This document shows positions 1-64,000 of a stretch of DNA of 64,000 bases, in pieces. Within the stretch, counting starts at the first letter, position 1, and every line of letters starts with the position of its first letter. The notes beneath the pieces were generated by a model. That model searched no databases, had not been told where the DNA came from, and worked only from the letters and a program-made list of their open reading frames with translations. Origin of the DNA: Patescibacteria group bacterium (GTDB taxonomy: Bacteria > Patescibacteriota > Minisyncoccia > Phycocordibacterales > UBA9973). A program made the translations under genes and the position numbers. The DNA lies in the NCBI GenBank assembly GCA_038063515.1, contig JBBTUY010000006.1, positions 26,505-90,504 on the forward strand, given 5' to 3'.

Positions 1-1806
1 CCAGATCCTGATACTCCAGTGATAGATGTCATAACACCAAGCGGAACTTCAACATTTAAATTATCAATGTTAAAAACTTTCCCCCCTGCTATGCGTATCA
101 CGCCCTTACTCTCACGTCTCTTTTCTGGAAGCTCTATTTTTGTTTCTCCGCGGAGGTATGAGAGCGTTCTTGAATTACTTATATTCTTCTTAGCAGTTAA
201 CAATTCATCTAAATCACCTGATACAATAACCTGCCCACCATGGACTCCGGCCTTTGGCCCTATGTCTACTATGTAGTCTGAAGCATAAATAGTATCTTCA
301 TCGTGCTCTACCACCAAAATAGTATTCCCTAAATCACGTAAATTAAGAAGGGTTTTTATGAGCCTGTCATTATCCCTCTGGTGAAGTCCTATAGTAGGCT
401 CGTCTAAGACGTACAGAGCCCCTACAAGCCTAGATCCGAGCTGGGAAGCTAGACGTATGCGTTGTGCCTCGCCACCAGATAGCGTATTGGCTTTACGAGA
501 AAGCTGTAAATAATCGAGTCCTACATCGAGCATAAACTGTAGCCGTGCTTCTATCTCCTTTACCACTGGCACAGATATTTCCTTTTCTTGATCTGAGAGT
601 TTTAAATTTTTAAAAAAATCATGTGCGTCTTTTATAGAAAGAGATGCTAGGTCTAAAATATTTACTCTTTTATTTTTTTCCCCTAATTTACTTAAAAGAA
701 ATACATTTAAGGCTTCAGGTCGAAGTCTTGCTCCGTTACATGCATCACATGGCTCATCCCCCATGAAATATTTAGAGCCGAGACCATTACATACAGGGCA
801 TGCACCATAAGGTGAATTAAAAGAAAAAAGACGTGGCTCTATTTCAGGAAAAGAAAAGCCGTCATTTTTACAAGCAAACTTTGCTGACATTATGATTTCC
901 CCAGCAGAAGAATTCTTTTTTTCAGGTCCTCGGTTCTCTGGGTCCCCTACCCCAGCCAGACCATGCAAAAAAGTATTCTTCTGCTGATTTTTTCCAAAAG
1001 TAATAATTACAAGTCCATCAGACTCTATGAGGGCTCGCTCCAATGCTTCTGATAAACGCATACGAGCACCATCTTTGTCTCCCTTAAACTCATGCATTAA
1101 AAAACGATCAACCAAAACATCTATATTGTGGGCTTTATTTTTTGATAGAGTTATCTGCTCTCGCAATTTCTTCATAACTCCATCAAGCCTAATCTCAGAA
1201 AAACCTTTACCGAGCAAATCATAAAGTAACTGATAGTACTCACCCTTTCTACCTCGTACTATTGGAGAAAAAATACTGATCTCAGTTTCATCCCATTCAA
1301 CTCCCATTACTGATTTTTTATTTTTTTTACTCTTATTCTCTTTACTTAAAGTATTTATCTTGTCTAAAATAAAATTTAGAATTTCTTCATTCGAAAGTTT
1401 CTTAATTTCTTCTCCACACTGCGGACAATGCGGATGACCAATGCGAGCATACATGACACGCAGATAGTCGTATATCTCGGTGATGGTCGCCACTGTAGAG
1501 CGAGGATTATTTGACCGTGATTTCTGGTCTATAGATATAGCAGGAGAAAGACCTGTGATCTCATCCACGTCTGGCTTTGGCATTTGGTTTAAGAACTGCC
1601 TTGCATAAGAAGACAAAGACTCCACATACCTTCTCTGCCCTTCGGCAAATATTGTGTCGAATGCAAGTGAGGATTTACCTGACCCAGAGACACCTGTAAT
1701 AACCACCATTTTATTCCTTGGCATTTCTAAGCTAATATTTTTGAGGTTATGAGTTCGTGCCCCTTTAACCACTATTTTATCTATATTTTTGTCAGTTTTA
1801 CTCATA
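1..1806 (-). CDS. uvrA: Excinuclease ABC subunit A (UvrA), N-terminal ~600 codons; gene continues past the window start
   Basis: Reverse translation from 1806 gives MSKTDKNIDKIVVKGARTHNLKNISLEMPRNKMVVITGVSGSGKSSLAFDTIFAEGQRRYVESLS..., the canonical UvrA N-terminus with its first Walker A motif. Absent from the ORF track because it has no in-window stop. Confidence 0.85.
902..986 (+). repeat. GC-rich palindromic mini-element (copy K1), in-frame inside uvrA
   Basis: The core caggtcctcggttctctgggtcccctaccccagccagaccatg is flanked by the inverted arms cagcagaagaattcttttttt / aaaaaagtattcttctgctg. It adds roughly 28 codons (..LHGLAGVGDPENRGPEKK..) with no stop. Near-identical cores occur at 8201-8239 and 36520-36561. 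Confidence 0.8.
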
Positions 1807-1935
1807 AAAATAACCTGGAACGTAAGCACACCCCACTTTATTTATAGGGGGTGTATAAGAGTATTATAGCACAAAAAAGCTAGAAAGTCTTATATATTTT
1901 GAATCATTATTTAAGATTTTGTAGACGTCGAACGT

Positions 1936-4047
1936 CTACAAAGTTTTTAAACGTTCTTTTAACACTCCTATCTCATCTCTAAGTATTGCTGCAGTTTCGA
2001 AGTCGAGCTCTTTAACTGCTTTATTCATTTCCTTCTCTTTTATTTTAATTATTTTCTCATACACTAAATCATTCCTCTCACTGTCAGACATGTGCAACTT
2101 TACTTCTGTTACTCCCTTTTTCTTTGAAATTTTCATTTCATCCTTCTTTAATTCAGCAGCATATGCTTTTTTGAAAACCTCTAAATCTATAGCGAGCTCT
2201 GCATTCACAGCCTTACCGTGTTCACTTTCCAACTCTTCTGTTATATCTTTTATCTTTTTAAGTATTGTCTTTGGTGTAATGCCGTGCTTTTTATTATATG
2301 CGAGTTGAATGTCTCGGCGACGCTTTGTCTCACCCAGTGCCCGCTCCATAGAGCCAGTGAGGTTGTCAGCGTAAAGAATAACTTTTCCCTCTGAATTTCT
2401 GGCAGCACGACCTATAGTCTGAATGAGGGAGGTTTCAGAACGCAAGAAGCCTTCTTTGTCTGCATCGAGTATCCCAATCAAGGCAACTTCGGGTAAGTCG
2501 AGACCTTCGCGAAGCAAGTTCACCCCTACTAAGACATCGAAGTCCCCTTTTCTAAACTGAGTAAGGATCTTGATTCTATCCATCGTCTTTATATCACTAT
2601 GTAAGTATTCTGCTTTTATCTTTTTGTCTTTCAAATACACAGATAAATCTTCGGCCATCTTTTTAGTAAGCGTAGTAGCAAGAACTCTGAAACCCTTGCC
2701 GATAGTTTTTTCTGCCTCAGTTATAAAATCAAAAATCTGCCCCTTATAGCTAGCTTTTTCTCCTATTGGTCTTATGATTGTCTCTGGGTCTACAAGACCA
2801 GTAGGACGAATTATCTGCTCTACTATCTGCTCGCTTTCTGTACGCTCAAGCTCACTTGGTGTCGCACTTGTATAGATCACAGATTGGATGCGTTTTTTAA
2901 ATTCATCATATTTGAGAGGTCTGTTATCCTTTGCGGATGGTAAACGAAAACCATAATCCACCAGTGTCTTCTTACGAGACGCATCCCCAGCATACATACC
3001 CTGAAGTTGATGTAGTGTCACGTGTGACTCATCTATGATAGTAAGGAATCCAGTTTTAGGAAAATATGAGAGAAGTGTCTCTGGGGGCTCCCCTTCTGCC
3101 TTACCTGAGAGATGCCTAGAATAATTTTCTATGCCGTTACAGTACCCGACTTCTTTTATCATAGCCAAATCATAATTTGTTCTTCTTTTTATTCTTTCAG
3201 CTTCTAAAAGCTTGCCCTCTTTTTTGAATTTTTTTAATTGATTTTCAAGCTCACTTTTTATGACAACAAGTGCTTTTTTCTTTTTACTATCTTCGGTGAT
3301 GAAATGCTTTGCGGGAAAGATAAATATATTTTCTTCTTCACTTATAATACGTGAAGTTACCGGATCAATCTTTATTATTTTAGAAATTTTTCCTCCGAGC
3401 ATTTCGACTTGGTACATAATCTTTTCAGATACAGGCATGAATTCTACCTTAGACCCAATAGATCTAAAACTTCCAGGATTAAGGTCAGCATTTGTACGTT
3501 CAAAATGAATATTTATGAGATATTTCATGAGTGTGAGTCTGTCCATCTTCATACCAAGAGTGAGCTTTAAGTTAACCTTTTCATATTCTTCAGGACTTCC
3601 TAAACCATATATACAAGACACAGAAGCAACAATTATGACGTCAGAACGAGTGAGAAGTGCTTGAGTGCTCGCATGACGAAGCTGGTCTATTTCTTTGTTT
3701 ATAGAAGCATCCTTTTCTATATAAGTGTCGGATACAGGCATGTAGGCTTCGGGCTGATAATAATCATAGTAAGATACGAAGTAGTGCACAGCTGCATCAG
3801 GAAAAAACTGTCGAAACTCCTGAGCGAGCTGGGCAGCGAGAGTTTTATTGTGAGCTATGACGAGTGTCGGCATATTATGCTTTGCAATAACATTTGCCAT
3901 AGTAAAAGTCTTACCTGTACCCGTAGCACCGAGAAGCGTCTGTTTCTTCATCCCCTTCTCTAAACCACTAAGAAGCTTTGAAATAGCAACGGGCTGATCT
4001 CCCGCTGGCTGAAAGGGGTTATGTAAGTTAAAAATATTTTTTGACAT
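1936..4047 (-). CDS. uvrB: Excinuclease ABC subunit B (UvrB)
   Basis: 703 aa. The N-terminus QPAGDQPVAISKL..GATGTGKTFTMANVI gives the UvrB helicase motifs, and the C-terminal UVR domain is AAILRDEIGVLKERL. Confidence 0.95.
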   Translation of the reverse strand: MSKNIFNLHNPFQPAGDQPVAISKLLSGLEKGMKKQTLLGATGTGKTFTMANVIAKHNMPTLVIAHNKTLAAQLAQEFRQFFPDAAVHYFVSYYDYYQPEAYMPVSDTYIEKDASINKEIDQLRHASTQALLTRSDVIIVASVSCIYGLGSPEEYEKVNLKLTLGMKMDRLTLMKYLINIHFERTNADLNPGSFRSIGSKVEFMPVSEKIMYQVEMLGGKISKIIKIDPVTSRIISEEENIFIFPAKHFITEDSKKKKALVVIKSELENQLKKFKKEGKLLEAERIKRRTNYDLAMIKEVGYCNGIENYSRHLSGKAEGEPPETLLSYFPKTGFLTIIDESHVTLHQLQGMYAGDASRKKTLVDYGFRLPSAKDNRPLKYDEFKKRIQSVIYTSATPSELERTESEQIVEQIIRPTGLVDPETIIRPIGEKASYKGQIFDFITEAEKTIGKGFRVLATTLTKKMAEDLSVYLKDKKIKAEYLHSDIKTMDRIKILTQFRKGDFDVLVGVNLLREGLDLPEVALIGILDADKEGFLRSETSLIQTIGRAARNSEGKVILYADNLTGSMERALGETKRRRDIQLAYNKKHGITPKTILKKIKDITEELESEHGKAVNAELAIDLEVFKKAYAAELKKDEMKISKKKGVTEVKLHMSDSERNDLVYEKIIKIKEKEMNKAVKELDFETAAILRDEIGVLKERLKTL

Positions 4048-4449
4048 ATATATTACAAGAGACCTTCTGAAGTTAAATAACCATACCCATCATATACATT
4101 GTCGTATGCTTTTACAATTATCTTGTAGCTAAGAAATGAACCTACAAGAGTAATAATGAAAAAATATAAAAATGCTCTATTAAGCTTGTACATATGTATA
4201 AAGTTTATACAATAAACTCCTTTTTATCAAGACTGTGTTTTGTGGTTAGAAATTATGATGCAGTATTGAAGAAATAATGCCGATTGGCACACTACATCAA
4301 GAAAATGGTCAGATTCTGGAAATTACTCCTCAATCTGAACTTTTATCAGGAAAAGAAGTTACTACAAATATTAAGTTATTTCCAAAAAAAGAACGTCATT
4401 CTGAACAACAAGCTCAAGTAAAAAGAAGCTTTAATGCTGACTAAAAAAA

Positions 4450-4488
4450 GATACTACGAAATAAATTGTGGGATTATTTCGTAGTATC
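4450..4488 (-). terminator. Intrinsic terminator for the NUDIX gene (hairpin plus T-tract on the minus strand)
   Basis: 14-bp stem gatactacgaaata...tatttcgtagtatc, preceded on the plus strand by aaaaaaa, which is a U-tract after the hairpin on the minus strand. It overlaps the stop of the 4474..4995 CDS. Confidence 0.6.
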
Positions 4489-4995
4489 CACATAAAATTT
4501 TAAAGCCTGATATTGATGTGGAAAAATCTTCTCTGGTTGTTTTTTTAACAACTTTTTAAGTTCATCGATGCTAGCCCACATGGGATCTTTGGTTTCATCT
4601 TTTTGCATCTTTGGTTCTCCTTCAACTTCACAAATAAAAACAAAACCAAACCATAACTTTCCATCATTTTCATTAAGAACCTGCTGACACATAAATGGCT
4701 GGAAAACCATTGTTTTTTCAAACTCGTCCACCCTAAAAAATCTTTCTCGAAAAAAGTTTCGGAATGCTACTACTTTTAATCCACATTCTTCCTTTACTTC
4801 ACGTGAAACTGCGTCAAATACATTTTCATAACTATCAATACGTCCTCCGGGAATTTCTAGTAAACCTGAATATTTACGAGTAATTTTTGGCTTCCAGCGT
4901 GTTTGTAAAAACACTTTTTTAACATCGCCGTCCATTCTTTCCAATATAGCAGACACAAAAATAATTGATTCGTCTCTTTGTATTTTTTTAGGCAT
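4474..4995 (-). CDS. NUDIX family hydrolase
   Basis: 173 aa carrying the Nudix box GGRIDSYENVFDAVSREVKEECGLKV (GX5EX7REUXEEXGU pattern). Confidence 0.8.
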   Translation of the reverse strand: MPKKIQRDESIIFVSAILERMDGDVKKVFLQTRWKPKITRKYSGLLEIPGGRIDSYENVFDAVSREVKEECGLKVVAFRNFFRERFFRVDEFEKTMVFQPFMCQQVLNENDGKLWFGFVFICEVEGEPKMQKDETKDPMWASIDELKKLLKKQPEKIFPHQYQALKFYVDTTK

Positions 4996-5005
4996 ATAAA
5001 AAAAT

Positions 5006-5263
5006 TTATTTAATAATTTGTAAGACCCTGGCAGCTACACGTTCTGGTGAGATATCTGAAGCCCCTCTTTTATTTTCAGTTTCTCCATAATAAAATGAAT
5101 CTTCACTGTCTTTGAAACTTAAATCTACTAGAGCATCATTACGAATCATTTCTCTTCCGTAAGGATGAGTTACACGGAAAGTATTAGGACCAGACCAAAA
5201 TACAGAATTACTTAAACTAAACATAACATTAGGTGTTCCACACATACTTGAATAATGTCCCAA
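5006..5263 (-). CDS. Hypothetical small protein (85 aa)
   Basis: ORF sits 11 bp upstream of the NUDIX gene on the same strand. No recognisable motif. Confidence 0.3.
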   Translation of the reverse strand: MGHYSSMCGTPNVMFSLSNSVFWSGPNTFRVTHPYGREMIRNDALVDLSFKDSEDSFYYGETENKRGASDISPERVAARVLQIIK

Positions 5264-5436
5264 ACCTGTGTCTGGGGTTACGCTAAACGCAGTGTTTGTT
5301 CATTGTTTTCAAGCACTTTTCCAAAAATTATTCTTGATTCTAATATATTTACAATACTATATCATAGTTGTGTTAAGATATAAATTACATTTATTCTCAC
5401 CTTTAAATCTACTGAAAATAGGGGTTTGTCTCTTTG

Positions 5437-5509
5437 TGCGCCCGGTTGGGATCGAACCAACGACCTTATCCTTAAAAGGGATCTGCTCTACCGACTGAGC
5501 TACGGGCGC
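5437..5509 (-). tRNA. tRNA-Lys (anticodon TTT)
   Basis: Reverse complement is gcgcccgtagctcagtcggtagagcagatcccttttaaggataaggtcgttggttcgatcccaaccgggcgc. It has a cloverleaf with D-arm GCTC..GAGC, anticodon loop CTTTTAA and T-arm GGTTCGATCC. Confidence 0.85.
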
Positions 5510-5565
5510 ATTTATATATTTATATTTCTAATGAACATTTGGCTAGTAGTCAGTTGAATCCGCTA

Positions 5566-5583
5566 CGACTGAGCTACGGGCGC
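5566..5583 (-). repeat. Direct repeat of the tRNA-Lys 5' end (acceptor plus D-arm fragment)
   Basis: cgactgagctacgggcgc at 5566-5583 repeats 5492-5509 of the intact tRNA, 74 bp away. The fragment has no anticodon or T-arm. Confidence 0.5.
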
Positions 5584-5606
5584 GTAAAACTTATATTACC
5601 ATACTT

Positions 5607-6254
5607 TTAAAAAACTTCCAGTAAAAACTTCTCGAATACTATCTCGGCATCCTGTCCGTTTTTACGTGCTTCAGGCAGTAAGTAGCTTAGTTTTCGAGCT
5701 GAATCTTTAAGATTTTCTTCACCAAATTTAGAGAAATTCCTTTTGAATATCATATCTTTCATCTTCCAAAAAAGAACTCCAACAAGCTCTTCGAGCCCTA
5801 CACCCCTATCCACTGCCTGTCTATAATAAATCCAAAGATTTAATTTATTTCTATCTCCAAATGCATCTGCAAGCAAGAAATTGTTAAATTTTTCTTTTTT
5901 CTCTTTTGGTAATTCACTTAAAATAATCTCAGCACCCGCCTTTTCAAACTTACTAAGAATAGGCTTGAGTAATTTACTCTCTAAAAAAACAAAAGAATTC
6001 ATGGAGATCTTCATGAGGTCTAACCTTTCTAAGACAAAGTCTTCTAACTCTTTCCTCTCAAAAATGCCGGAGAAAATAACTACACACTTTTTAAAAAAGA
6101 GACCAGAACCAGAGTAAAAGCTCTCAAGCTCCAAGGGATTAAAATTATTCCTATTAATAGAAAAAACAGGGACATCACCTGGTATAGATTTTACAAATCT
6201 ATCATAGGCATCATGTTTCTTTTTAAAATCATCCCCGGCAAAAAGATATATCAT
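5607..6254 (-). CDS. holA: DNA polymerase III delta subunit-like protein (short, 215 aa)
   Basis: N-terminal MIYLFAGDDFKKK..VPVFSINRNNFNP..GLFFKKCVVIF resembles the HolA N-terminal domain. Its position between a tRNA and polA is typical. The protein is short relative to canonical delta. Confidence 0.5.
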   Translation of the reverse strand: MIYLFAGDDFKKKHDAYDRFVKSIPGDVPVFSINRNNFNPLELESFYSGSGLFFKKCVVIFSGIFERKELEDFVLERLDLMKISMNSFVFLESKLLKPILSKFEKAGAEIILSELPKEKKEKFNNFLLADAFGDRNKLNLWIYYRQAVDRGVGLEELVGVLFWKMKDMIFKRNFSKFGEENLKDSARKLSYLLPEARKNGQDAEIVFEKFLLEVF

Positions 6255-6256
6255 AA

Positions 6257-6748
6257 CTAAAACTTAACTAATTTCTTGTATGCTTTATAGTGATCGCCGT
6301 ATTTTTCTTCTAAAATTTTCTCGTGTTTATCCAAGAAAACAAAATGAGTTAAAAGAAAAGAAAAGATAGTAAGTAAAACCACAAAAAAAGCATTAGTCAT
6401 AAAACCGAAACCTAAAATAAGTAGGAAAAGCCCCCAGTGCGTAGGACTTCTCGTATACACATACGGACCACGGTAAAATATTTCTTTAGTAATTTCTTTT
6501 TCGATATTATTTATATTTTTACCGAAGATGCTGTGTGAAGTCTTCTGTGCCCAGAAGATTAAAAATGTACCGAAAATAATAAGGAAAACTCCGACAGGGG
6601 TCATTAGATGATTAGGGAAAATCTCGAAATCAAAAAAGGTGTCGAGTATCACTCCAATTATAAATAAAAACAAGTACACAGCATAAGAATGCACGAGTAC
6701 TTTATGTAATTTATTACTATGAAAATGTAAGCTATTTTCATCTTTCAT
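6257..6748 (-). CDS. Membrane methyltransferase, isoprenylcysteine carboxyl methyltransferase (ICMT)/phospholipid methyltransferase family
   Basis: 163 aa with 4-5 predicted TM helices. The C-terminal YRGPYVYTRSPTHWGLFLLILG resembles the ICMT motif. Confidence 0.5.
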   Translation of the reverse strand: MKDENSLHFHSNKLHKVLVHSYAVYLFLFIIGVILDTFFDFEIFPNHLMTPVGVFLIIFGTFLIFWAQKTSHSIFGKNINNIEKEITKEIFYRGPYVYTRSPTHWGLFLLILGFGFMTNAFFVVLLTIFSFLLTHFVFLDKHEKILEEKYGDHYKAYKKLVKF

Positions 6749-6771
6749 AAGTATATTATAGCATAAATAGC

Positions 6772-9189
6772 CTATTTTACCTCACCGAAATTGTTACCTG
6801 AGCCGTAGTGCACTTCGAGTGGAATATCCGTCTTGTATTTGAGATATGATCTCTGTAAAACTCCCTCCATCGCATCTTTTATTATTTTACTCGATTTTTC
6901 AAGAACACTCTCTTCTATCTCATATACCAGCTCGTCATGAATCTGAAGTACAAGATGAACTTTGTCGAGAAGTCCTGCCTTTTTTAAGTCTTCATGAGTA
7001 TATCTAATAGCGAGCTTTATGATGTCAGCTGCTGTCCCCTGCACTGGAGCATTTATAGCTGTACGTTCTGCCATATTTTTCAAAAAAGGTATGCGGGAAT
7101 TTATATTTGGGAAATATCTTTTTCTTCCAAATAAAGTCTCGGTATATGTATTTTTTGTCGCCATAGCTTTTACATTTTCCAAATAGTCCCGTATCCCAGA
7201 AAACTGGTGAAAATAATTATCGTAAAATTTCTGCGCTTCTTCGCGTGTGCCACCAAGATTTTTCTTAAGCGCTGAGACTCCCATCCCGTACAAAATACCA
7301 AAGTTTATCACCTTTGCTTTTCGGCGCATCTCACTATCAACCTTATCTACAGGTACGCCAAATACAAAAGATGCCACTCCTGAGTGCACGTCCTTTCTAT
7401 CATAAAAAACTTGCGTCATTTTCTTATCTCCTGAGAGCATGGCTGCAACACGGAGCTCCACCTGAGAGTAATCAAAAGCTGAGAGCTTATAACCTTTTGG
7501 AGCTATGAAGCCATTACGAATACGCCTACCAAGCTCACTCTTAATAGGTAAGTTTTGTAAATTAGGATCAATAGAAGAAAATCTGCCAGTCGTCGTCGCA
7601 TTTTGTAAAAACTTAGAATGAAGCCTATTATCCTCTCCCGCCATTTGAGGGATGACGTCTATGTACGTAGAGAGAAGTTTTTGTAATTCTCTGTATGAGA
7701 GTATTTCTTTTATTATAGGGTTTGCTTCTTCGAGTTCTTCTAATACAGATACTTTAGTAGAGAAAGATCCACTCGCATTTTTCTTTTTACTTGTTTTAAT
7801 TCCCATCTTATCAAACAGAATTTCTCCTAATTGTTTTGGAGAATTTACGTTAAACTCTGCACCAGCTAATTTATATATCTTCGTACGAAGTTTTTCTAAC
7901 TCTTTATGATACTCTTTACTCAAAGTAGTGAAATAATTTTTATCTATTAAAATACCGTGATTTTCTATCTCTTTTACTATACCTATAATCGGATATTCTA
8001 TCTCTTCATAAACCTTTTCTAAATTCTTCTCTTTTAGTTTCTTGAAAATGTTTTCATAAGCGACATTAAAATCCTCGGTTTTTCCGAAAATAAAAATATC
8101 TTCTAATTTAGGATTACTAATATCTGAATTAACTATCCACAAAGCGATACTTGCTTCTTGAAGTTTTTGGTCAGGAGCCCTCGGAAGAAAGTTTTGGAGC
8201 TGGTCTGGCCGGGGTAGGGGCCCCGGAGAACCGAGGACCCGAGAAAACTTTGCTTCCGAGGGCTCCTGACTGCTGTTGTTAAAAAATATTTTAAGTCGTG
8301 CAAACAAGCTACGAAATTCGTATTGAATAAAAGTCTTTTCAATTTTCTTTAAGTCAGCAGCTTCCCAAAATGTTTTCTCTGGTATGGAGAATTTAATAGG
8401 CGCATCAATGCGTATTGTTGCAAGAGTTTTTGAAAACAAAGCTTCTTCTTCATTGTTCTTAATAAGCTCTACTATCCTTGGACTTAAGCCACTTTTCTTA
8501 AATTCACTTTCATCTTTCTTTATCTTTTTGTAAATTTCTTCGATCGTACCAAAATTTACAATTAAAGTCTCAGCTGTCTTCTCACCAATACCTTTGATAC
8601 CTATAATGTTATCAGACGGATCTCCGCGGAGGCCCTTATAGTCTGGCAAAAGTTTTGGTTTGAATTTAAATCTTTCCAACACTTTATCTTCATCATATAA
8701 AATAGTGTCGTTAATTCCCTTTTTCAAAGTGTAAACCTGCACCTTTTTACCATCTATTAACTGCATGGTATCCATGTCTCCTGAAGCAATTATTATCCTT
8801 ATAGTCTTGTCCTTATGATACAAGTGAACAATGGTTCCCAATATATCATCAGCTTCAAAACCCGGAGCGTCGTAAATAGGTATATTAAAAGCTTCAAAAA
8901 TATTTCGAGAGCTTTTAAGCTGGGAAATTAATGCTTCGTCGGCTTTTGCCCTGCCTGCCTTGTATTCTTTATAAGCTTCATGTCTAAAGGTTTTCTGAGG
9001 TAGGTCATAACAAGCCACTATGTAGTCCGGCTTTAGGTCTGTGATTATCTTCATAATCATCGTAGACAGACCGTAGAGAGCCCCTGTAGGCACGCCATCA
9101 GACGAGAGAAAGTCGGGTAAGGCATGATACGCCCTGTGTATTATCGCGTGTGCATCAAGCAAAACAAGTGTTTTAGTAGTTTTGTTCAT
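6772..9189 (-). CDS. polA: DNA polymerase I (5'-3' exonuclease plus polymerase domains; compact, 805 aa)
   Basis: The N-terminal LVLLDAHAIIHRAYHA..GFEADD gives the FEN-like 5' nuclease domain. The C-terminal motifs RRKAKVINFGILYGMG and QIHDELVYE are the family A motifs B and C. The ORF contains an in-frame 112-bp GC-rich palindromic insertion at 8169-8280. Confidence 0.9.
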   Translation of the reverse strand: MNKTTKTLVLLDAHAIIHRAYHALPDFLSSDGVPTGALYGLSTMIMKIITDLKPDYIVACYDLPQKTFRHEAYKEYKAGRAKADEALISQLKSSRNIFEAFNIPIYDAPGFEADDILGTIVHLYHKDKTIRIIIASGDMDTMQLIDGKKVQVYTLKKGINDTILYDEDKVLERFKFKPKLLPDYKGLRGDPSDNIIGIKGIGEKTAETLIVNFGTIEEIYKKIKKDESEFKKSGLSPRIVELIKNNEEEALFSKTLATIRIDAPIKFSIPEKTFWEAADLKKIEKTFIQYEFRSLFARLKIFFNNSSQEPSEAKFSRVLGSPGPLPRPDQLQNFLPRAPDQKLQEASIALWIVNSDISNPKLEDIFIFGKTEDFNVAYENIFKKLKEKNLEKVYEEIEYPIIGIVKEIENHGILIDKNYFTTLSKEYHKELEKLRTKIYKLAGAEFNVNSPKQLGEILFDKMGIKTSKKKNASGSFSTKVSVLEELEEANPIIKEILSYRELQKLLSTYIDVIPQMAGEDNRLHSKFLQNATTTGRFSSIDPNLQNLPIKSELGRRIRNGFIAPKGYKLSAFDYSQVELRVAAMLSGDKKMTQVFYDRKDVHSGVASFVFGVPVDKVDSEMRRKAKVINFGILYGMGVSALKKNLGGTREEAQKFYDNYFHQFSGIRDYLENVKAMATKNTYTETLFGRKRYFPNINSRIPFLKNMAERTAINAPVQGTAADIIKLAIRYTHEDLKKAGLLDKVHLVLQIHDELVYEIEESVLEKSSKIIKDAMEGVLQRSYLKYKTDIPLEVHYGSGNNFGEVK
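8169..8280 (-). repeat. GC-rich palindromic mini-element (copy K2, inverted orientation), in-frame inside polA
   Basis: The core tggtctggccggggtaggggccccggagaaccgaggacc is the reverse complement of the uvrA and rsmA cores. Flanking inverted arms are ggtcaggagccctcggaag / cttccgagggctcctgac. It encodes ..SSQEPSEAKFSRVLGSPGPLPRPDQLQNFLPRAPDQ.. with no stop. Confidence 0.8.
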
Positions 9190-9231
9190 TATGAAAATAA
9201 TAACACTTAATGATAAATTATAGAAACCTGG

Positions 9232-9328
9232 AAAATATAATTTTTGGAGGGGTCTCGCGGCTGTCGAGCTGAGAGTTTCAGGATTTTTTAAGCTTCAAAA
9301 AATCTGTACCGGAAAAAATTGATATTTT
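9232..9328 (+). repeat. Intergenic structured repeat (family S, copy 1) in the polA/gspE divergent region
   Basis: Matches TTTTTGGAGGGGTCTC-[hairpin]-GAGAGTTTCAGGATTTTTTAAGCTTCAAAAAATCTGTACCGGAAAAAATTGAT, closed by the local inverted repeat aaaatataatttt / aaaattgatatttt. Confidence 0.8.
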
Positions 9329-9371
9329 ACAGGTTTCATAATTTACCAACTTAAGCTATAATTTATCTATT

Positions 9372-11069
9372 ATGAGTGATTTTGATACAGAAAAAGAAAA
9401 TAAACAAATAGACGATATCCATAAACAAGAGGAGGAGGAGCTCGTGGCCATGCTTGCCGAGTCAAAATATGACCTCCCATACATAAACCTCTACAACACA
9501 AAAATAGACAACGAAGCCTTGAGAGCAATACCCGAAGAAGAAGCAACGAAAATGAATGTGGCGCCATTTAAACTTTTTGGTAAAAAGATTTTCATAGCTG
9601 TCCGCTCTCCCAGCCCCGAGCTTTTAAAAGAGTTAAGTGATATGGCTGAACGTAAAAATCTAACTCCAGAATTCTACATGGCAAGCAGTAGCAGTCTAGA
9701 GAAAACTTGGGATAGATATAAAGAAATTTCAATGGCTGAAAATACAAGAGTTGGAGGTCTTGATATCTCAGCAGAGATCTTACGAGATACAGCTAAGGAC
9801 ATACAGCACATAGGAGACATTGAGAAGCTAATTGCTACCACACTCAAAGAAAAAGAAACTCATAAGATCTCTCGCATCCTAGAAATAATTTTAGCAGGTG
9901 CCATAGCAGTGAAAGCCTCTGATATACACATAGAGCCAGAAAAGGAGCGTGGGAGATTGCGCCTAAGACTCGATGGAATACTCCAAGACATAATCTTTTT
10001 TGATTTAGATACATATCATTTACTGAACTCAAGAATTAAATTAATCTCACAATTAAAATTAACATCAAAAATAGCCCAAGATGGAAGATTTAATATCATC
10101 GAAAGCGATGAAGAGATAAGCATACGCGTATCCCTCATCCCTGGTGCGTACGGCGAGGCTATTGTCATGCGTATCCTTGATCCGAAATCCATCCAAGTAA
10201 ACATCGAGGAATTAGGAATAGAAAAATACCTTTTTGACATAATACAAAAAGAAATAATTAAACCAAACGGACTCATACTCGTCACAGGTCCTACAGGCTC
10301 AGGTAAAACAACGACTCTGTATGCATTCCTAAGGAAAATATATTCTCCAGAAATAAATATAATAACCATAGAAGACCCAGTCGAATACCACCTTGCAGGC
10401 ATAACCCAGACACAGACAGATGTGAAAAAGGGCTACAATTTCCCTGAAGGACTTCGCTCAGCACTTCGTCAAGATCCTGACGTCATGATGGTCGGAGAGA
10501 TACGTGATGATGAGACAGCAGAGATAGCAGTGCAATCCTCCCTCACAGGACACATGGTCTTCTCTACGCTTCATACGAACAACGCAGCTGGAGTCATCCC
10601 CCGCCTGATAGACCTCAAAGTAAATCCTAAGATATTAGTATCTGCACTTTCATTATCTATAGCTCAGAGACTCGTCCGCAAACTTTGCGCATCTTGTAAG
10701 GTTGAAAAAATATTAAATGAAGAAGAATCTAAAGTTATAAAACTCGTAATGGATAGTATTAAAGACGAAGGCAAAAGCTTGTCTAACTACAACATAAATC
10801 CTGACGCACCCATAAAAGTATTTAACGCTGTGGGTTGTGCTGTATGCAACAACATAGGGTATGTAGGAAGATTAGGAATTTTTGAAGCTATTAAAACAGA
10901 CGAAAATATAGAAAAAATAATTTTACAAAACCCAAGTGAGAGAGAAATTAAAAAGGTGGCCCGCACTCAAGGCATCCTCTCCATGCGTCAAGATGGCATA
11001 GTTAAAATCTTAAACGGCGTGACCTCTATGGCCGAGGTGCAGAGCGTGGTGGATTTATTAGAAGAATAA
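9372..11069 (+). CDS. Type II secretion/type IV pilus assembly ATPase, GspE/PilB family
   Basis: 565 aa with Walker A LVTGPTGSGKTTTLYA, Asp box, Walker B and His box (..DVMMVGEIRD..HMVFSTLHTNNA). The C-terminal tetracysteine is CASC..CAVCNNIGY. The N-terminal T2SSE_N-like domain has KYDLPYINLYN. Confidence 0.85.
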   Translation: MSDFDTEKENKQIDDIHKQEEEELVAMLAESKYDLPYINLYNTKIDNEALRAIPEEEATKMNVAPFKLFGKKIFIAVRSPSPELLKELSDMAERKNLTPEFYMASSSSLEKTWDRYKEISMAENTRVGGLDISAEILRDTAKDIQHIGDIEKLIATTLKEKETHKISRILEIILAGAIAVKASDIHIEPEKERGRLRLRLDGILQDIIFFDLDTYHLLNSRIKLISQLKLTSKIAQDGRFNIIESDEEISIRVSLIPGAYGEAIVMRILDPKSIQVNIEELGIEKYLFDIIQKEIIKPNGLILVTGPTGSGKTTTLYAFLRKIYSPEINIITIEDPVEYHLAGITQTQTDVKKGYNFPEGLRSALRQDPDVMMVGEIRDDETAEIAVQSSLTGHMVFSTLHTNNAAGVIPRLIDLKVNPKILVSALSLSIAQRLVRKLCASCKVEKILNEEESKVIKLVMDSIKDEGKSLSNYNINPDAPIKVFNAVGCAVCNNIGYVGRLGIFEAIKTDENIEKIILQNPSEREIKKVARTQGILSMRQDGIVKILNGVTSMAEVQSVVDLLEE

Positions 11070-11396
11070 AATTATAAAGAAAAACATATTGAGAGAGAAT
11101 GTAAACCTGAAAATTAGAAATAAAAAAAGCATTAATCTCTAAACAATCCTTCCAGGACTGAGCCCCGAAAGTAATAAATTATTATAGGATAGCACCAGAA
11201 GATAATAAAATCACCAGAACGTCCTACGCAAATTTATATAACCTTAATAGCTGATTGCTTAGAGATTAATGCCTTCTTTTTCACACCAAAGAATTGTACT
11301 ACATAGAAATATTAACAAGTGCTATACTGTGTATAGCTATGTTGATACCATGTTGATAAACTCTTTATTTTCATACTATAGCATACTATTTAGTTA

Positions 11397-12404
11397 ATGT
11401 CAACTATCATGCCCGACAATGAAACAACCGAAAAAAATGAAGATTCCTTCTTAGACCACACACTACGCCCCCAAGTGTGGGATGAATACATAGGTCAAAA
11501 ACATATAAAAGATAATGTGAAAATTCTTCTTGAAGCTGCGTCTGGCCGAGGACAAATACCAGAGCACATTTTATTCTACGGACCACCAGGACTCGGGAAA
11601 ACTACACTCGCACATTTGATAGCAAGAGAAACAGGTAGACAGATGAGGATAACTTCTGGTCCTGCGATAGAGAAAGTGGGCGACCTCGCATCCATACTCA
11701 CAAATCTCTCTAGTGGAGACATACTTTTTATAGACGAGATACATAGATTAAATAAAATGGTGGAGGAAATACTTTACCCCGCCATGGAGTCTGGTGTCCT
11801 CGACATCATCATAGGTAAAGGCCCATCTGCACGCACTATACAGCTCGACTTACCACCCTTTACGATGATAGCTGCAACGACACGCGTGGCTATGGTATCA
11901 TCTCCCCTTCGCTCCCGCTTCTCTGGAGGAGTTTTCCGTCTTGAGTTTTATTCTGATGAAGAGATAGCGCAGATCGTAGAGAGGTCTAGTAGACTTCTCG
12001 AGACAAAATTAGATAAAGAAGCATTAGAAGAAATAGCAAAAAGAAGTAGGTTTACACCCCGTACTGCAAACTATTTTTTAAAGAGGGTGCGTGACTATGC
12101 CCAAGTACACAAGAAGGACTTAGATCAAAAGACAGTGAAGGAAGCTTTAAATATGCTCGCGATAGACGACATAGGATTAAACGGAGATGACAGGAAATTT
12201 TTAGAAATTTTGATTGAAAAATTTAATGGTGGACCAGTGGGATTAAAGACCATGGGTGCTGCACTCGCAGAAGAAGAAGCTACGATAGAAGAAGTCATAG
12301 AGCCATACTTGATCCAGCTCGGACTCCTCGAACGCACAGCAAGAGGACGCATAGCGACAAAGAAAGCATACGAGCATCTCGGTTTTGATTTTATAGAAAA
12401 ATAA
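11397..12404 (+). CDS. ruvB: Holliday junction branch migration ATPase RuvB
   Basis: 335 aa. LRPQVWDEYIGQ..ILFYGPPGLGKTTLA..LFIDEIHRL are the AAA+ RuvB motifs. Confidence 0.95.
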   Translation: MSTIMPDNETTEKNEDSFLDHTLRPQVWDEYIGQKHIKDNVKILLEAASGRGQIPEHILFYGPPGLGKTTLAHLIARETGRQMRITSGPAIEKVGDLASILTNLSSGDILFIDEIHRLNKMVEEILYPAMESGVLDIIIGKGPSARTIQLDLPPFTMIAATTRVAMVSSPLRSRFSGGVFRLEFYSDEEIAQIVERSSRLLETKLDKEALEEIAKRSRFTPRTANYFLKRVRDYAQVHKKDLDQKTVKEALNMLAIDDIGLNGDDRKFLEILIEKFNGGPVGLKTMGAALAEEEATIEEVIEPYLIQLGLLERTARGRIATKKAYEHLGFDFIEK

Positions 12405-12410
12405 AAAAAA

Positions 12411-12444
12411 GGGGTGAGAGTCGTGGGGATACGACTCTCACCCC
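12411..12444 (+). other. GC-rich hairpin immediately downstream of ruvB
   Basis: ggggtgagagtcg-tggggata-cgactctcacccc is a 13-bp perfect stem. No T-tract follows on the plus strand; an A-tract precedes it. Confidence 0.4.
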
Positions 12445-12569
12445 AACAGGATGGAGAAACCTATTACAGGTTCTTCTTAACTGTATTATTAAAGGTGTAA
12501 AAATGCAAATATGTTTATCCACATATATAAACATATAAATTTTAAAAATTTATTAAAAAGCAACAAAGG

Positions 12570-12778
12570 CCAAGCTGACGAGAACGTCAGCTTGGCTCTT
12601 GGTTGGACCTCAGGATGTGTAACACATCAGCTGAGCCTAAGTTGTCTAAATCGACAACTTAGGCTCAGCTCTCCTCGGCCTCTTCCATTTCAAATGGAAG
12701 AGGCCGATCGAGGTCTCTTGGCTCGATCGGAATAACATTCATGATTTTCTCCTTTCGAACCCAAAGGGGTTCGAAAAA
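12570..12778. other. Cluster of five consecutive strong hairpins (candidate structured RNA or palindromic repeat cluster) between ruvB and ruvC
   Basis: Perfect or near-perfect stems at 12570-12595 (ccaagctgacg..cgtcagcttgg), 12630-12669 (17-bp stem gctgagcctaagttgtc..gacaacttaggctcagc), 12677-12705 (ggcctcttccattt..aaatggaagaggcc), 12705-12731 (ccgatcgag..ctcgatcgg) and 12755-12778 (ttcgaaccc..gggttcgaa). The region is GC-enriched against an AT-rich background. Confidence 0.5.
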
Positions 12779-12906
12779 ATAAATTTTAGCACCTCCCCCA
12801 ACAGTCCTAAAAGACCAGGGAGGCACTTTCAAATAAAGAAGAACATATTGAGAGAGAAAATACAAATAAAGTTATCCCCACCCCAAAGACATGCTAGACT
12901 TAAGAT

Positions 12907-13410
12907 ATGGCAAGAATTTTAGGCATAGATCCGGGATATGAGAGACTCGGTATAGCGGTTTTAGAAAAGTCCTCCTCTGCACAAGGCTACAGAAGACTAA
13001 AAGAAAAAGTTTTATTTTCTGAATGTTTTAAAACTTCGAGTAAGTTACCCTTCGAAGAGAGGCTACTTCTCATCGCAGATGAGGCAAAAAGTGTCATAGA
13101 AAAATACAAGCCAGAAATACTATCTATCGAGACTTTGTTTCTAAATACAAATCAAAAGACTGTGATGCACGTAGCCGAAGCACGAGGTGTCATCATATGT
13201 GAAGCTATGAGGGCAGGTATGAAAGTATTTGAAGCGACTCCACTCCAGATAAAGATAGCGACGACAGGTTATGGAAGAGCAGATAAAACTCAAATGATAA
13301 AAATGGTAAAGATGCTCGTAGAGATAGATGAGAGTAAAAAGTCTGATGATGAACTCGACGCTATAGCCATAGCCCTCACTGCTTTTGCGAATCTAAGATT
13401 ACAGAGTTAA
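12907..13410 (+). CDS. ruvC: Crossover junction endodeoxyribonuclease RuvC
   Basis: 167 aa with MARILGIDPGYERLGIAVLEK (catalytic Asp in IDPG) and the C-terminal DDELDAIAIALT motif. Confidence 0.9.
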   Translation: MARILGIDPGYERLGIAVLEKSSSAQGYRRLKEKVLFSECFKTSSKLPFEERLLLIADEAKSVIEKYKPEILSIETLFLNTNQKTVMHVAEARGVIICEAMRAGMKVFEATPLQIKIATTGYGRADKTQMIKMVKMLVEIDESKKSDDELDAIAIALTAFANLRLQS

Positions 13411-13553
13411 AAATTTTCTTTAATACGACTTTTTATAGAAAATTTTTATACTTTGGGAGTTATCCACATTTTTTATTGCATAGTTTTTTATATTTTGTTA
13501 CAAAGGAGTCATTATTAGGGTTTTTAATAAAAAATTAAACATTTTAATTTCTT

Positions 13554-13688
13554 ATGAGTTACGATGAAGAAGAAAAGTTAGATGAAGAAGGAGTTTTTAA
13601 GATGGATGACGATGATGGATTAGATGACATGCCAGAAGGCTTTGTAGATGATACTGACAGCGACGATCCTGACGATAAATTCCACTAA
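13554..13688 (+). CDS. Candidate small acidic protein (44 aa, highly Asp/Glu-rich)
   Basis: MSYDEEEKLDEEGVFKMDDDDGLDDMPEGFVDDTDSDDPDDKFH, ending directly at a strong terminator hairpin. No clear SD sequence. Confidence 0.2.
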   Translation: MSYDEEEKLDEEGVFKMDDDDGLDDMPEGFVDDTDSDDPDDKFH

Positions 13689-13720
13689 AACAAAACACCC
13701 CTAGAGGGGTGTTTTGTTTT
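13687..13720. terminator. Bidirectional intrinsic terminator (shared with the tyrS 3' end)
   Basis: aaaacaaaacacccc-tag-aggggtgttttgtttt is a perfect GC-cored stem with A/T tracts on both sides. The tyrS stop codon overlaps the stem end. Confidence 0.6.
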
Positions 13721-14934
13721 TATTTTACATTTATCTTCAGAAACTTTTTCTTCCCTATTTTAAGTATTATATTATTTTTTATTTTAAAGCTTACTTCTAA
13801 GATGCGTGTGTTCCCAGACAGGTCGTGTATGGACTTACTTAGGACAAGCCTTCGCCACTCACTTTTTGAAGGAAGTATTTTTTTAGTTATCAAAACCTCA
13901 CCTAGGGTCTCCCCTGTTTTTGCTCGTATCTCCTCCATTTCTTCTGGTACTTCTTTTTTCTGGAAAGTACTAGAAAAATTCTCTTCTGCTTTTTCCGCTT
14001 CCTCTTTACTGTGGTAAAAAGAAACTATTTCCTTAGCAAGTATTTTTTTGAATTGCATTGGGTTAGCACCGCTTTCCACTTTTTTTCTCATTTCGTTAAT
14101 TTCTTCAATAGGGACACGAGTTACAAGTTCAAAGTAATCAAAAATAACATCGTCAATTACAGACATAATTTGCCCATACATATCACTTGGTGTGGCAGAA
14201 ATTGGTATAAAGTTTTGTAAACTTTTACCCATCGGTCTTCCATCCGATCCAAGTAATAATTTCATAACCACAGCGGATTGAGGCTCGAGTCCGAAAGATG
14301 GCATTATGTGTCGCCCCGCAAGAAGATTAAAGGTTTGATCTGTACCACCAAGCTCTACGTCACACTTAAGAGCCACGGAGTCGTATCCCTGCATAAGTGG
14401 GTACATAAATTCATCTAATCCAATTTCATTACCAGATTTATATCTTTGCATGAAAGACTGACGATCAAGCATCTGAGCAAGAGAAAACTGCTTTGTTAGA
14501 TTTATAACATCATTAAAGTTTAAATCTTTTAGCCATTCTGAATTATGTCTAATTTCTGTCTGTCTCTCTATTACTGTCTTAAAAAATTGATCTTTGTATT
14601 TTTTTTCATTTTCCTTGATTTCCTCGGAAGTGGTTTCTTTTCGCATATCAACCTTATCTGAATGATCTCCCACCAGAGTTGTGAAATCTCCAATAATCAA
14701 AGTAACTTTATGCCCAAGTTCTTGGAAGTCTCTAAGTTTTCTGTGTATAACTGAGTGGCCCAAATGTAGAAAGGACCCTGTAACATCTGTGCCCAATTTG
14801 AAATGCAGCCTCTTTCCACTAAGAAGTTTCTTACGGAGCTCCTCTTTTGTAAAAACTTCATGAACTCCACGACTTAAAATCTCATCTATTGTTTTCGGGT
14901 CAGTTACTACTTTCATGCTCGAATAATAACACAT
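13720..14934 (-). CDS. tyrS: Tyrosyl-tRNA synthetase
   Basis: 404 aa with the HIGH-type motif FLHLGHSV, the KMSKS-type motif PMGKSLQN and a C-terminal S4-like region. Overall layout of a class I TyrRS. Confidence 0.9.
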   Translation of the reverse strand: MCYYSSMKVVTDPKTIDEILSRGVHEVFTKEELRKKLLSGKRLHFKLGTDVTGSFLHLGHSVIHRKLRDFQELGHKVTLIIGDFTTLVGDHSDKVDMRKETTSEEIKENEKKYKDQFFKTVIERQTEIRHNSEWLKDLNFNDVINLTKQFSLAQMLDRQSFMQRYKSGNEIGLDEFMYPLMQGYDSVALKCDVELGGTDQTFNLLAGRHIMPSFGLEPQSAVVMKLLLGSDGRPMGKSLQNFIPISATPSDMYGQIMSVIDDVIFDYFELVTRVPIEEINEMRKKVESGANPMQFKKILAKEIVSFYHSKEEAEKAEENFSSTFQKKEVPEEMEEIRAKTGETLGEVLITKKILPSKSEWRRLVLSKSIHDLSGNTRILEVSFKIKNNIILKIGKKKFLKINVK

Positions 14935-14953
14935 TTTCTGCTATACTTCAAAA

Positions 14954-17527
14954 ATGGAAATGTTAAAGGAATTGTTTAAAAAATTAAAGAAAAATACTCT
15001 TAAAATAATATATGGGTTAAAGAAAGATAAGCACCTAGTAAAAAACATAATCATGTTTGGTGTGGGTATTTCTGTATTTTTTATAGCTGTTGTACTCATA
15101 TGGATCCTATCCCTTGAAATCCCAGATTTTAAATCTTTCGAGGATAGAAAAGTAGAAAATTCTACAAAGATATACGATCGCACAGGGGAAATACTTCTCT
15201 ACGATATACACCGCGATGCTAAAAGGACAGATATAACATTCGACAAAATTGGATCAAATATAAAAAATGCTACTCTTGCTATCGAAGATGCAGAGTTTTA
15301 CAACCACAGTGGTATACGCATAAGTTCTATAATGCGAGCAATAATATCAAACTTTTTTAGTACAGGTCGTACTCAAGGTGGATCTACTATAACCCAACAA
15401 TTAGTAAAAAATACACTCTTAACACAAGAAAGGTCTTATACAAGAAAAATAAAAGAGTGGGTTCTCGCACTTAAAATAGAGAAGTCTCTAAGTAAAGATC
15501 AGATTTTTGAGCATTATTTAAATGAGGCACCATACGGAGGAAATGTATACGGGATACAAGAAGCAAGTAACACATACTTTGATACTGATGCCTCTACTCT
15601 GACTCTCGCTCAAGCCGCATATCTTTCTGCAATACCTCAATCCCCTACAAGCCTATCTCCATACGGGAAAAATAAAGATAAACTAGAAGCTAGAAAAAAT
15701 CTAGTCTTATCAAGAATGCTTGATTTAAAATTTATAACTGAAGATGAATACAATCAAGCAAAAAATGAAGTTGTTTTATTCCAGCCTCAATCTGCTACAG
15801 GTATAAAAGCTGCTCATTTTGTATTTTTCATAAAAGAATATATAGAAGAAAAATATGGGCCAGAGTTATTAGAACAAGGTGGTATAAAAATCACTACGAC
15901 AATAGATTACAAGCTACAAGAAAAAGCTGAAGAAATAGTTAAAAATGGCGCACTACAAAACAAAAAAGACTGGAATGGTGAGAATGCTAGCCTAGTAGCA
16001 ATAGATCCAAAAACGGGGCAAATCTTAACAATGGTAGGCTCTAGGGATTACTTTGACAAAGAAATAGATGGAAACTTCAACGTAGCTACAGCCTCAAGAC
16101 AGCCAGGCTCTGCTTTTAAACCTTTCATATATGCAACAGCATTTAATAAAGGATTTACTCCGAGCACTGTATTGTTTGACCTGCCTACAGAATTCCAAAC
16201 TACATGTAATGCATATGGAAAAGCACTAGCAGGTCACAGTCAAAGTGACTGCTATATGCCAGAAAACTATGATGGTAAAACTGTTGGACCAATGACTCTA
16301 CGTAGTGCACTTGCTGAATCTCGAAACATCCCCGCAGTAAAGCTTTTCTACCTTGCTGGACTTGCAGACTCACTTAGGACGGCAGAAGAAATGGGCATAA
16401 GCACACTCACAGATGTGGGACGCTATGGACTAACTCTCGTTATCGGAGGTGGTGAAGTGAAGTTGCTAGATATAACAAGCGCATTTGGAGTATTTGCTAA
16501 CAGTGGTATAAGAAACCCTAGCACGGGAATACTAAAAATAGAAAGATTAAATGGAGAAATATTAGAGGAATTTAAACAAAATGAAAAAGAAGTATTACCA
16601 AAGAATACCGCGCTTATACTCTCAGACATAATGTCTGATGAGAAAGCGAGAATTCCTACATTCGGAGCACGCTCTCCTTTATATATACCTGGTGTAGATG
16701 TAGCAGTAAAAACAGGAACAACAAACAACAACAAAGATGCATGGACAATAGGCTACACACCCTCCATAGCTGTCGGCGTCTGGGCAGGAAACAACGACAA
16801 CAAGGCCATGAAAAAAGGTGGTGTTGCACTCGCTGGACCTATTTGGAATAAATTTATGAATGAAGCATTAAAAGTAATGCCTAGTGAGAACTTTGAGGAA
16901 CCAAACCTATACTATGATCCACAAGAAGTAAAACCAATACTACGTGGATTTTGGCAAGGAAATGAAAACTTCTTTATAGATAAAATTTCTGGAAAATTAG
17001 CGACAGAGTTTACCCCGCCTGAAACAATTCAAGAAAAAGTTGTTACAAACGTACACTCCATACTCTACTGGGTAGATAGAAACAACATAACAGGACCAGC
17101 ACCCAAAAATCCGACAAGTAATGCACAATTTAATAACTGGGAAATTCCAATACAAAACTGGTGGGCAAAAAACAGTAGTAGATACCCGCAAACTAGCTGG
17201 AGTGAGAAACCAAATGCAATAGATGACATACACACAGAGAACACAGAAAATAATAAAATCATCCACGTGGTTGAACCAAACGAAGATACAGTTTACCAAA
17301 AAGATCAGAAGATAAATCTAAAAATTCAAAAAACTGGTAATTTTCCTTTAGTAAAAATGGATATATTTATTAACAATACATACATAGATACAGTAGAATC
17401 ACCTTTTACTTTCTCTTTTACACCCTCAAACATAGAAGATATACAAGATGAAAATGAGCTAAAAATAATATCCTACAATAGTGTTTACAATAAAAGTGAA
17501 AATATTGTAAATTTTAAAGTTGAATAA
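14954..17527 (+). CDS. Class A penicillin-binding protein (bifunctional glycosyltransferase/transpeptidase, PBP1A-like)
   Basis: 857 aa with an N-terminal TM helix. GT51 motifs are EDAEFYNHSGI and GGSTITQQLVKN. Transpeptidase motifs are SxxK (ASRQPGSAFKP), SxN and KTGTT. Confidence 0.9.
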   Translation: MEMLKELFKKLKKNTLKIIYGLKKDKHLVKNIIMFGVGISVFFIAVVLIWILSLEIPDFKSFEDRKVENSTKIYDRTGEILLYDIHRDAKRTDITFDKIGSNIKNATLAIEDAEFYNHSGIRISSIMRAIISNFFSTGRTQGGSTITQQLVKNTLLTQERSYTRKIKEWVLALKIEKSLSKDQIFEHYLNEAPYGGNVYGIQEASNTYFDTDASTLTLAQAAYLSAIPQSPTSLSPYGKNKDKLEARKNLVLSRMLDLKFITEDEYNQAKNEVVLFQPQSATGIKAAHFVFFIKEYIEEKYGPELLEQGGIKITTTIDYKLQEKAEEIVKNGALQNKKDWNGENASLVAIDPKTGQILTMVGSRDYFDKEIDGNFNVATASRQPGSAFKPFIYATAFNKGFTPSTVLFDLPTEFQTTCNAYGKALAGHSQSDCYMPENYDGKTVGPMTLRSALAESRNIPAVKLFYLAGLADSLRTAEEMGISTLTDVGRYGLTLVIGGGEVKLLDITSAFGVFANSGIRNPSTGILKIERLNGEILEEFKQNEKEVLPKNTALILSDIMSDEKARIPTFGARSPLYIPGVDVAVKTGTTNNNKDAWTIGYTPSIAVGVWAGNNDNKAMKKGGVALAGPIWNKFMNEALKVMPSENFEEPNLYYDPQEVKPILRGFWQGNENFFIDKISGKLATEFTPPETIQEKVVTNVHSILYWVDRNNITGPAPKNPTSNAQFNNWEIPIQNWWAKNSSRYPQTSWSEKPNAIDDIHTENTENNKIIHVVEPNEDTVYQKDQKINLKIQKTGNFPLVKMDIFINNTYIDTVESPFTFSFTPSNIEDIQDENELKIISYNSVYNKSENIVNFKVE

Positions 17528-17530
17528 TAA

Positions 17531-17788
17531 TTACCTTATTTTTTTAGGAGCCTTCTCCCCTATCCTTTTTAACAGGATATTATAAATCTCTTCTTGTCTT
17601 ATGAGGATTTCGTTTTTATAGATCGGTTTTATGTTTAAATAAATAATATTATTTTTTATTTTTACATCTTCTCTTTTTACTTCTATTCCCAGAACTTCAT
17701 ATAGAGCTTCTCTTATAAGCTCAACTTTTAAACCCCCTTTTACAAGTATGTTGTCAAACTTACTAAGTAAATCTTTTATTTCTATCAT
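17531..17788 (-). CDS. Small DUF721-like protein (85 aa) downstream of dnaN
   Basis: Its position directly after dnaN on the same strand is typical for DUF721/DciA-like small proteins. The assignment rests on context and size only. Confidence 0.35.
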   Translation of the reverse strand: MIEIKDLLSKFDNILVKGGLKVELIREALYEVLGIEVKREDVKIKNNIIYLNIKPIYKNEILIRQEEIYNILLKRIGEKAPKKIR

Positions 17789-17794
17789 TAAAGA

Positions 17795-18892
17795 CTACCT
17801 ATTCATAGGCATAATAAGATACGTAAAAGAAGTATCAGAAACAGCAGAAACGACGATAGGGCGAGAGGTGTCGTGAAGTTTTATAGATATGCTATCTGTT
17901 GTTATAGACTGGAAACAATCTAAGAAGTATTTATAGTTAAAACCGAGCTCTACATTTTCTCCTTGTATAGCAGCATCTAAAAGTGTTTTATTTTCACCAA
18001 CATCATTATTAAAGGAAGATAATTCAAAAACTTTTTCTTTTGGTTTAATTACAAGATTAACTTGGTTAAATTTATCTGAAAATATATTAGATAGCTTTAG
18101 TGCGTTTAAAAGGTCTTGTTTAAGTAAGGTGGTTGTTGTTTTAAATTCTTTAGGAATAATTTGATGGTAATCAGGGAAAATGCCGTCTATGACACGGGAT
18201 GTCAGATATATATCATCAGAAGAAAAAGAAATTGAGTTTTTATTAAAACAAACCTTGATATTTCCTTTATAATCTCCGAAAATTCTAAGCATTTCTGAAA
18301 CATTTTTATATGGAATAAGGATGCCGAGTATCTCTGGTACACCTTTTACTTTTATCTTTTTCTCTGCAAGTCTAAATGAGTCTGTGGAAACAAAGACAAG
18401 GTTATCATCTTTTGTATACATAAAAACACTTGAAATTTCAGGTTTTATATCCGAAATAGATGAGCTGTAGTATACAGATTTTATTCCATTTATTAATTTA
18501 AGAGATTCTATTTCAAAAGTCTCCCCCACAACCCTTGGTATAGTAGGGAAATCATCGTGTGGTTGACCTTTTACTTTTATAGTACTTCTTTTGGTTTTTA
18601 TTAATAAATTTCCATCAACACCTTCAAATGAAATAGTTTCGTTTTGAAATAAATTAGAAAGTATCCCGGACAAAACAGAGCCGGAAACAGCCACAATACC
18701 CTCTTTCTCTACTTTAGCTGGTATGTCTACTTCTATGCCGAGGCTTAGGTTTGTAGATCTAATTTTTAATTTCTTATCTACCGCAATAAGTAGTACAGAG
18801 CTTAGTATTGGCAGAGTTAAATTTTTACCAGTAATCTTTTCTGCTTGGGTAATTCCGTTTTTGATTTGTTCTATTTTACATTCTAATTTCAT
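17795..18892 (-). CDS. dnaN: DNA polymerase III beta sliding clamp
   Basis: 365 aa, three-domain length. It sits immediately downstream of dnaA. Sequence runs MKLECKIEQIKNGI..TLPILSSVLL. Confidence 0.9.
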   Translation of the reverse strand: MKLECKIEQIKNGITQAEKITGKNLTLPILSSVLLIAVDKKLKIRSTNLSLGIEVDIPAKVEKEGIVAVSGSVLSGILSNLFQNETISFEGVDGNLLIKTKRSTIKVKGQPHDDFPTIPRVVGETFEIESLKLINGIKSVYYSSSISDIKPEISSVFMYTKDDNLVFVSTDSFRLAEKKIKVKGVPEILGILIPYKNVSEMLRIFGDYKGNIKVCFNKNSISFSSDDIYLTSRVIDGIFPDYHQIIPKEFKTTTTLLKQDLLNALKLSNIFSDKFNQVNLVIKPKEKVFELSSFNNDVGENKTLLDAAIQGENVELGFNYKYFLDCFQSITTDSISIKLHDTSRPIVVSAVSDTSFTYLIMPMNR

Positions 18893-19115
18893 TTGTTTAT
18901 ATTTTATATATTAAATTTATTAGTACTATTAGTGGTGTTAATAAGTGGATAACTTTTTCTACTTATATTTTATATACCTAAGTTACATAATTTCAATTTA
19001 ATTTTTATCTAATAACTCTCTTTAATTTATGCTAACTTTTTCACCTATTTCTTATCATTACCTTTTATTATTTTTAATTCACATATTATTTTTATTTATA
19101 CACACTTTATTCAGC
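18893..19115. promoter_or_regulatory. Candidate oriC segment (dnaA-dnaN intergenic) with DnaA-box-like sites and an AT-rich unwinding region
   Basis: aagtggataa at about 18940 is a TTATCCACT box on the reverse strand. ttatacaca at about 19098 has one mismatch. The region contains very AT-rich runs. Confidence 0.5.
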
Positions 19116-20462
19116 TTATTTAAACATTATTCGTATCTGCTCGAGTTCTTGTAGAAGCTGGGGGTCATTTTTTATATCAACTTTTATTTTCAAGCATGAA
19201 TGTATTACTGTGGTGTGATCTTTACCTCCTAGTTTTTGTCCAATGAGGGGGTAAGATACATTAAAGTCTTCTCTTAAAAGATACATTATTACTTGTCGAG
19301 CCTTTACTATTTCTTTCTTTCTTATTTTTTCATAGATTGATTCCTCTTCTATTTTATAGTACTCGCTAACTATTTTAACAACATCTTTTATTGCCATGTT
19401 CTTTTTTGGTTTGATGCTGTTTTTCAGAAGATTTTTTATTTCAGAAAGTGTGGGCGATCTACCTTTTAGTTTGTATTGGCATACTATTATATTTAGGCTA
19501 CCTTCCAGTTCGCGTATATTGCCCTCTATTGTGCCTGCTACGTACTCAACTATCTCTGGCTCTAGTTCTATGTTTAATTCTCTTAATTTAACCTTTAAAA
19601 TGGCTACACGAGACTCGTATTCAGGTTCTGTTATGTCTACTATCATCCCAGCTGCAAAACGAGACTTGAGCCTGTCTGCTAGTTCGGGGATGTGGTTTGG
19701 GTGTTTGTCTGAGGAGAAGACTATTTGTTTATTATTTTCGTAGAATGTGTTAAATGTGTGGAAAAGCTCTTCTTGAATCTTCTCCATCTTACCTATAAAC
19801 TGAATATCGTCTATGATGAGGAGATCATACTTCCTATATTTCTCTTTAAATGAGTTTGCTTTATTGTTTTGTAGAGAATTTATGAAATCAGTCGCAAATT
19901 TCTCTAGTGTCATATAGTGCACTTTCTTGTTTTCATACTTTTCTTTTATTGTATTCCCTATTGCTTGCAGGAGGTGTGTTTTTCCTAGGCCTGTTGGTCC
20001 ATATATAAAGAATGGATTGTATTTTGTTCCTGGACTGTCCACAATCGCACTTGCAGCAGCATATGCGAGCTCGTTAAATGTACCAACTACAAAGGAATCA
20101 AAGTGGTAGCGTGGATTTAAGTTGTCTTCTGGGTTTATATATAGGTCTTTTAAGGGTAATTCTTTGTTTACAAAAGAACTTTCACCTACTTTCGTTATTT
20201 CTTGCTTACTAACTTCTATTTTAGTGATTACATATTCTACTGCACGCATGTTTTCGTAAGCTATCGCTATAGTTTTAGTTATTAGTTTATGGTATTTATT
20301 CATTAACCAGTCACGCACGAACTCATTTGGTACTGCTATATACACTATTCCTAATTCTTCTTTTAAAATAGAGGTATTCTTAAACCAGGTACTGAAATTA
20401 GCCTTAGAAACCTCAGTTTCAATTTCTAGGAGGCAGTTTCTCCAGAGTTGTTTTGTATCCAT
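19116..20462 (-). CDS. dnaA: Chromosomal replication initiator DnaA
   Basis: 448 aa with the AAA+ Walker A GPTGLGKTHLLQAIGN and the C-terminal DNA-binding domain (..VKARQVIMYLLRE..). Confidence 0.95.
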   Translation of the reverse strand: MDTKQLWRNCLLEIETEVSKANFSTWFKNTSILKEELGIVYIAVPNEFVRDWLMNKYHKLITKTIAIAYENMRAVEYVITKIEVSKQEITKVGESSFVNKELPLKDLYINPEDNLNPRYHFDSFVVGTFNELAYAAASAIVDSPGTKYNPFFIYGPTGLGKTHLLQAIGNTIKEKYENKKVHYMTLEKFATDFINSLQNNKANSFKEKYRKYDLLIIDDIQFIGKMEKIQEELFHTFNTFYENNKQIVFSSDKHPNHIPELADRLKSRFAAGMIVDITEPEYESRVAILKVKLRELNIELEPEIVEYVAGTIEGNIRELEGSLNIIVCQYKLKGRSPTLSEIKNLLKNSIKPKKNMAIKDVVKIVSEYYKIEEESIYEKIRKKEIVKARQVIMYLLREDFNVSYPLIGQKLGGKDHTTVIHSCLKIKVDIKNDPQLLQELEQIRIMFK

Positions 20463-20609
20463 GGATCTATAATACCCTATTTACAGGGTAGAGGAAAATT
20501 TTTAATCTTATTAACTATGTTGATAATCTGTGGATAAAAAAGTTAGGGGTGTATATATTTATTGTTTTCCTCTCTTGATAATTTATTAATATTATTGTAG
20601 TATCTAAAT
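20463..20609. promoter_or_regulatory. dnaA upstream region with a perfect DnaA box (second oriC candidate and dnaA promoter)
   Basis: tgtggataa at 20529-20537 is TTATCCACA on the reverse strand. The surroundings are AT-rich, with ttgataat repeats. Confidence 0.5.
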
Positions 20610-20744
20610 ATGTCACAAACATACCAACCTAAAAAGAGAAAAAGAGCTAGATCTCACGGTTTTCTCGTTAGATCCCGAACTAAAACTGGCAGTAATGTCC
20701 TAAAGCGAAGACGTCAGAAAGGCAGAAAAAAGCTTTCTGTGTAG
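20610..20744 (+). CDS. rpmH: 50S ribosomal protein L34
   Basis: [44 protein letters not shown] (44 aa). It lies in the canonical position upstream of rnpA and is below the ORF-track size cutoff. Confidence 0.85.
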
Positions 20745-20751
20745 CATTTAA

Positions 20752-21099
20752 ATGCTTGCTAAAAAAAATAGATTAGACAAAAAAGGTGTAGATTTAGTCT
20801 TTAAGCTCTGTCCACCTAGTGGAAATAGAGGTTTTTTGCTGTTTTCTACCCATTTAACCTTTAAATTCCTAAAAGAAGAGCAAAATACAGACCCCCGTAT
20901 CTCATTTATAGCCTCAAAAGGAGTGGTAAAGCTTGCAGTTAAAAGGAACCTTTTAAGGAGAAGTGGGTATAGTGCTCTAGCTAAACATATCCAAACACTA
21001 CCCTCTTGTATATCAGGGGTCTTTATTTTTAAAAAGTATCAAGATGACGTCTCCATTTTAGAAAATGAAATTAAAACTATACTTCATAAGGTTAATTGA
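20752..21099 (+). CDS. rnpA: Ribonuclease P protein component
   Basis: 115 aa basic protein in the conserved rpmH-rnpA-yidD-yidC order. Sequence includes KKNRLDKKGV. Confidence 0.8.
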   Translation: MLAKKNRLDKKGVDLVFKLCPPSGNRGFLLFSTHLTFKFLKEEQNTDPRISFIASKGVVKLAVKRNLLRRSGYSALAKHIQTLPSCISGVFIFKKYQDDVSILENEIKTILHKVN

Positions 21100-21280
21100 C
21101 CTATATAAAAAGTACATTTCGCCTTCCATAAAAGGAAATTGTGTTTTTTACCCTACTTGTTCAGATTATACCAAGCAAGCAATAGAAAAGTACGGTATTT
21201 TTAAAGGCATGTATTTAGGATTTTTACGTATTTTACGCTGCCACCCCTGGCAGAAAGATCACATAGATCCAGTCCTTTGA
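21065..21280 (+). CDS. yidD: Membrane protein insertion efficiency factor YidD
   Basis: 71 aa with YKKYISPS..CVFYPTCSDYTKQAIEKYG..GFLRILRCHPW, the hallmark YidD motifs. Confidence 0.85.
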   Translation: MKLKLYFIRLIDLYKKYISPSIKGNCVFYPTCSDYTKQAIEKYGIFKGMYLGFLRILRCHPWQKDHIDPVL

Positions 21281-21310
21281 TTTTTGATCATTTTCATATA
21301 GAATAAGAAC

Positions 21311-22069
21311 ATGCTACATAATATATGGGATGCTGTTTTATACCATCCACTCATCAACGCGCTTGCATTTTTAGTCTCTATTGTACCTGGGGGTGATTTA
21401 GGTATTGCAGTCATACTCCTCACTATTTTAGTTAAATTAATTCTCTTCCCTCTTTCTCAAAAATCTCTTGAAAACCAAGCAGCAATGACCATGCTTGCTC
21501 CAGAGCTTAATAAAATAAAAAAAAGCGGGGCAACCAAAGAAGAGCAGGCACGAATGACATTTGAATTATATAAAAAGCACAAAACAAATCCTTTCTCTGG
21601 GTGTCTTTTAGTTTTAATACAAATCCCTATAATATTTGCTCTATATTACGTTTTCTATAAAGGTATAAAATTTGATGCTGGTGTTATATATTCTTTTATT
21701 CATGTTCCAGAAGAGATAAATACTGTTTTCTTAGGTATTCTCGATCTAAATGCAAAAAGTATATTTCTAGCAGTTTTGGCGGGTATCTCTCAATATTTGC
21801 AAGCATATTTTATGCCTACTCCAGCACCAAGCTCATCAAGCGACTCCTCTGACCCCAACTCTTTTGCTGAGAGCTTTTCTAAGAGTATGGCCATGCAGAT
21901 GAAATACATCTTCCCTTTTATTGTGGCATTTATAGCTTACAGTATCTCAGGTGCAATAGCTTTGTACTGGATTGTTAGTAATTTGTTTTCTGTTGCTCAA
22001 CAAGTGTATGTAAATAAAACAGAAAAGAAAAGATTAGACAAAGAAGTGGAAGTATTAATTCATGAATAA
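21311..22069 (+). CDS. yidC: Membrane protein insertase YidC/Oxa1 (short form)
   Basis: 252 aa with multiple TM helices, following yidD. The conserved region is KHKTNPFSGCLLVLIQIPIIFALY. Confidence 0.85.
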   Translation: MLHNIWDAVLYHPLINALAFLVSIVPGGDLGIAVILLTILVKLILFPLSQKSLENQAAMTMLAPELNKIKKSGATKEEQARMTFELYKKHKTNPFSGCLLVLIQIPIIFALYYVFYKGIKFDAGVIYSFIHVPEEINTVFLGILDLNAKSIFLAVLAGISQYLQAYFMPTPAPSSSSDSSDPNSFAESFSKSMAMQMKYIFPFIVAFIAYSISGAIALYWIVSNLFSVAQQVYVNKTEKKRLDKEVEVLIHE

Positions 22070-22547
22070 TCAAGAAATTGAAAATTTAATAAAAGAATTA
22101 ATTGAAAAAACTAATATAAAGATACAGAAGATTTCTGTTATTCCTGATACCATGAATAACACATGGTTTGCTGTTGATGTTGATGAACCACACTTCTTTA
22201 TAAACAATGAAGGTGAGGCATTACAAGCCTTAAATCACCTTGTTCGTAGGTTGGTAGAGAATAAGATGTTTTCAAATAAAACTGACGCTCTTAACGACAC
22301 GAGAAACAGCATCCTCATTGATATCAATGATTTTCAAAAGAAAAAAGTAGAAAGTGTGCGTGCTATTGCTCACATGATGGGAGAGCGCGCTAAATATTTC
22401 AAAGCAAATGTAGAAGTTGATCCTATGTCTTCTTTTGATCGAAGGATAGTACATGAATTTCTCGCTAATAGAGAAGATCTAAAGACAGAGTCTGTCGGCC
22501 TTGGCCCTACTCGTCGTGTGGTTATTAAATACGTAGGCGTAATTTAG
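22062..22547 (+). CDS. jag: Jag/KhpB-like RNA-binding protein (KH plus R3H domains)
   Basis: 161 aa following yidC with a 8-bp overlap. The C-terminal R3H-like region is SSFDRRIVHEFLANREDLKTESVG. Confidence 0.75.
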   Translation: MNNQEIENLIKELIEKTNIKIQKISVIPDTMNNTWFAVDVDEPHFFINNEGEALQALNHLVRRLVENKMFSNKTDALNDTRNSILIDINDFQKKKVESVRAIAHMMGERAKYFKANVEVDPMSSFDRRIVHEFLANREDLKTESVGLGPTRRVVIKYVGVI

Positions 22548-22550
22548 ATT

Positions 22551-22652
22551 AAATAAAATAATTTTTGGAGGGGTCTCTCGGCTGCCCTGCCGAGAGTTTC
22601 AGGATTTTTTAAATTTGAAAAATCTGTACCGGAAAAAATTGATTTTATTTAA
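22551..22652 (+). repeat. Intergenic structured repeat (family S, copy 2) between convergent jag and the T4SS-like operon
   Basis: tttttggaggggtctctcggctgccctgccgagagtttcaggattttttaaatttgaaaaatctgtaccggaaaaaattgat. The internal hairpin arms differ from copy 1 but still pair (ctctcggc/gccgagag). The closing inverted repeat is aaataaaataattttt / aaaattgattttattt. Confidence 0.8.
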
Positions 22653-22658
22653 TCTAAA

Positions 22659-24068
22659 TTACCTTAGTTTAAGCTCCCAGAGAATTGAATCTTTTTTGTT
22701 TACAAAAAATAAATAGTCTTCGTATGCACTAAGTGAAAGTTTTATACCATCAGTCTCTACCCCACCTAATTCTAATATAGGATCTACAAGCACAGTATTT
22801 TTTACATCTTTAATACCTATTTTCCATATCTGGTCTTCAAATGAAGCCTCTCCTTGATACCATGCATCTGGATATGTTAATCCAGGGATTGATTTAGGTA
22901 CTGCACAATACACATACTCACTTGTCTTGTTCCACACACATTTTTCTGGCAGTGTCCTTACTCCGAGTGCTGTGGAAGCCTTTGTTTCTGTGTTGTAGAC
23001 GTTTAAGGATAGATTGCTATCACTATACAATACAAGCTTGCCTGTGGGGCTCGTGAGTGTGGTGAGTCCATATATATCACCTAAGACTCTAGTGAAGCTC
23101 TTTTTATCTACATCGAGTGCATACATGTATCCAAGAACGATACCAGATGGTTTAGTTGTAAGTGTGACACTTTTACTACTTGGCCAGAAAGACAACCATT
23201 CAGTGAAGCTCGAATCAAATATTTGGCTCTTTTTACTATCTCTTAAATTTAAAATATTACCAACAATAGAATTAGAAACATTTGTTAGATAAAATATTTT
23301 AGATTGATCGGGAGATGGACTTATGTCTTGTATGTTTTCAGTTAAAAATATTCCTTTTGTTTCAATAATTTCTCCATCAGCTCCAAGCTTTTCTTTTGGT
23401 AGCTGTCCTAGGAAAGTCTCTATCGTAACACCGTCCCCTTTTAATCGTCTCATGACTACAGACTCTCCATGGTTTCCAAAATAAGCATCATATATTTTAG
23501 GTATCACAGTACTAGAAAATTTTATCTCTTGTATTTTGTCTATGAAAGTTTGATAAATGTTTCCAGTTGAACGATCCACATATCTAAGTGCTTCCATAAA
23601 TTCTGTTGGCGCAGGTGCTGGAGTTTTATTTATTACTTTTTTTACTTCAGGTTTTACCTCAACTTTTCCCGAGGGTTCACCTTGGGAGGTTGTGGTTGTA
23701 GAAGTTTGATTTTCTGTAGCGGGAGTTAATGGTGTTTCTATGACAGGTATTTCTTTAAATCTTTCTTTCATAAATATAGTAAATCCAGCAATAGGCATAG
23801 ATGAAACTTGTTTTAGTTTGGCCACTATCTCTACTTCATCAGGGTTTTCTTGTAGGTCTCCATTTTCATCTACAAATGGAGGGTTGGCTTCGTCTTTTTT
23901 ATTATCATCACTTCGAAATGGGTTAAATTGTGAGAGAAAATTTATCCCCTCACTTACAGGATTGTTATCCCCTTCTCCATTATCTTTGGCAAAATATGAA
24001 AAGCTAAAAAACGCAAGTACTGCGAGAGTTAAAGTTATTATTAAAATTAAAATACTTTTTTTAAGCAT
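22659..24068 (-). CDS. Secreted/membrane-anchored hypothetical protein (469 aa), last gene of the T4SS-like operon
   Basis: N-terminal hydrophobic signal/anchor (ILILIITLTLAVLAFFSF) and a Thr/Pro-rich linker. No recognised catalytic motif. Confidence 0.5.
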   Translation of the reverse strand: MLKKSILILIITLTLAVLAFFSFSYFAKDNGEGDNNPVSEGINFLSQFNPFRSDDNKKDEANPPFVDENGDLQENPDEVEIVAKLKQVSSMPIAGFTIFMKERFKEIPVIETPLTPATENQTSTTTTSQGEPSGKVEVKPEVKKVINKTPAPAPTEFMEALRYVDRSTGNIYQTFIDKIQEIKFSSTVIPKIYDAYFGNHGESVVMRRLKGDGVTIETFLGQLPKEKLGADGEIIETKGIFLTENIQDISPSPDQSKIFYLTNVSNSIVGNILNLRDSKKSQIFDSSFTEWLSFWPSSKSVTLTTKPSGIVLGYMYALDVDKKSFTRVLGDIYGLTTLTSPTGKLVLYSDSNLSLNVYNTETKASTALGVRTLPEKCVWNKTSEYVYCAVPKSIPGLTYPDAWYQGEASFEDQIWKIGIKDVKNTVLVDPILELGGVETDGIKLSLSAYEDYLFFVNKKDSILWELKLR

Positions 24069-24071
24069 AAA

Positions 24072-25100
24072 TTAAAAATTACATTTACGAGCTGCTCCCC
24101 ATGTCGGATACCATCTTCCTCTTTGTTCTGATAATAATTTTTGTGCAAAAGCTATATTAACTGCAGGGTTGTTCACATAGTTAGCACATCTGAGATATCC
24201 TTCTCTTCCTCCATTAGGTCCATCTGCTCTACAACTCTTATTTCCTGCTGTAAATTTACCTGTAAATACACCCCTACAAGCTGGAATTTCATCAGCATGA
24301 GCTACAATATTTATTTGAAATAATCCTATAGAAGCACTTGACCCATCTGCGCATATGTCTGTTCTACTGGGTTGATTTAAGCCACTACTTTCTCCCTGAC
24401 ACACACAGGATGCTTGGGTAGGATTTGAAAATCCAGCTTCTTGCATTTTTGCTATACTACAATCTCCTTTTGTTGCTGGCTGACCATTAAAATTACCTCT
24501 CCGATTTGCTTCATTTATACGATTTTGTTCATAGTTCGCTTCTTTTCTTATATCAAACTCTTTAATTTCAACTGTTAATGTTGTTTCTTCTATCCCTATA
24601 TCTAAATTAAGTAAATCAGGATTTATTTGATAAAGAATGACCCAAGATCCGAGAGCAAGGAGGAGGCCTAGGATTGCGTGCTGTATTTTCTCTAATCCGT
24701 CCGCTTTATTCCCTGGTAGCTCGCTCGTCATGTATTCCATACCTCCCATCACTATCATAACCACAGCAAGTACAGCACATATTCCTATAAATAATTGCAT
24801 GCCTAGATTGAGATACTTACTGAGTGCATTTGGATCTTCAGGGTCAAAACTTGTGAGTAGTTTACCATCTGTTCCGGGTAGTGGTTGGAGGAATTTGTAA
24901 CTTGTGTCAGTTGGTAGAGGTTTATTAGTTCCTGGTTCAAAATTTTGATTTTTACAAGGTGAATTATTTGGTACTGTAGTGACAAAATTATCAAAAGTAC
25001 AAGGCTCATTAGGATTTGTGGCTGACGCATTTATATCTTTTACAGAAAAAAAGGATCCGACCAGTATTATTATAAAAATGTATGTTAAAATTTTCTTCAT
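24072..25100 (-). CDS. VirB1-like lytic transglycosylase (GH23/SLT-like C-terminal domain) with an N-terminal signal and a hydrophobic hairpin segment
   Basis: 342 aa. The C-terminal CQGESSGLNQ...SIGLFQIN resembles the SLT catalytic Glu-Ser and GLMQ signatures. The central segment LGMQLFIGICAVLAVVMIVMGG..GLLLALGSWVILY is two adjacent TM helices (pilin/VirB2-like topology). Confidence 0.5.
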   Translation of the reverse strand: MKKILTYIFIIILVGSFFSVKDINASATNPNEPCTFDNFVTTVPNNSPCKNQNFEPGTNKPLPTDTSYKFLQPLPGTDGKLLTSFDPEDPNALSKYLNLGMQLFIGICAVLAVVMIVMGGMEYMTSELPGNKADGLEKIQHAILGLLLALGSWVILYQINPDLLNLDIGIEETTLTVEIKEFDIRKEANYEQNRINEANRRGNFNGQPATKGDCSIAKMQEAGFSNPTQASCVCQGESSGLNQPSRTDICADGSSASIGLFQINIVAHADEIPACRGVFTGKFTAGNKSCRADGPNGGREGYLRCANYVNNPAVNIAFAQKLLSEQRGRWYPTWGAARKCNF

Positions 25101-26089
25101 TAAAATTCTACAGTTATTGTTTTATTTGCTGTTTCTAAAATCTGGTATTTGTTTTCTATTTCTAATTTTAATCTAGAGATACCAGACACACCCTCTTCTA
25201 TCTTAAGCGGTATTATATTTTTTCTATATCCTACTATGTCTACTATCTCGTCATTTATATACCAAGTCCAAGCTAGTTGTGGACTATGTATTTGTTTTGG
25301 TGAAATAAAGTACGGCTCTGCTATTATTACTTCGTTGTCTTGTATTTGATGCCTGTCACGTAGAGCTTGCTCCCATAGAGTTCCTAGGAGAGGATCATTT
25401 CTATAAAAAGAAATTTTAGGAGACACCACTCCTATATCCATATTTTTCTTAGTTGAATACAATCCATCCACTGTGGATGCTATAACCTCTATGTTGTCAC
25501 TGTCTTCTAGGTAGTCATTTGTAAATGTGAAAGAATTCTTTCCATAACCAGAACCCTCAGCATCATTGTTGTAGTTTTTTTTCCAAGAGTAAATCATGTT
25601 TTTAGGACTTATGATTCCAGCTTTGTTTTTTATTTCAGGTAATGCTGTTACCTTTATCTCGCTGTCAGCTGTAGGGAGAGCTTTACCACGGTAAAATGGT
25701 GGTACATATGAGTTAGTTGCCTGCCAGAGCATTATCATGGTTAATGGCTTTGCTACTACTACCTTTTCTATTTCACCATCAGGGAGAGATATGACTGCTC
25801 TTATTGTTGTCTCGCTACCATTTACTGGGGTTGTTGTAGAAAAAGTTTTCTGACCTATTTGAGATGATATTTTTTTACCATTTACGTACCATGATATGAG
25901 TGTGCCGTCTAAGCTGGCTACATAGCTACTTACTGTTATAGACACACTTTCCCCAGCCTTAGGATTTTCTGGTGACATGTTTATGGATATAGCTGTGGGC
26001 GATACAGCAAAAGTTTTAACCGGTACTGTGTATACAGCAATAAATAATATAATAAATATATTTGCTACATATGTAAGCTCTCTACGCAT
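25100..26089 (-). CDS. Secreted hypothetical protein (329 aa)
   Basis: N-terminal signal/TM helix and beta-rich composition. It shares a junction base with the downstream gene at 25100. Confidence 0.5.
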   Translation of the reverse strand: MRRELTYVANIFIILFIAVYTVPVKTFAVSPTAISINMSPENPKAGESVSITVSSYVASLDGTLISWYVNGKKISSQIGQKTFSTTTPVNGSETTIRAVISLPDGEIEKVVVAKPLTMIMLWQATNSYVPPFYRGKALPTADSEIKVTALPEIKNKAGIISPKNMIYSWKKNYNNDAEGSGYGKNSFTFTNDYLEDSDNIEVIASTVDGLYSTKKNMDIGVVSPKISFYRNDPLLGTLWEQALRDRHQIQDNEVIIAEPYFISPKQIHSPQLAWTWYINDEIVDIVGYRKNIIPLKIEEGVSGISRLKLEIENKYQILETANKTITVEF

Positions 26090-26114
26090 TTTCTAATTGT
26101 ATAACAAAAAGTGA

Positions 26115-27977
26115 CTAAAGTCTCCCCTCTTTCATGGTTTCCTCGTAGTCTTCTTTTGCTTTTCTGTTTGACAATATTTGAGATGGATCTGATGTGATGA
26201 TCTGGTCTTCGGTGTAAGACGCTACTATTTTTATAGCTACGTGCTTGAGCCCAGCAAAGAATATCCCTTCACCTACCCCTGACTCTAAGAGGAGGTACTT
26301 TTCTTCATCTGTTAGGTTGAATGTCTTCTGGAGTACGTCTATGGTCGTAGGCGACTGTTTTAGGAGTATTTGAATTGAGGAGTTTGTAACTATAGGCACT
26401 CCGTAGGGAGATTTCATAAAGTCTGCAGCGTCTTGAGTAATGGTTGCAAGGCCTAAATAGTATTTTCTTCCTCTTTTAGCAATAGAGTATAAAAATGAAG
26501 CTGTGTCTTCTGATTTCATCATCCACCACGCTTCGTCTACTATGAGCAGACGCTTTTTTAGATTTTTCCTTATAGCATTCCATATATAATGCATGATTAT
26601 ATACATTGCTACTGGTTTTAACTCATCTTCCATGTCACGAATAGAGAAAACGACAAACTTTTTGTTTATGTCTACGTTACTGGGTCTGTTTAAAAATGTT
26701 GACCATGAGCCTTTTGTATATTTTGCGAGCCTAGAAACCACAGAATCACTTCCATCTATTCCAGATAATACCATTTCAAAATCTGAAAGAAGTGGCGGCT
26801 CTATGTTTGCAAAATTTGATTCTGGTGTTATGTCTTTTAATGCATATGTTTCAGATATTGCATGGTCGACTATAGAGTCTTCTTCTGGAGTAAGTCCTCC
26901 TAACATAAGTCTAAAGAGTCCTACTAAGTTTATTATGTTTGACCGGAGTACGTCTTCTGCTGTCTCGTCTTCTCTTGGAATTGGTAGGTCAAAGGGGTTC
27001 ATGTGGTGGTCTGATGATAGAGAAATATTAAAATATCTACCTCCCACAGCTTCTGCGAGGAATTCGTATTCCCTCTCTGGGTCTATGACTATAATGTCTA
27101 TATCAAACATAAGAGATCTTAGTATTTCTAATTTTGTTGCGTAAGATTTACCAGATCCTGATTTTGCAAATGTTACAGAGTTGTAGTTTTCAAGAGAAAA
27201 TCGATCAAAAATAACGAGGCTTGAATTATGTCTGTTTATACCATAAAGTATGCCGTTGTCTGACGTTAAGTCGAAAGAAATAAATGGGAAAACACTAGAG
27301 AGAGGCTCTGAATTTAATTTTTGGTGTATGTTTAGTAAGTCTGTGTTTATGGGGATGACACTTTTAAATCCTTCTTCTTGTTGAAATAATGCTGGTTTTA
27401 TATAGATTAAACGAGACTCTAATATTGATTTGATTTCATTTTCGATCTTAAATAGTTCTAAATCATTGTCTGCATATATGGTAATGTATATTCCCATATC
27501 AAACATTTTCTCTTGAGCTTGAATGAGACTATCACGAAGACCTTCGAGGTCATCGTATGCAGTATCGAGCATTGGATCACGCACCATTCCTTTTGTTTGT
27601 CTCACACTTATCTGACTCTGTACTTCAGCTACCTTTTTTTGAAACTGTCTGAGCACAAGAGAAGTATCTATTGGATGAATAAATATTGAAATATCAAATA
27701 CTTTGTCTAGGTTTATGATCGGAGAGAACCAGTTGTCAGTAAGGTATCTAGGGTATGAGATTATGAAAAACGTACGAGCTATCTTCTCTCCTAAGTTTAT
27801 AGCTTTAGGTTCTATTTTAAGTGCTGATGGAGCTATGATGTCTTGTAACTCTAAGCTCGCTGCTTCATATATCTGCTCAGGCAGGATATTTAAAGTAGAG
27901 ACTTCTGTCTCTTTCACCATTTGTTTATCTGGAGCTAGCGGTGTTTTTTTAGCGAATAATTTTTTAAAAATTTCCAT
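26115..27977 (-). CDS. VirB4/TrbE/CagE-family type IV secretion ATPase (main body, 620 aa)
   Basis: Walker A is FAKSGSGKSYATK and Walker B is KRLLIVDEAWWMM. The upstream conserved VirB4 segment is IARTFFIISYPRYLTDNWFSPII. It begins 4 nt after the stop of the 27982..28620 ORF, in a different frame. Confidence 0.8.
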   Translation of the reverse strand: MEIFKKLFAKKTPLAPDKQMVKETEVSTLNILPEQIYEAASLELQDIIAPSALKIEPKAINLGEKIARTFFIISYPRYLTDNWFSPIINLDKVFDISIFIHPIDTSLVLRQFQKKVAEVQSQISVRQTKGMVRDPMLDTAYDDLEGLRDSLIQAQEKMFDMGIYITIYADNDLELFKIENEIKSILESRLIYIKPALFQQEEGFKSVIPINTDLLNIHQKLNSEPLSSVFPFISFDLTSDNGILYGINRHNSSLVIFDRFSLENYNSVTFAKSGSGKSYATKLEILRSLMFDIDIIVIDPEREYEFLAEAVGGRYFNISLSSDHHMNPFDLPIPREDETAEDVLRSNIINLVGLFRLMLGGLTPEEDSIVDHAISETYALKDITPESNFANIEPPLLSDFEMVLSGIDGSDSVVSRLAKYTKGSWSTFLNRPSNVDINKKFVVFSIRDMEDELKPVAMYIIMHYIWNAIRKNLKKRLLIVDEAWWMMKSEDTASFLYSIAKRGRKYYLGLATITQDAADFMKSPYGVPIVTNSSIQILLKQSPTTIDVLQKTFNLTDEEKYLLLESGVGEGIFFAGLKHVAIKIVASYTEDQIITSDPSQILSNRKAKEDYEETMKEGRL

Positions 27978-27981
27978 ATAT

Positions 27982-28620
27982 TTATTCTAATTTAATCTTC
28001 CCTTCTACTTCCCCTGGATTAAAGACTTTGTAGAATACCTCTATCACTTCTTCGGTGCCCAAAAGAGCTGATTTTATACCACAACGGCTAAGACCCTGCT
28101 GTATGACACCCACTCTCTGTTCTAGCTGTGACTTCTTTTCTTCGAAGTCTTCCTGTTTCCTCAGTAGTTTTTCTTCTTTACTCTTTCTCTTAAATATTCT
28201 ATCTAGTATACCTTCATCTGATTTTAAAACATTATGAGAATACGGGACTATAATAAAGAAGCTTTTAGTCATTATGTTTACAGATTCTGTAAAATTCATA
28301 ATAAAATTTATGTATTCTTTGGTCTGCAGTTTAAGTAATGGTTCACTCTGTACTTTCATTCTATTTTCTAAAAGTAAAATGTATGGCCTTATGTCTAGTT
28401 TCCTTGATTGTACTGATATTTGAATAGTAAAATCTAAAGTGTTTAGGAAATTTTGAAATTGAAATATTGTAGCTTTTTGCTCATCTGAAGATTTTAGCGA
28501 AAGGTTCACTGAGTTTGCAAGGACTATGGCTCGCAAGCCACCGTCTTTTAGCACAATGATTCCATCGCGTACTTCTTTTATGGGTACAAATTCTTGTGTT
28601 GCTTTAGCTTTTAATGCCAT
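27982..28620 (-). CDS. VirB4 N-terminal-domain-like protein (212 aa), apparently the detached N-terminal part of the ATPase
   Basis: FVPIKEVRDGIIVLKDGGLRAIVLANSVNLSLKSSDEQKATIFQFQNFL matches the pattern at the extreme N-terminus of VirB4/TraE-type ATPases. Together 212+620 = 832 aa, the usual VirB4 size. Confidence 0.45.
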   Translation of the reverse strand: MALKAKATQEFVPIKEVRDGIIVLKDGGLRAIVLANSVNLSLKSSDEQKATIFQFQNFLNTLDFTIQISVQSRKLDIRPYILLLENRMKVQSEPLLKLQTKEYINFIMNFTESVNIMTKSFFIIVPYSHNVLKSDEGILDRIFKRKSKEEKLLRKQEDFEEKKSQLEQRVGVIQQGLSRCGIKSALLGTEEVIEVFYKVFNPGEVEGKIKLE

Positions 28621-28660
28621 TTATATATTGTATACTATTTTTACCTAAAAATTCTTAAAC

Positions 28661-29095
28661 TTACTTGTTTATTTCGTGTTTACTTAAATCAAGTACGTCC
28701 AAACTCCATGCAAGGTCTCTAAGCTTACTTTTGTTTAATCGTGGATTGCTTACCGACAGTGCCACCTCCTTCTCTTTTTTTGCAGCCTCAATCGTTTTAT
28801 TTGGATTTACTTTATTTTGGCGTCTTTTCCAAATATACAATTTACTTTGTAGTCCATATCTGAGCCCTGCTTCAAGCATTTCTATAAATGGCTTGTTGTT
28901 TGGCTTATAGAATGTGAGCGTCAGAGAAAATCCAGCTACGGCAAGCATAGGCACTAACCCTAAAAGTAAGCCTAGTAATTCGTAAATTACAAAACACATT
29001 CCCGCCCCGCCTGCTAGATATATAAATTCTTTAAAGGTAAATGGACCAAAAATTTTGTCTTCTACTTCTAAAAATTGTGGTACTTTGAATTGCAT
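28661..29095 (-). CDS. Small two-TM membrane protein, VirB3/TcpE-like by size, topology and position upstream of VirB4
   Basis: 144 aa with the hydrophobic hairpin FIYLAGGAGMCFVIYELLGLLLGLVPMLAVAGFSLTLTFY. Assignment is by context only. Confidence 0.35.
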   Translation of the reverse strand: MQFKVPQFLEVEDKIFGPFTFKEFIYLAGGAGMCFVIYELLGLLLGLVPMLAVAGFSLTLTFYKPNNKPFIEMLEAGLRYGLQSKLYIWKRRQNKVNPNKTIEAAKKEKEVALSVSNPRLNKSKLRDLAWSLDVLDLSKHEINK

Positions 29096-29124
29096 ATTGT
29101 TTTATTTATGGTGAGCTTACTCTG

Positions 29125-29892
29125 CTATTCGTCCGGTGAGAGACGATACGGATCCCCTTTGGGCGGATAGGACACTCTTACTTCTTCTTTGTTTTGTCCG
29201 CTTACCTTACTCTCTTTCTTTGTTTCAGTTGTTCCTATTGTGTATTCTGTTTTTGTTGTGGGATTTTGTACTGATGTTGCTATCTTTTCTTTGATTAATG
29301 GGTGAATACCTCCACTTACTGTATTTAAATTATTATTTATAGGTGTTGGCTCTGGATTCTCTACCATTTTTAAGGTGTCCTCTCTTTCCTCATTAGTAGC
29401 TTTTTTTATTTTTATTCCTTCTTCTACGTCTGGTTCTATTCTCGGATTGATTTTTATACCTGTTGATTCTAGTATGTCGTTATCAACTTTTTTTATTTCT
29501 TGTTCTATTTCAATACTTTGCTCTGGTTTCGGCTCAGCTTTTTTAGTAAAACTATTTTTTCTTTCTGTGATTTGAATCATCTCCTCTTTTATCTTTTTAA
29601 AGATAGACTCATTTAGTTCATGTGTTAATTCTTGTGCAGATGCTTCAGATATATGCATTTTTTCCGCTATTGTCTTGGTGTACTCGTGTGGATTTAATAG
29701 TCCACAGAGTAATAATTCTGTTTCTAATTCTAAGTCCCCGAGTTGTTCAAAATCATACCCTTTTGTTTCACGTAATTTTAAAAGGGCAGCCCTCCAGTCT
29801 ACTTGCGCAATAGCATTTAGGGTGTCTTCGGGCAATTTTGCTTTTGCCTGTTCTATTTTTATTTGTAGTGATGCGGGTATGTTGTTTTGCAT
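29125..29892 (-). CDS. Hypothetical protein (255 aa, hydrophilic, no TM)
   Basis: Operon member with no recognisable motif. Confidence 0.4.
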   Translation of the reverse strand: MQNNIPASLQIKIEQAKAKLPEDTLNAIAQVDWRAALLKLRETKGYDFEQLGDLELETELLLCGLLNPHEYTKTIAEKMHISEASAQELTHELNESIFKKIKEEMIQITERKNSFTKKAEPKPEQSIEIEQEIKKVDNDILESTGIKINPRIEPDVEEGIKIKKATNEEREDTLKMVENPEPTPINNNLNTVSGGIHPLIKEKIATSVQNPTTKTEYTIGTTETKKESKVSGQNKEEVRVSYPPKGDPYRLSPDE

Positions 29893-29901
29893 TTATGTAT
29901 T

Positions 29902-30429
29902 TTATTCCTCTTTATCATTATATAGGAATTTACTTTTTATGTCTTTGATTTTGGAATCATTTTCTACTACATACCCACCTATTTTTTGATTATTTTTAGG
30001 GTGAGTAGGTTCTTCCCTGTCACTTGGTGTAAGAAATGATGCGTAGTCTCCACCAGAGAGAATAAAATTCATATCCTTCTCTAATTTCTTTGAGGGGTCG
30101 GAGCTTACGGCATGATTCATGATATCTAAGAGTTCTTTAAAACTAGAGAATATTTCTCTATGTATTTCTTCTACTATATTAGATGCCTTTAGGTGATCAA
30201 TTTTTAATTCTTGGGTAAGCGAAGACTCGAAGTTTTTTAAAGGTGCGAGCCCCATCATTATAAGTGTGGTCTCTTTCCCTAAAATATCTATGCCTTCTTG
30301 ATCTAGCTCGTTTTTCATACCTATACTTGCTAGGGCCTCCTCGTAGTGAGGTGACATAATTTCCTCCTGAATAGTTTGGGGGAGAGCATAAAATTTTTCT
30401 TGTATTATTTTTATTGTATCGTTATCCAT
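29902..30429 (-). CDS. Hypothetical protein (175 aa)
   Basis: Operon member with no recognisable motif. Confidence 0.4.
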   Translation of the reverse strand: MDNDTIKIIQEKFYALPQTIQEEIMSPHYEEALASIGMKNELDQEGIDILGKETTLIMMGLAPLKNFESSLTQELKIDHLKASNIVEEIHREIFSSFKELLDIMNHAVSSDPSKKLEKDMNFILSGGDYASFLTPSDREEPTHPKNNQKIGGYVVENDSKIKDIKSKFLYNDKEE

Positions 30430-30446
30430 ATTTTTAGCTAAATTAA

Positions 30447-32846
30447 TTAATGGTGTGCTGCGTGACTGTCATGAGCTGGTGCGGAACTAGTAGTAGGTGT
30501 TGTATGTGTTGCAGCAGCTGGTACGGGGTGTGCTGGTGCAGCCGGGTGTGCAGCATCGTGTGGGTTAAGTATGTGTCCTAAGTGTTCGAGCACCTCATCT
30601 TTTTCAGATTCAATTTTAGCTCCACCTACTTTTGCAACAAATTCTCTGTTTTGTACACTTATACCCTCTCTAAAGGCATGTATAAATCCTCCCAGTGCTG
30701 GTGCTACTATCATCCCTACTCCTCCTGTTACAGCTCCTGCTGCTAAAGTTCCTATTTGACCCATCGGTGATGTAAGGGTCTTTCCTACTCCCATTTTATA
30801 ATTATCCCAGAAATTTTTCATTGCTTTTTCTACCTTAATAGCTCCACTATCTGTGTCTTTTATTGAGTTACTTAAACTATTTAGGTATGCAGCCTTGCGT
30901 CTTTTATTTACTTCTTCAGCTGTCTCTACTTTTATAAGTTTTTTACCTAGACCTTTAAAGTTTAACCCATACTCTTTGAGATCTACACCATTTTCATAAT
31001 CAGCTTTAAATTTCTTTTCATCAAACTCAAGACCCTTTCCTGCAACAAACTTCCTTGCGTTTTCTAGATTTTCCTCATATTTTTTATATATTTCATTTTG
31101 CGCCTTTCCTTGTTCAGAGGATGCAAAGTTGTCTTGATCCTTTGCGTTGGCACCACTTAATTCATGAGTCTTCATTCTATCCTGTGCTTTTTTCGCATCT
31201 CGTTTCTCTTTTGCTTTATATCCACCCTTAAGACTTGCACTATCTAATCCGAGAATAGTACCTCCTTTGGCAAAATCTAACCCACCCTTACTTTTAAGAA
31301 GTTTACCGAGTCCTGTATCTCTAGGATCGAAACTCTTACTAGCTATCGAGTTTGCAAAATCAAGTTTTCTTTGTGCCCATCTATCACCTGACGCAGCTTT
31401 ATCCTGGAGTTCTCTGTTGTTCGCTGTTGACATTGCTGCTGCCCCTATGGTGCTTCTTAGTGCAACACTTGTGCCACCTGATGCTACTCCGACTGCAAGG
31501 CCTCCTACTGCAGCTGCAAGTGTCGCTCCTCCTGATATGACTGCTTTACTAAATTCTCCACTACCCTTCTTTGCATAGTCTACAGCCTTTAAGAGAAGGC
31601 TTATGTTTATAATTGCAGGAAGTATTGTAAGTAATAATAATCCAGCAAATGCTTCCAAGCCTTTATTTTGTGTAAATGTATTCCCTATATTTTTAAATAT
31701 ATCTATTTGAATAATTTTAGATATTATAAGCATAAAGAACATGAAAATAGGAGCCATGAATGCTACGGAAAATAGTCGGCTAGACCATGAATCCCATCCT
31801 ATATAATCCATTTTCTTTAATTCTGGCATTGCAAAAGACATAAATGCAAAAGGTGCAAAAATTATAAGTATCCAGAATTCTATAAGTCTACCAAGAAAAG
31901 CAAATGCAGCTATAAAAAATGCGTAAGATGCTATCAAGAATATAGCTCCAGCAGTAAATATAAGTAGTAAGGTTATAGATGTTGGCACACCTACGCTGTT
32001 ACCAAATACTGCTTGTTGTACAACACCACCCACTGCTGCTCCACCCGGTATTGGAGTCATTGCACCTATAATAGCACCCGTAAGCCAGCTTGCGCCTTGT
32101 GTTTCTTTAAATTTATCTAGATTGATAAAATTGTTTGGGTTAAAGCCGGATACTATTCCCCCAGCAAAATTCTTTTCTTCCACCCCAGTCTTTTCTGTGT
32201 TTGTAATTGGTTCTGATTTAGTTACTACCTCACCATTTTTTGTGACCACTGTTATTTTATTGTAGAAGACAAGCGCAAGTACGTTTGAAGAATCTATAAC
32301 TACTTGCGTGAAAAACATACTGAAGTTTATAAATAGTGCTACTATTATAACTTCTGATATTACTTTCTTAACTTCCGATCCTCCTAATCCAAGTATGGTT
32401 TTAAATGCTACATGTAAGAGTATTATTATAAAAAATATATTAGAGATATCTCTAACTATCTTCCATGCTTCAGAAAGGAAGTCGTTATCAAATAGGAGAC
32501 TGCTTAATGTTATTGCCAAGCTTGCATTGAAAAGTTGTGCCACCAGCCACAATATCCCTGAAGGTAATACGTAAAATAGAGTGTAAATTATTCTAGTTAA
32601 ACATTTATCAGGAGATCCATCAAAAAAGTTTGCACATCCAATGCTTTCGTCGAGGCTGGTCTTTGTGTCTTTTGTACTACCATCTGGAGTTGGTGATGAT
32701 GCAGCACCAGTTGGTGTGGTTGTTGTAGGAGGTAGTGGCGACGTTTCAGTTTCTGGTGAGCCTTGTGCTTGTACATTAAAAACTGGACTAAAAAATCCTG
32801 AGGTAAATGCAGTTATTAATATTAAAGTTAAAAACCTTTTTTTCAT
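30447..32846 (-). CDS. Polytopic membrane protein with a long hydrophilic C-terminal extension (VirB6/TrbL/TcpH-like architecture), 799 aa
   Basis: Signal peptide, Thr/Pro-rich linker and at least 6 strongly hydrophobic helices (e.g. ITLLLIFTAGAIFLIASYAFFIAAFAFLG, FWILIIFAPFAFMSFAM, FMAPIFMFFMLIISKII). A roughly 330-aa charged C-terminal tail ends in a His/Ala/Pro-rich segment. Confidence 0.4.
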   Translation of the reverse strand: MKKRFLTLILITAFTSGFFSPVFNVQAQGSPETETSPLPPTTTTPTGAASSPTPDGSTKDTKTSLDESIGCANFFDGSPDKCLTRIIYTLFYVLPSGILWLVAQLFNASLAITLSSLLFDNDFLSEAWKIVRDISNIFFIIILLHVAFKTILGLGGSEVKKVISEVIIVALFINFSMFFTQVVIDSSNVLALVFYNKITVVTKNGEVVTKSEPITNTEKTGVEEKNFAGGIVSGFNPNNFINLDKFKETQGASWLTGAIIGAMTPIPGGAAVGGVVQQAVFGNSVGVPTSITLLLIFTAGAIFLIASYAFFIAAFAFLGRLIEFWILIIFAPFAFMSFAMPELKKMDYIGWDSWSSRLFSVAFMAPIFMFFMLIISKIIQIDIFKNIGNTFTQNKGLEAFAGLLLLTILPAIINISLLLKAVDYAKKGSGEFSKAVISGGATLAAAVGGLAVGVASGGTSVALRSTIGAAAMSTANNRELQDKAASGDRWAQRKLDFANSIASKSFDPRDTGLGKLLKSKGGLDFAKGGTILGLDSASLKGGYKAKEKRDAKKAQDRMKTHELSGANAKDQDNFASSEQGKAQNEIYKKYEENLENARKFVAGKGLEFDEKKFKADYENGVDLKEYGLNFKGLGKKLIKVETAEEVNKRRKAAYLNSLSNSIKDTDSGAIKVEKAMKNFWDNYKMGVGKTLTSPMGQIGTLAAGAVTGGVGMIVAPALGGFIHAFREGISVQNREFVAKVGGAKIESEKDEVLEHLGHILNPHDAAHPAAPAHPVPAAATHTTPTTSSAPAHDSHAAHH

Positions 32847-32858
32847 TTTATTAATTTT

Positions 32859-35060
32859 CTAACTCGGTGTCCATTTATTGTTTTTTTCTATACCTAAACA
32901 TTCATCTTTAGTTAATCCTGGTATTTTAAGCACACCTATTTGGCAGATGCCACGTGTTTCTGTCGGTGTTGTTGTTGGATTTACAGTCGTGCTGTATGGT
33001 GAAGGTGTGTCTGATATTTTGTAGTCTCCTGAGCTACTGTTATATATAGCGTTACAATTTATATTGTTATTACCATAAGATGTGCAGAATACAGTTTTTT
33101 CTGTTTGGATGTTATTAAATAGACTATTCTCTCCTCCTGGGTTGGTCCATGTTTTAGCTGTTCTTTCATTCGAACACTTTATTATTAGGGTATTTTGGTA
33201 ATTCACTTTATCTTTTAAATCATCTACTACGTTTTGTGCTTCCCTAACTGTTTCATTTGTAGAAAGCTCTAATATCATTCCATTGATTCTCTCTTTTAGT
33301 CTTACCATTGTTTTTTCATTTTCAGATCCTGGTGCTGGTTGTGTTGTTATTGCACTTAAACTTCCTCTTATTGATTCTAGTTTTACTAAAGTTTGAGTTA
33401 GTGTATCTTTTCTAGCTACTAATTCGTTTACTTTTTCACTTGTGGTTTTAGTAGAAGATACTTCACTCAAGTAGCTCGGTGAACTCGGTAATTCACTTCT
33501 CATTTTATTTTTCACCCACTCTTTAAAAGAGTTGGCTGTGGCAGTGATACTGTCATTGTAGGCAGTATCTGTTGTGAATTTGCTCTGTATGTCATTGTCA
33601 AGCCTATCTTCCCATCCAACATTTGGTCCAGGTAGGCACATGTCGAGTTCTTGTGTTTTTTGTAACACTCGATCAAATAATTGTGACAATCCAAGGTTGT
33701 TTACATCAGTATTGTCTATTAATTTTAGTTCTGTATTGGCTCTAGTTATCGCATCATTTACATCTTTTTTGAAAGTAGTTAAGATTATTTCCTCATCTGG
33801 TCCTCCCCAGTTAAAGCCGGTACCACTTGTAGTATTCACTGATGGGCTACCGAGTGTATGTCCGTAGTAACTAAAATTGTCGTCATCAGTATTGTTTCCA
33901 TTACCACTTATTTTACTTGAAAGTGCGTTTAATCCATCCTTCATAAATTTATTTAAGAGCGCATCAAATATCGCAGAGAGACTGTTGCCCATAGCAGCAG
34001 CGAGTGAGGTCTGGTCGTATGGTCCAGTGATCGCTTTCATGATTTGTGCACTGACTACTGAGCCTGGAGTAGTATTTACAAGTCCACCTGGGCAACCATT
34101 TTCTGATTCCCAATTTATTCTTTCATTATCATTTTTTATACTCCATTGCAGTTTTTGTTCATCGTATGTATCATAAATTGAATTATATCTTGTATTCCAT
34201 TCGTCATTTGATTCATCTGGTCTCCTTGTCGGTACTTCAGGTTCAGTTGGTTCAGGAGTAGACGACTTAAATGTAGGCTGGTTAAATTGGTTTTTTAGAT
34301 TATTATATCGTGGGTTACTTGGACATGTCTGTGGAGACAAGAAGCCCATACCTTGTTGTAGTGTGTCTTTTACAATATCAGCTTGGTTTTGACCTGTACC
34401 TCGGAGTCTTTTTGCTAGCTCATCTTCGTACATCATCTGGAATCCAAGAGAATTGTTTTGAGGGTATTGAGTATTTAAAAGGAATCCATTCCATCCTCCA
34501 ACACTAAAGTTGTTTCTATATCTAGAAAGAAGCTGTGGATCTCTCGTCACTTGGCTTAAGCTATATTGTGCGTTCGTAGCAAACTGTTTTTTGTAGCTTT
34601 CTATTGTGTTTATGGCTGTTGACTTACCAAATGGGTATTTATTACTGTCATAACCTATGATGTTTACTAGTTTTTTGATCTCGTATTTTCCTATGTCTTT
34701 AAAAAATGCTCCTGGGCGCTCTAGGAAAAGTGGTGCTCCATGAAAGCCGGAGTTTATCCAGTTTATGGTGGCTTGAGTCATCTGTTGTAAGAGTCTGCGT
34801 GCAAAGGTACGTAGTGTTTCGCGTAATACTTCTTTAGCCCATTCTTTTATATTAATGCTTGCAGTTGTAGCACTACTAACTGATGTTGCACCAGTAAAAA
34901 ACTTAGTAAGCCATGATACTGGGGCTGTGTCGTTAACTATAGTTGCTGGAAATACTGCCTCTGTTTTTTTAGGTGTAGAAAATATAAAAATAGGTGTTAT
35001 TATTGCAATAATAACTAAGAAAGAAATTATTTTTTGATTTATTTTGTTTTTAAAATTCAT
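32859..35060 (-). CDS. Large secreted/anchored hypothetical protein (733 aa)
   Basis: N-terminal TM/signal (IISFLVIIAIITPIFIFS). Ser/Thr/Asn-rich with a Cys-containing C-terminus. No recognised domain. Confidence 0.45.
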   Translation of the reverse strand: MNFKNKINQKIISFLVIIAIITPIFIFSTPKKTEAVFPATIVNDTAPVSWLTKFFTGATSVSSATTASINIKEWAKEVLRETLRTFARRLLQQMTQATINWINSGFHGAPLFLERPGAFFKDIGKYEIKKLVNIIGYDSNKYPFGKSTAINTIESYKKQFATNAQYSLSQVTRDPQLLSRYRNNFSVGGWNGFLLNTQYPQNNSLGFQMMYEDELAKRLRGTGQNQADIVKDTLQQGMGFLSPQTCPSNPRYNNLKNQFNQPTFKSSTPEPTEPEVPTRRPDESNDEWNTRYNSIYDTYDEQKLQWSIKNDNERINWESENGCPGGLVNTTPGSVVSAQIMKAITGPYDQTSLAAAMGNSLSAIFDALLNKFMKDGLNALSSKISGNGNNTDDDNFSYYGHTLGSPSVNTTSGTGFNWGGPDEEIILTTFKKDVNDAITRANTELKLIDNTDVNNLGLSQLFDRVLQKTQELDMCLPGPNVGWEDRLDNDIQSKFTTDTAYNDSITATANSFKEWVKNKMRSELPSSPSYLSEVSSTKTTSEKVNELVARKDTLTQTLVKLESIRGSLSAITTQPAPGSENEKTMVRLKERINGMILELSTNETVREAQNVVDDLKDKVNYQNTLIIKCSNERTAKTWTNPGGENSLFNNIQTEKTVFCTSYGNNNINCNAIYNSSSGDYKISDTPSPYSTTVNPTTTPTETRGICQIGVLKIPGLTKDECLGIEKNNKWTPS

Positions 35061-35072
35061 TTTTAAAAATTT

Positions 35073-35978
35073 CTAATTACTTAATTTTTTATTTATAAGT
35101 GTTGACAACTTTTCAATGCTTACTTGTACACTTTCTGAATTTTTACTATATTGGCTTATACCACTTAATGCTACTACGATATCAGTATCATACAATCTAA
35201 TGTCGCTAATGTTTTCTGAGAGTTTCTGCATTATGTTTACAACTTCTAAATGTGAGGTAGAGAGACTCTCTGGGACACCAATACTTATTATATTTATAAT
35301 AATGTTATTTACTTGTTTTATCAGAGGATCAAGTTCTTTTAGTATAGTTACATCTACGTTTTCTTCGTCAATTACGAATTTTTGCAATACATCTAGTACT
35401 GTGTATTTTATAGGTTCTTTACTAAAAATTTTATTTAAATCGTCGTTATAATTTTTAATACTTTGGCTATTTTCCGCCTTTATTATTTTTAAGTCATTTA
35501 TTGTATAAGTCTTTCTCTGCACAGAATTTTGTACTTTTTCTGCGAGATTGCCTGCGAGTGTCTCTACTGTATTTTCATCTATCTCTCCTACTTGGTTTAA
35601 GGCTGCTATGGAGGAAAAGAGTTCTCGGGAGAGCTTGTCTGTCTCTGTTAGATTTTGCTCTTCAGTTTCATTTAGGTTTAGTTCACCAGTCGATGATATG
35701 CCTTTTCTGTCTCGTATCGTGACTTTGTCTGGCACACCTGCTACTGTCTCAGCTTTTGTCGGATCTGTGCCATACAGCCCTTCTTCCCAATCTGAGATAG
35801 TATCATTATCTGTGTCTTTGTTCACTAAATCTTCTAAAGTTTCTGTACCACTGTATACTAGGCCACTTTTTTCTATTTGATTTTTGAAAATTAAATTATT
35901 CTTTGAGAGAAAAAGTGCAAGTAGAAAAAGCACCACGAGGATGATTAAAATTATTTTCTTTTGTTTCAACCAATACAT
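35073..35978 (-). CDS. N-terminally membrane-anchored hypothetical protein (301 aa), first gene of the operon (possibly VirB8/TcpC-like by topology only)
   Basis: Single N-terminal TM (KIILIILVVLFLLALFL) followed by an acidic extracytoplasmic domain. Confidence 0.4.
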   Translation of the reverse strand: MYWLKQKKIILIILVVLFLLALFLSKNNLIFKNQIEKSGLVYSGTETLEDLVNKDTDNDTISDWEEGLYGTDPTKAETVAGVPDKVTIRDRKGISSTGELNLNETEEQNLTETDKLSRELFSSIAALNQVGEIDENTVETLAGNLAEKVQNSVQRKTYTINDLKIIKAENSQSIKNYNDDLNKIFSKEPIKYTVLDVLQKFVIDEENVDVTILKELDPLIKQVNNIIINIISIGVPESLSTSHLEVVNIMQKLSENISDIRLYDTDIVVALSGISQYSKNSESVQVSIEKLSTLINKKLSN

Positions 35979-36024
35979 GTTATGTATATTAATTGTAACA
36001 CTTTTTTAAAAAGGAAACTATATT

Positions 36025-36861
36025 TTATGTGAGTAAACTAAGGGTAATCCAGTCTTTTGGAGATAGATTTTCTGCCCTTTTATCTTTGAGATCTTCGAAA
36101 GATGAATTTTTAGATAAATTCATGCTTTTTAGGTTGCCACTGAGCTTCTTTCTTTTGTGTGCAAAGCCTAATTTTACTAATTTCCAGAAATCTTCTTCAC
36201 TTATTTTGTTTTCATAAAAAATTCTCTTAGAAATATTTTTTATGACTATCACAGATGAGTCTACTTTGGGTTGTGGGGAGAAATATCGCGCGCCCACCTT
36301 GGCCACTATTTTAGGCTCCCCGTATGCCTTTACTGATATAGAGAGCAGGCTTTCCTTTTTGTCACGGGCAACTATTCTCTGTGCTACTTCTTGCTGTACG
36401 AGGAGGACCATAGATGTCGGCTGTGTATCACCTCCTAAAAATTTCTTTAGTATTGCGCCCGTTATATTGTAGGGAATGTTTGCAATTATTTTGTAACGAA
36501 ATTTTTTCGAAGTTTTTTTCAGGTCCTCGGACCCCTCCGTCCCTATCCCAGCCAGACCATGTAAAAAACTTGAAAAAATTTCATTCACGTTAAGTTCTAG
36601 TATATCTTCTTCAATTAAAATTAATTTTTCGTCTTTAATTTCTTTTTCAAATTTTATTTTAAGTAGTTCAAAAAGGTCATGATCTTTTTCTATGGCTATG
36701 ACTTTCCCTGCTTTTTCTAAAAGTTTACTAGTGAGGGCACCTTTACCTGGACCTATCTCTAATATCAAATTATCAGGATCTATCTCTCCTGCTTTGATGA
36801 TTTTATCTAAAATAAGATTTGATTTTAAAAAATTTTGCCCCAATGATTTTTTAGCTTTCAT
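36025..36861 (-). CDS. rsmA: 16S rRNA (adenine1518/1519-N6)-dimethyltransferase RsmA/KsgA
   Basis: 278 aa with KSLGQNFL, SAM motif ILEIGPGKGALT and NIPYNI. It contains an in-frame GC-rich palindromic insertion at 36499-36581. Confidence 0.85.
   Translation of the reverse strand: MKAKKSLGQNFLKSNLILDKIIKAGEIDPDNLILEIGPGKGALTSKLLEKAGKVIAIEKDHDLFELLKIKFEKEIKDEKLILIEEDILELNVNEIFSSFLHGLAGIGTEGSEDLKKTSKKFRYKIIANIPYNITGAILKKFLGGDTQPTSMVLLVQQEVAQRIVARDKKESLLSISVKAYGEPKIVAKVGARYFSPQPKVDSSVIVIKNISKRIFYENKISEEDFWKLVKLGFAHKRKKLSGNLKSMNLSKNSSFEDLKDKRAENLSPKDWITLSLLT
36499..36581 (+). repeat. GC-rich palindromic mini-element (copy K3), in-frame inside rsmA
   Basis: The core caggtcctcggacccctccgtccctatcccagccagaccatg is flanked by the inverted arms aaattttttcgaagttttttt / aaaaaacttgaaaaaattt. 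It encodes ..FLHGLAGIGTEGSEDLKK.., similar to the peptide encoded by the uvrA copy. Confidence 0.8.
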
Positions 36862-38411
36862 GTTTTTGAGTTTTTTAATATTTTATTTATCTCTTTTGTA
36901 TTAAATGGGAAATAGTATTTGACTATAGGCTCTAAGAGCTTTTCTGTTGGAGCAAAGTTGTTTGTTAGAATTGTGTATCTAGAATTATTAAGGGGTTCAT
37001 TTTTCACTAATTTTTTAGCCAAAAAGCTTTTATCCAAAAGTAATTTTTCATATAGTTTTTTTTCACTCATTGGTAATTTACCTTTTATTCCGACTAATAT
37101 TATATTTTGTATATTTTCGGTGTTATCTCCCATAGCAAAAACATAAGAGCTTGGAAAACTCAGCTGAAAGGTTTTTAAGGTACTTTTTATAAATTCTGAC
37201 TTATTGCCAGAAAGTGAGCCTATTAAGTTTATAGCATAAATACCATCATTATTTAGTTTTTGTTTTATCTCATCATTCCACTCTTTTGTTAAGAGATACC
37301 ATGGTACTGAGATAAATGAAGTGTATGCGTCGCTAAAAATAACATCATATTTTTGTGGGCTTTTTTTTAATACAATTTTAGCATCACCGATGGTTGTCTC
37401 AATATTGTATTTTTTTAAATCAAAAAAATTATTACCAATGTTTACAACTTCTGGATCGAGCTCTGCCACCAGTACTTTACTTTTCGGGTAATATTTTACA
37501 AGGTGTTTTGGTATGATATATGCACCAGCCCCTATAACTAGAATGTCATTTATCTCTTTTTTTAGATATGAAAATAACGGGTATGTGTCAGTATATATTT
37601 CTGTAGGTGCTTGAAATTCATAACTTTGAGCAGAAAAATCAAGTAATAATACTCTCGAGCTTCCATATGTTGAAGAATACGTATCTACTACTTTCGCATT
37701 ATAGTAATTAGTTTCTTTATTAAATAAAACTTCTCTGTGTTCTGTGACTTTTTCTGCTGTATAAATAAGCCCGATTATCATGATTCCCGCTCCTATAAAT
37801 GTAAAAAGTATTTTTTTATTTCTAATTCCATATACTAAGCCTAATATAAACAGAAGTCCTGCCATAAACCAAACTGTCTCTTTTGTTCCGAGGTAAGATA
37901 CAAAAAAGAATCCAGTTAAAAAAACTCCTAGTATACCTCCCAGAGACCATGTAAAAGATAGTATTCCATAATGGCTACCAATTTTTGTAAAATCATCTGC
38001 AAATTTTTTTAGAATAATAGGTTGTATCATCCCTATAGAAAGTGTCGGTAGTAAAAATAAATATAATGCGAGTGATAGGTTGAGTTTCATTATTGAATTT
38101 ATTGAATTTAAAATAAAATTAGTGTGTTCCGCAAGTAAGGGTATGATTACCACAAAAAATCCAGAAGCAAGGAATGTCAAAGGTAGTACATTACTATATT
38201 TTTTGTCAGCTACAATCCCACCTAAGAAATTTCCACCTGCAAGACCTAAGAGTGTGACACCTATAACTGATGTCCAGGTAAATACTGAACCACCTATGAG
38301 TGGTGCCATTATTCTATTTGAAATGAGTTCAATAGTCATAACTACAAAGCCTGCTATAAATGAACTTATTGCGTAGAGTATTTTTTTATTTGATATATTT
38401 TCTATTTTCAT
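36858..38411 (-). CDS. Spermidine/spermine synthase-like protein fused to an N-terminal polytopic membrane domain
   Basis: 517 aa with roughly 7 N-terminal TM helices. The C-terminal aminopropyltransferase/SAM-MTase-like fold has VLVIGAGAYIIPKHL, VAELDPEVV and YDVIFSDAY. Confidence 0.6.
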   Translation of the reverse strand: MKIENISNKKILYAISSFIAGFVVMTIELISNRIMAPLIGGSVFTWTSVIGVTLLGLAGGNFLGGIVADKKYSNVLPLTFLASGFFVVIIPLLAEHTNFILNSINSIMKLNLSLALYLFLLPTLSIGMIQPIILKKFADDFTKIGSHYGILSFTWSLGGILGVFLTGFFFVSYLGTKETVWFMAGLLFILGLVYGIRNKKILFTFIGAGIMIIGLIYTAEKVTEHREVLFNKETNYYNAKVVDTYSSTYGSSRVLLLDFSAQSYEFQAPTEIYTDTYPLFSYLKKEINDILVIGAGAYIIPKHLVKYYPKSKVLVAELDPEVVNIGNNFFDLKKYNIETTIGDAKIVLKKSPQKYDVIFSDAYTSFISVPWYLLTKEWNDEIKQKLNNDGIYAINLIGSLSGNKSEFIKSTLKTFQLSFPSSYVFAMGDNTENIQNIILVGIKGKLPMSEKKLYEKLLLDKSFLAKKLVKNEPLNNSRYTILTNNFAPTEKLLEPIVKYYFPFNTKEINKILKNSKT

Positions 38412-38417
38412 ATCTAT

Positions 38418-40520
38418 TTACAGATAAATAGTTTTAATTCTTCCACTCTCTCCTTCTCTTTCTAATATATCACCAGGTATGTCTGAAATAAATTCTGACG
38501 GCGCATTTATTTGTCGTGATCCAAATATTGTACGATAATTTGCAAAAGATAAATACAACTTTTCTTTAGCCCTTGTTAATGCTACATAAAAAAGCCTCCT
38601 CTCTTCTTCTTTGTCGCCCTCATCTCCACTATTATGCCTCTGGTGCGGAAAAAGTCCATCTTCGAGTCCAACGATAAAAACCTCTTTAAATTCAAGCCCT
38701 TTTGCCGCGTGGACGGTCATGAGTTTTACACCACTGTTTTTTTTGAGCAAGGGGAGTCCTTGCTCATTTTTCTCTTCGTTAATGATTATGCTGTCTTGGT
38801 CTGAGGCAAGGGAGGCATCTTCTAAAAGCTTTTCTACTCCCCGACCATTTTCCAAATTGTCGTATTTGAGTGCGAGTGTTGCTAGTTCTTTTATGTTTTC
38901 GAGTCTTTCTATGTCCTCGTCAGTGCCGTTTGAGAGCTCGTGTTCTATGCCGGATTTTTTAATTACAAATCTTATTATGTCGCTTGCTTTTAATGTTTCT
39001 ATATTTTCTTTTATTTCTTCTAGCGTTTTATAAAAATTATCAATCTTTATTCGCATTTTTATCGGTAAGCTTTCCATGTCTCCTGAAAAAATTTTCACTA
39101 AAGTTACCTTGCCTATGCCACGTGTAGGGAAATTTATTATTCTTTTTACGTCCCCGAGACTTTGGGGATTCAGTGCTGCGCGAAGGTATGCAAGTGTGTC
39201 TTTTATTTCACGTCTCTCAAAAAATTTAATACCTAAAACTTGATACGGGATGTTGTAGCGTAGCATTGCTTCTTCGATAACTCTAGACTGGAAATTTGCG
39301 CGGTATAGTACGCATACTTCTGACAGAGACAGTAGTGCAGGTTCTGTCTCTGCGGGGTCGCTGTCTGAATCTGCTGATTCAGCGCTACCTCTCGGCTCCT
39401 CAGCCAAGGGTACTTCCCGCAAAGACAAACCTGCACTACTGTCCATAATTTCTACAATTTTTGTTGCCACAAATTCTGCTTCATCATTTTCGTCGAGTGC
39501 CTCATAGAGCCCTATTTTCTCACCTTTTTGGTTTTTAGTAAAAAGATTTTTGTCTGGGCGGTATTTGTTTTTCTTAATTATTTCATTTGCTGCTTCTAAA
39601 ATATTTTGTGTTGAGCGATAGTTTTCTTCGAGCATGACTATCTTTGCATTTGGATAATCTTTTTCAAAATTCAAGATATTTTTAATGTTTGCTCCACGCC
39701 AAGAATATATATTTTGATCCGCGTCTCCCACTACGGCTATGTTTTTATTGTCTTCTGAGAGTAATTTTGACATCAGGTACTGCACTTCATTTGTATCCTG
39801 ATACTCATCTATGTGTATGTATTCCCACTTTTCTTGGTAGATTTTTCTGATCTCTGGGTTATCCTTTAGCAAATTTGTGGCCTTTAAGAGCAAGTCATCA
39901 AAGTCGAGAGAGTTTTCTTTCATTTTCCTCTTTTCGTATAATCCCCATACTTGAGCTATTATTTTCCCTAAGGTGTTGGCACTGTTTCTCTCTATGTAGT
40001 CTTCTATTTTGGTAAATTTACCCTTTTCTCGTGAAATGACACCTTTTATTTTCTTTGGTTCATATTGCTTTGGATCAATACTTAGCTCTTTTAGTATTTC
40101 CTTTATCATTCCATTCGCATCTCCTTCATCGAGAATGGTGAAATACCTCGTCAGACCTATTAATTTCGCATTTTCTTTTATTATGTAGACTCCTAGAGAG
40201 TGAAAAGTGGAAACAAATGGTATCGTGTCTTGCTCACCTACTCCATTTGAATTTCTTTTTATTTCAGCTATGACCCGCTCACGCATTTCCTTCGCTGCTT
40301 TGTTGGTAAAAGTCACAGCGAGTATCCTCTCAGGTGCCACACCTTCTTTTATGAGGTTCACTATTCTGTGAGTTATGGTCTTTGTCTTACCTGCTCCTGC
40401 TCCTGCAACAATAAGAAGCGGCCCCTTAGTATGTAGTGCCGCTTCTTTTTGACCAGTATTTAAGCCTTTCAAATGATCCATCAATCTAATATAGCATAAC
40501 AACACTCGCTGCAAGCACAC
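38418..40520 (-). CDS. uvrD: ATP-dependent DNA helicase, UvrD/PcrA family
   Basis: 700 aa. Motif I is VAGAGAGKTKTITHRI, motif II is HIDEYQDTN and motif VI is VALTRAKEKLYLS. It contains a GC-rich in-frame patch (about 39330-39420) encoding GSAESADSDSDPAETEPALLSLS. Confidence 0.9.
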   Translation of the reverse strand: MCLQRVLLCYIRLMDHLKGLNTGQKEAALHTKGPLLIVAGAGAGKTKTITHRIVNLIKEGVAPERILAVTFTNKAAKEMRERVIAEIKRNSNGVGEQDTIPFVSTFHSLGVYIIKENAKLIGLTRYFTILDEGDANGMIKEILKELSIDPKQYEPKKIKGVISREKGKFTKIEDYIERNSANTLGKIIAQVWGLYEKRKMKENSLDFDDLLLKATNLLKDNPEIRKIYQEKWEYIHIDEYQDTNEVQYLMSKLLSEDNKNIAVVGDADQNIYSWRGANIKNILNFEKDYPNAKIVMLEENYRSTQNILEAANEIIKKNKYRPDKNLFTKNQKGEKIGLYEALDENDEAEFVATKIVEIMDSSAGLSLREVPLAEEPRGSAESADSDSDPAETEPALLSLSEVCVLYRANFQSRVIEEAMLRYNIPYQVLGIKFFERREIKDTLAYLRAALNPQSLGDVKRIINFPTRGIGKVTLVKIFSGDMESLPIKMRIKIDNFYKTLEEIKENIETLKASDIIRFVIKKSGIEHELSNGTDEDIERLENIKELATLALKYDNLENGRGVEKLLEDASLASDQDSIIINEEKNEQGLPLLKKNSGVKLMTVHAAKGLEFKEVFIVGLEDGLFPHQRHNSGDEGDKEEERRLFYVALTRAKEKLYLSFANYRTIFGSRQINAPSEFISDIPGDILEREGESGRIKTIYL

Positions 40521-40632
40521 TTTTTAAAAAGCCTTTCGCAGGCTGACGAGCCGAGAAGTTCGCTGGCATAGCAATGCCAGATAGATTGCTTTATAAAAAG
40601 TTGTGCTAAGGGCGAGTGTTGTTAATAAATTA
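40493..40632. repeat. Nested imperfect palindrome (about 140 bp) in the uvrD 5' region
   Basis: The outer arms are taacaacactcgc / gcgagtgttgtta. The inner arms are cacactttttaaaaagc / gctttataaaaagttgtg. The central hairpin is ctggcatagcaatgccag, and the centre is GC-rich. Confidence 0.5.
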
Positions 40633-40935
40633 ATTTCCTATCTGCCCCATTATGTCGTTAGTATGATCTTTAAATTTGAGTGCCTCTTCTTCTATTATTT
40701 TTTCAAAATTATCTACTTTGCTATTTAGAAAATTAAATATTTCTTCAGGCTGTGCATTGTTGTCTAATATTTTCTCAAATTCATCTTGCACTTCTTCTGG
40801 TATAGTCTCCATGACACGCATGAGTACATTTTGATAAATGATACTTCCTATGTCGAGTATTTTCTTCTCTTGTTCTTCAGGTGGTAGATGGCTGAAATCA
40901 AACACATCTGTTATATTTTTTTGTATAGGGTTCAT
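40630..40935 (-). CDS. Hypothetical acidic protein (101 aa)
   Basis: ORF with no recognisable motif. Confidence 0.35.
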   Translation of the reverse strand: MNPIQKNITDVFDFSHLPPEEQEKKILDIGSIIYQNVLMRVMETIPEEVQDEFEKILDNNAQPEEIFNFLNSKVDNFEKIIEEEALKFKDHTNDIMGQIGN

Positions 40936-40956
40936 ATGTTTTAGTTAAATAATAAT

Positions 40957-43566
40957 TTATTGTAGTTTTAATTTATTTAAATCTCCATTTTTTTCTGCAT
41001 ATTGCAATGCTCGTATCACATACTGTTCAGCTGTCTCAGGTTTTTTGAAGAGAATACTGCCAGATGTGTTGCTTTTTGGCTCTAATCCTGTTGTCTCATA
41101 TATCTTTTTTAAGTAATTCATTAGTGGGCTTTCTGGAACATAGTTACCATCTTTTACATTTTGAAGTAAATCCCTCACTTTAAAGGTCTTCATACTGAAC
41201 CACTCAGCTGCGTATGTGCTATTGTGTGCTTGTGTCATGTGCAATATATTTTCTTTGTAGACTTTAGCAGTTTCTGCTAGCTCCTCCGTTGTGAGGTTGA
41301 ATTCATTTTTTATAAAATCAGTGTTTTTGAGTGCTGGATTTTCTTCTAAAATTTTTGCAATATTACTTCTCGTATCTGGTGCACTACTTGTATTATTTAT
41401 ATTTCCTCCAGTCGTTGCTTCAGGAGCTTCTGTTTTAATATCTAAATTTTCTGGTTTGATAATATTATATTGACCAAATAATTTATTTCTTATATCAGTT
41501 TCTGTGAGTAATTTATCTGTTTCTAATACTTCGCTCCTTATCTGGTCTGGTGTTGCTCCACCTAGCCCTCTATGAGGATGTTCTGTTAGAATTTTATTTA
41601 TTCTTTCTTCTTGTGTAAGTATTGGTTTTGTCTCTGTTGTATCAATAACAGGACTTTCAGCTTCTGTCGGTTCTATTTGGGGTCGTTCTATATTTTGATC
41701 TTCAGCTGGCATTTCTACCGTTGGTGTATGTAGCTTTGCTACAGGTATTTCTTTTTTATGAACTGTATCGTAAGGATTATCAGGATTTTGTCCAAAATCA
41801 GCTCCGTTCGGGTTAGCATAAGTAGCTAGCACATCACCTTTTATATCTACTTCTGTAACTGTAAAATTTCCTTTTGTGTCTGCTGTAATTTGGTAGCCAA
41901 CTTTATCTGCTTCCATTATTCTAACTTCCCGACCAGTTTCTGGGTCAACATATCCTTTTTCAATAGCTATGCCATGTGCTTTGTGTTGAGCAAATATATG
42001 TAATGCTTTTTTGTCTGTGATGTCTCCCTTAAATCCTAATTTTTCTGCGAGGTCAGTATTATTTTCTATTTGTCTGATAAATGCATTCTCTATTCCTTCA
42101 CCTTGATGTACAACTGCATCATCTATAACAGCTACTTTTTCAGGAGCCACACCGTCAGGCATTTTCATTCTTCCGCCTAAGTCTGTTTCACCACTTGATG
42201 CTTTTGGAATTTCTGGTGTCGGGGATACTTTTACTATTGGTGTGGCTTCCGAGGAGGCTGATGTTACAGGAGGAGTTGTATTTGGAGCTGTGCTTGTTGT
42301 CGGTTTTTCAGCTGTTGTGTTTATATGCTTTTCAGATGACACAGGTATATCTCCTAATTCCCTTCCTATTGCTATAGATGTTGTAAGTCCTAACGCTAAC
42401 CCACCCGCTGCCTTCATCACAAGGAGTGCTCTTTTATCTTTCTTCTCCCTTCCCAAGATTTTTTCGTATTGTATTTTTGTTTGATCTAAATTTTGTATAT
42501 CAAATGTTGTACGAAGTTCTTCCGTTGTATTTTCTCTTAATTTCGTAGTGAGTTTACCAAGAGTTTTATCAACTAACATTCCCCAGCCCTTTCCTATTGT
42601 TACTGATCCAGCTACACGCGCAGCTTTTATTCCTAAAAATGTTGCTCCTTGAAGAGTTGTAGAAACTCCACCAGTAATTATTGCAAAAATAAGAGAAAGT
42701 CCTACTGAGGCAGCTAGCCTTTTTGTAGGACTTAGTTTTAAATACGCATCTAATGCTTTACCCACGAGACCTCTCTCCTTCGCTGGTAAACTTTCTGCCT
42801 TAGCTAGTATTAAAGTCTTTTGTTCTTCTATGATTATTCTTTGAAAGATTTCATTTTGTTTATAGTTATTTAAAGCTGGGTTTGTAGTTGATTGATCTAG
42901 CCCGAGCTCTTCTTGTTTTGTTTCATACATAGCTTTGCCGAGAATTATGGTGGCAGAGGTATATTCAGATTCAAGCTTTTTTAAATCTTCCGGTGTCTCA
43001 CTTTCTTTTATTGTTTTTCCAACTAAGGATTCATATGCATATCTTACCTTACCTAAAACACCCTTCCTTCTGTCTTTTATAAATTTCTGATATGCAGTAA
43101 CGTATGCATCTCTAGCCGCTGTTAATGCAGCTTCTTCTCGTGATCCGAGAACACCTTCCTGCCTTACCTTAACTCTCGTATTTTCTGTGCTTGTTCCATG
43201 GGCTAGTCTGTACAGATGTTCTTTTATTTCCTGATCTTCTTTTTTACGAGCTTCCTCTTCTTCTGGAGTTAGTTCCCAGGGATCTTTAAAATCATTTTCA
43301 TCCTCTACTGGAGGAATAAATCTTCTGACCGCGTTTACTTTTTTAGGTTCTGTTGGAACAGGGGTTGGTTCACTCTCATTGTTTACTACGGGCTGTTCAT
43401 CTACCTTTAATTCTCTTTCTAATATTGCAATCTCTGCAGCATTTTTCCTAATTCTTTCTTCCTTACTCTTATCAAGTTTCTGCAGCTGCTCTTTTAGCTC
43501 TGCCAGGTCTTTAGCCTCTTGTTCTTCCTCGGTTTGATCTTTCTTTGTATTTAAATCTTCAGTCAT
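40957..43566 (-). CDS. Large hypothetical protein (869 aa) with a central hydrophobic segment and coiled-coil N-terminus
   Basis: Charged coiled-coil N-terminus, a membrane segment around LAASVGLSLIFAIITGGV and a Thr/Pro-rich linker. No recognised domain. Confidence 0.45.
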   Translation of the reverse strand: MTEDLNTKKDQTEEEQEAKDLAELKEQLQKLDKSKEERIRKNAAEIAILERELKVDEQPVVNNESEPTPVPTEPKKVNAVRRFIPPVEDENDFKDPWELTPEEEEARKKEDQEIKEHLYRLAHGTSTENTRVKVRQEGVLGSREEAALTAARDAYVTAYQKFIKDRRKGVLGKVRYAYESLVGKTIKESETPEDLKKLESEYTSATIILGKAMYETKQEELGLDQSTTNPALNNYKQNEIFQRIIIEEQKTLILAKAESLPAKERGLVGKALDAYLKLSPTKRLAASVGLSLIFAIITGGVSTTLQGATFLGIKAARVAGSVTIGKGWGMLVDKTLGKLTTKLRENTTEELRTTFDIQNLDQTKIQYEKILGREKKDKRALLVMKAAGGLALGLTTSIAIGRELGDIPVSSEKHINTTAEKPTTSTAPNTTPPVTSASSEATPIVKVSPTPEIPKASSGETDLGGRMKMPDGVAPEKVAVIDDAVVHQGEGIENAFIRQIENNTDLAEKLGFKGDITDKKALHIFAQHKAHGIAIEKGYVDPETGREVRIMEADKVGYQITADTKGNFTVTEVDIKGDVLATYANPNGADFGQNPDNPYDTVHKKEIPVAKLHTPTVEMPAEDQNIERPQIEPTEAESPVIDTTETKPILTQEERINKILTEHPHRGLGGATPDQIRSEVLETDKLLTETDIRNKLFGQYNIIKPENLDIKTEAPEATTGGNINNTSSAPDTRSNIAKILEENPALKNTDFIKNEFNLTTEELAETAKVYKENILHMTQAHNSTYAAEWFSMKTFKVRDLLQNVKDGNYVPESPLMNYLKKIYETTGLEPKSNTSGSILFKKPETAEQYVIRALQYAEKNGDLNKLKLQ

Positions 43567-43578
43567 AAAATATTTAAA

Positions 43579-45423
43579 TTATTTAAATTCTACCACTAAA
43601 TTCCCATTTTCTATATACATTTTATTAACTTTTCTATTTTTACCATCATTTTTCTCCACATACTCCCTTAGTATTTTACCAATTTCTCTTATTTTAGGTT
43701 CCATTTTTTCTATGATAAGACTCCTCACTATCATGTTTGCTCTAATATTTTTTTGATCAAAAGATCTTACTCCAATTTCATCACCTATATTTTCTAATAT
43801 AATGTTTATGCCAACCTTCATAGAGCCTGTGGTTGTAACTATTTCTGTATTTAAACTTAAACTATTTCCGTCTTTATTTTCGAGATTAATTTCCCTAACA
43901 GATTTTATGTTTAAGTTTTTTTTAAGCAAATTCTCTATCTCTTGTTTTATTTCCACTATTGAAAAAGTTTTTATTTTAGGTTCTTGTTCTAACAACTTAT
44001 TTTCCTTTCTTTTGGCCATTCTTCTTTCTATAGCTGTAATTTTCGCTAATATTGCCTGTCGCATCTCTTCTTCTTCCGCATCTTCTTTCTGTTGTTTTCG
44101 TAGTAGTTCTAGTCTTGCTATACGTGGGTCTATCTGAGTTGCAGCTTTTTTTTCTTTTATTTCATTTTCACCAGTTCGACGTTGTGGTGCTGGATTATAA
44201 AAACCGTATGTTACATTTGTGCCATAATCTGTTGGTTTGCCTTGCCTAATACCAATATCTTTTGTATATTTTTTTTTAAACTCAACATCTTCTTCTAAAT
44301 CTGTTTTTCCAGATGCTACTTGTGTGCTTGCGGGTGTTTTCAATTTCTCTGAATCCTTTTCAGTAAGTGCTTGTTGTATGTTTAATAAACGGTTTATTTC
44401 TTGGAGTATTTCATTTGCGGTCGGGTCATTAGTAAGATCTTCATCACTATTACCATTCCTTCTACTACTTTCATATACACCATAGAGTAAAGCTCTGGCA
44501 TTGTATTCTTTGGTTTTGAAATATTCTATTGGTTTTGAAGTCAATAATATTAAATCAGTCCTGGTATGGTATAGATTTTCTAAATTTGTTTGATTATTTA
44601 AATCCTCATCCTCTGCAATCTTTGCTCTATTTATTAAAATTTCAAATTCGTCATTGATCATTTGATCAACACTCTCTATCCCAGTAGTAGGAACTTTATA
44701 TTTCTCATAGTTAAATTCAGGAGTGATTGGTGTTGTTTCTGTCAGTACTTCCGTTGGTGCAGAGGTTGCGGCTTCCATCTTTTCGGTTCTTGCCTGTATT
44801 TCATCAGGGGTGGGATTTAAAAGTTTTATTTCCTGTGTAGGTGCTTTTTCCTTAGGTTTCGTTATGTATATATGTCGTTGTGCAGCTTCTAGTTCTTCTA
44901 TTATTTCTATATAGATATCCGAAAGTCCCTTCATATGCTGGTCAGTTTTTCCATTCTCTTTCCATTTCTTCCATATTTTTTTTCCTTCTATTTTAAAATA
45001 CTCAATAGGATTTTTAGATAAGATTTTTATTCTTCTTGATGCCTCGATCTTGCTAACCTCTTGATCTTGAAGATCACCACTAATTATTTTGATATATCTT
45101 TCTTTTGCTTCAGCAATAACTCTTTTTGTTGTCGGAGATAATTTATTTAACTCTAAAACATAAGCATAGGATGACTCGATAGGATCATCTGCTTTATAAG
45201 GAACTTTTTTATTCTTATCTTGTTTGCTTTGGTCGATGCTTTTAGGTTGTTCTACTGTAGACACTTCAGCTGTTTCAGGTATCCGTTGCATGGTACCGCT
45301 GTGTACGGTATTTGCTTCCTTAGATTCAACAGGTTCTCCACTTTCATCAACGTCAATAATAGGACTTCGTTCATAGTCATTTGAAGTTCTTTTTGTTTGT
45401 AGTAATTTTTTTTCTCCTGCCAT
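43579..45423 (-). CDS. Large hypothetical charged protein (614 aa)
   Basis: Highly charged and Lys/Glu-rich with no TM. It overlaps no other gene. No recognised domain. Confidence 0.45.
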   Translation of the reverse strand: MAGEKKLLQTKRTSNDYERSPIIDVDESGEPVESKEANTVHSGTMQRIPETAEVSTVEQPKSIDQSKQDKNKKVPYKADDPIESSYAYVLELNKLSPTTKRVIAEAKERYIKIISGDLQDQEVSKIEASRRIKILSKNPIEYFKIEGKKIWKKWKENGKTDQHMKGLSDIYIEIIEELEAAQRHIYITKPKEKAPTQEIKLLNPTPDEIQARTEKMEAATSAPTEVLTETTPITPEFNYEKYKVPTTGIESVDQMINDEFEILINRAKIAEDEDLNNQTNLENLYHTRTDLILLTSKPIEYFKTKEYNARALLYGVYESSRRNGNSDEDLTNDPTANEILQEINRLLNIQQALTEKDSEKLKTPASTQVASGKTDLEEDVEFKKKYTKDIGIRQGKPTDYGTNVTYGFYNPAPQRRTGENEIKEKKAATQIDPRIARLELLRKQQKEDAEEEEMRQAILAKITAIERRMAKRKENKLLEQEPKIKTFSIVEIKQEIENLLKKNLNIKSVREINLENKDGNSLSLNTEIVTTTGSMKVGINIILENIGDEIGVRSFDQKNIRANMIVRSLIIEKMEPKIREIGKILREYVEKNDGKNRKVNKMYIENGNLVVEFK

Positions 45424-45462
45424 GTAAGTATATTATATAACTTACATGAACAGAGGACAAAT

Positions 45463-45518
45463 TATCTCGAAGTTCCGATGAGATATTTCCTTGGATTTTC
45501 ACCGAGGTCTACGAAGTC
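45463..45518. repeat. 57-bp direct repeat (left copy) flanking the toxin-antitoxin cassette; non-coding copy of the NYN gene 3' end
   Basis: ttatctcgaagttccgatgagatatttccttggattttcaccgaggtctacgaagtc is identical, bar one mismatch, to 46135-46191. Confidence 0.85.
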
Positions 45519-45524
45519 GTTTGC

Positions 45525-45800
45525 CTAAAAAAGCTCTGAATGCGTGCCCATGTCAAATAATACCAAAACCAATTCCTGGTTCTTTATGTAATATATCAAA
45601 AGAATGTCAGGTCTTATGTGACACTCTCGAAAACCTTCAAAATTTCCTTGTAATGGATGGTCTTGATACTTACGGTCGAGCTTTTGTACAGATGCTAAGA
45701 CATCTATAACAAACTCGACTTCTTCTCTCTTGATTTTTCCTGAACGAGCTATCTTCTTGAAAGATTTTTGAAACCGTTTTGTGTAATGTCTGTAATACAT
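45525..45800 (-). CDS. Type II toxin, RelE/YafQ family mRNA interferase
   Basis: 91 aa. HYTKRFQKSFKKI...DHPLQGNFEGFRECHIRPDILLIYYIKNQELVLVLFDMGTHSELF matches the YafQ family signature (..GY/FRECHI.PDWLLIY....L.L.R.G.HS.LF). Confidence 0.8.
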   Translation of the reverse strand: MYYRHYTKRFQKSFKKIARSGKIKREEVEFVIDVLASVQKLDRKYQDHPLQGNFEGFRECHIRPDILLIYYIKNQELVLVLFDMGTHSELF

Positions 45801-45803
45801 ATC

Positions 45804-46085
45804 TTATTTTACCCTTTCCATGTCATCAAACATCTCTTTTGTTGAAGAGTATCTCTTGCCATGCTTTATGGCTTGTTCCGCCTCTTTTTTATATGTAGCT
45901 AGCATTTTTGGAGTGTATTTATGCATAAAGCCGAACGGGCATATATAGGTAGTACTTTTTGGGTCCCCTACCTGGGTTAAAAGATATTTTATACCAGAAG
46001 ATAAATCCAGTCCCATGTCCTTAAAAGCCTTTTTAGCTTTTGTTTTTGTGGATGCATCTATTCTTATTTGTATAGTTGTACTCAT
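45804..46085 (-). CDS. Antitoxin, DinJ/RelB family
   Basis: 93 aa with the N-terminal IQIRIDASTKTKAKKAFKDMGLDLSSGIKYLLTQV ribbon-helix-helix pattern. It sits immediately upstream of the toxin with a 3-bp gap. Confidence 0.7.
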   Translation of the reverse strand: MSTTIQIRIDASTKTKAKKAFKDMGLDLSSGIKYLLTQVGDPKSTTYICPFGFMHKYTPKMLATYKKEAEQAIKHGKRYSSTKEMFDDMERVK

Positions 46086-46134
46086 AGCTACATCATATAT
46101 TTATGTAATGACAATGTCAATACAACAATAATCT

Positions 46135-46191
46135 TTATCTCGAAGTTCCAATGAGATATTTCCTTGGATTTTCACCGAGGTCTACGAAGTC
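46135..46191. repeat. 57-bp direct repeat (right copy), which is also the last 18 codons of the NYN gene
   Basis: The reverse strand encodes DFVDLGENPRKYLIGTSR*, the C-terminus of the 46135..46647 protein. Confidence 0.85.
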
Positions 46192-46647
46192 ATCTACTGC
46201 TTCTCTCAGTTTACCTGAGGTAGATTTGCCGAATGATACGACTTCTACTTGTATGCCTATGGTTTGTAAATATTCTACGAGTGGTATGAAGTCTCCGTCA
46301 CCAGAGATGATGACTACAGAGTCTAGTCGTGAAGACATCTTGATGGCATCCACTGCAAGTCCGACGTCCCAGTCTGCTTTTTTGCTTCCACCAGCAAAGA
46401 TTTGTAAATCTTTTGTTTTTGTTTCTATGCCGAGCTTGCCTAATGCTTCAAAAAAGTTCTTCTCATCCCCTGCTTCTGTGGTGATGACGTATGCGACGGC
46501 GCGCACGAGCTTTCTGCCTGCCACGGCTTCTTTTAATACTGCACCAAAATTCACTCGTGCCTTGTATAAGTTGCGAGCACAGTGGTATAGATTTTGAGTA
46601 TCGATGAAAACACCAACTCTTTGTTCTTTATGTTTTATTACTGTCAT
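46135..46647 (-). CDS. NYN/LabA-like domain protein (predicted RNase)
   Basis: 170 aa. VGVFIDTQNLYH...DWDVGLAVDAI...IISGDGDFIPLV are the LabA/NYN conserved acidic residues. Confidence 0.8.
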   Translation of the reverse strand: MTVIKHKEQRVGVFIDTQNLYHCARNLYKARVNFGAVLKEAVAGRKLVRAVAYVITTEAGDEKNFFEALGKLGIETKTKDLQIFAGGSKKADWDVGLAVDAIKMSSRLDSVVIISGDGDFIPLVEYLQTIGIQVEVVSFGKSTSGKLREAVDDFVDLGENPRKYLIGTSR

Positions 46648-46685
46648 AGTTTGATTGTATCAATAAGGTATAAGTAAAGCAAAAA

Positions 46686-46807
46686 TAATAAGATTTCCGA
46701 AAACCGAAATTTTTGTCGGTACAGATTTTTTGAAGTTTAAAAAATCCTGAAACTCGCGGCTCGACAGCCGCGAGACCCCTTAAAAATTTGTTTCCGGAAA
46801 TCTTATT
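46686..46807 (-). repeat. Intergenic structured repeat (family S, copy 3, long form, inverted orientation)
   Basis: The reverse complement contains ttaaggggtctcgcggctgtcgagccgcgagtttcaggattttttaaacttcaaaaaatctgtaccgacaaaaatttcgg. The closing inverted repeat is aataagatttccgaaaac / gtttccggaaatcttatt. Confidence 0.8.
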
Positions 46808-46857
46808 ATTTTTGCCTAACGTAAAAACCATACTACATGTAGTATGGTTTTTCTAAG

Positions 46858-47121
46858 TTATGCTAAGTCCATTTTCTTCATGAGTGCGTTGTAGCGAGTC
46901 TTGTCCTTGCGTTCGAGGTACTTTAGGTGTGTACGTCTGTCCGCAACCATCTTTATAAGACCTCTACGAGAGTGATTATCCTTTTTATGTTTCTTTAAAT
47001 GTTTCGCAAGTTCGTCAATTGAAGTAGACAATACAGCTACCTGCACCTCTGGAGAGCCTGTATCCTTGTCATGTATCTGATTTTTCTTTATAACTGCCTG
47101 CTTTTTCTTTGTAGCTATCAT
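46858..47121 (-). CDS. rpsO: 30S ribosomal protein S15
   Basis: 87 aa with GSPEVQVAVLSTSIDELAKHLKKHKKDNHSRRGLIKMVADRR, the conserved S15 core. Confidence 0.9.
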   Translation of the reverse strand: MIATKKKQAVIKKNQIHDKDTGSPEVQVAVLSTSIDELAKHLKKHKKDNHSRRGLIKMVADRRTHLKYLERKDKTRYNALMKKMDLA

Positions 47122-47220
47122 ATGTACATAGTAGCATAAAAGTCTTTAAATTGCAAGTCCCTTACATAAGGTGTAGATATTTGATGACTCTATATACCGC
47201 ACACATGCTACAATGTATAT

Positions 47221-48138
47221 ATGGCTTCCCTAAAGCAACTCAAAACTCAGTTTCTAGAATACACAGAAATAGAAAAAGGGCGGGCTGCAAGGACTTTAGA
47301 AAATTACGATCATTATCTCAGTAGATTTTTAGCGTACATAAAGACTGACGATCCTAAAAATATAACTGATGAAAAAGTCCGTGAATTCCGTATCTGGTTA
47401 AATAGGCAATCAAATAATCACAAGAGCGACATAGAAACCCTTTCTAGGAAAACCCAAGGGTACCATTTGATAGCTATTCGTGCGTTTTTGAAATATCTAG
47501 TGAGGCAAGGAGTTGCTTCTATGGCCCCTGAGCGTATCGAGCTACCAAAGATTCCCGAACGTTCCCTCGACCTTATCACCAGAGAAGAGCTCCAAAGATT
47601 GCTCGATTCTCCGAGTACTACAGACCTGCAAGATCTGCGAGATAAGGCTATTTTAGAATTATTGTTTTCTACGGGTCTACGTGTCTCAGAATTGTGTTCA
47701 CTTACTGTTGATCTCAATCTCTCTTCTGATGAGCTCTCTATACGGGGTAAGGGTGGCAAGGTGCGTGTGGTCTTTTTGTCACCTGATGCGAAAAAACATA
47801 TAAGAGAATATCTTAAAGCTCGTAAAGACATGAGTGAAGCACTATTTGTGCAGCTTCCAGCTAAAGGAAAAGAAAATAAAAAAGAGGTAGAAGCTCTCAC
47901 GAAGAGATCAGTAGAACGTATGGTAAAACAGCGTGCAATACAGTCTGGTATTTCAAAAAAGGTTACCCCGCACGTGATACGTCACTGCTTCGCGACAGAT
48001 TTGCTAAGTAACGGTGCAGACCTCCGCTCTGTTCAGGCTATGCTTGGACATGCGAGCATATCTACCACTCAGATATATACACACGTGACTGATAAACATT
48101 TGCGTGACGTACACAAAAAGTTTCACAATAGTAAATAA
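47221..48138 (+). CDS. Tyrosine recombinase, XerC/XerD family
   Basis: 305 aa. The C-terminal catalytic domain has R..HVIRHCFATDLLSNGADLRSVQAMLGHASISTTQIYTHV (R-H-R-Y tetrad with the terminal Tyr). The N-terminal core-binding domain is present. Confidence 0.85.
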   Translation: MASLKQLKTQFLEYTEIEKGRAARTLENYDHYLSRFLAYIKTDDPKNITDEKVREFRIWLNRQSNNHKSDIETLSRKTQGYHLIAIRAFLKYLVRQGVASMAPERIELPKIPERSLDLITREELQRLLDSPSTTDLQDLRDKAILELLFSTGLRVSELCSLTVDLNLSSDELSIRGKGGKVRVVFLSPDAKKHIREYLKARKDMSEALFVQLPAKGKENKKEVEALTKRSVERMVKQRAIQSGISKKVTPHVIRHCFATDLLSNGADLRSVQAMLGHASISTTQIYTHVTDKHLRDVHKKFHNSK

Positions 48139-48140
48139 AA

Positions 48141-48265
48141 AAAATAAGATTTACAAAAACCGAAATTTTTGTCGGTACAGATTTTTTGAAGCTTAAAAAA
48201 TCCTGAAACTCGCGGCTCGACAGCCGCGAGACCCCTTAAAAATTTGTTTTTGTAAATCTTATTTT
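48141..48265 (-). repeat. Intergenic structured repeat (family S, copy 4, long form, inverted orientation), directly downstream of the recombinase gene
   Basis: Same core as copy 3 (about 95% identical). The closing inverted repeat aaaataagatttacaaaaac / gtttttgtaaatcttatttt differs from copy 3 but still pairs. Confidence 0.8.
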
Positions 48266-48315
48266 AATGCGAGCTTTGTTTACAAAAAGTTTTTGACTGT
48301 GATATATTTATCTAT

Positions 48316-48969
48316 ATGGATTACCAAGAACATAAAGACTACTTTAAAATGTCGTACCAAAATGGTGCAGACATTTGGACACACTTACCAAACAAGGTTA
48401 AAAGCATGAAGGACCTAGTGACACACATAGACTACGGCGCATCTATTTTAGACTTGGGCTCTGGTCGCGGACTTGTGGCAAAACACTTAGCTGAGATGGG
48501 TTTTAAGGTTACAGGTATTGATTTCGATAAAGATATAGTAGCTAAAACAAGTGAGGAGATAGAAAACTGGGGTCTCAAGGATAATTTAAAATTTCTCGAA
48601 GCTGACGTTTTCCACTTACCTTTCCCGGATGCAAGCTTTGATGCAGTTTGTGATATAGGACTATTACAAAATTTATATAAAGAAGATTGGGACAAGTATA
48701 TTATAGAAATAAATCGTGTTTTAAAACCAGGTGGCTTTTATGTAAATTTAACAGTATCAAGAAAAACAAAGACTTTCCTTGGATTCTCCCCTATCAATTC
48801 TTCTGATGGAGAGTACGACAATCTCGGGCTTCACTACCATTTCTTTGACACAGAAGAGCTTGAGAAGATATTTGGAGGTAATATGAAATTAATTAGTGAT
48901 CACACAGACTACATAGAGGAGCCTACAGAGCTCATGATGCTCCAGACTTTTTGGCAGAAAAATACCTAG
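48316..48969 (+). CDS. Class I SAM-dependent methyltransferase
   Basis: 217 aa with motif I ILDLGSGRGLVAKHLAEMG and the post-I acidic residue in GIDFDKDIV. Confidence 0.7.
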   Translation: MDYQEHKDYFKMSYQNGADIWTHLPNKVKSMKDLVTHIDYGASILDLGSGRGLVAKHLAEMGFKVTGIDFDKDIVAKTSEEIENWGLKDNLKFLEADVFHLPFPDASFDAVCDIGLLQNLYKEDWDKYIIEINRVLKPGGFYVNLTVSRKTKTFLGFSPINSSDGEYDNLGLHYHFFDTEELEKIFGGNMKLISDHTDYIEEPTELMMLQTFWQKNT

Positions 48970-48979
48970 TATTTATTTA

Positions 48980-49747
48980 ATGAAAATCATAAGTTGGAAT
49001 ACAAATGGCTTGCGTGCTACTGCGAAACAAGGATTCTTCATGCCTTTATTTGAAGATTTAAAGGTAGACATCTTGTGTCTCCAAGAGACTAAGGTAGAGC
49101 CAGATCAGCTGTCAGATAGTGTGCGAAATATACCAGGATACTATTCATATTTCTCTCATCCTAAAGTTAAAAAGGGCTACAGTGGAGTCGCTATCTATTC
49201 TAAGGAAAAACCAAAAGAAGTTTTCTATGGTATGGGAGTAAAAAAGCTAGATGATGAAGGCAGGCTCATCGGTGCCAAGTTTAAAAATTTCACCATTATA
49301 AATGGATATTTCCCAAACGGAGGTCAGGGGCCGGAGAGACTCAAATACAAGTTAGAATTTTACGAAGCGTTTTTAAAATTCATTTTAAAGCTTCGCAAAA
49401 ATGGTGAGAACGTCATCTTTTGTGGAGATGTAAACACAGCCCACGAAGCCATAGACCTCGCTCGTCCCAAGACCAATGAAGAAAATACAGGCTTTTTGCC
49501 CATAGAGCGTGCATGGATTACGAAAGTTGTTAAAAATGATTTTGTAGATATATGGAGAAATTTAAATAAAGACGCGAAAGACATGTATACCTACTGGGAT
49601 CAGAAGACTAGAGCTCGAGACAGAAATGTCGGCTGGCGTATAGATTACTTTTTTGTTGATAAAAAGATAATAAATAAAATTAAATCTACTGGCATGATAT
49701 CGAGCTACTTAGGTTCAGACCATTGCCCGATTTATTTAGAAATGTAA
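48980..49747 (+). CDS. xth: Exodeoxyribonuclease III (AP endonuclease, Xth family)
   Basis: 255 aa with MKIISWNTNGLRA, LCLQETK, GDVNTAHEAIDL and the C-terminal SDHCPIYLE, the canonical ExoIII motifs. Confidence 0.9.
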   Translation: MKIISWNTNGLRATAKQGFFMPLFEDLKVDILCLQETKVEPDQLSDSVRNIPGYYSYFSHPKVKKGYSGVAIYSKEKPKEVFYGMGVKKLDDEGRLIGAKFKNFTIINGYFPNGGQGPERLKYKLEFYEAFLKFILKLRKNGENVIFCGDVNTAHEAIDLARPKTNEENTGFLPIERAWITKVVKNDFVDIWRNLNKDAKDMYTYWDQKTRARDRNVGWRIDYFFVDKKIINKIKSTGMISSYLGSDHCPIYLEM

Positions 49748-49757
49748 TAATGTTTTC

Positions 49758-50423
49758 ATGAGCCACACAAGATTAGAACAGCTTTCAGACGGTATTTTTG
49801 CCATCGTTATGACAGTCCTCGTTTTTCAGATCGAGCTACCTACTACCATCTGGGATCCTATAAGCAACAGACAGCTCTGGTCTGAGATCACAAATCTCTT
49901 ACCCCTTCTCTTAAGCTATATCCTTAGTTTCTCTCTTCTTTTTACGTACTGGCGAGCGCATCATTTCTTTATCTCGATCTATGCTAAAAACATAGACTCA
50001 CTCCTTACAAATATAAACGCACTTTTTTTCATGCTTCTCAGCCTTATACCATTCTCTGCGAGCATCTTAGGACAGTTTAGTAGTAACGAGCTTGCAATAG
50101 TGATCTTCGGAGTACACATCATACTCATCGGTCTTTGTCTCTACTGGATGAGGACATACGTACTGTACTCTGACCACATCAAAAATCCTGAGATAAGTAA
50201 AAAGGAAATCCGTGGCAGTACTATCCGCACCCTCATCCCTGTCACCTTTTCTCTCATCGCTATATTCCTCGCATTTATAAGTATAAAGCTCTCACTCACA
50301 CTATTTACTCTCGCTGTGATATTCAACCTTTCTTCTTACAGTACTGTTATATTTGAAAAAATTACAAAAACCATACACCACCTCTTATTTGGTGCTGATA
50401 CTAAAGGACATTTTGTTGATTAG
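49758..50423 (+). CDS. DUF1211/TMEM175-like membrane protein (putative K+ channel family)
   Basis: 221 aa with RLEQLSDGIFAIVMTVLVFQI (the family RxxxFSDGVFAIAITLLVLEI signature) and 5-6 TM helices. Confidence 0.6.
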   Translation: MSHTRLEQLSDGIFAIVMTVLVFQIELPTTIWDPISNRQLWSEITNLLPLLLSYILSFSLLFTYWRAHHFFISIYAKNIDSLLTNINALFFMLLSLIPFSASILGQFSSNELAIVIFGVHIILIGLCLYWMRTYVLYSDHIKNPEISKKEIRGSTIRTLIPVTFSLIAIFLAFISIKLSLTLFTLAVIFNLSSYSTVIFEKITKTIHHLLFGADTKGHFVD

Positions 50424-51207
50424 CTTTCTTTAATTCCGCATCACATCTCTTCGCCTCTGCCCAGGCAAGCTCAAAAATCTTTTTCATCGCATCTGCTATT
50501 TCATCACTTTCTATAGTAATACCAAGCTCTTCCTTCCATGACGCTATCATAATTTTATTATCATAAATATTTATTTCCGGAGAGAAAAGAAATTTGTCAT
50601 GTGGGACCATCGCTGTCTCTCGTAGCTGTTCTTTATCATGTTTACTTAATTCTACCCCGTCCTCCGTATACGGAAATATTGCTCGTATTTTTATACCTTT
50701 CTCTGCACGGCGATAAAAGTATTCTGGAAAATATCCAGGTAATGTTTCTTGCATGTTGTCATATGTAGCACAAGCTCGTATTTCTCCATGTGAGGAAAGT
50801 GTATCCTCATACACTTTTTTCAATCCCTCCTTTCCTTCGTAAAACATTATCTTCGGTCTGTTTTTTATATTATGTATCGATTTTAGTTGTGGCACGAGAG
50901 AATCCTGAACCTTTTTTAAGTCATTTTTCTTTTTCTCAAATTCCTTTTCTATATATGTATTGAGCTCGTCCGGTGAAAGTGCGACGTATTCTTGTTTCGG
51001 TTCTTTTCCCGAGAGTGTAACTAATCCTTTATCAAACAAAGAACTTAGTATGTCATATACGGTAGTTCTTGCTATGTGTGCACTACGGGCAATTTTCGAA
51101 GCTGTGCCTCTGCCAAGTGTAAGTATTGCAATGTATACTTCCGCTTCTTTATTGGAAAAGCCTATTTCTAAGAGAGGATTTTTAAGTTCATTTCTATCTT
51201 GAGACAT
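50401..51207 (-). CDS. TrmB-family transcriptional regulator
   Basis: 268 aa. The N-terminal winged HTH is LEIGFSNKEAEVYIAILTLGRGTASKIARSAHIARTTVYDILSSLFDKGLV. Confidence 0.7.
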   Translation of the reverse strand: MSQDRNELKNPLLEIGFSNKEAEVYIAILTLGRGTASKIARSAHIARTTVYDILSSLFDKGLVTLSGKEPKQEYVALSPDELNTYIEKEFEKKKNDLKKVQDSLVPQLKSIHNIKNRPKIMFYEGKEGLKKVYEDTLSSHGEIRACATYDNMQETLPGYFPEYFYRRAEKGIKIRAIFPYTEDGVELSKHDKEQLRETAMVPHDKFLFSPEINIYDNKIMIASWKEELGITIESDEIADAMKKIFELAWAEAKRCDAELKKANQQNVL

Positions 51208-51371
51208 ATGTATATTATAGTTATAAAATAAATTGTGTCAATCTTTTTCGACAAAATTAACCTTATTTTAATAAATCCTTTACTAAATATGAATATAATA
51301 CTTATTTTATTGACGAAATCTATTGACATTATCTATTTTTGTGACATAATCTTGCATAGAAAGGAGGAATT

Positions 51372-51503
51372 ATGAAAGAAGATTTGCAACCTAGCATTCT
51401 TCTAAGAGAATTACCGGTATTGCCGGTAATTCTCTGGACAAGAGCTCAGGAAAGCATCGCTTCCCTGTGGCTTGACCTAGCTCTCCCTAAGAAAGAGAGT
51501 TAG
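51372..51503 (+). CDS. Candidate small ORF (43 aa) with a canonical SD, upstream of the Cys-rich protein gene
   Basis: aggagg lies 5 nt upstream of the ATG. The peptide is MKEDLQPSILLRELPVLPVILWTRAQESIASLWLDLALPKKES. It contains a perfect 10-bp palindrome gaattaccgg-tat-tgccggtaattc (51407-51431) and is followed by the hairpin gggggcagcaatgccccc plus a T-run. It could instead be a non-coding operator/leader. Confidence 0.3.
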   Translation: MKEDLQPSILLRELPVLPVILWTRAQESIASLWLDLALPKKES

Positions 51504-51595
51504 GTAAACCGGGGGCAGCAATGCCCCCTAAAATTTTAGGAAGGATAATAAAATTTAAAAATAATTTCGTGATATTATTAATTTAATAAAAAACT

Positions 51596-53368
51596 ATGCA
51601 AAAAAATTGTAATTTTTGTAAAAAAGATTTTGAAATACCAAAACAAGAACTTTCTTTTTATGAAAAGATAAATGTTCCCCTCCCCCAATTCTGCTCTGAC
51701 TGTCGACTTCAAAACAGAATGGTTTTTCGCAATGAACGAACTCTCTATAAAAGAAAATCAGATGCGCCAAACTCTACGGGAGAAATTTTCTCAATATTTT
51801 CACCAGACTCAGATCAAACAGTTTATGATCACAAGACATGGTGGGGAGATTCTTGGGATGCAATGAGCTACGGTGAGGAAATAGATTTTACTAAATCATT
51901 TTTTGAACAATTAAAAAGTTTATGGAGAAAAGTTCCTGATGTCGCACTTCTCAATATCAATCCTGTTAACAGTGATTACTGTAGTATAACTGAAGGGAAT
52001 AAAAATTGTTATTTAGTTGTAGGCGGAGACTTCAATGAAAATGTAATGTATTCAAGTTTTACATTTAATACTCGTGATAGTGTAGACCTACATTGGGTGT
52101 CTAAAAGTGATCTTTGTTATGAGAGTACTGACTGCACTTCTTGTTCAAAAGTTTTATATAGCAGACAATCAGAGTCATGTCTCGACTCTGCATTTTTATT
52201 TAATTGTAAAAATTCTAGTAATTGTTTTGGTTGTGTAAATTTACGCAATGCGCAGTACTGTTTTTTCAATGAACAGTTAGATAAGGAGACGTATGAAGCA
52301 AAAATGAAAAGTATCGACCTAACTTCTTTTTCTCAAGTAGAAGAATATAAGAAAAAATTTGAAGATTTTATTTTAAAATACCCACATAAATTTGCTCGTA
52401 TCATTAGATCAGTAAACTCTACTGGAGACAACCTAGAAGGAACAAAGAATTGTATAAATAGCTTTGACGTATTTGGTGGAGCAAAGGATTGTGGCAACAT
52501 TTGGCTTGCTTATTCTGAGGTGGGTGATTGTTATGACTGTGATCATTTTGGTAAAAATTCACAAGACTCTTATCAGACCTCTACTGTGTATCCTGGAAAT
52601 AAAGTTTTATTTTCAAGATTTATTTTTGAGTCTCATGATATTTCATACTCATACAACTGCCATAATTCTTCCAATCTTTTTGGTTGCGTAGGACTTCGTA
52701 ATAAAAATTATTGTATTTTCAACAAACAATATTCCAAAGAAGAATATATGGAGCTTGTAGAAAAATTAAAAGAGCATATGAATACCATGCCGTATGTAGA
52801 TAAGACAGGCGTACTATATGCATATGGTGACTTCTTCCCATCAGATCTTTCACCTTTTGGTTATAATGAAACAGTTGCACACGAGCTCTTCCCTCTTACG
52901 AAAGAAGAAGCAGAAAACAAAGGTTTTTCTTGGAGAGAAAAGCCTGTTCGTACCTACACTATAGACATACATTCGAAGGACTTATCAGATACATACGAGG
53001 GCGTGGATGAAAACATTCTCGAGAAAGTAATAGGTTGTATGCATGATGAGAATTGCGTACATCAATGTACAAAAGCTTTTCGATTTACTCAGAATGAATT
53101 TGATTTTTATAAAAAAATGAAAGTTCCTCTTCCTCGACTTTGCTATAACTGTAGATATCACGAAAGAATATTTAAAAGAAATCCAGTAAAATTATGGACA
53201 AGAATATGTGAATGTAGCGGAGAAAATTCTTCTAATGGAGTTTACAAAAATACTCGTAAACATGATCACGCAAGTGCACCATGTACTAATGAATTTGAAA
53301 CTCCCTATCCACCTACTAGTAAGGAGATAATATACTGCGAGAAGTGTTATCAGCAAGAAGTTTATTAG
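51596..53368 (+). CDS. Cysteine-rich repeat protein of unknown function (590 aa) with zinc-ribbon-like termini
   Basis: N- and C-terminal CxxC...CxxC pairs lie in similar contexts (FYEKINVPLPQFCSDCRLQNRMVFRNE / FYKKMKVPLPRLCYNCRYHERIFKRNP). The internal repeats are NCKNSSNCFGCVNLRNAQYCFFN / NCHNSSNLFGCVGLRNKNYCIFN. No family is recognised. Confidence 0.6.
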   Translation: MQKNCNFCKKDFEIPKQELSFYEKINVPLPQFCSDCRLQNRMVFRNERTLYKRKSDAPNSTGEIFSIFSPDSDQTVYDHKTWWGDSWDAMSYGEEIDFTKSFFEQLKSLWRKVPDVALLNINPVNSDYCSITEGNKNCYLVVGGDFNENVMYSSFTFNTRDSVDLHWVSKSDLCYESTDCTSCSKVLYSRQSESCLDSAFLFNCKNSSNCFGCVNLRNAQYCFFNEQLDKETYEAKMKSIDLTSFSQVEEYKKKFEDFILKYPHKFARIIRSVNSTGDNLEGTKNCINSFDVFGGAKDCGNIWLAYSEVGDCYDCDHFGKNSQDSYQTSTVYPGNKVLFSRFIFESHDISYSYNCHNSSNLFGCVGLRNKNYCIFNKQYSKEEYMELVEKLKEHMNTMPYVDKTGVLYAYGDFFPSDLSPFGYNETVAHELFPLTKEEAENKGFSWREKPVRTYTIDIHSKDLSDTYEGVDENILEKVIGCMHDENCVHQCTKAFRFTQNEFDFYKKMKVPLPRLCYNCRYHERIFKRNPVKLWTRICECSGENSSNGVYKNTRKHDHASAPCTNEFETPYPPTSKEIIYCEKCYQQEVY

Positions 53369-55021
53369 TTATTTCCTCACCCCATGCTTTTGGTGAAGTT
53401 TTGCTACTTCTTTTTCTTCGAGCTCTTCTTTTTTCTCTTTAGCACTATCTCCTAAGGCTTTTAATTCTTTGTCATTTAATTTATTCAGAGATAAGGTAAT
53501 TTCACTCAAATTCTCCACTGTGTTTTTAGTAGGATCATCGAGAACTTCTTCGAGGAGTGCATTTAAGATCCAGCCCATTCTTGGTCCTGGATTTATTTGT
53601 AATTCTTTCATCAGATACTCTCCATTTATTTTTAACTGTCCGACAGAGATCGGATCTCGGAGCGCCTCCTCTATCATGGCATGATATTTTCTTAGTCTGT
53701 ATGAAGTCTCTTTTTTATTTGTTCCTACTCTGTCGCATTCGCGGAGATTCATTAGGAGCCAGATATTTTCTTTACCAATTTTTGCAATTATCCTTCTCAC
53801 GGCAGAGAGTGTGATCTGCTCTGTGTCAGAGAAAAACATATGGTTTCGTACTAGCTTTTCTACGAGCTCAATTTCCTTTCGAGGGAATTTCAATCTCTCC
53901 ATAATCTTTTTTGTCATGCGTGCACTTACGACTTCATGTCCATAAAAAGTGTATTGCTTCTTCCCTACTCTACTCTCTTCTCTCCTGCTTCGTGGCTTGC
54001 CTATGTCATGGAAAAGCGCAGCGAGCCTCACTTCTTTTTGCCATTTCTTGTCTACTGCATGCTGGAGTCCATAGAGTAAATGATTCCATACATCATACAC
54101 ATGCTCGCCTGACTGCATACATCCTATTCCCTCTTCGAGTTCAGGAATAATATTTTTTAATAAATTAAATTTTTGTAGCAATACTATCCCCGCACTCGCA
54201 TTGTCTGACATTATTATCTTCACGAACTCTTCACGTATCCTTTCGGGGGATATTTTTTTTATTGAATCTGCATTTTTTAAAATACTTTCTGTCGTGTCAG
54301 ATGATATTGAGAAATCTAATTGTGTGGAAAAACGCACAGCACGTAAAATGCGAAGTGCATCTTCACTGAAACGTTCATCAGCATCCCCCACTGTCCGTAA
54401 GGTTTTATTATCTATGTCTTTTATGCCATCAAACATGTCTGTTATATGTCCTTTAATATAGGACATAGCATTTATGGTGAAATCACGTCTCTTAAGGTCT
54501 TCTTCTAGTGTTTCTGCGAACTTTATATTGTCTGGATGTCTAGAATCAGTATAATCTGTCTCTGTTCTGTATGGAGTGACTTCTACTATAAGGTACTTAT
54601 CTCTATTTAAAGGGTTATTTTCCTCTAATGTTACATGTGAAACACTCTCAGAGGACGTTTCATGTGTAACGTCATCTGTCTGTTTATCAGCTTCGCTTAG
54701 TAGTGTTACATGTGAAACAATCGGTATACCCTCTTTTGCTGAACCTTCGACAGGTATACCCTTCTCCGCTGAAGCTACTAAGGGCACGCACACAGCTACT
54801 GTGCCAAAGGTATTCTCATATACTGTCTTTTCAAACAGTCTGACGATCTCTTCAGGCTTAGCATTAGTAGTGATATCCCAGTCATTAGGTTCCCTGCTCA
54901 TAAGTAGATCACGCACACATCCACCGACTAAATACGCTTCAAAACCACCTTTTTCAAGTGTTTGTGTTACATGTGAAACCTCTTTTGGGATTTTATGGTC
55001 TAAATTCTTTAGAATATCCAT
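53369..55021 (-). CDS. cca: CCA-adding enzyme / poly(A) polymerase family nucleotidyltransferase with an HD domain and a repeat-containing insertion
   Basis: 550 aa. The head domain has GFEAYLVGGCVRDLLM and DWDITT. The HD domain has LFHDIGKP. A roughly 60-aa low-complexity insertion (EKGIPVEGSAKEGIPIVSHVTLL..VSHVTLEEN) carries repeats of the DNA motif GTGTTACATGTGAAAC. Confidence 0.8.
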   Translation of the reverse strand: MDILKNLDHKIPKEVSHVTQTLEKGGFEAYLVGGCVRDLLMSREPNDWDITTNAKPEEIVRLFEKTVYENTFGTVAVCVPLVASAEKGIPVEGSAKEGIPIVSHVTLLSEADKQTDDVTHETSSESVSHVTLEENNPLNRDKYLIVEVTPYRTETDYTDSRHPDNIKFAETLEEDLKRRDFTINAMSYIKGHITDMFDGIKDIDNKTLRTVGDADERFSEDALRILRAVRFSTQLDFSISSDTTESILKNADSIKKISPERIREEFVKIIMSDNASAGIVLLQKFNLLKNIIPELEEGIGCMQSGEHVYDVWNHLLYGLQHAVDKKWQKEVRLAALFHDIGKPRSRREESRVGKKQYTFYGHEVVSARMTKKIMERLKFPRKEIELVEKLVRNHMFFSDTEQITLSAVRRIIAKIGKENIWLLMNLRECDRVGTNKKETSYRLRKYHAMIEEALRDPISVGQLKINGEYLMKELQINPGPRMGWILNALLEEVLDDPTKNTVENLSEITLSLNKLNDKELKALGDSAKEKKEELEEKEVAKLHQKHGVRK

Positions 55022-55028
55022 TTTTATG

Positions 55029-55100
55029 TGCCCCTGGAGAGAATCGAACTCCCATCCTTAGTTCCGAAGACTAATGCTCTATCCATTGAGCTACAAGGGC
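55029..55100 (-). tRNA. tRNA-Arg (anticodon TCG)
   Basis: Reverse complement is gcccttgtagctcaatggatagagcattagtcttcggaactaaggatgggagttcgattctctccaggggca. It folds as a cloverleaf with anticodon loop CTTCGGA and T-arm GGGAGTTCGATTCTCTC. Confidence 0.8.
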
Positions 55101-55248
55101 AAACCTAATTTATAATAATAGAATTATACACTTTTATATAAAATTTACAATCTGTGCTTATTTTACAAGCTTATTACGTGATTGCTTTAAGATAAATAAA
55201 ATATTATAATCTATGTGTTAATTTTTGTTTAGGTTTTGATTAATACAT

Positions 55249-55319
55249 GCGGCCATAGTTTAGTGGTAAAACGGGTCCTTGCCAAGGATCAGATTGGAGT
55301 CCGATTCTCCATGGCCGCA
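55249..55319 (+). tRNA. tRNA-Gly (anticodon GCC)
   Basis: gcggccatagtttagtggtaaaacgggtccttgccaaggatcagattggagtccgattctccatggccgca has a 7-bp acceptor stem, anticodon loop TTGCCAA and T-arm TGGAG-TCCGATT-CTCCA. Confidence 0.85.
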
Positions 55320-55501
55320 CAGAATATATAATTGTCCTTTAATCAGGTCTTGTTAAATAAGGATTTTGTGGATAAATGTGTATAACTCTGTTGATAATGT
55401 TTATAAAGGACAGGTCTTAAAGGTGTCTTTGAAGTCCATTTTTACCCAAATAGCTTGTTAAATAAGGATATTTTAGTAAAAGACAGGATTTTAGACAAAG
55501 T

Positions 55502-55531
55502 GTTTCACGTGAAACGTGTTACATGTGAAAC
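55502..55531. promoter_or_regulatory. Tandem palindromic motif pair upstream of the YraN-family gene
   Basis: gtttcacgtgaaac (a perfect 14-bp palindrome) is immediately followed by gtgttacatgtgaaac. The second 16-mer also occurs at 54703-54718 and 54964-54979 inside cca, with variants at 54629-54643 and 54657-54670. Confidence 0.45.
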
Positions 55532-55549
55532 TAGATTAAAAATATTACT

Positions 55550-55948
55550 ATGCCAAAGGTATTTACCTCCGAAAAACAAAAAATAGGGGAATTAGGTGAG
55601 AATATGGCTGTAAAGTTCCTTGTGAAACAAGGATTTAAGGTTCTTGATAGAAATTATACTAAGAAATGGGGTGAAATAGACATAATAGCTAAAAAGGACT
55701 CCAAACTATACTTTATAGAGGTAAAAAGTGTTTCGTCTATTGTGAATCCTAATTCATCGTCAGATTATAGGGCAGAGGATAATATGCATCCGTGGAAAAT
55801 GCAGCGTTTATCAAGGACAATACAGACATATCTTTTAGAGAAAGATGTCGATGAAGACATAGAATGGCAGGTTGATCTTCTTGTGGTTTATTTAGATTTA
55901 AAAACCAATAAAGCAAAGGTGAAAGTGGTCAACGACATTATTTTATGA
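55550..55948 (+). CDS. YraN/UPF0102 family endonuclease-like protein
   Basis: 132 aa. GELGENMAVKFLVKQGFKVLDRNYTKKWGEIDIIAKKDSKLYFIEVKSVS is the PD-(D/E)xK-like YraN signature (E..A...L...G...L.RN.R...GEIDII..D....V.VEVK). Confidence 0.7.
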   Translation: MPKVFTSEKQKIGELGENMAVKFLVKQGFKVLDRNYTKKWGEIDIIAKKDSKLYFIEVKSVSSIVNPNSSSDYRAEDNMHPWKMQRLSRTIQTYLLEKDVDEDIEWQVDLLVVYLDLKTNKAKVKVVNDIIL

Positions 55949-56051
55949 CCCATTCGACAGGCTCAGGGTCATGGTCAAAAAAACAGAACCATGATATAGT
56001 AAATTATCTTCAAAGTTTAAGCGGGCTTGCCTGCCATAGCTTTAGCGAAGA

Positions 56052-56122
56052 CGGGCTGTAGTATACCGGTAGTACAAGCGCTTTGGGAGCGTTTAGACTG
56101 GGTTCGATTCCCAGCAGCCCGA
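56052..56122 (+). tRNA. tRNA-Pro (anticodon TGG)
   Basis: cgggctgtagtataccggtagtacaagcgctttgggagcgtttagactgggttcgattcccagcagcccga has anticodon loop TTTGGGA and T-arm CTGGG-TTCGATT-CCCAG. Its 3' terminal 15 nt are repeated at 56237-56251. Confidence 0.8.
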
Positions 56123-56124
56123 CA

Positions 56125-56236
56125 AGTCGGAATTGAACCGAGGTTCGAGTCACAATTTTTCTGCTGAAAAATCTCGCGACCCCGCCTCGCGTCGTCACGC
56201 TCCGGCTCTTTGATCAGGTCCCTGTCCCAATCAAAG
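56125..56236. other. 112-bp GC-rich segment bounded by 15-bp direct repeats of the tRNA-Pro 3' end
   Basis: cccagcagcccgaca (56110-56124) and cccagtagcccgaca (56237-56251) flank agtcggaattgaaccgaggttcgagtcacaattttt...gatcaggtccctgtcccaatcaaagc. The interior contains the T-arm-like ccgaggttcgagtc and a caggtccct stretch reminiscent of the family K core. Confidence 0.5.
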
Positions 56237-56266
56237 CCCAGTAGCCCGACAGTTGGATGTTTTCAT

Positions 56267-56337
56267 GCGGGATTAGTTTAGTGGTAAAACGACAGTTTTC
56301 CAAACTGTAGTCAAGGGTTCGATTCCCTTATCCCGCA
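56267..56337 (+). tRNA. tRNA-Gly (anticodon TCC)
   Basis: gcgggattagtttagtggtaaaacgacagttttccaaactgtagtcaagggttcgattcccttatcccgca has anticodon loop TTTCCAA and T-arm AGGGTTCGATTCCCT. Confidence 0.85.
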
Positions 56338-56375
56338 CAATTAAGTACTATTTATTATTAAGTAACTTATCTATT

Positions 56376-57125
56376 ATGACAACAATATATTTATATAGCT
56401 TTGCAAGCGTTATTGTGGTGAGCCTGATTTCTCTTGTTGGGGTTTTTACACTCTCATTAAAAGAGAAATTTATGCGTAAATACATCTTTGTATTTATTAG
56501 TGTTGCTGTGGGGGCATTATTAGGAGATGCATTTATACATCTTATTCCTGAAGCTTTTGAGATTTCAAATAATCAAATCCTAACAAGTATTTTTATTATT
56601 GCAGGAATATTTTTCTTTTTTAGCTTGGAGAAATTTCTGCACTGGCATCACCATGGTGAAGATGAAGGTGAGACAAGTGTGCATCCTATGGGAAAGCTAT
56701 TACTTGTGTCTGATGGTGTGCATAATTTTATTGATGGTGTAGTTATCGGGGCGAGTTTTCTTGTGAGTGTGCCTGTCGGTATAGCTACTTCTATAGCTGT
56801 TATTCTACATGAAATTCCTCAAGAGATAGGGGATTTTGCTGTACTTATGCATTCAGGATATTCTAAAGGTAGGGCACTTTTCTTGAATTTTCTTTCAGGC
56901 ATCTTTTCAGTATTTGGTCTTGTGTTTTTGTTTACGATACAAAATGTATCAGAGATTGCTGAGTTTGTTTTCCTGCCACTTGCTGCAGGGGGATTTATTT
57001 ACATAGCTCTCGCTGACCTCATACCTGAGCTTCATAAAACAAAAGAGGTGAGGCATTCTTTACTCCAACTATTTTCTGTTATTGTCGGAGTTTTGTTTAT
57101 GGTTGGTTTGCTTTGGTTGGAATAA
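56376..57125 (+). CDS. ZIP family metal cation transporter (ZupT-like)
   Basis: 249 aa with 8 TM helices and the conserved HNFIDGVVIGASF and HEIPQEIGDFAVL motifs. Confidence 0.8.
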   Translation: MTTIYLYSFASVIVVSLISLVGVFTLSLKEKFMRKYIFVFISVAVGALLGDAFIHLIPEAFEISNNQILTSIFIIAGIFFFFSLEKFLHWHHHGEDEGETSVHPMGKLLLVSDGVHNFIDGVVIGASFLVSVPVGIATSIAVILHEIPQEIGDFAVLMHSGYSKGRALFLNFLSGIFSVFGLVFLFTIQNVSEIAEFVFLPLAAGGFIYIALADLIPELHKTKEVRHSLLQLFSVIVGVLFMVGLLWLE

Positions 57126-57238
57126 AATAACAAAGACACTTTTTGGAGGGGTCTCTCATCTGGCGAGATGAGAGTTTCAGGATTTTCCAAGCTTCGGAAA
57201 ATCCGTACCGAAAAAAAGTCGGTCTTTGTTATTTTATT
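57121..57238 (+). repeat. Intergenic structured repeat (family S, copy 5) between convergent ZIP and M23 peptidase genes
   Basis: The core has hairpin 1 tctcatct-ggcg-agatgaga and hairpin 2 gattttCC-aagcttc-GGaaaatc (a double compensatory change relative to copies 1-4). A 24-bp site-specific closing inverted repeat is aataaaataacaaagacac / gtcggtctttgttattttatt. Confidence 0.8.
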
Positions 57239-57245
57239 TCATGTA

Positions 57246-58337
57246 TTAGAAAGGATTTTTACCACCGAGGACTTCGATGTGTAGATGGTTACCTCTGGAG
57301 CTACCTGTGTTTCCTACGTAGCCAATAGTTTCTCCTTGGGCAACTGTATCGCCTGCACCGGTGCCGAGCTTGGACATATGAGCATAGAGAGTTTTAACAC
57401 CATTAGCGTGTTGAATGATGACCATGTTACCAAAACCTCCATTGAAACCCATTCTCGCTACAAGCACCTTGCCTGCTGCTGGGGCATAAATAGGGGTACC
57501 TTCAGGCGCTGCTAAGTCTACGCCTTTGTGTGTTACAGTTATTCCTCGTGTTCTTCTTGCACCTGGGACTGGATTTTTAAACAAGCCAGATAGACTTACA
57601 GTAGAAGATGATTGTGTACTTTTAGGTTTTGTTGTTGCTACCTTTTTAGGTGCGGTCGGTTTTTCATTTTCTGTTTCAGCACCTGGTATTATGAGCTTTT
57701 CACCTACAGGGAGATTTGTACCTATTTCTATGTTGTTGGCAGAAAGTATGTCTCCAAGCTCAACTTTGTATGTGGTAGCTATTGTTTTTAGTGTTTGGCC
57801 TTTTGTTATGGTGTGTTCTATTCCAGAAAAGGGAAGTATGAGCAAAACATCGCCCTCTTTTACTGATTCACCCTTCTTTATATCATTTGCGCTCATTATC
57901 GTACTTACAGAGACATCAAACATCTCTGCTATTTGTGAAATACTGTCTCCTTTTCTGACTATGTATACGCTTACTTGCTCAAAAGTGAACTCTTCAACTT
58001 CTTTGCCATCTGAAACACCGAGTGGGCTTGTGGCTGGAACTAAAGCATTGTTTGAGATAGCAGTTGCATTATTTTGATCATCGGATACCTCATTTTTCTT
58101 GTCTCCGGTTACTGGGGGGAGTTTACTTGCTTGCAGGAGAGTCATTGTCTGGGAATTGTTGCTAGGTTTTGTTTCAGGAAGGTTTAAAGGCTGGGCATTC
58201 GCCTCATTTCCTAAGAGGGATGAGATTATGCCTGCTTCAGCATCTGCTGGGACGCCTAGAAGCAAAAAAAGCATCCCTATGGATAGGAAAGGCGAGAGAA
58301 TATGACCAAATATGTTAGATTTATGTTTTATAAACAA
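57246..58337 (-). CDS. M23 family metallopeptidase with two LysM domains
   Basis: 363 aa. The C-terminal HxxxD...HxH has HKGVDLAAPEGTPIYA ... GNHLHIEV. The LysM repeats are YIVRKGDSISQIAEMFDVSVSTIMSANDI and HTITKGQTLKTIATTYKVELGDILSANNI. Confidence 0.8.
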   Translation of the reverse strand: MFIKHKSNIFGHILSPFLSIGMLFLLLGVPADAEAGIISSLLGNEANAQPLNLPETKPSNNSQTMTLLQASKLPPVTGDKKNEVSDDQNNATAISNNALVPATSPLGVSDGKEVEEFTFEQVSVYIVRKGDSISQIAEMFDVSVSTIMSANDIKKGESVKEGDVLLILPFSGIEHTITKGQTLKTIATTYKVELGDILSANNIEIGTNLPVGEKLIIPGAETENEKPTAPKKVATTKPKSTQSSSTVSLSGLFKNPVPGARRTRGITVTHKGVDLAAPEGTPIYAPAAGKVLVARMGFNGGFGNMVIIQHANGVKTLYAHMSKLGTGAGDTVAQGETIGYVGNTGSSRGNHLHIEVLGGKNPF

Positions 58338-58748
58338 ATAAAATACCGCAAGATTTCCTTTCTAGCCCAAAATTTACATAAGAAAATAAGGGTAGAATTG
58401 CAGGACGACCATATTTATATAGTGCTGCACTCGCCAAAGGCGATAAGGTTCTTACGATGGTTACTATCTTTACAGGGTTTCGGTGGGGTCTGTCGGGCTC
58501 CTTTACGGGGGTATGTATTAAGGGTAGTTCAATTCACCTACCAAGTCAACCCAAATGTGGATAACTTTATTTTGACTGATTTTTGTTTTATTGTGTAATA
58601 AATAGGTTAAAAATTTGTATTTTTGAGTTAAAAGTGGTAATGTAAGGGTACTTATAAATTAATTTGTTCGTATTTAGACATATAGTAGTGTTCTTATTGA
58701 ACAATACTCCAGTCTGGATACGAGCTCTACCCATTTGGGTTTAAAAAC

Positions 58749-60866
58749 ATGCAAAAAAAGGAATATTCTGTTGAGGTAGGAGGCAAGACGCTTACAGCTA
58801 TCTTTACTGATCTCTCAGATCAGGCTCATGGGTCTGTAATGCTAAAATATGGCGATAGTGTGGTTATGGCTAATGTCTGTATGTCTAAGGACAGCCAGGC
58901 AGGGCTCGGGTATTTCAACCTTACAGTGGACTATGCAGAGAAGTTTTATGCCGCAGGGAAAATCCTCGGCTCACGTTTTGTACGAAGAGAAGGGAAGCCT
59001 TCTGAAGATGCAATTCTTGCAAGTCGTGTCATAGATCGTACTCTTCGTCCGCTCTTTGACCAGTCTATACGTCATGCAGTGCAGGTGATTGTGACTGTGA
59101 TCGCAGTTGATGACAATGATCCTACTATCCTTGCTGTAAATGCGGCATCTCTCGCACTTGCAGTATCAAACATCCCTTGGGCAGGGCCTATTGGATGTGT
59201 ACGTATTGGAAAGTATGACAGTGACGAGCTTGTTATAAATCCTTCACAGAAACTACGCCAAGATGATTCTACATATAAATACGACCTCACTATCTGTGGT
59301 AAAGACGGAAATATAAATATGATCGAGGCTGCAGCTCACGAAACTACAGAGGAAGAGCTTGCTGAAGCATTTAAAAGAGCAAGTATTGAGATAACAAAAT
59401 TAGAAAATTTCCAGAAAAGTATTGTCAAAGAAATAGGTAAAGAAAAAAGAGTGATAGAAAAAGGCACGATCAGTGCTGAGTCTGTAAAGCTTTTTAATGA
59501 AAATATAAGACCTAAGATGGAGAAAGCTATTTTCTCTGGTCCAGGTAAAAAGGAAATAGATGAGTTACACACTATATGGAACAATTTAGTGCGTGAAACA
59601 TTTACAGAGCAAAAAGATTTCTCCCATGAAGACAATTTATTTGATGATACAGAAAATGAAATCCTGCATAAGAAAGCAATAGAGGACAACAAAAGAGCAG
59701 ACGGAAGGGATATGGATGGACTTCGTGATTTGTATGCACAGGCAGGAGGAGTGTCTTCAGTGTTACACGGTTCCGGTATTTTTTACAGAGGGGGGACACA
59801 TGTACTTTCTGTGCTTACTCTCGGTGGACCAGAAGATAGAAACCTCGTAGACGGTCTACAGCTCAAAGTAGAAAAAAGATTTATGCATCACTACAACTTT
59901 CCTCCGTATTCTGCGGGAGAAGTCGGACGATCTGGTTTTACTAATAGACGAGAAGTAGGCCACGGTGCACTTGCAGAAAAGGCTCTCGCTATGGTGCTTC
60001 CCCCCGTTTCTGAATTTCCATATACTATAAGACTCGTATCTGAATCTATGGCATCAAATGGCTCTACTTCACAGGCTTCTATCTGTGCATCAATACTCGC
60101 ACTCATGGATGGAGGTGTACCTATAAAGGCACCAGTCGCTGGTATTGCTATGGGACTCATGTATGAGAGCGATGATAAATACAAAGTGCTCACTGACATT
60201 CAAGGTCCCGAAGATCACCATGGTGATATGGATTTTAAAATTGCTGGTACACGTGCGGGCGTCACAGCTATACAGCTCGATGTAAAAGTAGAGGGCGTGC
60301 CTATAAAGATTCTTTACGAAGCAATGGTGCAGTCTAAAAAAGCTAGATTTAGTATCATTGATGCAATAGAAAAAGAAATTCCTAGTCCACGTACTGAGAT
60401 ATCTTCTAATGCTCCTAAAATTTTAATAATAAAAATATTCCCAGATCAGATCGGAATGGTGATAGGTGGCGGAGGTAAAAATATAAAAGAATTAAAAGAA
60501 AAGACAGGAGCCGAGATAACAATTGAGGATGATGGAACTGTGTACTTTACTGGTAAAGACGGCTCTGCCGAAAAAGCACGAGACATGGTACTCGAGATGA
60601 CGCATGAGTTTAAAGTAGGGGAAATGCTCTCAGGTGAAGTTGTGAAAGTTGCGGACTTTGGTGCGTTTGTGAGACTCAATGCTTTTTCTGATGGACTTGT
60701 GCACATTTCTGAGATGGCACCATTTCGTGTTGAGAGAGTTTCAGATATAATAAAAGAAGGAACAATCGTGCCCGTGAAAGTTATCAAAGTTGATAGAGAA
60801 AACGGAAAGATAAGTCTATCTATCAAAGAGGCAAATATTGATTTCTTTAAAAATATTAAAATATAA
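58749..60866 (+). CDS. pnp: Polyribonucleotide nucleotidyltransferase (PNPase)
   Basis: 705 aa with two RNase PH domains, a KH domain (IPDQIGMVIGGGGKNIKELKEKTGA) and a C-terminal S1 domain (GEVVKVADFGAFVRL). Confidence 0.95.
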   Translation: MQKKEYSVEVGGKTLTAIFTDLSDQAHGSVMLKYGDSVVMANVCMSKDSQAGLGYFNLTVDYAEKFYAAGKILGSRFVRREGKPSEDAILASRVIDRTLRPLFDQSIRHAVQVIVTVIAVDDNDPTILAVNAASLALAVSNIPWAGPIGCVRIGKYDSDELVINPSQKLRQDDSTYKYDLTICGKDGNINMIEAAAHETTEEELAEAFKRASIEITKLENFQKSIVKEIGKEKRVIEKGTISAESVKLFNENIRPKMEKAIFSGPGKKEIDELHTIWNNLVRETFTEQKDFSHEDNLFDDTENEILHKKAIEDNKRADGRDMDGLRDLYAQAGGVSSVLHGSGIFYRGGTHVLSVLTLGGPEDRNLVDGLQLKVEKRFMHHYNFPPYSAGEVGRSGFTNRREVGHGALAEKALAMVLPPVSEFPYTIRLVSESMASNGSTSQASICASILALMDGGVPIKAPVAGIAMGLMYESDDKYKVLTDIQGPEDHHGDMDFKIAGTRAGVTAIQLDVKVEGVPIKILYEAMVQSKKARFSIIDAIEKEIPSPRTEISSNAPKILIIKIFPDQIGMVIGGGGKNIKELKEKTGAEITIEDDGTVYFTGKDGSAEKARDMVLEMTHEFKVGEMLSGEVVKVADFGAFVRLNAFSDGLVHISEMAPFRVERVSDIIKEGTIVPVKVIKVDRENGKISLSIKEANIDFFKNIKI

Positions 60867-60954
60867 ATTTTGGAGGGGTCTCTCATCTGGCGAGATGAGA
60901 GTTTCAGGATTTTCCAAGCTTCGGAAAATCCGTACCGGAAAAATTTGATATTTT
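60858..60954 (+). repeat. Intergenic structured repeat (family S, copy 6), immediately after the pnp stop
   Basis: About 97% identical to copy 5 across the core. The closing inverted repeat is aaaatataaatttt / aaaatttgatatttt. Confidence 0.8.
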
Positions 60955-60971
60955 AATATTTTTTACTACAA

Positions 60972-61829
60972 ATGGACCAACAGCAAAATAATAAAAAAAA
61001 GGGTGATATTGTCCAAACTTATGCCGAAGACATAGTAAAGGTTTTTGAAACTGGGCAAGTGGGAGCTGGTATCAAGGAAATGCTTCACAGTGAAGAGGAG
61101 CAGGAGAAGGTAAGGAACAATTTGTCTCCTCAGTCTACAAAAAACAGAGCATTTATGTTTTTGGGTGTTTTTCTTTTAGCTATTTCCTTTGGGACTTTAA
61201 TTTTCTTTCTATCTAGAGATTACACTCCTTCTGTGGTAGCTACACAACAATTTACCCCTTTAATATTTAACGACAAAGTTGCTCTTGTAGACATAGCAGA
61301 CTTAAAAAAGGATTCTATTGCACCTAAGGTTTTAAAGGATGTGGACACGTCAAAACTAAAAGATGGAGGAGTGGTGGGTATATACCTCACGCTTAAAAAA
61401 TCTCCTGTTTACTTGCGTAATTTTATAGAAATAATAGAAGGTGATGTGGTTTTCCCTGACAAGACTTTTGTTGAGGAAAATTTCTTGCTCGGCATGGTGA
61501 AGAATACAGAGAATGATGTTTTTATGTTAATTAAAATGCGTTCTGTGGCTGATATATTTCCATCTATGCGTCTTTGGGAGAATAAAATGTTTGAGGATCT
61601 GCACTCATTCTTTGGCGTAGATCTTTCATCTGTTACAAAAGACCTCTTAACAAAGGATTTTGAAGACGGAATTATAGAAAATAAAAATGCACGAATGCTT
61701 TATGACGTTGAAGGCAAGATAGTCATGATGTATGTCTTTGCAGATAACAATTCTCTTATTATCACAAACACGCGTGAAGCTGCACGAGAAATAATACTAC
61801 GCTTGGCGACTAGTACTCTTAAGAAGTAG
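60972..61829 (+). CDS. Hypothetical single-pass membrane protein (285 aa)
   Basis: One TM helix (FMFLGVFLLAISFGTLIFFL). No recognised domain. Confidence 0.45.
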   Translation: MDQQQNNKKKGDIVQTYAEDIVKVFETGQVGAGIKEMLHSEEEQEKVRNNLSPQSTKNRAFMFLGVFLLAISFGTLIFFLSRDYTPSVVATQQFTPLIFNDKVALVDIADLKKDSIAPKVLKDVDTSKLKDGGVVGIYLTLKKSPVYLRNFIEIIEGDVVFPDKTFVEENFLLGMVKNTENDVFMLIKMRSVADIFPSMRLWENKMFEDLHSFFGVDLSSVTKDLLTKDFEDGIIENKNARMLYDVEGKIVMMYVFADNNSLIITNTREAAREIILRLATSTLKK

Positions 61830-62055
61830 TTTCTTCGCGTAAAAGTTCCAGTGCATCTTCACAAGCAAGTAAAGCATTTGCCCCTTTCCCAGCTATATCT
61901 ATATTATTTGGTTTAGTGAGGGTCACAGTAAAAGCATCTTGTTCATTTTTACCATACTTCATTTCATAACCCTTCTCTCTTGCAAGTGTTATCAATTCTG
62001 TTTCTGCGTTATTTTTTAACCACCCATGATTTGTTTCTATATTTTCTCCTGGCAT
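61819..62055 (-). CDS. Small hypothetical protein (78 aa), possibly HicB-like
   Basis: The pattern YEMKYGKNEQDAFTVTLTKPNNIDIAGKGANALLACEDALELL loosely resembles the HicB/UPF0150 fold signature. Weak. Confidence 0.25.
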   Translation of the reverse strand: MPGENIETNHGWLKNNAETELITLAREKGYEMKYGKNEQDAFTVTLTKPNNIDIAGKGANALLACEDALELLREETTS

Positions 62056-62190
62056 ATATTTAAATTTTATACTTATTTATAAAATAAACAAGTTTTTAGT
62101 TTTTTAACTTAAAACTCAAGCTATATTTCTTGAATGTAGTTCCTTAAATCGATTATAGACATATTAATTTATGTGTAGTATTATAATTAT

Positions 62191-62580
62191 ATGAGTGAAG
62201 GTAAAAATACATTAAAAAAACCTAATTTGATAGTAATATTTGGACCTCCTGGGTCCGGTAAATCTACACAATCAGTTCTACTTGAGGAGAAAATGGGCTA
62301 TAAATATATTTCCTGGGGTAGAATTACTAGGAATATTATGAACGGCAATTTTGGATCTGATGATGATAAAAGAATAGTTCTTAACGATCTGGAGCATAAT
62401 TTTTTTTATCCAGAAAAATACATTAAAAATAAAGTACTAGAAAATTTTAAAGAAGAATTACAATTAGGCAATACTAATTTTGTTATTGATGGATTTCCAA
62501 AAAGGCTTCAAGAAGCTAAAGAATGTATAGAAATTATTAAAGAATTAAAGTTGATCGAATGTTTCACAACCAAGATTTAA
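62191..62580 (+). CDS. Adenylate-kinase-like P-loop NMP kinase fragment (129 aa, shorter than a full Adk)
   Basis: LIVIFGPPGSGKSTQSVLLEEKMGYKYISWGRITRN is the Adk P-loop and NMP-binding start. DGFPKRLQEA is the DGFPRT motif. It lacks the LID/C-terminal part and is overlapped by the next ORF. Confidence 0.45.
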   Translation: MSEGKNTLKKPNLIVIFGPPGSGKSTQSVLLEEKMGYKYISWGRITRNIMNGNFGSDDDKRIVLNDLEHNFFYPEKYIKNKVLENFKEELQLGNTNFVIDGFPKRLQEAKECIEIIKELKLIECFTTKI

Positions 62581-63248
62581 TTACAAACAAGCATGAGCAT
62601 GTACAGAATGTATCTGGTAGTTTCATAGAAATAGAGAAAAAATATTTATTAAGTAAGAAGGAAGTTGAGCTTCTTGAACAAAAATGTATAGAAATATCTT
62701 TACAACAAACGTCACATGCATACGAAAAAAATCAAAACTTCGATAGAGAAAATATCTTTGAAAAAGATGATGCTAGATTACGACTACGTACTAAGATATT
62801 AGATTTAAATGGGCAAGAAAAGAATTTTGAATTTACGTATAAAAAAAGACTTTCTACGGAAGGTGGTATAAAAAAAGAAAGCGAACTTAATTTTAACTTC
62901 ACTTCCACTCAATCATCTGAAAACTTATTAAGTATTTTTAAGATTATGGGTTTTAATGAAAAGGATTCCTATGAAAGAATAAGAAAAACTTTCAAGAATA
63001 ATGAGATTCAGTTGACTATAGATGAATTTCCTTTTGGATATATTGCTGAAATTGAAGGTGAGGAGGAAATGGTACTAAAATACGATAATTTACTTAAAAT
63101 GAGTAATTTTTTATTATATTCATTAAGTTGTGATGATGTATATGCTGAGTTGTGTAGAAAAAAAAGGATTAAGCCAAAAAACAACATTCTCTTTGAAGAT
63201 AAAGATATGCCAAAACTTGAAGATTATTTGAAGACATGGAAGAGATAA
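62559..63248 (+). CDS. CYTH-like domain protein (229 aa)
   Basis: IEIEKKYLL resembles the CYTH (CyaB/thiamine triphosphatase) N-terminal EIERKFLV signature. It overlaps the preceding Adk-like ORF by 22 nt in another frame. Confidence 0.4.
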   Translation: MFHNQDLITNKHEHVQNVSGSFIEIEKKYLLSKKEVELLEQKCIEISLQQTSHAYEKNQNFDRENIFEKDDARLRLRTKILDLNGQEKNFEFTYKKRLSTEGGIKKESELNFNFTSTQSSENLLSIFKIMGFNEKDSYERIRKTFKNNEIQLTIDEFPFGYIAEIEGEEEMVLKYDNLLKMSNFLLYSLSCDDVYAELCRKKRIKPKNNILFEDKDMPKLEDYLKTWKR

Positions 63249-64000
63249 AAAAACTTTTTATAAAACATTTTGGTTTTTTGCCTGATATAATATCAACAAC
63301 TGAACATTCTTATGTTTCTCCACCTTCTCGCTTAGTAAGTAGCTTAATTCAAATTTCAAATTTTACTAATAAAAAAGTACTTAGAATAATAATGACAGAT
63401 AGCTATGCTTCTCCACTGGATACAAGTATGAAAAGTATATGTTTGCCACATATTTTAAATAAAAATATATTCGTAATTGACTTAACGAAATCTAAAGAGG
63501 AAATCATTTCTAAATTAGAAGAAGATTGTCAATTCTTCGAAATGATTCTAGATAAGAAAAATATTTTTTCCAAAGAAGAAAGGTTAAATTATAATACTAT
63601 TATAAATATATACAGATATTCAATAAATAGTTTATCGGACATCGATTCTGTGAGTTTGTATAATAAGATAGTCCAAAAATACATAGAAATTTTCCAATTG
63701 GTTGATTTAAATAAATGGTTAAGTAACAGTGCTTCATTAGGTATAGATTGTTTAAAAATGAGAGTATTTTTAGAGCAGGCCTTCAAAATATTAATAAATA
63801 TTGACCCTGATGCTGTCGATTTGTTTGGAAAATATCTTGAAAATAATAAAAGACTGAAAGTTAGAGACATCAATAATTCTATTAAAATTGTTGATTGGGT
63901 TGTATATAAAAAAGAATTAACAAACAGTTCAAATTCCTACAATGTTATTTCAGAAATAATTTTATATATTTATAGTTATTGTGGAGGTTCTCATTTCGGT
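63236..64000 (+). CDS. Hypothetical protein, 5' portion (open to the window end, 255 codons or more)
   Basis: The reading frame is uninterrupted from ATG 63236 (MEEIKKLFIKHFGFLPDIISTTEHSY...) to position 64000 in a very AT-rich region. No motif is recognised. Confidence 0.4.
   Translation, partial: MEEIKKLFIKHFGFLPDIISTTEHSYVSPPSRLVSSLIQISNFTNKKVLRIIMTDSYASPLDTSMKSICLPHILNKNIFVIDLTKSKEEIISKLEEDCQFFEMILDKKNIFSKEERLNYNTIINIYRYSINSLSDIDSVSLYNKIVQKYIEIFQLVDLNKWLSNSASLGIDCLKMRVFLEQAFKILINIDPDAVDLFGKYLENNKRLKVRDINNSIKIVDWVVYKKELTNSSNSYNVISEIILYIYSYCGGSHFG

Follow-up and report, generated by a model that had tools for sequence, protein, structure and literature searches.

The gene block at positions 22659-35978 of a Patescibacteria MAG (a Paceibacteria/Nomurabacteria genome) is almost certainly a patescibacterial type IV secretion system (T4SS). 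Our overall reading, to which we give a probability of roughly 0.8, is that of a T4SS descended from MPF-FATA, fixed near dnaA and serving the interaction of an epibiont with its host. Earlier papers have described this Patescibacteria T4SS (Wang 2023, PMC10633639; Quinonero-Coronel 2025, PMC12102498), including its site by dnaA, rnpA, and ksgA. What our analysis would add to the literature searched, in which we found no earlier mention of it, is a predicted pilin core joined to exchangeable wall-cutting modules in one polypeptide.

Organization and chromosomal setting of the block

Eleven tightly packed open reading frames (ORFs) on the minus strand were all found where the initial annotation had placed them (Table 1), with junction gaps ranging from -1 to 40 bp; the 342- and 329-aa genes share base 25100, as it had described. 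Because their orthologues stand in the same order in 33 to 80 of 80 related genome loci, these ORFs are real genes rather than chance ORFs. The proposed location between jag and rsmA was likewise borne out: one flank holds jag (whose product carries an R3H domain), yidC, rnpA, dnaA, and dnaN, with dnaA and dnaN only 2 to 5 kb from the block, and the other holds rsmA and uvrD. Co-directional packing runs past 35978 into rsmA, a spermidine-synthase-like gene, uvrD, and three further genes, up to 45423 (gaps of 46, -4, 6, 109, 21, and 12 bp). Thus, the "eleven-gene operon" is a functional delimitation rather than a demonstrated transcription unit; a promoter and terminator scan was uninformative (62 promoter-like sites versus 65.5 expected).

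Table 1. Genes of the block and domains of the 342-aa protein, listed from 22659 to 35978
Feature	Length (aa)	Position	Strand	Basis or remark
N-terminally anchored protein, Thr/Pro-rich linker and conserved ~300-aa C-terminal domain	469	22659..24068	-	
Signal peptide, variable ectodomain, VirB2-like pilin core, and C-terminal lysozyme-like domain	342	24072..25100	-	
Lysozyme-like C-terminal ectodomain, ES...D...GLFQI		24075..24488	-	Motif and weak profile matches
Pilin core, residues 96-163, two transmembrane helices		24612..24815	-	Pfam T4SS_pilin
N-terminally anchored surface protein, Ig-like domains probable	329	25100..26089	-	
VirB4-family ATPase, without the usual N-terminal domain	620	26115..27977	-	Pfam, NCBIfam, and PDB matches, Walker motifs
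TrsD-like protein, VirB4 N-terminal domain as a separate polypeptide	212	27982..28620	-	NCBIfam profile matches
VirB3/PrgI-like small membrane protein	144	28661..29095	-	Pfam PrgI PF12666
Cytoplasmic acidic protein	255	29125..29892	-	N-terminal ~100 aa paralogous to the 175-aa protein
Cytoplasmic acidic protein, paralogue of the 255-aa protein	175	29902..30429	-	
Extended, putatively VirB6-like polytopic membrane protein, long helical C-terminal tail	799	30447..32846	-	
Secreted or anchored Cys-containing protein	733	32859..35060	-	
N-terminally anchored protein, TSP3-type calcium-binding repeat and then a four-helix bundle	301	35073..35978	-	

Synteny of the entire block with its two flanks extends over ~45 Paceibacteria species-level genomes, in line with the initial view of a conserved chromosome core rather than a mobile element, and the G+C content of the block is the same as that of its surroundings. 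Median identity reaches 85% for VirB4, compared with 79% for DnaA, 67% for DnaN, and 54% for RsmA; VirB4 being more conserved than DnaA, strong purifying selection is indicated. The window, i.e., the whole 64-kb stretch of DNA analysed, was scanned through its ORFs of at least 100 aa, minus short ones nested inside annotated genes, and none of them matched a relaxase, VirD4, or VirB11 family, which agrees with the absence of such genes nearby claimed earlier. This absence, together with the position in the chromosome core, argues that the block is probably not conjugative.

Motor, membrane platform, and surface proteins

The assignment of the 620-aa ATPase to the VirB4 family was confirmed by an NCBIfam conju_CD1110 match above the family cut-off (365.9 bits, cut-off 325), which covers positions 180-733 of the 752 in that profile, and by PDB matches to VirB4 (4ag5, 1e-38) and TrwK (3.5e-7); in Pfam, P-loop_TraG was matched at 8e-26, along with AAA_10 and DUF87. 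Both nucleotide-binding motifs listed for it were located, Walker A GSGKSY at residues 274-279 (window positions 27141-27158) and Walker B LLIVDEAWW at residues 477-485 (26523-26549). The protein is 86-92% identical to >120 Patescibacteria protein clusters, and its best 120 homologues, as well as all 80 genome loci, belong to Patescibacteria.

The 212-aa protein matched NCBIfam VirB4_plasma (profile positions 101-238, 4e-9), conju_CD1110 (positions 2-136, 9e-5), and TrsD NF041427 (positions 14-200 of 201, 2e-5, under the family cut-off), and hence the two proteins cover complementary stretches of VirB4 profiles. It has no transmembrane segment, and its median identity is 73% across the 80 loci, with 62 invariant columns. 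This separate N-domain had been overlooked in the initial annotation, which placed a small VirB3-like gene directly upstream of virB4: the VirB3 identity held, whereas the position belongs to the TrsD-like gene, the VirB3/PrgI gene standing two genes upstream of virB4. Its 144-aa product matched PrgI PF12666 (4.8e-8, 33.9 bits, cut-off 27) and weakly Pfam TcpE, and it contains a hydrophobic hairpin at residues ~22-62. With both the CD1110 VirB4 and PrgI above thresholds, the idea of a Gram-positive-type T4SS-like apparatus stands, and published work concludes alike (PMC10633639, PMC12102498). The best natural fold match of the 799-aa protein was VirB6 by two methods. No transmembrane segment was found in the 255- or 175-aa protein and no Pfam family above threshold in the former; hhalign of their orthologue alignments paired residues 1-105 with 1-101 (probability 99.9%, E 8e-33).

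The extracellular components diverge fast, with identities of ~30-43%. The 329-aa protein has one N-terminal hydrophobic segment and a median identity of 35%, and sub-threshold Pfam matches to PKD_3, Ig_3, and TcaA, in it and in some orthologues, suggest that it is probably built of Ig-like domains. The 733-aa protein, with an N-terminal hydrophobic segment and 8 Cys, shows synteny in 43 loci, where its median identity is 31%; the 469-aa protein is present in 70 of 80 loci, with 24 invariant columns that include 2 Cys and 5 Trp. Neither gave a match in Pfam, NCBIfam, or PDB searches. The 301-aa protein had been considered VirB8/TcpC-like, but the fold check gave a four-helix bundle instead of an NTF2 fold, and this candidate was rejected. 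Profile searches across the block and modelling of the 301-aa candidate turned up no VirB8-like (PrgL/TraM/TcpC) component.

A predicted pilin core joined to a peptidoglycan enzyme

Near virB4, the 342-aa protein carries a VirB2-like pilin domain, which matched Pfam T4SS_pilin PF18895 (1.3e-6, 28.8 bits, cut-off 26.6) and, weakly, the NCBIfam Mbov_0395 pilin-like family (1e-4). The initial annotation had overlooked this domain. The core forms a 68-residue gap-free block in 58 of 58 orthologues; T4SS_pilin was recognised in 56 of the 58 and TrbC/VirB2 also in 17, and the core remains 73-90% identical between pairs of genomes with unrelated flanking ectodomains. A search of the window gave this one copy and no short, unfused pilin.

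The C-terminal enzyme domain (~180 aa) contains GESSG at residue 236 and GLFQI at residue 259, i.e., the ES..GLFQI lytic-transglycosylase-like motif for which a VirB1-like protein had been proposed, and the Glu, Asp, and G-L-x-Q of this motif are invariant in 5 orthologues. Its lysozyme-like nature was weakly confirmed by Pfam SLT_3 (0.028) and by its only PDB profile matches, the lysozymes 4pj2_C and 3ab6_A (E 0.07), which span the catalytic motif. Assignment to VirB1-type peptidoglycan hydrolases is clear in orthologues, where NlpC/P60, VanY, M15_4, YkuD, SLT, SLT_2, or Amidase_5 replaces the lysozyme-like domain, in every case on the C-terminal side of the pilin core, with clear NlpC/P60, VanY, M15_4, YkuD, and SLT matches down to 1e-18. 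These unrelated enzyme families are exchanged between genomes whose VirB4 proteins are 92-95% identical. The published survey handles VirB2 and VirB1 as separate components, with most VirB2 genomes lacking VirB1, and does not mention that pilin domain and hydrolase share one polypeptide in which the enzyme modules are exchangeable (PMC12102498).

The "pilin" of the 342-aa protein could also be a two-helix anchor for a VirB1-type hydrolase, comparable to the transmembrane segments at the N termini of PrgK, TraG, and CwlT, and no pilus would then be formed. Gram-positive VirB1 analogues are membrane-anchored as a rule. Such an anchor, a matter discussed in PMC12102498, would fit the single core copy, which in every case has a large ectodomain fused to either end, and the lack of a free short pilin in the window. 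However, the PF18895/TrbC matches of the core are bona fide, gap-free conservation of the core beside unrelated flanks goes beyond the needs of a plain anchor, and tubular structures, maybe T4SS pili, have been described in a cultivated relative, where they seem to penetrate the host (bioRxiv 10.64898/2026.06.21.733656). We regard the anchor as possible but less likely than not, and retain the VirB2-like subunit as the preferred reading.

Relation to known systems and probable role

The Patescibacteria T4SS is phylum-wide, nested in MPF-FATA, and located in Paceibacteria near dnaA, dnaN, rnpA, ksgA, and rpmH (PMC12102498). Our locus has the same components (VirB4, a TrsD homologue by virB4, PrgI/VirB3, a putative VirB6-like protein, a PF18895 pilin, and the VirB1-like hydrolases that accompany virB4 in Paceibacteria), the same neighbours (dnaA, dnaN, rnpA, ksgA [rsmA], and rpmH), and no relaxase or T4CP within the 64-kb window; it shows no essential difference and is almost certainly a member. 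VirD4 homologues are common in Patescibacteria genomes but far from virB4 (PMC12102498), and a relaxase or coupling protein may be encoded in another part of the genome.

The Southlakia epibionticum cluster SEML1_0006-0019 (PMC10633639) likewise runs along the minus strand near dnaA, has neither relaxase nor coupling protein, and follows the same order of VirB6-like protein, PrgI, TrsD-like protein, and VirB4, and then surface proteins, lysozyme, and an Ig-like exported protein. It differs in that six small pilins, each a protein of its own, are encoded in an array, where our locus has one fused pilin. Found only in Southlakia are a stand-alone protein comprising three lysozyme domains, two giant VirB6-like proteins, and the NTF2-like SEML1_0012, whereas the 255- and 175-aa cytoplasmic paralogues and the 301-aa four-helix-bundle protein are found only in the present locus.

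With the Gram-positive conjugative MPF-FATA systems (the CTn2 CD1110 subclass, pGO1/pIP501 Trs/Tra, and pCF10 Prg), our locus shares the CD1110 VirB4, TrsD (pGO1 subclass), PrgI, a putative VirB6-like channel protein, a membrane-anchored peptidoglycan hydrolase, and the lack of outer-membrane components. Unlike these conjugative systems, it has no relaxase, T4CP, oriT, or identified VirB8-like (PrgL/TraM/TcpC) protein, and it occupies a fixed chromosomal site with vertical conservation. A VirB2-like domain is present as well, whereas VirB2 has been reported absent from MPF-FATA (PMC12102498); the weak match to the mycoplasma ICE Mbov_0395 family hints against that absence. Precedents for non-conjugative T4SSs exist in Bordetella Ptl and Brucella VirB, which do without a coupling protein, and in the bacteria-killing Xanthomonas type, and they include systems that deliver peptidoglycan hydrolases to other bacteria (PMC12857230, PMC6536674). 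These are diderm VirB1-11 machines with separate soluble effectors, whereas our locus has the enzyme built covalently into the pilin-like subunit.

As for function, the Southlakia T4SS cluster is essential for epibiotic growth (Tn-seq; PMC10633639). The role is carried over from this Saccharibacterium, whose own cluster departs from ours by six separate pilin genes and stand-alone lysozymes. Moreover, essentiality in an obligate epibiont fits a role in host interaction and a housekeeping role in the envelope alike.

Import of DNA, or of RNA or nucleotides, from the environment or the host by a ComB-like or Ced-like apparatus appears unlikely. ComB-type T4SSs are diderm sets of VirB2-4 and VirB6-10 that act with ComEC. 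The block has no VirB7, VirB9, or VirB10 family, so that a ComB-type DNA-uptake T4SS was rejected, and no nucleic-acid-binding component was identified in it. The ComB-like uptake suggested by the initial annotation is further weakened by Southlakia, where cells deleted for comEC lose competence but survive, the T4SS being essential by comparison (summary in PMC12857230), and thus the essential role is not ComEC-dependent DNA uptake. Import would nevertheless suit the absence of a relaxase and T4CP in the window, the inability of Patescibacteria of this kind to make nucleotides, the PNPase encoded at 58749-60866, and the uptake of host RNA reported, along with the tubules, for a cultivated patescibacterium in a 2026 preprint (bioRxiv 10.64898/2026.06.21.733656).

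Still less probable is a housekeeping machine of the envelope, acting in remodelling of the cell's own wall, surface-protein display, or division without transfer from cell to cell. The extreme conservation of VirB4, above DnaA, and of the TrsD-like protein, the position amid core replication and ribosome-biogenesis genes, and a membrane-anchored peptidoglycan enzyme integral to the block would all be compatible with it. However, the swapping of enzyme families between such close relatives would be hard to square with a slowly changing own wall and rather resembles the adaptation of phage endolysins and interbacterial effectors to foreign walls, and all the extracellular components are fast-diverging. 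Finally, we regard as close to refuted the idea of a common ICE or integrated plasmid, a conjugative element whose relaxase, coupling protein, and integrase would stand just outside the block: the VirB4 belongs to the conjugative family CD1110 of CTn2 and a tyrosine recombinase gene lies at 47221-48138, but this recombinase, the only one there, is XerC/D-like with a SAM_1 domain and stands 11 kb off behind rsmA, uvrD, and others, no relaxase, T4CP, or integration module occurs in the 64 kb, the order of the flanking genes, G+C content, and VirB4 conservation described above all speak against it, and relaxases occur in only 103 of 3,035 genomes, rarely near virB4 (PMC12102498).

We therefore return to the T4SS of an epibiont and propose the following model. 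The apparatus would descend from monoderm (MPF-FATA) conjugation machinery but has a fixed place in the chromosome core, a short distance from dnaA. The VirB6-like 799-aa and VirB3/PrgI proteins could form the membrane platform, and the motor would be a two-piece VirB4, made of the 212-aa TrsD-like N-domain and the 620-aa ATPase, that may extract the single VirB2-like subunit from the membrane or assemble it. Both extracellular ends of this subunit would bear variable modules, of which the C-terminal one, a peptidoglycan-active enzyme (lysozyme-like here), could open a path through the cell's own wall in the manner of VirB1 and probably also opens the wall of the host. The bitopic 301-, 733-, 329-, and 469-aa surface proteins would constitute the extracellular part in contact with the host, and the 255- and 175-aa acidic paralogues may be adaptors that replace a cluster-encoded coupling protein. 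A transport role at the host interface, argued by analogy with Southlakia, seems reasonably likely: the apparatus would move macromolecules across the cell-cell interface in the service of epibiotic host interaction rather than conjugation.

Chromosomal setting and conservation of the block

The eleven minus-strand open reading frames of the T4SS-like block, as described in the initial annotation, were all recovered at their coordinates, with intergenic gaps of -1 to 40 bp, base 25100 common to two genes, and every quoted motif in place, i.e., Walker A GSGKSY (residues 274-279) and Walker B LLIVDEAWW (residues 477-485) in VirB4 and GESSG...GLFQI in the 342-aa protein. The description of these genes as an eleven-gene operon holds for their tight, co-directional arrangement, but the same packing runs on upstream to position 45423 through rsmA, a membrane-bound spermidine-synthase-like gene, uvrD, a DUF5663 gene, and two uncharacterised genes, so that "eleven genes" represents a functional boundary and not a mapped operon. 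Consensus promoters and terminators were no more frequent than in shuffled sequence, so the scan for them could not delimit an operon.

Features of the window, with median amino-acid identity of relatives to the window proteins across 80 species-level loci
Feature	Position	Strand	Identity	Remark
PilB/GspE-type ATPase	9372-11069			565 aa, T2SSE and MshEN domains
dnaN	17795-18892		67%	one side of block
dnaA	19116-20462		79%	one side of block, with rnpA, yidC, jag
DnaA-box pair	20518-20537			upstream of dnaA
yidC			64%	
T4SS-like block	22659-35978	-		eleven ORFs, in the order below
469-aa protein		-	43%	
Pilin-enzyme protein (342 aa)	24072-25100	-	41%	
329-aa protein		-	35%	
VirB4 (620 aa)	26115-27977	-	85%	
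TrsD-like protein (212 aa)	27982-28620	-	73%	
PrgI (144 aa)	28661-29095	-	57%	
255-aa protein	29125-29892	-	28%	
175-aa protein	29902-30429	-		
799-aa protein		-	32%	VirB6-like candidate
733-aa protein		-	31%	
301-aa protein		-	30%	
rsmA			54%	other side of block, with uvrD
Spermidine-synthase-like gene	36858-38411			methyltransferase domain fused to N-terminal region with ~7 predicted transmembrane segments; overlaps rsmA by 4 bp
DUF5663 gene	40630-40935			
869-aa protein	40957-43566			upstream of uvrD
Xer-like tyrosine recombinase	47221-48138			
DnaA-box-like trio	55367-55397			one perfect 9-mer, two with one mismatch; spacing 10-12 bp
LysM + M23 peptidase	57246-58337			second peptidoglycan hydrolase, outside T4SS block
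PNPase	58749-60866			
Low-G+C stretch	62000-64000			G+C down to 0.26, against ~0.35 elsewhere in window
Adenylate-kinase-like ORF	62191-62580			short

The window is ordinary chromosome. Its 799- and 301-aa proteins each have a 100% identical counterpart in a "Patescibacteria group bacterium" MAG, the best 120 VirB4 homologues (86-92% identity) come, wherever a source is named, from Nomurabacteria, Paceibacteria, or other Patescibacteria group members, and the G+C of the block (0.34-0.38) is the same as in the rest of the window. Elsewhere the window encodes polA, uvrB, ruvB, ruvC, tyrS, a class A PBP, a CCA-adding enzyme, and tRNAs. Moreover, sampling one genome per GTDB species yielded 80 loci, all patescibacterial and in majority labelled Nomurabacteria or Paceibacterota, and gene order was identical throughout the ~45 loci with full 10-kb flanks: uvrD, rsmA, 301, 733, 799, 175, 255, PrgI, 212, VirB4, 329, pilin, and 469, after which come jag, yidC, and rnpA, all three on the opposite strand, then dnaA and dnaN. 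As the median identities indicate, the VirB4 motor is more strongly constrained than the replication initiator DnaA. The membrane parts, the surface parts, and the two small cytoplasmic paralogues (255 and 175 aa) are fast-evolving, and with this combination the block cannot be a mobile element of recent acquisition.

The relaxase, VirD4/TcpA, and VirB11 families are absent from the scanned window ORFs of at least 100 aa, which were all but the short ones nested in annotated genes. Two candidates were rejected: the only T2SSE-family ATPase of the window is of PilB/GspE type and not a VirB11, and the tyrosine recombinase, considered as an ICE integrase, is Xer-like and distant, with housekeeping genes between it and the block. 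The PilB/GspE-type ATPase stands alone, since none of its neighbours is obviously a pilus gene; in cultivated Patescibacteria, type IV pili are the second surface machine known to be essential.

Two further observations concern the surroundings of the block. The trio of tandem DnaA-box-like 9-mers sits between a tRNA gene and a UPF0102 gene, exactly at the cumulative GC-skew minimum (~55 kb), whereas upstream of dnaA there is only a pair of such boxes. Replication may therefore start ~35 kb away from dnaA and, if so, the minus-strand block would be transcribed co-directionally with the replication fork. In addition, an ~80-aa segment of the 869-aa protein (residues ~476-560) recurs in 15 related loci, where the gene immediately upstream of the VirB6-like one encodes a large protein with this segment close to its C-terminus; a link of the 869-aa and 614-aa genes to the secretion apparatus is possible.

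A two-piece VirB4 and its companion proteins

The 620-aa VirB4 carries the Pfam domains P-loop_TraG, AAA_10, and DUF87 and reaches 365.9 bits against NCBIfam conju_CD1110 (curated cut-off 325), covering only positions 180-733 of the 752 in this profile; in the PDB it matches 4ag5, the C-terminal domain of Thermoanaerobacter VirB4 (1e-38), and R388 TrwK (3.5e-7). The 212-aa protein matches N-terminal positions of VirB4 models, namely 2-136 of CD1110 and 101-238 of the mycoplasma ICE VirB4, and aligns over its full length with the TrsD family at E 2e-5, under the family cut-off. Together, the 212-aa protein and the ATPase reconstitute a full-length VirB4, which is thus encoded here as two pieces. 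Comparison of the two by hhalign revealed no similarity, as expected of complementary pieces and not of paralogues. In this phylum, the T4SS component reported to occur most often in the vicinity of virB4 is TrsD (PMC12102498). It is the 212-aa gene that occupies the place directly upstream of virB4 formerly given to the small VirB3-like gene, whose 144-aa product matches PrgI/VirB3 over the Pfam threshold.

The 255- and 175-aa proteins are acidic, without a transmembrane segment, and have a paralogous ~100-aa N-terminal domain (hhalign probability 99.9%, E 8e-33), a kinship detectable by profile-profile alignment only, BLASTP between them being not significant. In some relatives one ORF matches both proteins. 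BLASTP of the DUF5663 protein against the 255-aa protein was not significant. The 329-aa protein gave only sub-threshold Ig/PKD-like matches, the 469- and 733-aa proteins had no match of any kind in Pfam, NCBIfam, or PDB sequence searches, and PDB-sequence profile searches with the families of the 212-, 799-, 301-, 469-, 733-, and 329-aa proteins returned nothing usable. With Pfam, 31 orthologues of the 799-aa protein and 31 of the 301-aa protein showed neither a VirB6 nor a VirB8 signal, and the 301-aa protein, previously assigned to VirB8, has a four-helix bundle fold, so that this assignment is withdrawn. The earlier component list had overlooked the TrsD-like protein as well as the pilin domain described below.

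Altogether, the interpretation of the block as a relaxase-free, T4SS-like apparatus was right in substance, with three corrections, and is no discovery, since the system has already been published. Wang et al. [quoted passage not shown] Its order is comparable to that of the block, with VirB4 and a hypothetical protein next to it, PrgI, VirB6-like giants, lysozymes, and an exported Ig-like protein (PMC10633639). Quinonero-Coronel et al. 2025 found VirB4 in 2,417 of 3,035 genomes, the majority of these proteins forming a monophyletic clade nested in MPF-FATA, in association with TrsD, PrgI/VirB3, VirB6, rare VirB8, VirB1-like hydrolases (in Paceibacteria especially), and PF18895 pilins; relaxases were nearly absent, and the neighbourhood in Paceibacteria and Microgenomatia was rich in dnaA, dnaN, rnpA, ksgA, and rpmH (PMC12102498). 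No T4SS before the patescibacterial one is said to have been shown indispensable to the survival of its carrier bacterium (PMC12857230). The locus belongs to a known kind of system and does not add another.

Architecture of the pilin-enzyme protein

The 342-aa protein had been called VirB1-like, which fits its ~180-aa C-terminal domain, where a Glu, an Asp, and a GLxQ motif are all invariant and for which lysozymes are the only PDB profile matches (E 0.07, aligned over the lysozyme catalytic region), but leaves out the VirB2-like pilin core of the same polypeptide. This core (residues 96-163; PF18895, 28.8 bits, cut-off 26.6) comprises two hydrophobic helices, is preceded by a Sec-type signal peptide and a ~70-aa Cys-containing ectodomain, and occurs as a single copy in the window. 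The pilin domain also matches weakly the mycoplasma ICE "Mbov_0395 pilin-like" family (1e-4), and VirB4 and the TrsD-like protein match the mycoplasma ICE VirB4 model; the sequences hint at a VirB2-like subunit already present within MPF-FATA systems, rather than borrowed from diderm systems.

Across 58 syntenic orthologues the 68-residue core is gap-free, with 53-499 residues before it and 156-280 after, and Pfam detects the pilin in 56. The same orthologues contain NlpC/P60 (10), VanY (8), YkuD (5), Amidase_5 (4), Peptidase_M15_4 (3), SLT (3), SLT_2 (2), CHAP (2), 3D, ELLD, and SLT_3 domains, and occasionally Ig-type or carbohydrate-binding modules (TIG, Big_1, Filamin, CBM_10); by domain coordinates, the enzyme is C-terminal to the core in all ten representatives. 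All-against-all BLAST separated the C-terminal regions into 17 unrelated clusters, and, of the ten clusters with several members, three (with 11, 3, and 2 members) had a representative without Pfam assignment. Genome pairs with 92-95% identical VirB4 had the same C-terminal cluster in just 27% of cases, and in three such pairs the core was 73-90% identical, both flanking ectodomains ~20-30%, and the neighbouring genes 47-67%, a cassette-like replacement on either side of the conserved core. When 1.84 billion representative proteins were searched exhaustively, 11,111 relatives were found at E <=1e-3; among the best 150 of these, 65 match over the pilin part alone, with >110 residues more C-terminally, and Pfam in that set detected VanY (10), M15_4 (9), NlpC/P60 (7), SLT_2 (7), YkuD (3), Extensin-like_C (3), and Amidase_5 (1).

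Both termini of VirB2/TraA pilins lie outside the cell, a topology that would turn the enzyme domains towards the cell wall or the exterior. A fusion of a pilin core with exchangeable peptidoglycan enzymes was not found in the literature searched, from which most subscription-journal papers are missing. VirB2 and VirB1 are treated as separate components in the phylum-wide survey, with pilin fusions unmentioned and most VirB2-bearing genomes without VirB1 (PMC12102498), whereas here they form one polypeptide.

Proposed working of the apparatus and its alternatives

The component identities, the split VirB4, the chromosomal fixation with its conservation pattern, and the modular pilin-enzyme architecture are established here. 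We propose that a VirB6/VirB3 membrane platform and the two-piece VirB4 motor would assemble or extrude the VirB2-like subunit, that the C-terminal enzyme of this subunit would cut peptidoglycan, that the bitopic surface proteins would build the host-contacting part, and that the apparatus would move macromolecules across the epibiont-host interface. The rapid swapping of unrelated enzyme families, reminiscent of phage endolysins and interbacterial effectors, suggests that at least part of the enzyme target would be a foreign (host) wall.

In its full form, to which we give about one chance in four, the model holds that the single VirB2-like subunit in Paceibacteria uses its 68-residue core to present exchangeable ectodomains. 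Adhesin-like modules (Ig, TIG, or CBM) would sit N-terminally, and the C-terminal position would be taken by an enzyme module, which may be a peptidoglycan endopeptidase, a carboxypeptidase, an L,D-transpeptidase-fold domain, a muramidase, or an amidase. The T4SS would thereby build an enzyme-decorated filament or stalk that cuts the cell wall of the host, and the fast swaps of enzyme modules would track the wall chemistry of different hosts, the module being a host-range determinant.

It is quite possible, if short of probable, that the pilin core, with its two hydrophobic helices, is a mere membrane anchor for a VirB1-type enzyme; the PF18895 match and the gap-free length of the core count against this reading. 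Import of host RNA or nucleotides is an unlikely function. According to a 2026 preprint, tubular structures of a cultivated patescibacterium, possibly T4SS pili, seem to penetrate the host, host RNA is taken up, and PNPase and adenylate kinase are the two enzymes proposed to convert it into NTPs (bioRxiv 10.64898/2026.06.21.733656); the window encodes a PNPase and a short adenylate-kinase-like ORF. A purely housekeeping envelope role is improbable. ComEC-coupled DNA uptake is disfavoured, the Southlakia comEC result counting against it (PMC12857230), and conjugation, for all the resemblance to conjugative systems, deserves almost no credence for a chromosomally fixed block with no relaxase family among the ORFs scanned.

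The patescibacterial T4SS is a leading candidate for the means by which these ultrasmall epibionts, which account for much of bacterial diversity, exploit their hosts. The locus is a clean and compact example from Paceibacteria: a TrsD-like N-domain and an ATPase make up a split VirB4, the obvious candidate does not fill the VirB8 slot, and pilin-like subunit and wall-cutting enzyme are one protein whose enzyme module is swapped among close relatives. If the swapped module does act on host walls, it would offer a sequence-readable handle on host specificity across thousands of uncultured genomes.

Follow-up and report, generated by a model that had tools for sequence, protein, structure and literature searches.

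On Acinetobacter plasmids, some toxin-antitoxin (TA) modules are known to lie between Xer sites. Direct duplications around an insert also arise by homologous recombination: in E. coli, the single crossover of a circular molecule duplicates the homologous segment around the insert (109-950 bp), as it did in most recovered events (PMC3240628). Insertion with homology on one side only, i.e., homology-facilitated illegitimate recombination (HFIR), which pushes old 3' ends downstream, is the model proposed for Rhs and T6SS arrays (PMC5361080). Patescibacteria are reported to keep homologous-recombination genes and DNA-uptake machinery (PMC12455944). Here, we describe a locus in the window (the whole 64,000-nt stretch of DNA that was analysed, from an ultra-small bacterium of the Patescibacteria) in which the end of an NYN/LabA-like gene is duplicated around a TA operon, and compare it with these systems.

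The duplicated NYN terminus and the enclosed operon

The window contains a 57-nt direct repeat at 45462-45518 and 46135-46191 of the plus strand, the two copies being identical at 56 of 57 positions. Their sole difference (G/A at repeat position 16) is synonymous in the NYN reading (ATT versus ATC, both Ile). Read on the minus strand, the right copy supplies the final 18 codons and the stop codon of the 170-aa NYN gene (DFVDLGENPRKYLIGTSR*). The left copy is an orphan that begins 6 nt past the toxin stop codon, ends 38 nt before the ATG of a 614-aa gene, and constitutes a non-coding remnant that keeps to the reading frame of the toxin after TAG and 6 nt. A first-pass annotation of this DNA had read the two copies in this way, as the true and the orphan terminus around a YafQ/DinJ cassette. 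This is confirmed, and the enclosed cassette is an intact operon of the YafQ/RelB type. It was also right about the two copies and their single mismatch, except that the left copy starts at 45462 rather than 45463. Its 672-bp interval holding exactly the two TA genes needs correction: the copies lie 673 nt apart from start to start, and the 616 nt between them (45519-46134) comprise the antitoxin and toxin genes, a 49-nt promoter/operator region and a 6-nt spacer (Table 1).

Table 1. Features of the locus and its surroundings in the window.
Feature	Position	Strand	Remarks
614-aa lineage-specific ORF	43579..45423	-	First of the variable large ORFs after NYN in the clade
Promoter-like site of the 614-aa gene	45432..45460	-	TTGTCC-17-TATAAT; begins 2 nt after the orphan copy
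Orphan left copy of the last 18 NYN codons + stop	45462..45518	-	57 nt, 56/57 identical to 46135-46191
6-nt spacer, toxin stop to orphan copy	45519..45524	-	GCAAAC (minus strand); flank identity drops to background
YafQ-family toxin gene, 91 aa	45525..45800	-	PF15738, E=1.2e-29, 102.8 bits versus cutoff 30
RelB/DinJ-like antitoxin gene, 93 aa	45804..46085	-	PF04221, E=1.8e-5, 25 bits versus cutoff 22.4
TA promoter/operator region	46092..46134	-	TTGACA-17-TATGAT at 46120..46092, 11/12 consensus positions (promoter scan)
Functional right copy, true NYN 3' end	46135..46191	-	C-terminus DDFVDL(G/S)ENPRKYLIG.. typical of NYN homologues
NYN/LabA-like gene, 170 aa	46135..46647	-	PF01936, E=1.3e-34; downstream of rpsO in nearly all related loci
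rpsO	46858-47121	-	Same position in most relatives, with or without TA
Xer-type tyrosine recombinase gene	47221-48138	+	Same position in most relatives, with or without TA
Displaced pnp gene	58749-60866 (with promoter and leader 58612..60866)	+	Leader hairpin at ~58666-58725, conserved

About 1e-21 repeat pairs of this kind are expected by chance, and none of 100 shuffled sequences gave any repeat match. The edges of the repeat are sharp, with identity falling on both sides to the background of this AT-rich sequence (~30-45%). A tblastn hit that seemed to extend the orphan to NYN residues 136-152 proved spurious, as it overlaps the toxin C-terminus in the toxin frame and crosses the stop codon.

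The toxin matches the HP0892/YafQ entries of the PDB at E values of 1e-19 to 1e-8, and its alignment to 4nrn brings the DHPL, RECH, PD and GSHSELF motifs into register. Among 45 homologues, H48, H87 and L90 are invariant and H61 is nearly so; we take the YafQ motif residues (the His of DHPL, the His of xxH, the Asp of PD and the C-terminal H..F) to be catalytic, as in E. coli YafQ. Homologues at E<=1e-10 number 72, the closest being 80% identical. None was found in viral contigs, and a toxin-profile scan of metagenome contigs gave, among the matches listed, mostly distant YafQ proteins from gut and soil, with L093 and L094 as the close ones. The antitoxin gene lies 3 nt upstream of the toxin gene. 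Its product matches PF04221 over residues 4-44 (a RelB/DinJ-type N-terminus), has no sequence match in the PDB, and is 69-75% identical to the partners of the close toxin homologues and 49% identical to the antitoxin of L094. In the promoter/operator region, the palindrome TGACATTGTCA sits inside the motif TTGTATTGACATTGTCATTACA and overlaps the -35 element; the same motif is kept in front of the antitoxin gene in three relatives (L085, L089 and L091). Judged by the toxin profile, the motifs and the upstream antitoxin, the pair is a predicted type II TA system with a YafQ/RelE-superfamily toxin and a RelB/DinJ-type antitoxin.

The slot behind NYN in related genomes

At least six other lineages of Paceibacteria carry the same TA family immediately behind NYN and ahead of pnp. 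All toxin homologues of 59-80% identity with known context occupy this place (L085, L089, L091, L094, L182/183 and L185); the TA begins 0-50 nt from the NYN stop codon in L085, L089 and L091, and past the toxin stop codon all TA-bearing relatives have unrelated sequence. In none of these six lineages is the TA flanked by a direct repeat of at least 13 nt, and a second NYN end was present in just 1 of the 103 NYN loci tested, that of the window genome. Across 71 species representatives, pnp lies within 450 nt of NYN in 22, is separated from it by 0.5-3.6 kb of other sequence in 20, and is missing from the flank in 29; the contents of the interval include a ParE/RelB-like TA pair and an ORF6N gene. 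The NYN-pnp interval is thus a general, variable slot for accessory genes, and the TA unit (operator-promoter, antitoxin and toxin; ~640 nt) is an accessory unit of the slot just after NYN in the rpsO-NYN-pnp cluster of Paceibacteria. These comparisons bear on two points of the first-pass annotation: a TA pair here is hardly unusual for a reduced genome, since the family recurs at the same locus in Paceibacteria, and the repeat does not serve as a general signature of insertion.

While pnp directly follows NYN or the TA in many relatives, in the window it lies 12.6 kb away on the opposite strand, where it retains the conserved promoter and leader. Searched against Rfam, the locus and the sequence ahead of pnp gave nothing but tRNAs. 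A simple 13-kb inversion was considered and dropped as a model of the rearrangement, as an M23 peptidase gene and UvrD lie behind pnp in more distant relatives. The NYN-pnp linkage is broken in the clade of the window, by a history more complex than one inversion.

The closest NYN relatives (L173-175, L176-178 and L179-181, at 95-97% protein identity, and L189 at >=90%, i.e., in the same 90%-identity cluster) carry a single NYN end, followed after 50-83 nt by a large variable ORF, with no TA. A promoter-like TTGACA..TATAAT lies within these 50-83 nt in the sister genomes. UvrD follows the variable ORFs in L173-L181, as far as the contigs extend, and is preceded by DUF5663 in L176-177 and L179/L181; the window likewise has DUF5663 before UvrD, as in two of the relatives. 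The 614-aa protein has no Pfam match and found nothing but itself in a search of 5.8 billion proteins. Its C-terminal 180 aa are 32% identical to a 271-aa ORF after NYN in L179, which carries weak homologues of both the 614-aa and the 869-aa proteins. Because pnp has moved and fast-evolving large ORFs and then UvrD follow NYN, even close genomes have no conserved right-hand flank to the slot.

The TA-less sister genomes are empty sites at the level of gene order, with NYN DNA ~80% identical to that of the window. The empty-site comparison suggested in the first-pass annotation therefore yields the predicted order of NYN and large ORF without TA, at the level of gene order rather than of matching DNA. 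Neither relatives with the duplication and no TA, nor a 57-mer spread as a generic repeat, both named there as adverse outcomes, were seen. The 7-9 contigs of the species itself are all filled, and among them we found no conspecific genome that is TA-less, or TA-bearing and repeat-less. Both putative parental arrangements, TA-less and with the TA adjacent to NYN, occur in related species at gene-order level, neither of them at conspecific DNA identity. The TA was either gained in the lineage of the window, or present ancestrally and lost in the sister lineages.

Origin of the duplication

In a sliding-window comparison of NYN DNA, the sister genomes are closest to the window along the whole length, with no switch of closest relative and hence no sign of a donor-derived mosaic within the gene. 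The last 60 aligned columns of the window NYN are 57-70% identical to those of TA-bearing relatives; therefore, neither copy came from a distant donor, and both are of the resident type, contrary to the earlier suggestion of a capture of foreign DNA. It follows that the duplication arose between near-identical genomes or within one genome. Moreover, since the resident-type copies are identical at 56 of 57 positions, any recombining partners were conspecific or nearly so, and the event was recent.

We favour, with a probability of roughly 0.58, the reading that the repeat was left as a scar when one recent recombination brought together two versions of the locus, one with and one without the TA, and that it is not the trace of a dedicated mobile element. 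The first version would have had the order NYN-TA-..., and the second the order NYN 3' end, 614 promoter, 614 gene. One illegitimate junction at 45518/45519 would have joined a point 6 nt past the toxin stop codon to a point 57 nt before the NYN stop codon, and one ordinary homologous exchange would have completed the event. This could have happened by integration of a circularised fragment through a single crossover (Campbell type), or by HFIR of a linear fragment, with the same product. The repeat would end exactly at the NYN stop codon because the two versions cease to be alike there. In the product, the NYN protein is completed by its attached copy, the orphan copy lies with the 614 promoter, and the TA operon retains its own promoter. 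Consistent with this model, a segment of a resident gene is directly duplicated on either side of the insert, and homology stops at one of its boundaries. Points against it are that neither parental version was found at conspecific DNA identity, that the closest toxin is 80% identical, and that 57 nt are short for an efficient RecA-dependent exchange.

An event within one genome could have left similar traces: with the TA already resident, a template switch or slipped repair may have copied the last 57 nt of NYN beyond it. The resident type and 98% identity of both copies, the old and widespread association of the TA with NYN, and the presence of the TA on all sampled contigs of the species are in keeping with such a local duplication. 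We nevertheless regard it as unlikely, as it needs a non-tandem, dispersed 57-nt copy to land precisely in the gap from the toxin stop codon to the 614 promoter, as well as independent losses of the TA in four sister lineages, and the window holds no other dispersed gene-end duplication of the same sort.

Still more doubtful is the idea that a foreign TA fragment was captured when a double-strand break with staggered ends was repaired, in which case fill-in would give a true 57-bp target-site duplication without any homology. Such a capture would account for two copies derived from resident sequence and for a compact insert with unrelated sequence past the toxin stop codon. Yet the insert begins right at the NYN stop codon, a place that it also takes in distant relatives (0-50 nt from the stop), which fits arrival together with NYN context. 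Moreover, the ends of the insert showed no terminal inverted repeats, and a transposase gene is absent. A 57-bp duplication is also far longer than the known bacterial target duplications. A transposon, IS or MITE, as defined by terminal inverted repeats, a target duplication of 2-14 bp, and a transposase or multiple copies, was rejected: the repeat scan found no inverted-repeat pair at the insert ends, the duplication measures 57 nt, and the element is single-copy.

Site-specific recombination, an earlier proposal that we took to mean that the 57-mer holds an att site for Xer (IMEX/pdif-like) or acts as an integron attC and that the TA is a mobile cassette, is largely refuted, and we consider it very improbable. 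In its favour are the direct repeats around a small cassette, with a tyrosine recombinase gene 1 kb away, and the precedent of the Acinetobacter modules. The Xer gene, however, adjoins rpsO-NYN in 76 of 80 related loci, all of them without a TA after NYN, as well as in the TA-bearing loci whose contigs reach that far; a link between the TA and Xer thus finds no support. Furthermore, the TA-bearing relatives examined lack flanking repeats, and the 57-mer varies mainly at third codon positions, like coding sequence, with no evident additional conservation at the DNA level. Its single-strand folding equals that of shuffled sequence (z of -1.0 to +1.1). No third copy was found in the window at <=3 mismatches, and an exact 24-mer from the repeat matched nothing in the metagenome or viral contigs; nor is there an integron integrase gene. 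Accordingly, an integron gene cassette was rejected for want of an attC folding signal, the sole nearby tyrosine recombinase being the Xer-type gene common to most relatives, and an Xer-dependent IMEX/pdif module was rejected on the third-position variation and on the occurrence of the same TA without a flanking repeat in six lineages.

It is extremely unlikely that the assembler threaded a separate TA-bearing molecule sharing the 57-mer into the chromosome: the source is a metagenome-assembled genome and one Logan contig (L084) breaks within the repeat, starting at its position 12, but that start is probably the first unique point of the k=31 graph owing to the mismatch, the NYN, toxin and 614-aa proteins recur as exact copies with the same neighbours on 7 contigs from assemblies at NCBI and ENA, among them a second NCBI record whose accession numbers fit the same gene order (614-aa protein MEK7564567, toxin MEK7564568, NYN MEK7564570), the one-base difference is linked to each copy's own flanks, and reads of 100-150 nt would presumably span the 57-nt repeat.

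Returning to the recombination scar as the preferred reading, the repeats would now allow homologous recombination to delete the TA precisely, and toxin addiction would be expected to counter-select such deletions. A far bolder proposal, which we rate as a long shot, is that the TA acts as a recombinase-free 'flip-in/flip-out' cassette, looping out as a 673-bp circle that re-enters conspecific NYN termini after DNA uptake. The junction of such a circle would read, in order, toxin end, GCAAAC, 57-mer, AGATTATTG and TA promoter. If so, toxin addiction would favour retention, the NYN terminus would be a de facto attachment site, and the mode of mobility would be specific to naturally competent, reduced Patescibacteria.

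On the scar reading, the locus offers a clean natural example of how accessory genes move in streamlined, uncultured Patescibacteria: a TA pair sits in a fixed slot behind a conserved gene, and where the far flank of that slot is not conserved, recombination would leave a gene-end duplication with both neighbours kept functional. The junction downstream of rpsO-NYN stands out as a hot spot of rearrangement and insertion across Paceibacteria. No new kind of mobile element or recombination system comes to light here; the repeat resembles a scar left by one ordinary recombination event at a slot already known to vary.

Comparison with known systems

The operon resembles DinJ-YafQ of E. coli and the HP0892/HP0894-type system of H. 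pylori in its YafQ profile and structure matches, its upstream antitoxin and its conserved histidine motifs. It differs from them in an antitoxin that is weakly RelB-like (25 bits) and has no solved relative by sequence, in its Patescibacteria host and in its fixed chromosomal slot after NYN. With elements that regenerate a target 3' end (tRNA/tmRNA islands), integron cassettes and IMEX/pdif modules, the locus shares the direct repeats that flank the insert and the restored 3' end of the target; unlike these, it has no integrase in the insert and no att-like conservation or structure, and its neighbouring Xer gene occurs at loci with and without the TA.

Rhs/CDI and T6SS effector-immunity arrays offer an image of an incoming module anchored in the upstream gene, with the old 3' end displaced as an orphan. 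Here, however, the orphan amounts to 57 nt from the end of a housekeeping-type NYN gene, without evident function, rather than a toxin tip with its immunity gene, and a single event rather than an array is seen. Campbell-type integration and HFIR are matched in the direct-orientation duplication flanking the insert, of which one boundary marks where homology stops and the other is a junction without homology; the window differs in that the segment measures 57 nt and the process is deduced from one natural product instead of an experiment.

Structure and context of the TA repeat

Two copies of a 57-nt sequence bracket a toxin-antitoxin (TA) module—a RelB/DinJ-like antitoxin gene and a YafQ-family toxin gene—downstream of the NYN/LabA-like gene (NYN). 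The repeat and its single mismatch, as described in the first-pass annotation, are real: no third copy occurs in the 64-kb window at ≤3 mismatches, no shuffled sequence yielded a match, a chance pair is expected at ~1e-21, and identity drops to background immediately outside either end. The reported positions were also correct, except that the left copy starts at 45462 and not at 45463. As proposed, the right copy encodes the last 18 residues of NYN, to which the stop codon is to be added; the sole mismatch (ATT/ATC) is synonymous. The left copy is an orphan, beginning 6 nt past the toxin stop codon and ending 38 nt before the ATG of the 614-aa ORF. The copies recur at a period of 673 nt; the stretch separating them, thought to be 672 bp holding exactly the two TA genes, is 616 nt and includes the TA promoter region.

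Features of the locus (window coordinates)
Feature	Position	Strand or orientation
869-aa ORF	40957-43566	-
614-aa ORF	43579-45423	-
614 promoter-like site	45460..45432	
57-nt repeat, left (orphan)	45462-45518	
Toxin TAG plus the two codons before the orphan	45519-45527	-
YafQ toxin gene	45525-45800	-
RelB-like antitoxin gene	45804-46085	-
57-nt repeat, right	46135-46191	
NYN	46135-46647	-
rpsO	46858-47121	-
Xer-type recombinase gene	47221-48138	divergent from rpsO
GC-rich non-coding stretch	58340-58610	
pnp-leader hairpin	58666-58725	+
pnp	58749-60866	+
MITE-like copies	9233-9336, 22554-22657, 57132-57235, 60859-60962	one orientation
MITE-like copies	46681-46807, 48137-48263	opposite orientation

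The arrangement is real. The window belongs to a Patescibacteria metagenome-assembled genome (GCA_964356965.1). Identical NYN, toxin, and 614-aa proteins with the same neighbours were found on seven contigs, and the protein numbering of a second NCBI record (614-aa, MEK7564567; toxin, MEK7564568; NYN, MEK7564570) fits the same gene order. One Logan contig begins at repeat position 12, presumably where the mismatch first makes a 31-mer unique.

The toxin matches the YafQ profile (PF15738, E 1e-29) and solved HP0892/YafQ structures, with conserved motifs aligned, and the antitoxin weakly passes the RelB threshold; no solved structure related to the antitoxin was detectable by sequence. A promoter-like TTGACA-17-TATGAT starts 15 nt past the NYN stop codon, within a motif (TTGTATTGACATTGTCATTACA) that includes a palindrome and is kept upstream of homologous antitoxin genes in other genomes. 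No terminator-like site was found between the toxin and 614 genes, and transcriptional read-through may therefore occur; the 614 promoter-like site starts 2 nt beyond the orphan copy. Only TAG and two codons separate the toxin gene from the orphan NYN fragment, which lies in the toxin's frame. Such agreement has a chance of 1 in 3 and is probably coincidental; read-through of the stop codon would add 20 residues beyond the read-through codon.

Six MITE-like intergenic repeats of one family, each about 100-130 nt long, also occur in the window; they have terminal inverted repeats of 16-26 nt and a hairpin rich in GC (CTCGCGGCTCGACAGCCGCGAG). One pair of copies flanks rpsO plus xer, another the M23 peptidase gene plus pnp. 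Three other loci (L003, L007, and L011) carry related copies, in L007 between the pnp leader and pnp.

The NYN-pnp interval in related genomes

Xer, rpsO, and NYN occur together in most of 80 species representatives fetched (L002-L081), of which 71 loci had enough downstream sequence for an interval count. The pnp gene lies ≤450 nt from NYN in 22 of the 71, its promoter starting, in the closest of these, ~5 nt or less from the NYN stop codon; in 20 loci, 0.5-3.6 kb of other, unrelated sequence intervenes; and 29 have no pnp within the flank. Inserts include a ParE/RelB-like TA pair (L038), an ORF6N gene (L075), genes for a GDSL lipase (hydrolase; L067) and a serine hydrolase (L077), and an NYN paralogue (L027). 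This interval is an accessory-gene hot spot.

Toxin homologues at 59-80% identity are all on Patescibacteria-type contigs. Where context is readable (L085, L089, L091, L094, L182/183, and L185), TA homologues all lie between NYN and pnp, the full order being Xer, rpsO, NYN, (sometimes one extra gene), antitoxin, toxin, pnp where contigs reach. None of these loci carries an NYN-end copy after the toxin gene or a flanking direct repeat of at least 13 nt around the TA. The L094 TA (44-59%) diverges far more than expected from its housekeeping genes; therefore, the slot has been filled or exchanged at least twice. Besides its NYN-adjacent TA, the L185 genome carries another YafQ/RelB pair, divergent in sequence, shortly after pnp and a 282-aa gene (L185 8493-9034, minus strand). 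TA modules cluster around this operon.

The locus is rearranged in the window's clade. In the window, pnp lies 12.6 kb from NYN, beside the M23 peptidase gene, and retains its own promoter and leader. Gene order in more distant relatives is at odds with a simple inversion. At or near the breakpoint that parted pnp from NYN, a relatively GC-rich 270-nt non-coding stretch with no Rfam match separates the M23 peptidase gene from the pnp promoter. The pnp leader contains a long hairpin (22 predicted pairs, compensatory changes in 14), apparently conserved in most of the 12 Paceibacteria sequences aligned, that of L089 looking divergent; nothing in Rfam matched this hairpin at E≤1, and it may be an autoregulatory leader like that of E. 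coli pnp.

The TA is absent from all four lineages closest in NYN, in each of which 50-83 nt (including a promoter-like site wherever loci were inspected) separate the NYN stop codon from a large ORF of low conservation: (i) L173-175 (NYN protein 97%), 436-aa and 98-aa ORFs, then UvrD; (ii) L176-178 (96%), an 863-aa ORF (31% to the 869-aa ORF), DUF5663, and UvrD; (iii) L179-181 (95%), 271-aa and 764-aa ORFs (32% to the 614-aa C-terminus and 30% to the 869-aa ORF, respectively), DUF5663, and UvrD; and (iv) L189 (NYN in the same 90%-identity cluster), a 699-aa ORF with an Amidase_2 domain. The empty site sought in relatives exists at the level of gene order; these are not conspecific empty sites, because NYN DNA identity is only ~80%. 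The 614-aa protein has no homologue but itself among 5.8 billion proteins, hence the flank is hypervariable. Neither the 614-aa nor the 869-aa ORF has a Pfam domain; their locus looks hypervariable and possibly has a cell-surface or host-interaction role.

Origin of the duplication

Over its full length, the window NYN DNA is nearest to these sister genomes; over the last 60 aligned columns, its identity is 75-78% to them versus 57-70% to TA-bearing relatives. As the orphan matches the NYN-attached copy at 56/57 positions, both copies are of resident type, which excludes an NYN end brought in from a distant donor and implies a recent event, between near-identical genomes or inside one genome.

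Our best model is one illegitimate junction plus one homologous exchange. The junction would join a point 6 nt past the toxin stop codon to one 57 nt before the NYN stop codon, and together the two events would unite an NYN-TA version with one carrying the NYN end, 614 promoter, and 614 gene. Position 45518/45519 is then the only arbitrary breakpoint. The end of the repeat coincides exactly with the stop codon because TA-bearing and TA-less versions differ in sequence past NYN. A circularised fragment could integrate by single crossover, or a linear fragment with one-sided homology could give the same product. Where the canonical order conserves both NYN and pnp flanks, an ordinary double crossover can transfer the TA scar-free, which fits the absence of repeats there; with the hypervariable right flank of the window's clade, a scar would be expected.

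Cassette insertion with target duplication or site-specific recombination, as first suggested, is partly right as to insertion; its mobile-element and site-specific parts are unsupported. An integron attC or other recombinase site is contradicted by the 57-mer folding no better than shuffled sequence, by variation that, among relatives, falls mostly on third codon positions, and by the lack of further copies in the window, a metagenome collection, and a viral collection. The nearby Xer gene adjoins rpsO-NYN irrespective of the TA, in 76 of 80 related loci (all 80 without a TA after NYN) and in those TA-bearing loci with contigs long enough to show it. A recurring insertion signature was rejected, a second NYN end occurring in this genome only among 103 NYN loci. 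A transposon footprint is dismissed: the insert lacks terminal inverted repeats at its ends, the duplication is 57 nt long, and only a single copy exists.

The junction-plus-exchange event would have left NYN intact and the 614 gene with its promoter-like site. The repeats would permit precise TA deletion, restoring a sister-like site, and toxin addiction would work against such loss. Duplications of this sort are the main product in E. coli experiments (PMC3240628), one-sided-homology insertion displacing old 3' ends is the model proposed for Rhs and T6SS arrays (PMC5361080), and Patescibacteria reportedly keep recombination and DNA-uptake genes (PMC12455944). Overall, the locus adds a further case to what is already known: a type II TA module that sits in a hot spot and bears what looks like a recombination scar.

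Follow-up and report, generated by a model that had tools for sequence, protein, structure and literature searches.

A putative origin-proximal parS-type cluster within and beside the cca gene of a Patescibacteria genome

The cca-YraN locus and its repeated near-palindrome

The window, by which we mean the whole 64-kb stretch of Patescibacteria DNA analyzed, contains a gene for a CCA-adding enzyme (cca) that is divergent from a YraN/UPF0102 gene, with two tRNA genes, an A+T-rich spacer and a trio of DnaA boxes between them (Table 1). A near-palindromic motif recurs throughout this locus, and the copies and coordinates reported in the original prediction were all reproduced. Between 54630 and 55531 there are four exact copies of GTTACATGTGAAAC, one copy of the perfect palindrome GTTTCACGTGAAAC and one related variant. 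The sequence GTGTTACATGTGAAAC is found at 54703-54718, 54964-54979 and 55516-55531, the stretch 54629-54643 reads TGTTACATGTGAAAC, and the variant GTTTCATGTGTAAC occupies 54657-54670. The perfect palindrome, at 55502-55515, abuts the copy that begins at 55516. The view that a palindrome of the protein-binding-site type is repeated in both coding and noncoding DNA holds for this locus.

These counts were set against chance expectation in the 64-kb window. The 14-mer, allowing two or fewer mismatches, has nine matches where 0.59 are expected, and the 16-mer TGTTTCACGTGAAACA, allowing three or fewer, has six where 0.33 are expected. For GTTWCAYRTGWAAC there are six matches, all within 54630-55531, against an expectation of 0.00. 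Elsewhere in the window a single weak match was detected, at 4795.

Inside cca, the motif is translated into a peptide repeat, VSHVT, which was correctly described earlier and is present in three copies in the product (residues 15-19, 102-106 and 127-131). The cca copy number is real and not an assembly artefact, because an identical 550-aa product is called on nine contigs from independent NCBI, ENA and Logan assemblies. All four intragenic copies had been placed in a low-complexity insertion. Three of them do lie there; the fourth, at 54964-54979, falls instead in a structured N-terminal helix.

Table 1. Features of the cca-YraN locus, in window coordinates
Feature	Position	Strand	Basis
Primary parS site, TGTTTCACGTGAAACG	55501..55516	.	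15/16 match to universal parS
Secondary parS variant, TGTTACATGTGAAACT, abutting the primary site	55517..55532	.	Motif scan
Degenerate parS-like site in YraN, codons 22-27 (KFLVKQ), core GTTCCTTGTGAAAC	55614..55629	.	Motif scan
parS variant, cca codons 15-19 (VSHVT), coding strand GTTTCACATGTAAC	54965..54980	.	Frozen codons in relatives
parS variant, TGTTACATGTGAAACA, cca loop codons 102-106 (VSHVT)	54704..54719	.	Motif scan
parS variant, cca loop codons 118-122 (VTHET), coding strand GTTACACATGAAAC	54656..54671	.	Motif scan
parS variant, TGTTACATGTGAAACA, cca loop codons 127-131 (VSHVT)	54629..54644	.	Motif scan
Family-specific disordered cca loop with in-frame parS array (residues 83-140)	54602..54775	-	AlphaFold2
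cca, CCA-adding enzyme (PolyA_pol and HD domains)	53369..55021	-	ORF and Pfam
YraN/UPF0102 gene, divergent from cca	55550..55948	+	Pfam
DnaA-box trio on one strand, TTATCCACA, TTATACACA, TTATCAACA	55367..55397	-	Box search
Conserved 9-mers, TGTCCTTTA/TAAAGGACA, bracketing the DnaA boxes	55333-41, 55404-12, 55477-85	+, -, -	Conservation in relatives
82% A+T spacer, tRNA-Arg to tRNA-Gly; candidate unwinding region if oriC is here	55101..55248		
tRNA-Arg	55028-55100	-	
tRNA-Gly	55249-55320	+	

Match to parS and conservation among relatives

ParB (Spo0J) dimers load on a 16-bp inverted repeat, parS, and then slide onto flanking DNA, forming a partition complex that drives origin segregation and recruits SMC. 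Of the 16 positions of universal parS, the site at 55501-55516 matches 15, and its 14-bp core is a perfect palindrome. A point against is that the remaining six of the seven sites are two to four positions off the consensus; among them, the intergenic variant at 55517-55532 is noncanonical although it is free of coding constraint. The parS consensus is common to Firmicutes, Actinobacteria, Proteobacteria and others (PMC7022226, Table 1). On this basis the locus would contain about seven clustered sites in 1 kb of DNA: a canonical one and a variant between cca and YraN, a degenerate one inside YraN, and four further variants in cca, of which one is in the N-terminal helix and three are in frame in the disordered loop.

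We compared the locus with 80 related Patescibacteria genomes (Nomurabacteria/Paceibacterota). The divergent cca-YraN arrangement is kept in 68 of the 80, and parS-like sites lie at the same places as in the window: in the cca/YraN spacer, at YraN codons 22-27 (where relatives carry TGTTTCACGAGAAAC[T/C]), at cca codons 15-19 and in the cca loop. Positional orthology of the copies extends to some 60-70 species. With two or fewer mismatches allowed, 113 of 115 extragenic matches in 78 related loci fell 399-1377 bp upstream of cca, and most intragenic matches in these loci fell in the cca loop. Of 62 relatives, 41 have a perfect 14-bp core at the corresponding place upstream of cca, and 524 kb of other flanking DNA contained none. 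Perfect parS 16-mers are present in 12 relatives. Most relatives also have, 2-13 bp away from the primary site, a degenerate second one that reads GTTTCAyrwrwAAC. No parS-like sites were detected near dnaA in 978 kb from the 80 relatives.

The repeated near-palindrome is therefore very probably a parS-type site, and the cluster a putative origin-proximal centromere at which ParB loads. The match to parS, the clustering, the conservation at orthologous positions and the selection on the DNA are what we show; ParB binding at the cluster, and the functions that follow from it, are inferred. The element itself is of a known kind; what is new is the lineage and the unusual coding context, in which an array of parS sites is translated as part of an essential enzyme.

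A dedicated transcription-factor operator for YraN, cca or both, with the intragenic copies serving as auxiliary operators, is in our judgment very unlikely. Its appeal lies in the intergenic pair of sites, which ends 18 nt upstream of the YraN ATG (55550) near promoter-like hexamers, and in a gene for a TrmB-family regulator 4 kb away. The TrmB-family gene is nevertheless found in just 17 of the 80 loci, and no regulator gene is consistently linked; five of the seven copies lie inside genes, as far as 420 bp into cca; and the sequence matches parS at 15 of 16 positions, with perfect 16-mers in 12 relatives. Moreover, ParB-parS complexes are themselves able to alter the transcription of neighbouring genes, and a regulatory side effect could arise without a separate factor. 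An operator that had spread, as first suggested, is contradicted by the identity to parS, by confinement, in the DNA scanned, to one locus of about 1 kb and by the orthologous positions across species.

Synonymous codons and the cca loop

Purifying selection at the DNA level is seen at three independent coding sites, all at orthologous positions. At cca codons 15-19, examined in 69 species, the codons are GTT (69/69), TCA (53/53), CAT (51/51) and GTA (69/69). The wobble base just beyond the core is free (ACA/T/C/G, 43/13/7/6), and the codons of a control motif, LVGGCVRD, vary freely. Loop motifs were picked from protein sequence alone (n = 115); in these, glutamate is encoded by GAA in 115 of 115 cases (background 71%) and valine by GTT in 110 of 111 (background 26%), and arginine is never AGA or AGG (background 46%). 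The YraN site uses CTC for leucine in 31 of 49 cases (63%; background 5.8%) and GTG for valine in 26 of 27 (background 18%). Whichever site is considered, the fixed codon is the one that comes closest to parS. Because synonymous codons are frozen while control codons are free, selection acts on the DNA and not on the peptide.

The original prediction had held that orthologs carrying the same residues, with the motif absent elsewhere in the genome, would point to chance similarity. That reasoning is misleading here: VSHVT is kept, yet its synonymous positions are frozen. The site at cca codons 15-19 lies inside a predicted helix (residues 13-24). In such structured protein, represented by the cca and YraN helices, the amino acids are kept while synonymous codons are fixed to those closest to parS, which yields two-mismatch variants that keep one canonical half-site, GTGAAAC.

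The loop presents a different setting. In the AlphaFold2 model it lies between strands 75-80 and 143-150, lacks secondary structure and has pLDDT below 50. Its length in relatives ranges from 14 to 124 aa, and more distant homologs have an 8-aa hairpin in its place. The insertion is lineage-specific and varies in length and copy number, a point that the original prediction had proposed to check by aligning cca orthologs. Site density is 19.9 per kb in the loop and 0.49 per kb elsewhere in cca, and 150 of 151 sites share one reading frame; the peptide sequence of the loop is otherwise not conserved. In this genome, 20 of 22 nt, flanks included, are identical between the two loop copies, and a 30-bp tandem duplication adjoins them. 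The (E/K)(K/E)GIP(V/I) repeat described earlier is also present, as AEKGIPV/AKEGIPI, a 24-nt direct repeat at 54723 and 54753. The 22-nt repeats and the 30-bp tandem duplication agree with the earlier suggestion that local duplication is expanding the cca insertion, here by adding copies to the loop. The site at 54656..54671 is separated by 27 bp from its neighbour, a distance that is also the mode among relatives. In the hairpin loop, where the protein is unconstrained, this family has gained one to six in-frame parS units (V-S-R-E-T or similar), commonly 27 bp apart, and in this genome local duplication supplied extra copies.

The recent local duplications (22-nt repeat family, 30-bp tandem repeat) and the wide variation in loop length are also what one would expect if the intragenic copies were slippage-born low complexity or a peptide (VSHVT/VSRET) selected in the protein, their likeness to parS being incidental. 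We find this highly improbable, given that in 69-73 species the synonymous sites are frozen even as the neighbouring wobble base and the control codons change, and that the motif also occurs in noncoding DNA and in a second gene, where another reading frame encodes FLVK. Predicted disorder of the loop and the lack of peptide conservation outside the motif likewise argue against selection on the protein.

Hardly any weight can be given to an RNA-level element, in which hairpins in the cca mRNA and the YraN 5' UTR would affect translation or stability. Palindromes can form hairpins, and cca codons 15-19 are near the translation start, but a perfect palindrome of 14 nt has little room, if any, for a loop, and the same double-stranded palindrome recurs in oppositely oriented transcripts and in more than one reading frame. 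The conserved boundaries are those of the 14-bp DNA core. Variation falls at fixed, tolerated core positions (4, 6, 8, 9 and 11), with no compensatory half-site substitutions seen, and the Rfam matches are four tRNAs and nothing else.

The chance that a small mobile or recombinogenic repeat (MITE- or REP-like) inserted in cca and the adjoining spacer is practically negligible: several identical copies do share one orientation within 1 kb, but they are 14-16-mers without terminal repeats or target duplications, in frame and positionally orthologous across species at a single locus of about 1 kb, and matches elsewhere amount to the weak one at 4795 in 64 kb, with none in 524 kb of flanks or in 978 kb around dnaA, all of which contradicts the tiny mobile repeat initially considered.

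Origin context and relation to known partition systems

The window also contains dnaA and dnaN, 35 kb from the cluster. The DnaA-box trio lies 104-134 bp from the primary parS site, and a DnaA box on the same strand is present in 44 of 44 relatives (perfect in 37), within a conserved block. Across relatives, the most A+T-rich 500-bp bin starts at parS and holds the DnaA boxes together with, in this window, the 82% A+T spacer. Since the cluster brackets the DnaA trio, two tRNA genes and this A+T-rich stretch, 35 kb from dnaA/dnaN, it probably marks the origin region.

Regression of GC skew within the window places the best single switch at 55 kb. When flanking genes are added, a switch at 17-18 kb is nearly as good, and the compatible range becomes 55 kb or 17-20 kb; for this reason, we do not claim that the cluster is oriC. 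The flanks of dnaA also have two to three DnaA boxes, and strong clusters (at least five boxes) were found at neither the parS nor the dnaA locus.

Tentatively, we suggest that the lineage-specific loop may owe its existence to the DNA that encodes it. If additional ParB-loading sites next to the origin were favoured, selection could have created the loop as a translated centromere array and could now maintain and resize it, and the array, the intergenic pair and the YraN site could together bracket the DnaA-box/A+T module as a compact origin-centromere unit away from dnaA.

A Pfam scan of ORFs of at least 110 aa, with E-values up to 1 considered for unannotated ORFs, identified no ParB in the window, and none was found in about 8 kb past its left end or about 3.5 kb past its right end. 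In relatives, we searched with phmmer, using a Spo0J query validated as ParB, and with the pattern GERRxRA. No ParB was detected in the regions covered, 750 kb surrounding cca and 978 kb surrounding dnaA, which represent approximately 3-4% of each genome and so provide weak evidence of absence. Parcubacteria genomes are generally smaller than 1 Mb (PMC4508563). We found no ParB/parS study in Patescibacteria or CPR in the searchable literature.

The closest known system is chromosomal parS/ParB (Spo0J), as in Bacillus subtilis, Caulobacter, Corynebacterium and Streptomyces, which uses the same 16-bp inverted repeat (consensus tGTTNCACGTGAAACa). There, as here, several copies lie in the origin region, some are intragenic and imperfect ones accompany canonical ones; the first B. 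subtilis parS lies in spo0J. The present cluster differs in belonging to Patescibacteria/CPR, in being very compact (about seven sites in 1 kb) and in that a single housekeeping enzyme gene carries the majority of the copies, in frame, within its coding sequence. In Firmicutes, the ParB paralogue Noc, a ParB-fold helix-turn-helix protein, binds 14-16-bp palindromes of the same family, the Noc-binding sites (NBS, ATTTCCCGGGAAAT). At the discriminating positions, however, the sites here are of parS type by position counts (G at core 1, CA at 5-6), and NBS do not cluster but are spread across the chromosome outside the terminus. Pseudomonas aeruginosa ParB, like other ParBs, binds half-parS sites (GTTTCAC/GTTCCAC; PMC7022226, section 4). 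The variants described here resemble them in pairing a canonical half, GTGAAAC, with a diverged half, ATGTAAC. Half-parS sites number in the hundreds and are dispersed, with positions that are not conserved, whereas the sites in our cluster are clustered, full length and conserved across species.

The cluster would be the first concrete centromere candidate, and possibly a replication origin, for a large uncultured family of ultra-small bacteria (Nomurabacteria/Paceibacterota). It could be used in orienting and closing such genomes and in building genetic tools such as stable vectors. It also offers a clean natural case of a DNA-binding site that constrains synonymous codons in three coding contexts and apparently shapes a hypervariable protein insertion, with a bearing on how low-complexity inserts and "conserved peptides" in reduced genomes are read.

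Like oriC-type DnaA-box clusters, the locus combines boxes (TTATCCACA) and an A+T-rich stretch in intergenic DNA near parS; it differs in having just three boxes, in its 35-kb distance from dnaA and in the tRNA gene between the boxes and the A+T stretch. In B. subtilis, ParA/ParB is coupled to DnaA. The distance from parS to the DnaA box is about 115-117 bp in about half of the 44 relatives and below 150 bp in nearly all. We know of no description of such a recurrent spacing of approximately 115 bp across species, and it suggests a direct physical coupling of the segregation and initiation machinery.

A parS cluster at the cca-YraN locus

Sequence comparison identifies TGTTTCACGTGAAACA as the chromosomal centromere parS, the inverted repeat bound by the partition protein ParB (Spo0J). 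The same 16-mer or a near-identical consensus occurs in Bacillus, Corynebacterium, Mycobacterium, Caulobacter, Hyphomonas, Burkholderia and others (PMC7022226, Table 1). The primary site of the window, at 55501-55516 between cca (CCA-adding enzyme) and the YraN-family gene, is identical to parS at 15 of 16 positions, and its inner 14-bp core is perfect. A recurrent variant, TGTTACATGTGAAACA, departs from parS at two positions and retains one canonical half-site, GTGAAAC; half-sites of this kind are known to be bound by ParB proteins (PMC7022226, section 4).

Re-examination of the window sequence confirmed the near-palindromic repeat described in the original prediction. The YraN start codon (55550) falls 18 nt past the end of the palindrome GTTTCACGTGAAAC. 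The four copies at 54629-54979 all lie within the cca ORF, as had been proposed; three encode the peptide VSHVT and one encodes VTHET. Allowing up to two mismatches, the 14-mer matches the window 9 times where 0.59 would be expected by chance, and GTTWCAYRTGWAAC matches 6 times against 0.00 expected, every time within 54630-55531. Nine contigs from independent assemblies encode an identical 550-aa cca product, so the motif copy number is not the artefact of assembly collapse or expansion that had been a concern. A weak parS-like 16-mer (TACTTCACGTGAAACT, 3 mismatches) was also noted in a NUDIX gene at 4795-4810; this match is probably due to chance, since the core's invariant GTT is missing from it.

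Clusters of parS near origins, with some copies inside genes, are a textbook feature of bacterial chromosomes. The cluster in the cca-YraN region is a known kind of element, in a lineage previously without a description of one; no publications addressing ParB or parS in Patescibacteria were found. Less ordinary is that a family-specific loop in an essential enzyme consists of an in-frame parS array, that codon freezing is demonstrated three-fold, and that the distance from parS to DnaA boxes recurs. A dedicated regulator operator that has spread, as first envisaged, is unlikely: the sequence is that of parS, the majority of copies lie inside genes, and no regulator gene shows consistent linkage.

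Coordinates of motif copies and annotated features in the window
Feature	Position	Strand	Remark
GTGTTACATGTGAAAC	54703-54718, 54964-54979, 55516-55531		exact copies
GTGTTACATGTGAAAC, 15-nt form	54629-54643
GTTTCATGTGTAAC	54657-54670		variant
GTTTCACGTGAAAC	55502-55515		perfect palindrome; adjoins the 55516 copy
cca ORF	53369-55021	minus	PolyA_pol and HD domains
tRNA-Arg	55028-55100	minus
Spacer	55101-55248		82% A+T
tRNA-Gly	55249-55320	plus
Three DnaA boxes	55367-55397		on one strand; bracketed by the inverted 9-mer
Inverted 9-mer TGTCCTTTA/TAAAGGACA	55333-55341, 55404-55412		third copy at 55477-55485
dnaN	17795-18892
dnaA	19116-20462
T4SS pilin	24072-25100	minus
TraG/VirD4-like ATPase	26115-27977	minus
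PrgI-like	28661-29095	minus
Several large proteins	30447-35060	minus	without Pfam match

In-frame parS sites and codon choice in cca

The cca insertion is bounded by the motifs FGTV..V and EVTPYR. Across 73 species this loop ranges from 14 to 124 aa (median 31), and at least one site is present in the loop of 70. Sites within three mismatches of the core reach a density of 19.9/kb in the loop versus 0.49/kb in the rest of cca; 150 of 151 loop sites share one reading frame, with a modal spacing of 27 bp. In the AlphaFold2 prediction for the window's enzyme, residues 83-140 form a disordered loop (pLDDT 26-39, without secondary structure) that sits on a beta-hairpin tip, and an N-terminal site (codons 15-19) falls in a confident helix. 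Distant cca cluster representatives (≤60% identity) typically have a loop of 8 residues that lacks [R/H/Q/C]ET, and the insertion occurs only in the family's own representatives. The insertion is therefore hypervariable and specific to the family, on the question raised originally for the VSHVT-bearing segment, and amounts in essence to parS units arrayed in translated form. The proposed expansion by duplication also holds locally. The two VSHVT loop copies of the window are identical at 20 of 22 nt when their flanks are counted, and beside them lies a tandem duplication of 30 bp, making local duplication the proximate source of extra loop copies.

As an account of the motif itself, a purely protein-level or slippage origin is contradicted by codon choice in three independent coding contexts, for which sites were picked from protein sequence only. 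At cca codons 15-19, the first valine is GTT (69/69) and the second GTA (69/69), histidine is CAT (51/51), and the second residue is serine encoded by TCA (53/53) or threonine encoded by ACA (16/16). The next wobble base, which falls just past the 14-bp core, is unconstrained (ACA/ACT/ACC/ACG, 43/13/7/6), and all synonyms are used for V, G, L and R in LVGGCVRD, a control motif conserved to the same degree. Among 115 occurrences of xx[R/H/Q/C]ET in the cca loop, glutamate is invariably GAA (115/115, versus 71% elsewhere in cca), valine is GTT in 110 of 111 (versus 26%), histidine is CAT in 33 of 33, and arginine is CGT in 45 of 56 and never AGA or AGG, which account for 46% elsewhere in cca. 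In the YraN motif FL[V/M]K, leucine is CTC in 31 of 49 cases and valine GTG in 26 of 27, compared with 5.8% and 18% elsewhere in YraN. In all three contexts the fixed codon is the synonym nearest parS, as expected if the protein fixes the amino acids and the leftover freedom serves to approximate a ParB site. Codon choice shows that selection acts on the DNA at the cca and YraN sites.

Conservation among relatives and the origin region

We compared 80 loci from different Nomurabacteria/Paceibacterota species, returned by a scan with a cca alignment (cca 58-71% identical); in 68 of these, YraN and cca are divergently oriented. Counting 16-mers within two mismatches of parS, 113 of 115 extragenic matches lie 399-1377 bp upstream of cca, and most of the 86 intragenic matches lie 230-580 bp into its ORF. 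Among the 62 loci with enough flank, the perfect 14-bp core is found upstream of cca in 41 and the perfect 16-mer in 12. The remaining 524 kb of flanking DNA contains no perfect core, and the dnaA surroundings of close relatives, 80 loci totalling 978 kb (DnaA 82-88% identical) that served as a separate negative control, contain zero parS-like sites. This single-locus, positionally orthologous distribution contradicts a tiny mobile repeat, another of the explanations offered originally. An RNA element finds no support, and the boundaries that are conserved coincide with the DNA core.

Further parS-like sites occur ~1.29-1.42 kb into cca in a set of relatives (L029, L052, L054, L069, L073, L075, L078, L082, L084), and about a dozen loci have them some 300 bp beyond the loop. 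In some sub-clades, one extra site in the cca body, ATTTCACATGAAAC, encodes ISHET in the FSISxET region, and another lies close to the cca 3' end. This pattern suggests gain and loss of extra sites along the length of cca.

From cca to YraN, the interval holds tRNA-Arg, the A+T spacer, tRNA-Gly, the DnaA boxes and two parS sites. Read from the YraN start, the relatives' alignment shows a degenerate second site (GTTTCAyrwrwAAC), the primary parS, ~70 bp, the block TGTCCTTTATAAACATTACCAACATAGTTATCCACA, then TAAAGGACA and a tRNA gene. In each of 44 loci, parS is followed on the same strand by a DnaA box (perfect in 37), which lies 115-117 bp away in about half of them and less than 150 bp away in nearly all. 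The non-coding block between tRNA-Gly and parS (55321-55500), which holds the DnaA-box trio, the 9-mers and two copies of CTTGTTAAATAAGGAT (55349, 55454), is kept in relatives together with its spacing to parS and may represent oriC or a cluster that titrates DnaA.

Placement of oriC at this spacer is favored by the conserved DnaA-box trio, the 82% A+T stretch beyond the adjoining tRNA-Gly gene, a cumulative GC-skew minimum at 50-56 kb, and a regression of skew on strand and side, computed gene by gene, in which a single switch fits best at 55 kb. However, placing the switch at 17-18 kb gives nearly as good a fit once flanking genes of neighboring contigs are added (SSE 350.7 vs 362.1), the dnaA flanks of relatives also carry 2-3 DnaA boxes, and a large box cluster is absent from both loci. 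Given the positions of dnaN and dnaA, from which rnpA, yidC and jag diverge, the parS cluster is 35 kb from dnaA, and it is origin-proximal whichever locus is oriC.

The analysis shows identity of the sequence to parS, clustering of the sites, their conservation, and selection at the DNA level; that ParB binds and functions at this cluster we infer by analogy with established ParABS systems. Its dimers would load at canonical parS, and more weakly at flanking variants, then spread across the ~1-kb region bracketing the DnaA-box and A+T-rich module; the resulting partition complex would segregate the origin region and load SMC. No ParB gene was found among all window ORFs, in ~8 kb past the left end and ~3.5 kb past the right end, or, with a Spo0J query confirmed as a good ParB probe, in 1.7 Mb of related loci, samples amounting to only ~3-4% of each genome. 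That a lineage would keep a perfect universal parS yet lack ParB strikes us as improbable, and would be a real surprise.

Other features of the window

A gene run resembling a type IV secretion system (T4SS) occupies 22659-35060 on the minus strand, next to jag. In 31-46 of 80 relatives it is retained next to dnaA-jag and is therefore a stable lineage feature, not a recent island. In a preprint (10.1101/2025.01.22.634366), a T4SS of Patescibacteria is reported to be homologous to the conjugation machinery of monoderms.

Convergent with cca, a plus-strand gene (51596-53368) encodes a 590-aa cysteine-rich protein with no significant Pfam match, whose many CxxC pairs suggest multiple zinc ribbons; 33 of 80 relatives have a homolog downstream of cca. 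Within 56052-56251, the final 15 nt of tRNA-Pro (CCCAGCAGCCCGACA, 56110-56124) are repeated 127 bp downstream at 93% identity (56237-56251), just before tRNA-Gly(TCC), in what looks like a scar of integration or excision at the 3' end of the tRNA. A RelB/YafQ-type toxin-antitoxin pair lies on the minus strand at 45525-46085 (coordinates transferred from the L001 gene calls), between an NYN-domain gene and that of a 614-aa protein. At 62001-64000, G+C falls to 26%, versus ~35% window-wide, across the adenylate-kinase-like and CYTH genes, which overlap by 22 nt (62559-62580), and the ORF that comes after them.
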